From NCBI GenBank assembly GCA_964510165.1, contig CAZEBC010000029.1, forward strand, positions 1-16,900: a stretch of DNA of 16,900 nucleotides, written 5' to 3'. The position numbers were made by a program, and so were the translations under genes. This stretch comes from an uncultured bacterium (GTDB lineage: Bacteria > Abyssobacteria > SURF-5). Positions 1-16,900 of the stretch are shown one piece after another. Every line of letters begins with the position of its first letter. The stretch's first letter is position 1. The notes beneath the pieces are model-generated. The model made no database searches. It saw only the letters and a list, made by a program, of their open reading frames with translations, and was not told the DNA's origin.

Positions 1-32
1 AAAATCGGGCAATTTCACTCGGAAATTGCCCG
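1..32 (-). terminator. Probable intrinsic terminator of the lpxD-like gene
   Basis: Perfect 11-bp inverted repeat CGGGCAATTTC (6-16) / GAAATTGCCCG (22-32) with a 5-nt loop, 37 nt after the stop at 70. Followed on the minus strand by ATTTT, where the window ends. Confidence 0.7.
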
Positions 33-69
33 CATTATCTGATCTGTTTCTGTCGCCTGCAAGAAGCGT

Positions 70-849
70 TCAGCGATCGAGTATATGCCTGAGTTTCTGG
101 AAGCCCTTCACCAGTTCAGGAAGTTCTTGCACGAGCATCTGAATCGATGTCTCCATCTCCAGCGGTCTTGCAGGAACCCCCATGACTGTCTGACCGTCCC
201 CTACCCTTTTCGTGATTCCGGAGAATGGATGTATTGTGACATTGCTTCCAATCTGAATATGATTGACAATGCCCGCCTGTTCACCCACATATGTTTCGGC
301 GCCGATCGTCGTGCTGCCCGCAACGCCGACCCGCGGCCGTATTACGGTCTCTTCTCCAATCTCGACGTTGTGGCCGATCTGAACCAGATTCTCGATGCGC
401 GCGGCTCGCCTTATCCGAGTCACACCGAGTGTGGCTCTGTCAATGGTGACGTTGGCGCCGATGTACACGTCGTCTTCAATCTCCACAGTCCCGAGATGTG
501 GAATCTTGTGGTTTTCGCCCAGGTTGTTGGTGAACCCAAACCCATCGCTTCCAACCACCGAGCCGCTATTTATAATTACGTTTCGGCCAATCCGCACTCT
601 TTCGCGAATGGCAACATGCGGATAAAGCACGGAGTGAGCGCCGATATGAACAAAAGGTCCGATGGAAACATGAGCACCCAGTTCGACTCCATCGTCAATC
701 TGAACTCCGTCATCAATCACTACGAAGGGGCCTATTCTCACATATTCGCCAATGCGGACGTTGCGCCCTATGACGGCGGTAGGGTGAATATATCCGTCGG
801 TTCGGGTCTGGCTTATTTCGCCTAAGACAACCACTGAACTTCTGAGCAT
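70..849 (-). CDS. lpxD: LpxD-like hexapeptide-repeat (left-handed beta-helix) acyltransferase lacking the N-terminal uridine-binding domain
   Basis: Hexapeptide repeats plus LpxD hallmarks [33 protein letters not shown] and [10 protein letters not shown] (catalytic His). Start moved to ATG 849 (MLRSS), which follows GGAGAGG at 854-860. 259 aa. Confidence 0.8.
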
Positions 850-912
850 GTAACCTCTCCTAGACCGGGTAGATTGCGAAAGCCATGAACACACAAGATT
901 TTGCGATTACTA

Positions 913-928
913 AGCAACAATTATGCCA
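913..928 (-). promoter_or_regulatory. sigma54 (-24/-12) promoter for the lpxD-like gene
   Basis: Minus strand reads TGGCATAATTGTTGCT: exact GG-N10-GC spacing and one mismatch to TGGCAC-N5-TTGCW. Lies about 64 nt upstream of ATG 849 and next to a sigma54 activator gene. Confidence 0.85.
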
Positions 929-977
929 CAACTGAAATATAGCGCAAAAAATGGGAGGATATTCCTAAGTGATTATA

Positions 978-990
978 TAACAGTAGGTTG
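978..990 (+). promoter_or_regulatory. Possible IHF-binding site
   Basis: TAACAGTAGGTTG matches WATCARNNNNTTR with one mismatch, in an AT-rich stretch just upstream of the sigma54 promoter. Confidence 0.35.
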
Positions 991-1127
991 CGAAGCAACG
1001 ACCAGCATGGCAATACCAAATGGACCGGTTAAGGATTGAATTCCGAGCGAGCTTTTTGGACCACCGCCATGCCCCGATTAGCAGTCATTTATGTCGTAAC
1101 ATATTTCAAAATAAAAGGTTCTGTAAT

Positions 1128-1143
1128 CGGCCCAAAAGGGCCG
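1128..1143. other. GC-rich hairpin/dyad just after the response-regulator stop (weak terminator or protein-binding site)
   Basis: CGGCCC-AAAA-GGGCCG, a 6-bp stem 7 nt beyond the stop at 1151. No U-tract follows directly. Confidence 0.35.
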
Positions 1144-1150
1144 GTAATCC

Positions 1151-2563
1151 CTAATCTTTTTCAACTTCGTCTTTGTTATGCGCAAGCCCATATTTCTGTG
1201 ACTTGTAACGCATGATCTTGCGCGTCACGCCCAACAATTCGGCAGCCTTCGTCTTATTCCCGCCGGTCCTTTCCAGGGCGTCACGGATGAATGATTTTTC
1301 GATTTCCTCGATTGTCTCGATTAAAGGAAGCCCTCGCTCGGGCAGCTTGAGGTCGTTGAGCACTGACGTGCGGGATTCGGGTCGCTCAAGCAGTCTGGCT
1401 ATCTGAGCGGGGAAATCATCGGTTCCGAGAACATCCGATTTTCCGAGCACCATCGCACGCTCCAACAAGTTTTCCAGCTCGCGCACGTTGCCGGGCCAGT
1501 CATATTCCATAAGGAGCTTAAGCGCTTCGTCGGAAACCGTCTTAATGCTCTTGCCGAGTTCTCGGTTGAATCTCGCGATGCAGTAGTCCGTCAGCAGCGG
1601 TATATCCTCTTTGCGTTCTCGCAGAGGAGGCAGGTGAATCTCGACCACGTTCAACCGGTAATAGAGGTCTTCCCTGAATGTCTTGTCTTCGAGCAACCGT
1701 TCAAGGTTCTTGTTCGTTGCGCCTATGATGCGGACATCAACCTTAATCGTCTGTGCGCCGCCGACCGGCTCGAACTCTTTTTCCTGTAAGACCCTTAGCA
1801 ACTTGCCCTGCAGGGAGACCGACATCAGCGCGAGCTCATCGAGAAAAAGTGTGCCGCCGTCGGCCATTTCAAAGCGGCCATGCCGGTCACTGTGAGCGCC
1901 CGTGAAGGCGCCTTTCACGTGTCCGAACAACTCGCTCTCAAGGAGATGCTCGGCGAGGGCGGCGCAGTTGACCACCACGAACGGTTTGAGATGGCGAGGG
2001 CTCTTGGAATGGATGGCGCGCGCCACAAGTTCCTTTCCCGTGCCGCTTTCGCCGGTCACAAGCACCGTGGTATTGGTTTGCGCCACCTGTTCGATGAGTT
2101 TGAACACACGCTCCATCTTCTCGGACCGTCCGATGAAATTGCTGATATCGAACCTGGAGTCAAGTTCGGTGCGGAGCTGGATATTCTCTTTGATGAGCGA
2201 CCTTTTCTCGATGGCTCGGGACGCCAATATGCGAAGCTCTTCCATGTCGAGCGGCTTGGTGACATAGTTCTCGGCCCCCAGCTTCATGGCCTTCACCGCC
2301 GTCTTCACCTCGCCATACGCGGTCATGATGATGACCGGCAGTTCGGGCGATACTTCCTTGATTCGGCTGAGCAGGTCAATGCCATTCATGCGAGGCATGC
2401 GCATGTCGCAGATAACGAGGTCAACGCGCGACCCCTTAAGCCTTTCGAGAGCCTCCTCGCCGTTCTCGGCGAGCGTCACACCGTGGCCATCCTCTTCAAA
2501 CAGCAGTTGGAGGACCCGGCGCATTCGAGCCTCATCGTCAACTATCAGAATGTTTGCGGGCAT
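1151..2563 (-). CDS. NtrC/AtoC/ZraR-family sigma54-dependent response regulator (REC + AAA+ + Fis-type HTH)
   Basis: Receiver motifs ILIVDDE, ICDMRMP, MTAYG and YVTKP. Walker A GESGTGKE, ESELFGHVKGAFTGA, Walker B TLFLDE, WPGNVRELEN. C-terminal GNKTKAAELLG HTH. Purine-rich RBS (GAGGTAGGGAG) before the ATG. Confidence 0.96.
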   Translation of the reverse strand: MPANILIVDDEARMRRVLQLLFEEDGHGVTLAENGEEALERLKGSRVDLVICDMRMPRMNGIDLLSRIKEVSPELPVIIMTAYGEVKTAVKAMKLGAENYVTKPLDMEELRILASRAIEKRSLIKENIQLRTELDSRFDISNFIGRSEKMERVFKLIEQVAQTNTTVLVTGESGTGKELVARAIHSKSPRHLKPFVVVNCAALAEHLLESELFGHVKGAFTGAHSDRHGRFEMADGGTLFLDELALMSVSLQGKLLRVLQEKEFEPVGGAQTIKVDVRIIGATNKNLERLLEDKTFREDLYYRLNVVEIHLPPLRERKEDIPLLTDYCIARFNRELGKSIKTVSDEALKLLMEYDWPGNVRELENLLERAMVLGKSDVLGTDDFPAQIARLLERPESRTSVLNDLKLPERGLPLIETIEEIEKSFIRDALERTGGNKTKAAELLGVTRKIMRYKSQKYGLAHNKDEVEKD

Positions 2564-2572
2564 CTCCCTACC

Positions 2573-4774
2573 TCATTGCTCTTCCGGACGGGCCGTGGGC
2601 AGCGAGATCACAAATGTCGTTCCCATGCCGGGCGTGCTGCTAACCCTGATGCGCCCGTTATGGTTCTCGACTATTTTATGGACGAGCGAAAGTCCGAGCC
2701 CAACCCCGTCATCCTTTGTTGAAAAGAACGGATCGAATATCCTTGGCAATAGTTCCGGCGCAATGCCCTCCCCCGTGTCCGAAATCACGATATCGACCGC
2801 CTGGTTGCTTTCTTTGGCTTGCGAGCACAGGGCCAACAAGTGAGCACTGCCGGAGGAGGCCTGTACGGCGGAGATTTCTAGAGGCTCTGAGAGCCTCGTT
2901 TCGACTGTGAGCGCGCCTGACCCGTTCATTGCTTGAAAGGCGTTCATGAACAGGTTCAGAAACACCTGATGGCATTGCTCCGAGTCCGCGAGCACGAGGG
3001 GCAGGTTTGGCGCGAGCATCTTCTTGATTGCTATGTCGCCTTGTGCGACTTCTGGAGTAATGAAGGACAGCGTGTGTTCGACGATCGAATTTATGTCGAC
3101 CGGTTCCGGACAGGGCTGGGACGGCCGGGCGAATTGGAGAAAGTTCGTCACAACCCGATTAAGGCGGTCAACTTCCTCGACGATAAAATCCGTCAGCTCG
3201 CGTCTCTTGGAATCGTCCTGGATGCGGTCGCGTAGCATTTCAGCGGAGTTCTTGATGATGCCAAGCGGGTTGCGGATTTCATGGGCGACGCCGGCGGATA
3301 ACTCTCCCAGCGCGGCCAGCCTGTTTCGCCGCTGCATTTCCTGTTCCAATTCTCTGAGTTGTCTGAGCTTTCGCGTCATGATGTTGAAGGCCCGGCCGAG
3401 GTCTCCAATCTCGTCCTTGGATTGCGCGTCGAAATGCTGTTCAAGGTCACCCTCGGAGACCGCCAGCACTTTTCTGTAAAGGACCCTGATTGGCCGCGAG
3501 ATTCCCCGGGAGATTGTGTACCCGAGCATCGTCGCAAAAAGGAAGCCGAACGCAAGTATAACGGGAAAGAAGTGCCACGTGGCGACGGTCGCCGAGAATG
3601 TGTACTTGTGAGGGACGCCGACAAAGATTAACCCGAGTACCTTGCCGCCGTACCCCACGAGGGGCTGGTAGGCCGCGCGATACGGCTCGCCCTTGAGGAG
3701 CGCATGCGCATCGTAATAACGTTGTTTGTCCACGAAAATGCTTTTTTTGATTGCGGACGTCATGGGCAAGTCCTGAATGGCGCCCACAAGCGATTCCTCT
3801 CGCGATTTGAACTCCAGTTCGACTCTCCGGTTCAAGGCCCGGTTTTCTTCCGTGGTTTCGGGCGCGACCGCCCGCGTTTCACCAAAGCTTATCGTTTGGA
3901 TGCGCGAGGCTTCGATGCCTTCAGCGATAAGGGCTGTCTTCACCGCTTCGGCGCGTCTAAGACCAACATGGTAATTATGCTTTTCGGAGCCGCTCGAGTC
4001 GGCGTGTCCCTCGACTATCAGAGTAAGGTCGGGGCGGCTTCGCATGACGGAAGCAACTTCGTGAATCTCCTTGAGCGCGGCCTCCGAAATCTCGGTGCTG
4101 CTTCCCTTGAAGAATATGCTCGAGGGCCCGGCGGGGATTTTCTCGTAGAAAATGCGAATATCGGCGCCGGTCATGATCTCCACATCCTGCGCGAAGCTCT
4201 TGCCGAGGGGATATCCTATCGCAAGCATTCCATACTGGCGTTCCCCATCCGATATGGGCATCACCGCGCCCGCAAGGAGGGTTTGGATTCCATTGACCTC
4301 TGTCTCCATTATCGTTTTTGTCGCCGAGGGAGGCGCTTGAGTCTGCAACAGCGGCGGGCCGGTTCCCGCAACCGGCTGTCCCGTGGGCACCCATAGTCCG
4401 ACCGGGGCCTTAGTGCCCGATGATATGGGAGGGGTAAAGATGTAAGACATCTTTTCCTGTTTGAGAGCATCAGCAAGCCCTGGTTTTTCAAGCGCGGCCT
4501 TTAAACTGCGGACAGCCTGCTCCTCGTAAATGTCTATAACCGAGAGCACTGTGCCGGTGGCGTCCCTGACCTTCCGCTCGATTTGTTTCTCCGTGATTTC
4601 CGCGGTTATGCGGATTACCAGATAGGTGGAAAGAGCGATTGAGATGACGGCGGTCGAGACAAATGCCAGGATGAGCTTGTTCTGGAGACGAGGCTTCAGC
4701 AACTTTTTCTGGGCGGTAAGAAGCTGGCTCTCGGCCAGTTCGTTGACCGTCTTGTCGTCAACGCCTCTTGTCAT
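2573..4774 (-). CDS. Membrane sensor histidine kinase: TM - Cache-like region with inserted OmpA-C-like domain - TM - HAMP - HisKA - HATPase
   Basis: TM1 (LILAFVSTAVISIALSTYLVI) and TM2 (FFPVILAFGFLFATMLGYTI). HAMP (SKDEIGDLGRAFNIM), H-box AHEIRNPL, N-box QVFLNLFMNA, DTGEGI, FDPFFSTK, GLGLS. Start is probably ATG 4774 (17-nt overlap with iorB); GTG 4831 is the alternative. Confidence 0.93.
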   Translation of the reverse strand: MTRGVDDKTVNELAESQLLTAQKKLLKPRLQNKLILAFVSTAVISIALSTYLVIRITAEITEKQIERKVRDATGTVLSVIDIYEEQAVRSLKAALEKPGLADALKQEKMSYIFTPPISSGTKAPVGLWVPTGQPVAGTGPPLLQTQAPPSATKTIMETEVNGIQTLLAGAVMPISDGERQYGMLAIGYPLGKSFAQDVEIMTGADIRIFYEKIPAGPSSIFFKGSSTEISEAALKEIHEVASVMRSRPDLTLIVEGHADSSGSEKHNYHVGLRRAEAVKTALIAEGIEASRIQTISFGETRAVAPETTEENRALNRRVELEFKSREESLVGAIQDLPMTSAIKKSIFVDKQRYYDAHALLKGEPYRAAYQPLVGYGGKVLGLIFVGVPHKYTFSATVATWHFFPVILAFGFLFATMLGYTISRGISRPIRVLYRKVLAVSEGDLEQHFDAQSKDEIGDLGRAFNIMTRKLRQLRELEQEMQRRNRLAALGELSAGVAHEIRNPLGIIKNSAEMLRDRIQDDSKRRELTDFIVEEVDRLNRVVTNFLQFARPSQPCPEPVDINSIVEHTLSFITPEVAQGDIAIKKMLAPNLPLVLADSEQCHQVFLNLFMNAFQAMNGSGALTVETRLSEPLEISAVQASSGSAHLLALCSQAKESNQAVDIVISDTGEGIAPELLPRIFDPFFSTKDDGVGLGLSLVHKIVENHNGRIRVSSTPGMGTTFVISLPTARPEEQ

Positions 4775-5390
4775 TGGCGAGCTCAACTCCCAAGTGGAAA
4801 CACTCAGTATCTTCGGGGCGGCCGTCTTCACGAAGCGACTCGAGCAAATGCGCCTTGCTCACGGGAAGCGCTGCGACGGTTGAAGCTATTCCAAGGCACA
4901 TGGCGTTTATCGCGCGAGAATGGCCGAATCGTTCCCGCGCAATTTGCGTCAGATTCCAGGCATATACGTTGGTGGTGAGCCGCCCCAACATCTGAATCAT
5001 GAGTTTCGTTTCGGGATACGTGTCTCGGCCCAATTTGACGGGAATAGGCGAAAGCGGGAAAGTGTTCAGGATAACTGTCGAGGCCTCATTCAGATAGACT
5101 GCGAGGCGCAGGGCCTCGAGGGGTTCCAGGCCGATCAGCAAATTGGCGGTTCCCGCACACAGCATTGGCGAGCACACGTCCCTGCGTTCGTCCGTTTCCG
5201 TGATTAAGCCGTTGTCGCGCCACTGGTAGCGGATGATGGCTGAAACATGGCCTTCGCGTTGCGCTCCGCCCCTCCTCTCGGAACCACTCACACGGACGCC
5301 CGCTTTCAGACCCGCCTTTTTCAAAAACGTTCCGAGCGTGATGACACCCTGCCCGCCTATGCCCGCCACCAGCGCGTTATAGACTGGCAT
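4758..5390 (-). CDS. iorB: Indolepyruvate:ferredoxin oxidoreductase beta subunit family
   Basis: N-terminal LVAGIGGQGVI, GGAQREGHV and LIGLEPLEALR. ATG 5390 has AGGAGG upstream and lies 2 nt after the iorA stop. 210 aa. Confidence 0.88.
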   Translation of the reverse strand: MPVYNALVAGIGGQGVITLGTFLKKAGLKAGVRVSGSERRGGAQREGHVSAIIRYQWRDNGLITETDERRDVCSPMLCAGTANLLIGLEPLEALRLAVYLNEASTVILNTFPLSPIPVKLGRDTYPETKLMIQMLGRLTTNVYAWNLTQIARERFGHSRAINAMCLGIASTVAALPVSKAHLLESLREDGRPEDTECFHLGVELANDKRR

Positions 5391-5392
5391 GA

Positions 5393-7321
5393 TTACCGAC
5401 CTCCTGCGGCGCGCTTGCCGGTTTTTCGGCTTTCCGGTTCGAAAAGACGAGCGCGCACAATGGCGGAGTTCGGACACACTGTCTTGCACGAGCCGCAGCG
5501 AACACATAGCTCTTCATCGATGTAATAATAGTCACCGTATTCATCGGAGGCTTCCATTATCGCGGGGCAGCCAAACTCCTTGTAGCAGACGCCGCACCTC
5601 TGGCAGCGTTCCCGGACTATGGAGTAGAAGTCGTCGTAAACGGGGGGCACAAACCTGTTGCGCCGATGAGATTGGAGCGCGCATTCGCCTCTCGCTATGA
5701 TCACGCGGAGGCCGCGCCGTGTGAGTTCATCAACGACGGCGGCCCTGAACCTGGCGACGTCAAACACTTCAATAGTCCGTACGCGTTTTGCTCCGAGCGT
5801 CTGCAACAAAGTCTTCAGGTCTATTGCGTCCAGACGCTCGCCGCGCACATTTGTGGTTGTTGTCGGGCTTGGCTGGTGTCCCGTCATGGCGATCCATCGG
5901 TTATCCAAGATGATGAGGAGGACATCCGCATTTGTGGCTGCGGCGTTCTGAAGTCCCTGGAGTCCGGAATGAAAGAACGTAGAGTCGCCCACGAACGCGA
6001 TGATGGGTTTGCCGTCGCTCACGTGGCGGATACCCTGCGCCGCGCTCAGGCCACAATTCATGCAGGTGCACCAATCAGCGGCCTCAAAGGGTGGCAGTGA
6101 GGCCATGGTGTAACACCCGATATCCCCGCCGATGACGGCGTGGTTCTTGGCGGCGGAAACGACCGCATATACCGATGCCCGATGGGGGCATCCGATGCAG
6201 AATGTGGGGATGCGTTGAGGAATCGAAGACGCGATTTCCGAGCCGATTCGCTTCGCTCTTGCGATTTGTTCCGGAATGGCCTTCCGGGATACGCGGCTGA
6301 GGGTCTCGACAACGATGTCGGGACTTGTTTCTCCCGAAGGCGGAATGAGTTCTTTTCCGAGCACTTCGAATCGGAGCTCGAGTTCAAAGGCATGCCGTTT
6401 GAGTTGAAATTCAAGAAAGCCTTCCAGGTCCTCGACAACTACGATTTTCTCGAGTTTCTTCGCGAACTCAAGCAACTGTGACGCGGGAAACGGATACGAC
6501 ATCCCGATCTTGAACACCGGCACGTTGAACAGGCCAAGAATTTCGAGCGCCTCCATCACATACAGATAGTTCACGCCCGATGTCACGATTCCCCACGAGG
6601 CGTTGCCGTGGACTATCTTGTTATATGAACGACTGTCTTCGGACTGAGCCAGGGCATTGATGCGTTCGATACAGGCCTGGTGGTTTCGGACAGCCTGCCC
6701 GAAGAGATTGAAATAGCGTTGGTAGTTCGGCCGGAACTCTCCCCTACCCTGCCGTCGCGTGATCGGCCCAAGACGGAGGTCGCCGATATTGTGGCAGAGA
6801 CGGGAAGCGGCGTTCACGACGACCGGAATGGAGTACTTTTCTGACAACTCGAACGCAGCGAGGGTGAAGTCCTTGGCCTCTTGTATGGTGGCTGGTTCGA
6901 GCAAGGGAAGGTGGGTATGAAGCGAATACCAGCGATCGTCCTGCTCGCCCGTGGAACTGGTGGCGCCCGGATCGGAGCCTATCACGATCACAAGGCCGGC
7001 GTCCACACCGGTATAGCCGAGAAAATGCGCCGGCTCGGCGGCAACGTTCATGCCCACGTGCTTCATGGCGACCATCGAGCGAACACCGGCCCATGAAGCG
7101 CCCATTGCGCCATTCAGGGAGACGTGCTCATTGGCGCTGTACTCCATGTAGAAGCCGGGCAGCTTGTCCTTCAGACTTTCGAGGGTTTGCCCGATCTCGG
7201 TTGCCGGCGTGCCGGGATACATGGAGAAGTAGCCTATCCCGGCTTCAATTCCGGCGCGAGCGATGGCCTCATTGCCCATCGCCAGGATCACGCCGCCATT
7301 ATCAAAAAGCAATGGTTCCAT
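5393..7321 (-). CDS. iorA: Indolepyruvate:ferredoxin oxidoreductase alpha subunit family (TPP-binding, C-terminal 2x[4Fe-4S] ferredoxin domain)
   Basis: MGNEAIARA, YPGTPATEI, MKHVGMNVA, FCIGCPHR, GDIGCY, TPP motif GDSTFFHSG...N, and C-terminal CQRCGVC..GCP and CVRCGSCKTVCP. Confidence 0.93.
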   Translation of the reverse strand: MEPLLFDNGGVILAMGNEAIARAGIEAGIGYFSMYPGTPATEIGQTLESLKDKLPGFYMEYSANEHVSLNGAMGASWAGVRSMVAMKHVGMNVAAEPAHFLGYTGVDAGLVIVIGSDPGATSSTGEQDDRWYSLHTHLPLLEPATIQEAKDFTLAAFELSEKYSIPVVVNAASRLCHNIGDLRLGPITRRQGRGEFRPNYQRYFNLFGQAVRNHQACIERINALAQSEDSRSYNKIVHGNASWGIVTSGVNYLYVMEALEILGLFNVPVFKIGMSYPFPASQLLEFAKKLEKIVVVEDLEGFLEFQLKRHAFELELRFEVLGKELIPPSGETSPDIVVETLSRVSRKAIPEQIARAKRIGSEIASSIPQRIPTFCIGCPHRASVYAVVSAAKNHAVIGGDIGCYTMASLPPFEAADWCTCMNCGLSAAQGIRHVSDGKPIIAFVGDSTFFHSGLQGLQNAAATNADVLLIILDNRWIAMTGHQPSPTTTTNVRGERLDAIDLKTLLQTLGAKRVRTIEVFDVARFRAAVVDELTRRGLRVIIARGECALQSHRRNRFVPPVYDDFYSIVRERCQRCGVCYKEFGCPAIMEASDEYGDYYYIDEELCVRCGSCKTVCPNSAIVRARLFEPESRKTGKRAAGGR

Positions 7322-7976
7322 TGAGCACTCTGTCGAGGTTTGTCACGACCAGGTTGACACCGGCCGCGCCAGCGTCCTCGGCCTCGCGCACGGTTACTGC
7401 CATATCCGGCGCGCATTCCTCTGTGACGGAGAGGATAATGGGTTTGTCCGTTTCACGGCGGAGTTTTCGGACGGTTTCAACCGAGCGAACGAAGAAGGTG
7501 TCCACGCCAGCGCGGAGTAATTTTCGCGCGCGCGCAATATCGGCGGAGGTAACGCCCCCGATGTATGCGCCAACGGTCCATTTGACCGAAGCAAGCGAGG
7601 AAGGTATGTCATCTGAGAAGGAGTTCTTAAGTGCGAGCAACAAGCTCAACGAATCCATCTCATACACCGGCTTTGCGGACGGGAAGGCCGTGAGGATCGG
7701 ATGGGCGCCGTCTGAGAGGACAAGGTTGGTGAATCCGACGCAGGCCGCAGTAAGCAGGCGCGAGTGAAGGGCGATTCGATTCCTGTCGCGACAAGAAATC
7801 TTCAGGAAGATTTCCTTGGCGATGCGCTCGCGCGACAGATTTGCGAGGAAGATGGGATCGATACCGCCGTTCTCATCGAGCACTATTGCGGAAAACGAGT
7901 TCAATCTCAGGAGAGCGGCGATGAAATCGGTTATGTCGAGAGCGATTGGAGTTTGTATTTCCAGGAATCTCTTCAT
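7302..7976 (-). CDS. Shortened, divergent methylenetetrahydrofolate reductase (MetF)-like protein
   Basis: ISCRDRNRIALHSRLL, AKPVYEMDSLSLL and KLLRAGVD resemble MetF motifs, and it follows a metV-like gene. Start taken as ATG 7976 (MKRFLE), 14 nt after the upstream stop. 224 aa. Confidence 0.7.
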   Translation of the reverse strand: MKRFLEIQTPIALDITDFIAALLRLNSFSAIVLDENGGIDPIFLANLSRERIAKEIFLKISCRDRNRIALHSRLLTAACVGFTNLVLSDGAHPILTAFPSAKPVYEMDSLSLLLALKNSFSDDIPSSLASVKWTVGAYIGGVTSADIARARKLLRAGVDTFFVRSVETVRKLRRETDKPIILSVTEECAPDMAVTVREAEDAGAAGVNLVVTNLDRVLNGTIAF

Positions 7977-7990
7977 GGCTTGAACAGCTC

Positions 7991-8623
7991 TTATCTTTGA
8001 AGTTTGCGAGGGAGAACCCGTTTGGACCAATTGAGCGCGGAGAATTCAACATCGAGTTCAGGCAGACCGAGCGCTTCCCTACGGTTCGTAATGGTCACCC
8101 ACACGCATTCCTGATCAGGATTGAGGTCACATTTCTCGCCGGCTTTTTCTGAACACGGACCGTTGAGAATTCCCTTCGGGCATCGGGTTCGAGGACAAAT
8201 TGCCGCTGTGTGATTCAGGACGCATTCGCCGCATGCGATGCAGTTTTCAAGATAACTGTTGGAATGGATGACCGTGCCGGGAAACAGGGAATTCAACCCG
8301 GCAAGGCACGGTTTGTCAAGGGAGTCGGCGAGGGCTTGCACCCCGGTGCCGCATGCGAGCATCAGGACCGCCTCCACCTGTTCCAGCCGTTCCGTGACTC
8401 GCCGCAATTCGCGGGCGAGGACGCGCTGGTCGCAAGGTTCGTCGATCTGGAACGTCAAGACGATTTCCATGTCGCCGAGTTTGGCAGCGAGGTCTTCGAC
8501 TTGTTTCGTGCCGCCGGCCTGGCAGACGGCGGCGCATCCGCCGCATCCGATAATCGCCACCTTATGGTAGCGCGACAGAGAACTCTTGATTTCTTCTAAG
8601 GGCTTTTGCACAGATACTATCAT
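7991..8623 (-). CDS. metV: MetV-like Cys-rich protein (methylene-THF reductase small subunit / MTHFR C-terminal-like domain)
   Basis: GCGGCAAVCQAGG, EPCD, LACGTGVQ and ENCIACGEC...ICPRTRCPKGILNGPC...KCDLNPDQECVW, the Cys pattern of MetV proteins. Directly upstream of a metF-like gene. Confidence 0.82.
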   Translation of the reverse strand: MIVSVQKPLEEIKSSLSRYHKVAIIGCGGCAAVCQAGGTKQVEDLAAKLGDMEIVLTFQIDEPCDQRVLARELRRVTERLEQVEAVLMLACGTGVQALADSLDKPCLAGLNSLFPGTVIHSNSYLENCIACGECVLNHTAAICPRTRCPKGILNGPCSEKAGEKCDLNPDQECVWVTITNRREALGLPELDVEFSALNWSKRVLPRKLQR

Positions 8624-8642
8624 GATGGACTAACGACCTTCC

Positions 8643-9338
8643 TTATTCGAGCAAGCCGAACAGAGTACGGACCTTGTCGATGAAGTATTCCGGTTTTTCT
8701 TCCTCGACCCGATTGATGCGTCCCTGTGGCACAACCCACTCATCTTCCCTGTACACGGATGTTTTTGTGACCTCGAAGACGGAGCTTTTTAGTTGCCATG
8801 TCTCGCCGTCGAACTCGTAAACATCCTTCTGGACGCCCTGGTCCCGGATGAAATCGGTATCGTCGCTGGCTTTGCCTTGCGACCTGGAGTACCGTGTCTG
8901 GTAGCGGACCTTGCGGTACTTTGCCTCGCCGACGTATGAAGGGCTGAAGGAGTCTGTCTTTGTCACGGTGACTTCGACCGCATCGGGCTCTGGGAACTCA
9001 TCGTAGTATTTGTAATACAGTTTGGCGTCGCCGGAAGAAATCGCGATTACCTGGTTCTTGAACTGTTCCTGATTCTCCTGCAAATAGGAAATTTGCCCGG
9101 CGAGTTTCGTTTCGAGCGCTTGCTTGACTTTGTCATCGGAGACCTCTCCCCGGACCAGAGGGTCGGCACCGCCAGGCCCCCGCACCTTGTTGGGGGAGGA
9201 GCATCCCGCGAGCAATCCGACAAAAAGGAGGGCCGCGATGGCCCTCAGCGCGGTCTTAATTGCCGGCCGCGCGAATGAATTCGTACCCACGGAGTGTGCG
9301 AATGAATTCGCACTTACAGAACTGAGCGACAGTCTCAT
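8643..9338 (-). CDS. Hypothetical lipoprotein
   Basis: ATG 9338 follows AGGGAG and lies 11 nt after the kinase stop. Hydrophobic stretch AIAALLFVGLLAG then Cys (lipobox LAG-C). Hydrophilic, Tyr-rich mature region with no family recognised. 231 aa. Confidence 0.75.
   Translation of the reverse strand: MRLSLSSVSANSFAHSVGTNSFARPAIKTALRAIAALLFVGLLAGCSSPNKVRGPGGADPLVRGEVSDDKVKQALETKLAGQISYLQENQEQFKNQVIAISSGDAKLYYKYYDEFPEPDAVEVTVTKTDSFSPSYVGEAKYRKVRYQTRYSRSQGKASDDTDFIRDQGVQKDVYEFDGETWQLKSSVFEVTKTSVYREDEWVVPQGRINRVEEEKPEYFIDKVRTLFGLLE
9269..9317 (-). repeat. Two direct copies (27-nt period) of a 22-nt REP-like palindromic element
   Basis: Minus strand: GTAAGTGCGAATTCATTCGCAC (9317-9296; perfect GTGCGAAT/ATTCGCAC stem) and GTGGGTACGAATTCATTCGCGC (9290-9269). 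Both have the GT(A/G)(A/G)-tetranucleotide-plus-palindrome layout. Confidence 0.7.
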
Positions 9339-9349
9339 TGTTGTCTCCC

Positions 9350-10357
9350 TTACGACAAATGTTCTATTTTCAAACCGTCGGTTATGATCTTGAATGGGAG
9401 CACTTGAGCGCCCGCGTCCGTGAGGGCCGCCGCGACCCGGGCCCTTTCTTCGGGTCGTATGCAGGTAATCATGCAGCCGCCTCCTCCGGCGCCACAGAGT
9501 TTGTTGGCCAAGGCGCCTGCATGCAGGGCGGCCCGCATTATTTTTTCCACGCTGTCGGTCGTGACTCCCTCGCCAAGCGTGCGCCGCCTTTGCCATTCAG
9601 TGTCGAGCAGACGGGCAAATTCGTCCCAGTCCTTTTTCACGAGGCAGGAGCGCATCGAGAGTGCGATTTGCTTGATGTGTTTCATGCCTTCGCGAGTTTC
9701 GGGATTACCCTCGATGTAGTTACGCATCATTGTCCAATTGGTGGCTCCTGAGAATCTGGGGGCGCCGGTAAAGGACAAGATAAGCCTCTTTTCGAGTTCA
9801 TCCACGGCGGTATTGTCGAGCAGCTTTTCCCGTTTGCCTCCCCGGACCCCGAACCACAGAGCGCTCACTCCTCCGTAAACGGCGGCGTAATAATCCTGTT
9901 TGCCGGTGGGAACCCTTATGCACTGGGCCTCGAGGTCGGCGGCGACATCAATCAGCTCGTCGCGCGAATACGGGGAATTGCTCAGGGCGTTTAAGGCTGC
10001 CAGAACCGCTATCAATAAAGAGGAAGAAGCCCCCAGTCCCGAACCCTTGATGACTCCATTCTGCGTGGTGATGTTCAATCCGTTGGGGAGGTTGAAGAAC
10101 TTGACGGCTCTTGCGACAATCCCAAGTTCGCCGTCGCAACTGAGCGAATCCATATGGTCGCACTTTTCCTCTATTCGCAGGTCCAGCGAGGACAGGCAGA
10201 CCCTGGCATCAGCGCGCAGTTCGATTGTTGCGGTGCAGAACATGTCGATGGCACAATTGAGTGTCAGTCCCCCCTCCTCAAAGAGATAGATCGGATAGAG
10301 GTCAAGCGTGCCTCCGGCGAGGTCTATCCGGGTTGGCGCCGTGGCCCGAACCTTCAT
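9350..10357 (-). CDS. GHMP-family sugar kinase, HddA (D-glycero-D-manno-heptose 7-phosphate kinase)-like
   Basis: APTRIDLAGGTLD, GSGLGASS, GKQDYYAAVYGG and KLCGAGGGG. Start set at ATG 10357 (MKVRATAP), preceded by GGGA. 335 aa. Confidence 0.85.
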   Translation of the reverse strand: MKVRATAPTRIDLAGGTLDLYPIYLFEEGGLTLNCAIDMFCTATIELRADARVCLSSLDLRIEEKCDHMDSLSCDGELGIVARAVKFFNLPNGLNITTQNGVIKGSGLGASSSLLIAVLAALNALSNSPYSRDELIDVAADLEAQCIRVPTGKQDYYAAVYGGVSALWFGVRGGKREKLLDNTAVDELEKRLILSFTGAPRFSGATNWTMMRNYIEGNPETREGMKHIKQIALSMRSCLVKKDWDEFARLLDTEWQRRRTLGEGVTTDSVEKIMRAALHAGALANKLCGAGGGGCMITCIRPEERARVAAALTDAGAQVLPFKIITDGLKIEHLS

Positions 10358-10402
10358 GAGCTGAATTCCCGTTTTCTTTGATGGATACAAAGCGAACAAG
10401 CG

Positions 10403-10420
10403 ATGATTTGCTTAAATCAT
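10403..10420. promoter_or_regulatory. Operator-like palindrome overlapping the -10 element and predicted start site
   Basis: ATGATTT-GCTT-AAATCAT: perfect 7-bp inverted repeat with a 4-nt spacer. Confidence 0.5.
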
Positions 10421-10444
10421 ACACGAATGCGGGGATTATTTCAA
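10416..10444 (-). promoter_or_regulatory. sigma70-type promoter for the kinase-to-response-regulator run
   Basis: Minus strand TTGAAA (10444-10439), 17-nt spacer, TATGAT (10421-10416), in an AT-rich intergenic patch. Confidence 0.7.
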
Positions 10445-10476
10445 CAAAAAGTGGCCGAAAAGGGCCGGCCGAGATC

Positions 10477-10564
10477 AGTGACTAAAGTGAGCTAAAGTTA
10501 CTAAAATGCAGACGACGCGGGGTGAGGCGAGTCTCGGACAGTCAGATCGGACAGGGCGGACGAG
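10477..10564. repeat. Short imperfect intergenic tandem repeats
   Basis: AGTGACTAA / AGTGAGCTAA / AGTTACTAA (10477-10504), TCGGACAG twice (10534, 10547) and GCGGACGAG (10556). Confidence 0.5.
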
Positions 10565-10582
10565 ACGGGCGGGGTTGTGGGT

Positions 10583-12031
10583 TCAGGGCTTTGGAGGAAC
10601 GGGATTGTGGCAGGCGAAGAAGTGGGCTGGTGTGTGTTCAATCAGGCCGGGGACAACGCTCTTGCAGACAGGCAAAGCATTGAAGCAGCGGGGATGGAAG
10701 CTGCAGCCGGGCGGCGGATTGATCGGGGAGGGCACGTCGCCGGGCAAGAGTATTCGCTTGCGTCTGTGCTTGGGATCGGGTATTGGAATCGCCGACATGA
10801 GAGCGACCGTATAGGGATGGCGAGGGCTGCGGTACAGTTCCTCGCTTGAGGCGAGTTCCGCGATTTTGCCGAGGTACATGACTGCGACCCGGTGGCTTAT
10901 ATACTCAACGACTCTGAGGTCATGCGCGATGAAAAGGTAGGAAATGCCGTATTCCTCTTGAAGGTCTTTGAGGAGGTTGACGATCTGAGCCTGGATGGAG
11001 ACGTCGAGCGCGGATACAGGTTCGTCGCAGACGATGAAGCGGGGCTCGAGCGCGAGAGCACGCGCGATGCCGATGCGCTGTCTTTGTCCGCCGCTGAATT
11101 CATGCGGATAGCGGTCGAGGAATTCTCTGGACAATCCGACTCGTTCGAGCAATTGAGCCACTCGTTCGCGGCGTTCTCTGCCGTCGGCGATTTTGTGGAC
11201 GGAGACGGCTTCGCCGACAATATTCTCGATGTTCATCCGAGGATTGAGTGAGCCAAATGGGTCCTGGAAAATTATCTGCATCTCCTTACGCATGGCCCTC
11301 ATTTCGCTTTCGGAGAGGAGATCGAGAGGCAGACCGTCGTAAAAGACGCGGCCGCTGGTGGGCGGGATGAGGCGGAGGATGGTTCTGCCGAGGGTGGTCT
11401 TGCCGCAGCCGCTTTCTCCGACGAGTCCGAGCGTCTCGCCCGGCTTGACGGTGAGGTAGATGTCGTCGACCGCTTTGACGTGTTCCTTCACTCTGGCGAA
11501 GACGCCTGCGCGGACGGGGAAATATTTCTTGAGTCGTTCGACGCGGAGCAGAAGGTTATCCATCGGTTCGAGCAGATGCTGCTGTTCGTAGTGTCCTCTT
11601 ATCATTTCAACGGTTATGGTGGGGCGTCGGCACGGCCGTCGCAGGAGGACATAAAGAAGCTGGAAGAAGAGCCACGGGACGATAGCCGGGAGGGCGGTTA
11701 TGAGGGCGAGGGTGGGCCAGAGCTTTGTGTTCATCTCGCGGCTCCGGCAATCGTCGTATGTGTAGAGGGCGATGTAGGCTGGGAGCGAGAGCACGGCGCA
11801 CAGCGCGGGCCAAAAGACGGGATTGTACTCTCGTTCGATTGTTTTATGCCGCGCGAGATAACAAAGCAGGCCGTTAAGGAATCCCATGAGAGTGCCAATG
11901 ATGAAGGCGCCGAGCGCCCATTTGACGGCAGGTCTGCGGTTTTTGCGGGCGTCGCCGTAGACCCATAGGGCTAGGCCGAGCGCGAGGGCCGAGTTTGCGG
12001 CGGCAATCCAGCCTATCAGAGTGAAGTCCAT
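10583..12031 (-). CDS. oppF: Oligopeptide/dipeptide ABC transporter ATPase (OppF/AppF type) with N-terminal membrane extension
   Basis: [34 protein letters not shown] and C-terminal HPYT...GCSFHPRC. The ATG is 4 nt after the oppD stop. The first ~156 aa are hydrophobic and not ABC-like. Confidence 0.92.
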
Positions 12032-12035
12032 GCGT

Positions 12036-12998
12036 TCACGCTTTCCTGCATCTGACGAGGTGTCCCGGTTCGACGGTTATGAGTTCGGATTCGAGGCGTT
12101 CGCATTCGCGGTCGCTCAGGTCACATCGCGGGTGGAAGCGACAGCCGGGCGGATAGCCTGCCGGATCGGGGACGGCGCCCTCAATGGCACGGAGTTGTCC
12201 TTCTTCGTCACCCAGCCTCGGGAGCGAGTTGAGCAGGCCGATTGTGTACGGGTGTTTGGGATTCTCGAAGAGTCGAGCGGTTGTGGCGTACTCGACTATC
12301 TGCCCCGCGTACATGACTGCGACGTCGTCGGTTGACTCGGCGACGACGCCAAGGTCATGAGTTATCAGCAATGTGGACATGTTGAATTCCCGCCGGAGGT
12401 CATATATGAGCTCGAGTATTTGTGCCTGGATGGTGACGTCGAGCGCGGTGGTCGGCTCGTCGGCGATAAGCAGTTTGGGGTTGCACGATATTGCCATGGC
12501 GATCATCGCCCTTTGCTTCATACCTCCCGAAAGCTGATGGGGATAATCGCTGTAGCGCTGTTCGGGCGAGAAAATCTTGACTTTGCGGAGGAGTTCGATG
12601 GCGATTGCCTTCGCTTCTGAGCGCGAGACTTTACGGTGGAGCCTGATTGCCTCCGCTATTTGGTAGCCGATGGTGAAGACGGGGTTAAGCGAGGTCATAG
12701 GCTCCTGAAAGATCATCGCGATATCGTTGCCACGGACGGAGCGCATGGCCGATTCCGAGAGCTTCAGCAAGTCGCGTCCTTCGAAGATAATTTCGCCGTT
12801 GAGGATTCTGCCGGGCGGCGAGGGGATAAGCCTGAGTATGGAGAGCGCGGTCACGCTTTTGCCGCATCCGCTCTCGCCGACCAGTCCGAGCGTTCTTCCC
12901 GTTTCGAGGGAGAAACTGACGCCATCGACGGCGCGTACCACTTTGGAGTCGCTGTAGAAATATGTTTTCAGGTCGCGCACTTCGATGAGGGTGGTCAT
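12036..12998 (-). CDS. oppD: Oligopeptide/dipeptide ABC transporter ATPase (OppD/DppD type)
   Basis: [38 protein letters not shown] and HPYT...[12 protein letters not shown] overlap with the oppC stop. Confidence 0.95.
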
Positions 12999-14110
12999 TG
13001 GGCCTTTTCCTCAAAAGCGAGTTTGGGGTCGAGCGCGTCGCGGAGGCCGTCACCCAGGAAATTGAAGGACATCACGGCCACGAAAATGAAGAGGCCGGGC
13101 AGCAGAATCCAGGGGTGGAACTCGATCTGTGCGATATTCATGGCTTCGCTGAGGAGGTTGCCCCAACTGGCCTGCGGTTCCTGAATGCCGACCCCGATGA
13201 GGCTGAGCGCCGACTCACCCAGTATATAGCCGGGGATGGATAAAGTCACGGCGACGATCACGTACGAGAGAGTGTTGGGGAGGATGTGGCGGACAATGAT
13301 ACGGAGAGAACCTTCGCCGGAAGCTCGCGCGGCGGTCACGAATTCCTTTTCCCTGATGGAGAGGACCATGCCGCGTATGACCCGTGCCAGACTGGCCCAG
13401 CCGATGAAGCTCATGATCAGAACGATCATCAGGTAAATCTGGATTGATGACAATCCCGGAGGAAAGGCAGCCCTGAGCGCAAGCATGAGGTAGAAGCCCG
13501 GGATCATCATGACCATTTCGCAGAGACGCATGAGTACGTTGTCCACTCTCCCGCCGAAATAACCCGCTATTCCTCCTACCAGCATCCCGATGGAGAAAGA
13601 AATGGCGACTCCGACGAAGCCGACCGAGAGGGAAACGCGGCTGCCGTCGAGGATTCGGGAGAACAGGTCTCGCCCGCGGTAATCGGCTCCAAGCAGGTAG
13701 ATACGGGCGGGCTTGTCCACGCCGAAGAGGCGTGTTTTCATTGGTACGAGGCCCAGGAGGCGGTGCTCCTCGCCCTCGACGAACAGCTTCAGAGGGTATC
13801 GCTTTGATTTATCCTGGACATACACACGGTTGTAGTATTCGTCGAATGTGTACGAATACTCGTAGACGTAGGGCCGGCGGAAGTTGCCCTCCTGATCGAA
13901 GAAGTAAATGCGCATCGGCGGGCAATACGAGAGGTGGCGGCGCTCGCTATCGTAATTGTAAGGCGCGATGAAGTCGGCGAAAATGGCCAACGCGTAGAGG
14001 AAGCCGAGCACCCACAGGCTGAAAATGGCCAGCTTGTGGCGGCGGAGGCGTTTGAGCGCGAGCCGCGCCTGCGACGCGGGAGCGCTTCCGTTTCCGTTTT
14101 CGTTTGTCAT
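12995..14110 (-). CDS. oppC: Oligopeptide ABC transporter permease OppC
   Basis: [24 protein letters not shown]-like loop [16 protein letters not shown] and [14 protein letters not shown]. Start ATG 14110 overlaps the oppB stop (ATGA). Confidence 0.93.
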
Positions 14111-15075
14111 TGATACGACACCGTCGGGTCCACTATTGCGAGGAGGACATCGGCAACGAGATTGCCGATCACAAGCAGCAGTCCCCCGATGAGCGTGCTT
14201 CCCATGACCAGGAAAATGTCCTGGCTTCTGACGGCCTCGAGCATAACCTGTCCCAGGCCGGGATATCCGCATACGATTTCGAGCAGGGCGGCGCCGCTGA
14301 GAAGGCTTGAAAACTCGAATCCGAAAATGGTGACCATTGGGTTAATGGCGTTTCGCAAGGCGTGGCGATAGATGACCTGGTTTTCCGGGAGGCCCTTGGC
14401 GCGGGCGGTGGTTACGTATTGCATTCTGAGGATTTCGAGCATGTTGCCGCGCATTATGCGTTGGAGGCTTGCCAGTCCACCGATGGCGAGGACGGTTGTG
14501 GGAATGACGAGATGTCTGGCGATATCAACGACCTTTTGAATGTCTGAAAGCTGCTCGTAGTTTGCCGATTTCAGGCCACCGGGCGGGAGCCATCCCAACT
14601 CCGAGCCGAGAAAATAGAGCATGAGAAGCGCGAGGAAGAAGCCCGGAAGTGACATGCCGAGAAAGGCCAGCCCAGAGAAGAACTTGTCGCCGATGGAGTA
14701 CTGATGCACGGCGCTATAGATGCCAATGGGGATGGCCACCAGCCACGTAATTAGGATGGCTGAGACCGAAAGAAGGAGCGTGTTGACGAGGCGACTGCCG
14801 ATCACGCTGGTGACGGGCTGTTTTTGCGAGACGGAATATCCGAGGTCCAGCCTCGCGAGGTTTTTGAGCCAATATGCGTACTGGATCAGGGCAGGCTCAT
14901 CCATATGATACTGGGCCTGCAAGTTGCGTATGGTTTCCTCGGAAATCTGGGGATTCATGCGGAGAGTGGCGAAGTAATCGCCGGGGGACAGTTGAATGAA
15001 CATGAATGCGACGAACGACATCGCAAGCAAGAGGGGCAGCAAGATAAACAAGCGGCGGATTATATACGCTGTCAT
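14107..15075 (-). CDS. oppB: Oligopeptide ABC transporter permease OppB
   Basis: MTAYIIRRL start, LDLGYS, YVTTARAKGL..RHALRNA and GNLVAD...DP. ATG 15075 is preceded by GGTGA. Confidence 0.94.
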   Translation of the reverse strand: MTAYIIRRLFILLPLLLAMSFVAFMFIQLSPGDYFATLRMNPQISEETIRNLQAQYHMDEPALIQYAYWLKNLARLDLGYSVSQKQPVTSVIGSRLVNTLLLSVSAILITWLVAIPIGIYSAVHQYSIGDKFFSGLAFLGMSLPGFFLALLMLYFLGSELGWLPPGGLKSANYEQLSDIQKVVDIARHLVIPTTVLAIGGLASLQRIMRGNMLEILRMQYVTTARAKGLPENQVIYRHALRNAINPMVTIFGFEFSSLLSGAALLEIVCGYPGLGQVMLEAVRSQDIFLVMGSTLIGGLLLVIGNLVADVLLAIVDPTVSYQ

Positions 15076-15103
15076 TGCATCACCGGCACACACACATGAT
15101 ACA

Positions 15104-15127
15104 GCCCACGAGGAACTGCTCGTGGGC
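15104..15127. other. Intercistronic stem-loop between oppA and oppB
   Basis: GCCCACGAG-GAACTG-CTCGTGGGC, a perfect 9-bp stem with no U-tract. Confidence 0.55.
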
Positions 15128-15153
15128 CTGAAGAGCTTCGCGGTAAGCCCTGA

Positions 15154-16900
15154 TTATTGCAAGATGTATATTTCTTCGATATTGTGAAGCGCTCCTCCGA
15201 AAGCGGTCGGATACAGGTTCCCGAATCGGTTGCGAACGGCGAAGATGATCTCGGGAAGCACCGTATAGATGACCGGCACTTCCTGAGAGACGATCAGCTG
15301 CCATTCGTCGTACAGTTGCTTTCGCTTGTCGCGATCAAGGGTCTGAACGCCCTGCTCGAATATCTTGTCGATTCGGGCTTCCCATTGGGTGGCGGGCGAC
15401 CCTTGTCTGGGATACCATTCGTGAAGCTGGCCGGTCGAGTGCCAGACGTTCTTGGCGAAATGGGGTTCGGTTCCACCCGTCAACCCGAGCAGGATACATT
15501 CCCAATCGAATGTGGCCATCAACTTGTCGACGATGTTGTTGAACTCCAGCGAGGTGAAATTCACCTTCATCCCGATTTCTTCGAGGTCATCCTTGATGAT
15601 GCCTGCAATCTGGATCCTGACCGTGTTTTCAGCATTGGTGTAGAGGTTGAACTCAACAGTGTTCCCCTCCGGGTCCTCCAAGAAGCCGTCGCCGTTCTTG
15701 TCCTTGAAACCGGCCTCGGCGAGCAGTGCTTTTGCCTTCTGAGGGTCGTAAGGGTATTTCACGACATCCGGATTGTAGAAAAATCCTGCGCTGGGGGTCA
15801 AGGGAGAATATTGCGGATAGCCGAGCCCGTTCAGGACGGTATTCTTCATGCTTTCCCTGTCGAGCGCGTACGCGACGGCCTGGCGGAACTTCGCGTTCGT
15901 AAACCATTTGAGTTTTTTCGGATTCACGTAGGGCTTTCCGGTTTCCTGGCTTTTCTCGGGGTTCTGGTTGAACACGATGAAGTTTGTGCCGAAATCCGGG
16001 CCGGTGCGGTAGACTGTGAATCCCTTTTCCTTTTCGAGCGGCTTGAGCTTCGGATAATCTGTCCCGCGCAGTCCGTAAAGGTCCACTTCACCTTCCTGGA
16101 ATTTCAGGAGTGCGACGTCAAGGTCAGGCACGATGAGGATAATTATGCCGTCGAGGTAAGGGAGCCTGTTGCCCTTCGCATCGGTTCTCCAATAATGCGG
16201 ATTGCGCTTGAGCAGCACGCGCTGGCCCGGCTCATAGCGTTCGAGCATAAAGGCGCCGGTACCGACGATTTCTTCGGGCTTGGAATCAACACCCCACGTG
16301 GAGTTGAATGTGCCGTCAAGGACCGATTTTTCGAGTGCATGCTTAGGAAGTATCTCTTGCGCCAATCCGCGCAGGAACGGCGCAAAAATCATCGGAGTCT
16401 TGAAGGTGACGGTATGATTATCGATCTTGGTTACCTCGAATTCCTTGCCCTCTATCGTGAAAATGTCGCGGCTGCTTGAGGGGATATCCTTGTTGTACAC
16501 CAACTGCCGGTAGGTGAAGACCACGTCGTCGGCGGTAAAGGGAGCGCCGTCATTCCACTTGACGTCGTCGCGCAGGTGGATGGTCCACGTGAGTCCGTCC
16601 TCGGAAACTTCCCAACTCTTGGCCAAGGCCGGCTCCACCTCGTTCGTGATTCCGGAGACCCTGGTAAGTCCCTCAAAAATGTACTGCGTTATCGCGGTGG
16701 TTGAGGTTTCCTGGGCGATGACGGGGTTGAAGCCCTTGGGGTTGGCTATCTGGCTAAGAACGAGCCGCCCGCCATAGGTCCCGATTTTGGGATTATACTC
16801 TTCTGCAGAAATCGAAGTGGCCACGGGCGGAGGCGAAGGCTGTGGGGATGGGCTGGTATCGGACGGTTCCCTGCCGCAGGCGATAAGCAGATACATGAAT
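15154..16900 (-). CDS. oppA: Family-5 (OppA/DppA/NikA-like) solute-binding lipoprotein; N-terminus probably runs off the window
   Basis: EPALAKSWEVSEDGLTWTIHLR..VKWNDGAPFTADDVVFT, VGTGAF, KRNPHYW and FRQAVAYALDR. Lipobox-like LLIA-C near the edge with the frame still open at 16900, so the signal peptide is incomplete. Confidence 0.93.
   Translation of the reverse strand, partial: FMYLLIACGREPSDTSPSPQPSPPPVATSISAEEYNPKIGTYGGRLVLSQIANPKGFNPVIAQETSTTAITQYIFEGLTRVSGITNEVEPALAKSWEVSEDGLTWTIHLRDDVKWNDGAPFTADDVVFTYRQLVYNKDIPSSSRDIFTIEGKEFEVTKIDNHTVTFKTPMIFAPFLRGLAQEILPKHALEKSVLDGTFNSTWGVDSKPEEIVGTGAFMLERYEPGQRVLLKRNPHYWRTDAKGNRLPYLDGIIILIVPDLDVALLKFQEGEVDLYGLRGTDYPKLKPLEKEKGFTVYRTGPDFGTNFIVFNQNPEKSQETGKPYVNPKKLKWFTNAKFRQAVAYALDRESMKNTVLNGLGYPQYSPLTPSAGFFYNPDVVKYPYDPQKAKALLAEAGFKDKNGDGFLEDPEGNTVEFNLYTNAENTVRIQIAGIIKDDLEEIGMKVNFTSLEFNNIVDKLMATFDWECILLGLTGGTEPHFAKNVWHSTGQLHEWYPRQGSPATQWEARIDKIFEQGVQTLDRDKRKQLYDEWQLIVSQEVPVIYTVLPEIIFAVRNRFGNLYPTAFGGALHNIEEIYILQ

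Follow-up and report, generated by a model that had tools for sequence, protein, structure and literature searches.

A candidate sigma-54 two-component module with an OmpA-like insert in its sensor kinase and a truncated LpxD paralog as predicted target in an Abyssubacteria-type bacterium

Introduction

Lipid A synthesis is known to be controlled mainly post-translationally, at the level of LpxC, according to a review that also lists NtrYX and ChvGI as two-component systems controlling lpxC transcription in alphaproteobacteria (PMC12444477). A more specific case comes from Desulfovibrio vulgaris, where the NtrC-type sigma-54 response regulator DVU2934 has lpxC, with its sigma-54 promoter, as its single mapped target (Rajeev et al., 2011, PMC3333781; listed in PMC4641369) and where its binding site is a palindrome located some 136 bp upstream (PMC3333781). 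At the level of the acyltransferase itself, Francisella has the temperature-switched paralogs LpxD1 and LpxD2 (PMC3545938). The idea behind such a pair is that an additional LpxD serves to remodel lipid A under certain conditions. Dedicated transcriptional switches for lipid A synthesis are barely described, and the module presented here bears on that gap.

To our knowledge, few cell-wall sensors are known in diderms. Two cell-wall-sensing kinases serve as points of reference: WalK of Bacillus subtilis, with an extracellular Cache domain (PMC7299342), and PghK of Shewanella, with a CBM9 sensor (bioRxiv 10.1101/2023.05.05.539549).

Here we analyse the first 16,900 nucleotides of contig CAZEBC010000029.1 (assembly GCA_964510165.1), called the window below. 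The best explanation of the locus as a whole, to which we give a probability of about 0.6, is that Abyssubacteria-type bacteria carry it as a dedicated regulatory module of three genes. Its parts, their conservation, the predicted promoter and the OmpA-like insert of the kinase are documented below from sequence and comparison.

Results

All parts of the locus lie on the minus strand. The sensor histidine kinase (2573-4774; 733 aa) is composed of TM1, a periplasmic sensor, TM2, HAMP, HisKA and HATPase_c, with HAMP, HisKA, HATPase_c and OmpA domains above their Pfam cut-offs and the HisKA histidine, His498, encoded by nt 3281-3283. We place its start at the ATG at 4774; the frame is also open from a GTG at 4831, but the aligned orthologs start at the ATG-equivalent position. 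A gap of 9 nt, already reported in the preliminary description of this DNA, separates the kinase from an NtrC-family response regulator and sigma-54 enhancer-binding protein of 470 aa (1151-2563; Pfam Response_reg, Sigma54_activat, AAA_lid_14 and HTH_8). This regulator contains a receiver domain (PF00072, 121.3 bits, residues 5-111) with D53, the putative phospho-acceptor judging from its position, within DLVICDM, an AAA+ sigma-54 interaction domain (PF00158, 246.3 bits) whose GAFTGA is intact as previously noted (residues 218-223, nt 1895-1912), and a C-terminal Fis-type HTH (PF02954, 52.1 bits, residues 417-458). It exceeds the NCBIfam cut-off of no named equivalog (AtoC, NtrC, ZraR, GlrR and others), the best score being 520.5 bits against 714 for AtoC.

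The linkage of kinase, regulator and target, for which a synteny search had been suggested, is indeed conserved in eight other genomes of the phylum (seven of nine same-family genomes and one same-class genome). The three genes occur in this order in all seven loci long enough to hold them, and regulator and target are adjacent in the eighth, a short contig. A regulator ortholog is present in 9 of the 11 genomes of the phylum, our own included.

Between regulator and target lies a -24/-12 box, TGGCATAATTGTTGCT (913-928), which agrees exactly, as had been proposed in slightly weaker terms, with the sigma-54 consensus TGGCAY-N5-TTGCW in its GG and GC elements and its fixed spacing. It is the sole exact match in the window, where 0.03 are expected and 5 of 200 shuffled sequences contain at least one; when one mismatch is allowed, 0.89 matches are expected and the window alone is then not significant. 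In the alignment of promoter and spacer from nine Abyssubacteria-type loci, the box occupies the aligned position in all nine, with GG and TTGC invariant, in a spacer that has diverged to 46% mean column identity; eight loci fit the strict pattern and the ninth carries TGGCGCACTCCTTGCG at the aligned position. Transcription would start near 902. The genome encodes two rpoN matches above the TIGR02395 cut-off and, in its 4.17 Mb, holds 33 strict sigma-54 boxes, about 7 being expected from base composition.

Upstream of the box we could identify three conserved blocks, and the repeats that had been suggested there proved real, both falling within such blocks. Block A, just past the stop codon of the regulator gene, is a perfect palindrome, CGGCCCTTTTGGGCCG (1128-1143), conserved in all nine aligned loci with the invariant positions G19 G20 C22 ... 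G29 C31 C32; in its strict form it occurs once in the genome. It is a candidate upstream activator site, or instead the terminator stem of the regulator gene. Block B (1095-1123; alignment columns 82-108) is an inverted repeat, yGTAAY-N17-rTTAYr, which is weak in the window and clear in relatives as TGTAAC...GTTACA; 92 loose genome-wide matches to it are uninformative. Block C, TGGTCCAAAAAGCTCG (1048-1063; columns 141-157), lies about 80 bp from block A, is related to it as another copy of the CGGNCN-W4-NGNYCG type and is likewise a candidate activator site. The motif GGNCNWWWWNGNYCG has five matches in the window against 0.34 expected, a count that is biased because the motif was derived from the same sites; three of the matches fall at blocks A and C (two sites, one read on both strands). 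Among the 190 relaxed boxes of the genome, two have the A/C motif 40-320 nt upstream, namely the 913-928 promoter, with two sites, and one weak box. An IHF-like site was also claimed for this region, and here the preliminary description was not borne out: 929-1150 contains no match to WATCAANNNNTTR with up to one mismatch.

A second phylum, one with small genomes, has a related module. Its kinases match both sensor halves of our kinase (E 1e-11 to 1e-20) and lack the OmpA insert; an OmpA-less relative scores 36.3 for sCache_3_3, above the cut-off. In our own genome no other gene carries these sensor halves, the best other match having an E of 0.24. Four of the five second-phylum loci with a visible downstream gene show the order kinase, NtrC-type regulator, sigma-54 box and full-length lpxD. 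In these (L051, L052, L094 and L096), the regulator is 52-54% identical to ours and the promoter is likewise a -24/-12 box, TGGCACGGAAATTGCT or close variants, whereas the upstream palindromes differ from the blocks described above. The LpxD-family target is 45-46% identical to the window's protein but full-length. In the two genomes that were checked, no other LpxD match passes the family cut-off; one of them has a second, weak match of 75 bits. In L051, lpxD is followed by a SurA/PpiD-like gene. One genome of this phylum has the two-component genes and sigma-54 box in front of a rhomboid gene instead of lpxD, so targets can change. As the same sensor without OmpA precedes regulator, sigma-54 box and full-length lpxD in this phylum, the core circuit seems to predate the insert. 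The regulator tree gives no supported sister grouping of the two module types, which form a polytomy with paralogs from our genome (support 32).

The wiring first proposed for this DNA, from kinase through NtrC-type activator and sigma-54 promoter to a hexapeptide acyltransferase, is well supported as a prediction by the conserved gene order, the conserved box, the presence of rpoN and the second-phylum module. We consider it highly probable from these comparisons that 913-928 is a sigma-54-dependent promoter driven by the adjacent NtrC-type regulator. With 29 sigma-54 activators and so many relaxed boxes in the genome, the neighbourhood could in principle be coincidental for regulation, the regulator acting elsewhere and another activator serving 913-928; DVU2934 itself targets a non-neighbour, DVU2917, 17 locus numbers away. 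This is very improbable, however, as regulator, promoter and target have stayed adjacent in the eight other genomes of the phylum at a target identity of 51-68%, the adjacency recurs in a second phylum, and within the genome only this promoter carries the conserved upstream blocks.

The periplasmic sensor region of the kinase (about residues 56-399; 3578-4609) is predicted by an AF2 model (mean pLDDT 78.2, pTM 0.62) and fold searches to have a Cache/PDC-type fold, split by an insert. The model aligns with the single-Cache structure 8py0_B (Z 12.8, rmsd 4.0, 140 of 157 residues, spanning model residues 1-341), with CitA (Z 8.9-9.3; 9.3 for 8bgb) and with double-Cache entries (Z 8-9). The sCache_3_3 profile gives 27.8 bits for this kinase, just under the Pfam cut-off of 28.8, and the Cache motifs LGKSFAQD and LLKGEPYR are invariant among its orthologs.

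The insert itself (about residues 216-323; 3806-4129) is an OmpA-like domain of the peptidoglycan-binding type, with 66.8 bits for PF00691 against a cut-off of 27.2. Foldseek retrieved OprF, OmpA and Pal (E 2e-10), and VIA fold comparison gave Z of 17-18 and rmsd of 1.4-3.8 over 105-121 aligned residues (1.8 over 108 for 4g4v_A). Its motifs EGHxD...G...N...RRA and NRRVE align to OprF and Acinetobacter baumannii OmpA, EGHADSSG...LRRAEAV aligning with EGHTDNTG...LARANSV of 3td3. D259 and R274 are invariant in eight orthologs and correspond to the conserved Asp and Arg which, from work on A. baumannii OmpA, we take to be the residues that hold the diaminopimelate carboxylate. We found this insert only in the Abyssubacteria-type clade.

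It had been suggested that cell-wall status is relayed to the target gene. The OmpA-like domain stands; the relay is not established, as the insert is clade-specific and OmpA-less relatives show the same wiring to lpxD. Peptidoglycan binding is therefore not needed for the basic circuit, and the insert may add to it, tune it or merely anchor the kinase. Tentatively, and at less than even odds, we suggest from the sequence comparisons that peptidoglycan or muropeptides enter the signal through the insert, which would then be more than an anchor. An alternative that we also hold at less than even odds keeps the same wiring and makes the insert only a tether that positions the kinase at the cell wall; the true signal would be a small molecule bound in the pocket of the Cache domain, as it would be in the relatives without OmpA. 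The second-phylum sensors, with the same halves, fit such a tether, as do the well-conserved Cache portions and the anchoring role of the OmpA-like domains of MotB, Pal, TagL and TssL, all fold matches of the insert. The invariance of the peptidoglycan-contact-type residues (D259, R274 and NRRVE in 8 of 8 aligned orthologs) fits anchoring and sensing equally; the position of the insert within the sensor fold, and not at one of its ends, is well suited to passing binding on to the sensor.

The predicted target gene (70-849) most likely starts at the ATG at 849, behind GGAGAGG (854-860), and encodes a 259-aa truncated LpxD paralog with a left-handed beta-helix, a C-terminal helix and a catalytic histidine, His160, according to NCBIfam and PDB alignment. 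The gene, earlier designated lpxD-like, does not encode a normal LpxD: of the LpxD model with its 345 positions the protein matches no more than 98-339, and the N-terminal domain is missing. It exceeds the cut-off of the broader subfamily NF002060 (259.3 bits against 207) and stays just below that of the LpxD equivalog TIGR01853 (238.2 against 242.5, over model positions 91-323 only). The PDB LpxD structure 2iu8 is matched with an E of 4e-48 over chain residues 127-360; His160 aligns with the catalytic His247 of Chlamydia trachomatis LpxD and is invariant, alongside a GSDGFGF motif, in 35 sequences. The N-terminal uridine-binding domain, PF04613, is absent from the protein and from the 38 closest clusters, has left no remnant upstream of the gene and occurs nowhere free-standing in the genome, whose one match lies within the canonical LpxD. 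Such a truncation was found only in the Abyssubacteria-type clade. The full lpx pathway is encoded elsewhere in the genome, with a full-length lpxD in a normal bamA-skp-lpx cluster that also carries a Gfo/Idh/MocA gene.

Downstream, the terminator noted earlier could be confirmed as a hairpin with an 11-bp stem (6-32) followed by AUUUU (RNA fold of 1-75, -23.2 kcal/mol, z -2.72). The U-tail is truncated by the end of the contig at base 1; a simple terminator scan did not call this hairpin. A hairpin with a T-run occupies the equivalent place in four of seven relatives by script and in a fifth by eye, L038 having none, and the next operon in relatives has its own TTGACA-N17-TATAxT promoter. The lpxD-like gene is predicted to be monocistronic.

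Without the UDP-binding domain and with a score below the LpxD equivalog cut-off, this target has an uncertain role in lipid A synthesis. That the 259-aa protein acts on a lipid A-type substrate is, judging from its relationships, close to an even bet, slightly on the lower side. It could instead not be an LpxD-type lipid A enzyme at all, and either acylate another acceptor (for example a non-UDP or 3-amino sugar, in keeping with its LpxA-like size and layout) or form mixed trimers modulating the housekeeping LpxD, a reading that we hold at somewhat less than even odds. Enzymes of the LpxD family form trimers in which active sites are shared. The missing PF04613, the TIGR01853 score and the low identity to the LpxD of the same genome (33-35%) would suit this alternative, as would the Gfo/Idh/MocA gene of the canonical cluster, which presumably resembles the GnnA step toward 3-amino sugars. 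However, LpxDs are by far the best matches of the protein (E 5e-77 against 1e-25 for LpxA) and the short clade is nested within the main LpxD radiation; the invariant histidine and GSDGFGF would favour an active enzyme over a pure regulator. In the same tree the short clade is not sister to the full-length LpxDs linked to two-component systems (support 92/68 for the grouping that excludes them).

Discussion

Within the three-gene module that we favour, we infer the phosphotransfer, the regulator-bound block, the signal and the acyltransferase substrate along the following chain. The inner-membrane histidine kinase would read a periplasmic signal through a Cache-type domain with an inserted OmpA-like peptidoglycan-binding domain and phosphorylate the adjacent NtrC-family regulator at D53. 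The phosphorylated regulator may then bind the conserved sites 130-240 bp upstream and activate the sigma-54 promoter at 913-928, which would drive a single gene, encoding the truncated LpxD paralog as an acyl-ACP-type beta-helix acyltransferase. The most likely output would be that lipid A, or an amino-sugar lipid of the envelope related to it, is remodelled under certain conditions, in addition to the work of the housekeeping lpx pathway. Taken with the OmpA-less relatives, whose wiring leads to the sole full-length lpxD of the two genomes checked, the module suggests that little-studied phyla have repeatedly placed lipid A acyltransferases under the control of sigma-54 two-component systems.

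One can go further and imagine that, through the insert, the Cache sensor came to bind peptidoglycan or free DAP-type muropeptides directly as its signal, the wall state setting a dedicated sigma-54 switch through which an LpxD devoid of the UDP-binding domain re-acylates an outer-membrane lipid; such a circuit would have evolved from an older one of kinase, regulator and lpxD through the gain of a wall-binding module and the shortening of the enzyme. We regard this as unlikely, but if true it would represent a hard-wired transcriptional link between two envelope layers. A kinase whose sensor fold includes a peptidoglycan-binding domain would make a compact candidate cell-wall sensor for diderms, and an LpxD that naturally lacks its N-terminal part but keeps its active site offers a ready-made test of the role of the uridine-binding domain in substrate choice.

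The view that this is not a described system holds only in part. The literature searched contains no description of an OmpA-in-sensor kinase or of a truncated LpxD; a published precedent exists for a sigma-54 two-component regulator that targets one lipid A gene, namely DVU2934 with lpxC (PMC3333781). Like the window's regulator, DVU2934 is a two-component sigma-54 activator with GAFTGA, and its one mapped target is a lipid A gene, but this target is the non-adjacent lpxC and not an adjacent lpxD paralog, and the operon there also holds an HD-GYP regulator, no OmpA-containing kinase being described (PMC3333781). By eye, the DVU2934 motif GTGTGCAGAACACAC is nearer to the TGTGGT-N6-ACCACA sites of the second phylum than to blocks A and C, and its GTGTG-N5-CACAC site is absent from the window's conserved blocks. 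The regulons of NtrYX and ChvGI comprise dozens of genes and are not specific (PMC12444477), whereas the present module looks single-target. As in WalK and PghK, an extracytoplasmic domain of a membrane kinase is proposed to monitor the state of peptidoglycan or its fragments; here, however, the putative binding module is OmpA-like and sits inside the Cache fold, and the predicted output is a lipid A-type enzyme under sigma-54 instead of hydrolases or a beta-lactamase. The paralog shares beta-helix, catalytic histidine and C-terminal helix with LpxD, but differs from it, and from LpxD1 and LpxD2 of Francisella, in lacking the uridine-binding domain and scoring below the TIGR01853 cut-off, and its switch would be transcriptional through sigma-54. 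Compared with these systems, the module appears to be a lineage-specific twist on a rarely described regulation of outer-membrane lipid synthesis.

Organization and conservation of the locus

All genes of the window (1-16,900), which forms the start of its contig in a 4.17-Mb draft genome that is 97% complete, lie on the minus strand. The histidine kinase gene (from its ATG at 4774 to 2573) is followed after 9 nt by the gene of an NtrC-type response regulator (2563-1151), then by a 301-nt spacer and by the gene of a 259-aa hexapeptide-repeat protein (849-70), the putative target. The 9-nt gap agrees with the preliminary description, in which a peptidoglycan-binding kinase and an NtrC-type activator were proposed to drive an LpxD-like acyltransferase gene from a sigma-54 promoter. 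The regulator consists of a receiver, a sigma-54 AAA+ domain, a lid and a Fis-type HTH, and its GAFTGA loop (residues 218-223) is indeed intact. It falls short of every named equivalog, AtoC coming closest (520 bits vs. a cut-off of 714).

Records of close relatives are mostly labelled Candidatus Abyssubacteria or Abyssobacteria, and a few Poribacteria, Hydrogenedentota or Lindowbacteria. Across the 11 genomes of our phylum comparison, orthologs of the short target (51-68% identity, open frames of 274-329 aa) are present in seven of nine genomes of the same family and in the single genome of the same class (G010); none was found in G003 or G008, which are 77% and 95% complete, respectively. 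The regulator has the same distribution. Among the eight loci compared, where order was scored wherever the contig was long enough, seven keep the order kinase-regulator-target, and the eighth is a 3.3-kb contig carrying regulator and target.

The target appears to be monocistronic. Downstream of it, RNA folding supports the terminator noted previously: a hairpin at 32-6 with an 11-bp stem followed by AUUUU, where the contig ends. A simple terminator scan listed nothing at 1-35 because the contig end cuts the terminator tail. A hairpin with a T-run was found by script 3' of the target in four of seven relatives (loci L035, L036, L037 and L039) and by eye in L040; the script found none in L038, and the downstream gap in G010 is only 21 nt. 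A gene for a PF18894 metallopeptidase-like protein lies downstream of the target in all five loci scanned, including the same-class genome (e.g. L035:5376-7751), and is followed by MoxR AAA+ ATPase and then VWA genes in the three family-level loci scanned for them. In family-level relatives this operon has its own strongly conserved promoter, TTGACA-N17-TATAxT (TGTGTATAxT). In the genome studied here, the PF18894, MoxR and VWA genes start at the end of a 3.3-kb contig (C287), a position that fits a contig break at base 1 of the window.

Upstream of the kinase, a 2-oxoacid:ferredoxin oxidoreductase gene pair (5393-7321 and 4758-5507) is separated from the kinase ATG by a 15-nt gap, and one transcript may cover both this pair and the kinase and regulator genes. 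Synteny of the oxidoreductase genes with the kinase holds in eight family-level loci, up to the end of the contig in L038, and not in G010. Further upstream, a 317-aa frame (8643-9596) has no Pfam or NCBIfam match, and the sole match of a 242-aa frame (7302-8030), to the MTHFR portion of a bifunctional enzyme, is weak; a DUF5981 (MTHFR C-terminal) gene adjoins both frames.

The predicted sigma-54 promoter and its upstream blocks

The -24/-12 box TGGCATAATTGTTGCT is present at 913-928 as first described. It matches TGGCAY-N5-TTGCW with zero mismatches, for which 0.03 occurrences are expected in the window, and five of 200 shuffled sequences contained one. With one mismatch allowed, the expectation rises to 0.89 and a box would not be significant from the window alone; the case therefore rests on its exactness, position and conservation. 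Alignment of nine spacers gave a mean column identity of 46%, with few conserved islands remaining. In the box island, GG and TTGC are invariant across the nine loci, eight of which fit the strict pattern, the G010 sequence being TGGCGCACTCCTTGCG. An IHF-like site, also proposed for this spacer, was not recovered: no WATCAANNNNTTR match (the usual consensus) with up to one mismatch occurs in 929-1150. Frames in 850-1150 are of chance size only, and an Rfam search of 1-5000 returned zero matches at E values up to 1. Overall, this genome carries two full-length rpoN genes, both over the cut-off (C50:16896-18302, 459.5 bits; C20:3791-5182, 449.1 bits), 29 genes for sigma-54 activators, and 33 strict -24/-12 boxes vs. 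about 7 expected from composition. Five sequencing runs, from three studies, are listed for the organism, and none of them is RNA.

Three further islands lie upstream of the box in the alignment: block A (CGGCCCTTTTGGGCCG, 1128-1143), directly after the regulator stop codon, block B (1095-1123), an inverted repeat of the type TGTAAC-N17-GTTACA that is weak in the window, and block C (CGGNCN-AAAT-TGNTCG, 1048-1063). The strict palindrome of block A occurs once genome-wide, and a looser form at three sites; this uniqueness rules out a widespread repeat or recurrent terminator. A similar sequence at 10453-10467 belongs to an ordinary terminator, complete with T-run. Two of 190 relaxed sigma-54 boxes, that of this promoter and one weak box, are preceded by an A/C-type motif at a distance of 40-320 nt. 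Inverted repeats resembling block B gave 92 loose matches genome-wide and are thus uninformative. Blocks A and C, about 80 bp apart, are the first candidates for regulator binding; alternatively, block A could be a terminator stem.

A kinase sensor with an OmpA-like domain

The kinase combines two membrane helices and a periplasmic region of about 345 residues with HAMP, HisKA and HATPase_c domains. The periplasmic region was modelled from 34 sequences (mean pLDDT 78.2, pTM 0.62). Model residues 157-264 match the peptidoglycan-binding domains of Pal, OmpA and OprF with Z scores of 17-18 (4g4v_A: rmsd 1.8 over 108 residues), and single-Cache sensors align to the remainder of the model, on either side of this domain (8py0_B: Z 12.8, rmsd 4.0, 140 aligned residues, model range 1-341; CitA: Z 9.3). 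As the Cache matches flank the OmpA match, the model shows the OmpA-like domain as an insert within a Cache/PDC-type sensor, whose host fold would be a single or a double Cache. The motifs EGHxD...RRA and NRRVE of the kinase align with OprF and Acinetobacter baumannii OmpA; D259 and R274, which we take to be the residues holding diaminopimelate, are invariant among eight aligned orthologs. The insert may sense wall material, or may merely anchor the sensor.

With the periplasmic region as query, a search of 5.8 billion proteins scored the 8000 candidates that shared most words and listed 120 clusters. The best 38 of these 120 combine OmpA with HAMP/HisKA, and those that are named all come from the Abyssubacteria-type clade; from the 39th down, the listed clusters are non-kinases matched by the OmpA part alone.

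The target is an N-terminally truncated LpxD paralog

The target matches LpxD models from position ~91-98 onward only, over the cut-off for NF002060 (259.3 bits) and just under it for TIGR01853 (238.2 vs. 242.5), and the PF04613 domain is absent from the protein. It aligns with residues 127-360 of the Chlamydia trachomatis LpxD chain (E 4e-48), the catalytic His of which corresponds to His160; this residue and GSDGFGF are invariant across 35 sequences. The enzyme is now LpxA-like in size and layout. A search upstream of the target for a remnant of the LpxD N-terminal domain, in the window and six relatives, found none (best E 1.1). A split gene was rejected: the sole PF04613 domain in the genome lies within the canonical LpxD, and no free-standing copy exists. 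In a search of the same design (8000 candidates sharing most words scored, 120 clusters listed), the best 38 of the 120 clusters are proteins of 242-282 aa without PF04613 and with 55-69% identity to the target. Listed clusters below these are full-length LpxDs of at most 53% identity, save four short entries, each either flagged as partial or located on a short contig.

The housekeeping lpx cluster lies on contig C14 and contains bamA, two skp-like genes, a full LpxD of 343 aa (33-35% identical to the target), a 676-aa frame, a Gfo/Idh/MocA oxidoreductase gene and lpxB. The target therefore represents an additional paralog in truncated form. The 676-aa single frame (L084:4699-6729), from which lpxB is separated by the Gfo/Idh/MocA gene, contains LpxC, FabA-like (FabZ) and LpxA domains and is a possible triple fusion. 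The short forms make up a monophyletic clade (100/98) of the LpxD tree, apart from the divergent housekeeping LpxDs of Abyssubacteria. The same-class genome G010 has four LpxD-family matches on its contigs C40 and C19 (the short form, a second that passes the cut-off, a third that narrowly misses it and a weak fourth), so that LpxD paralogy is not uniform across the class. The substrate of the truncated enzyme may be a lipid A precursor, used without a uridine clamp, or another amino sugar, or the enzyme may work in mixed trimers.

A related circuit in a second phylum

Two sensor peptide patterns also matched loci in unclassified MAGs with small genomes (L051 and L052). Their kinases match both sensor halves without residues ~212-347, the OmpA insert, and score over the cut-off for sCache_3_3. 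Downstream come the gene of an NtrC-type regulator with 52-54% identity, TGTGGT-N6-ACCACA palindromes, a box TGGCACGGAAATTGCT and a full-length lpxD, the sole match over the LpxD cut-off in each genome; in L051 a SurA/PpiD-like gene follows. The kinase is matched in nine of 13 genomes of this phylum, and lpxD stands behind a sigma-54 box in four of the five loci with a visible downstream gene (L051, L052, L094, L096). At the fifth locus (L095:3018-3842, genome G044), a rhomboid protease gene takes the place of lpxD behind the kinase-regulator pair and a box TGGCACATATATTGCT. Between promoter and lpxD start codon, inspection by eye showed a conserved hairpin, GGGCAGAG...CTCTGCCC (L051:9040-9140, L052:7085-7170, L096:3890-3940), which may serve in attenuation or transcript stability. 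A further hit, L053, is to a Hydrogenedentota record and is weak and partial.

The sensor halves of the window kinase match those of the second-phylum kinases with E values of 1e-11 to 1e-20 and have no other relative in their own genome (best E 0.24). Taken together, these observations favour shared ancestry for the kinase and for the whole arrangement. The trees neither confirm nor exclude this: that of the regulator is a polytomy with paralogs from the same genome, in which the orthology of the two module types is not resolved, and that of LpxD does not resolve the short clade as sister to the kinase-linked LpxDs. Under a common origin, the circuit would be older than its Abyssubacteria form, and the Abyssubacteria line would have gained the OmpA insert and lost the N-terminal domain of the enzyme.

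Comparison with known systems

We propose that the kinase would act through the regulator and the sigma-54 promoter on the truncated LpxD, as a single-output switch that would adjust envelope lipid acylation. The wiring of kinase, regulator, promoter and target is the strong part of this mechanism; the signal read by the kinase and the substrate of the enzyme are what we infer. By title or abstract, none of the papers found on sigma-54 with lpxD deals with such a circuit, and neither lpx, lipid A, OmpA nor acyltransferase is mentioned by Francke et al. 2011 (PMC3162934). Cell-wall reading has been proposed for kinases such as PghK, with a CBM9 module (bioRxiv 10.1101/2023.05.05.539549), and WalK (PMC7299342). 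No paper was found that describes a kinase whose sensor holds an OmpA-like insert, and none of the papers listed combined an OmpA domain with at least two of sensor kinase, Cache domain and insertion. Likewise, no paper was found on an N-terminally truncated LpxD, and the description of Abyssubacteria (PMC6121073) mentions none of the circuit parts. Two parts of the circuit are thus undescribed, the OmpA-like insert in the kinase sensor and the truncated LpxD.

According to a 2025 review, lipid A regulation is mostly post-translational, at LpxC, and the transcriptional two-component inputs covered there are the broad NtrYX and ChvGI regulons only (PMC12444477). The sigma-54 response regulator DVU2934 of Desulfovibrio vulgaris, also listed in PMC4641369, binds a single target by DAP-chip, lpxC, where its palindromic site lies at -136; orthologs are noted elsewhere, and in Syntrophobacter an lpxC adjoins the operon of the ortholog (PMC3333781). 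The finding of the preliminary description is real, better supported than a single window could show, and less unprecedented than was first thought, given DVU2934 and lpxC: the circuit is a variant, specific to its lineage, of the control of lipid A genes by sigma-54 two-component systems.
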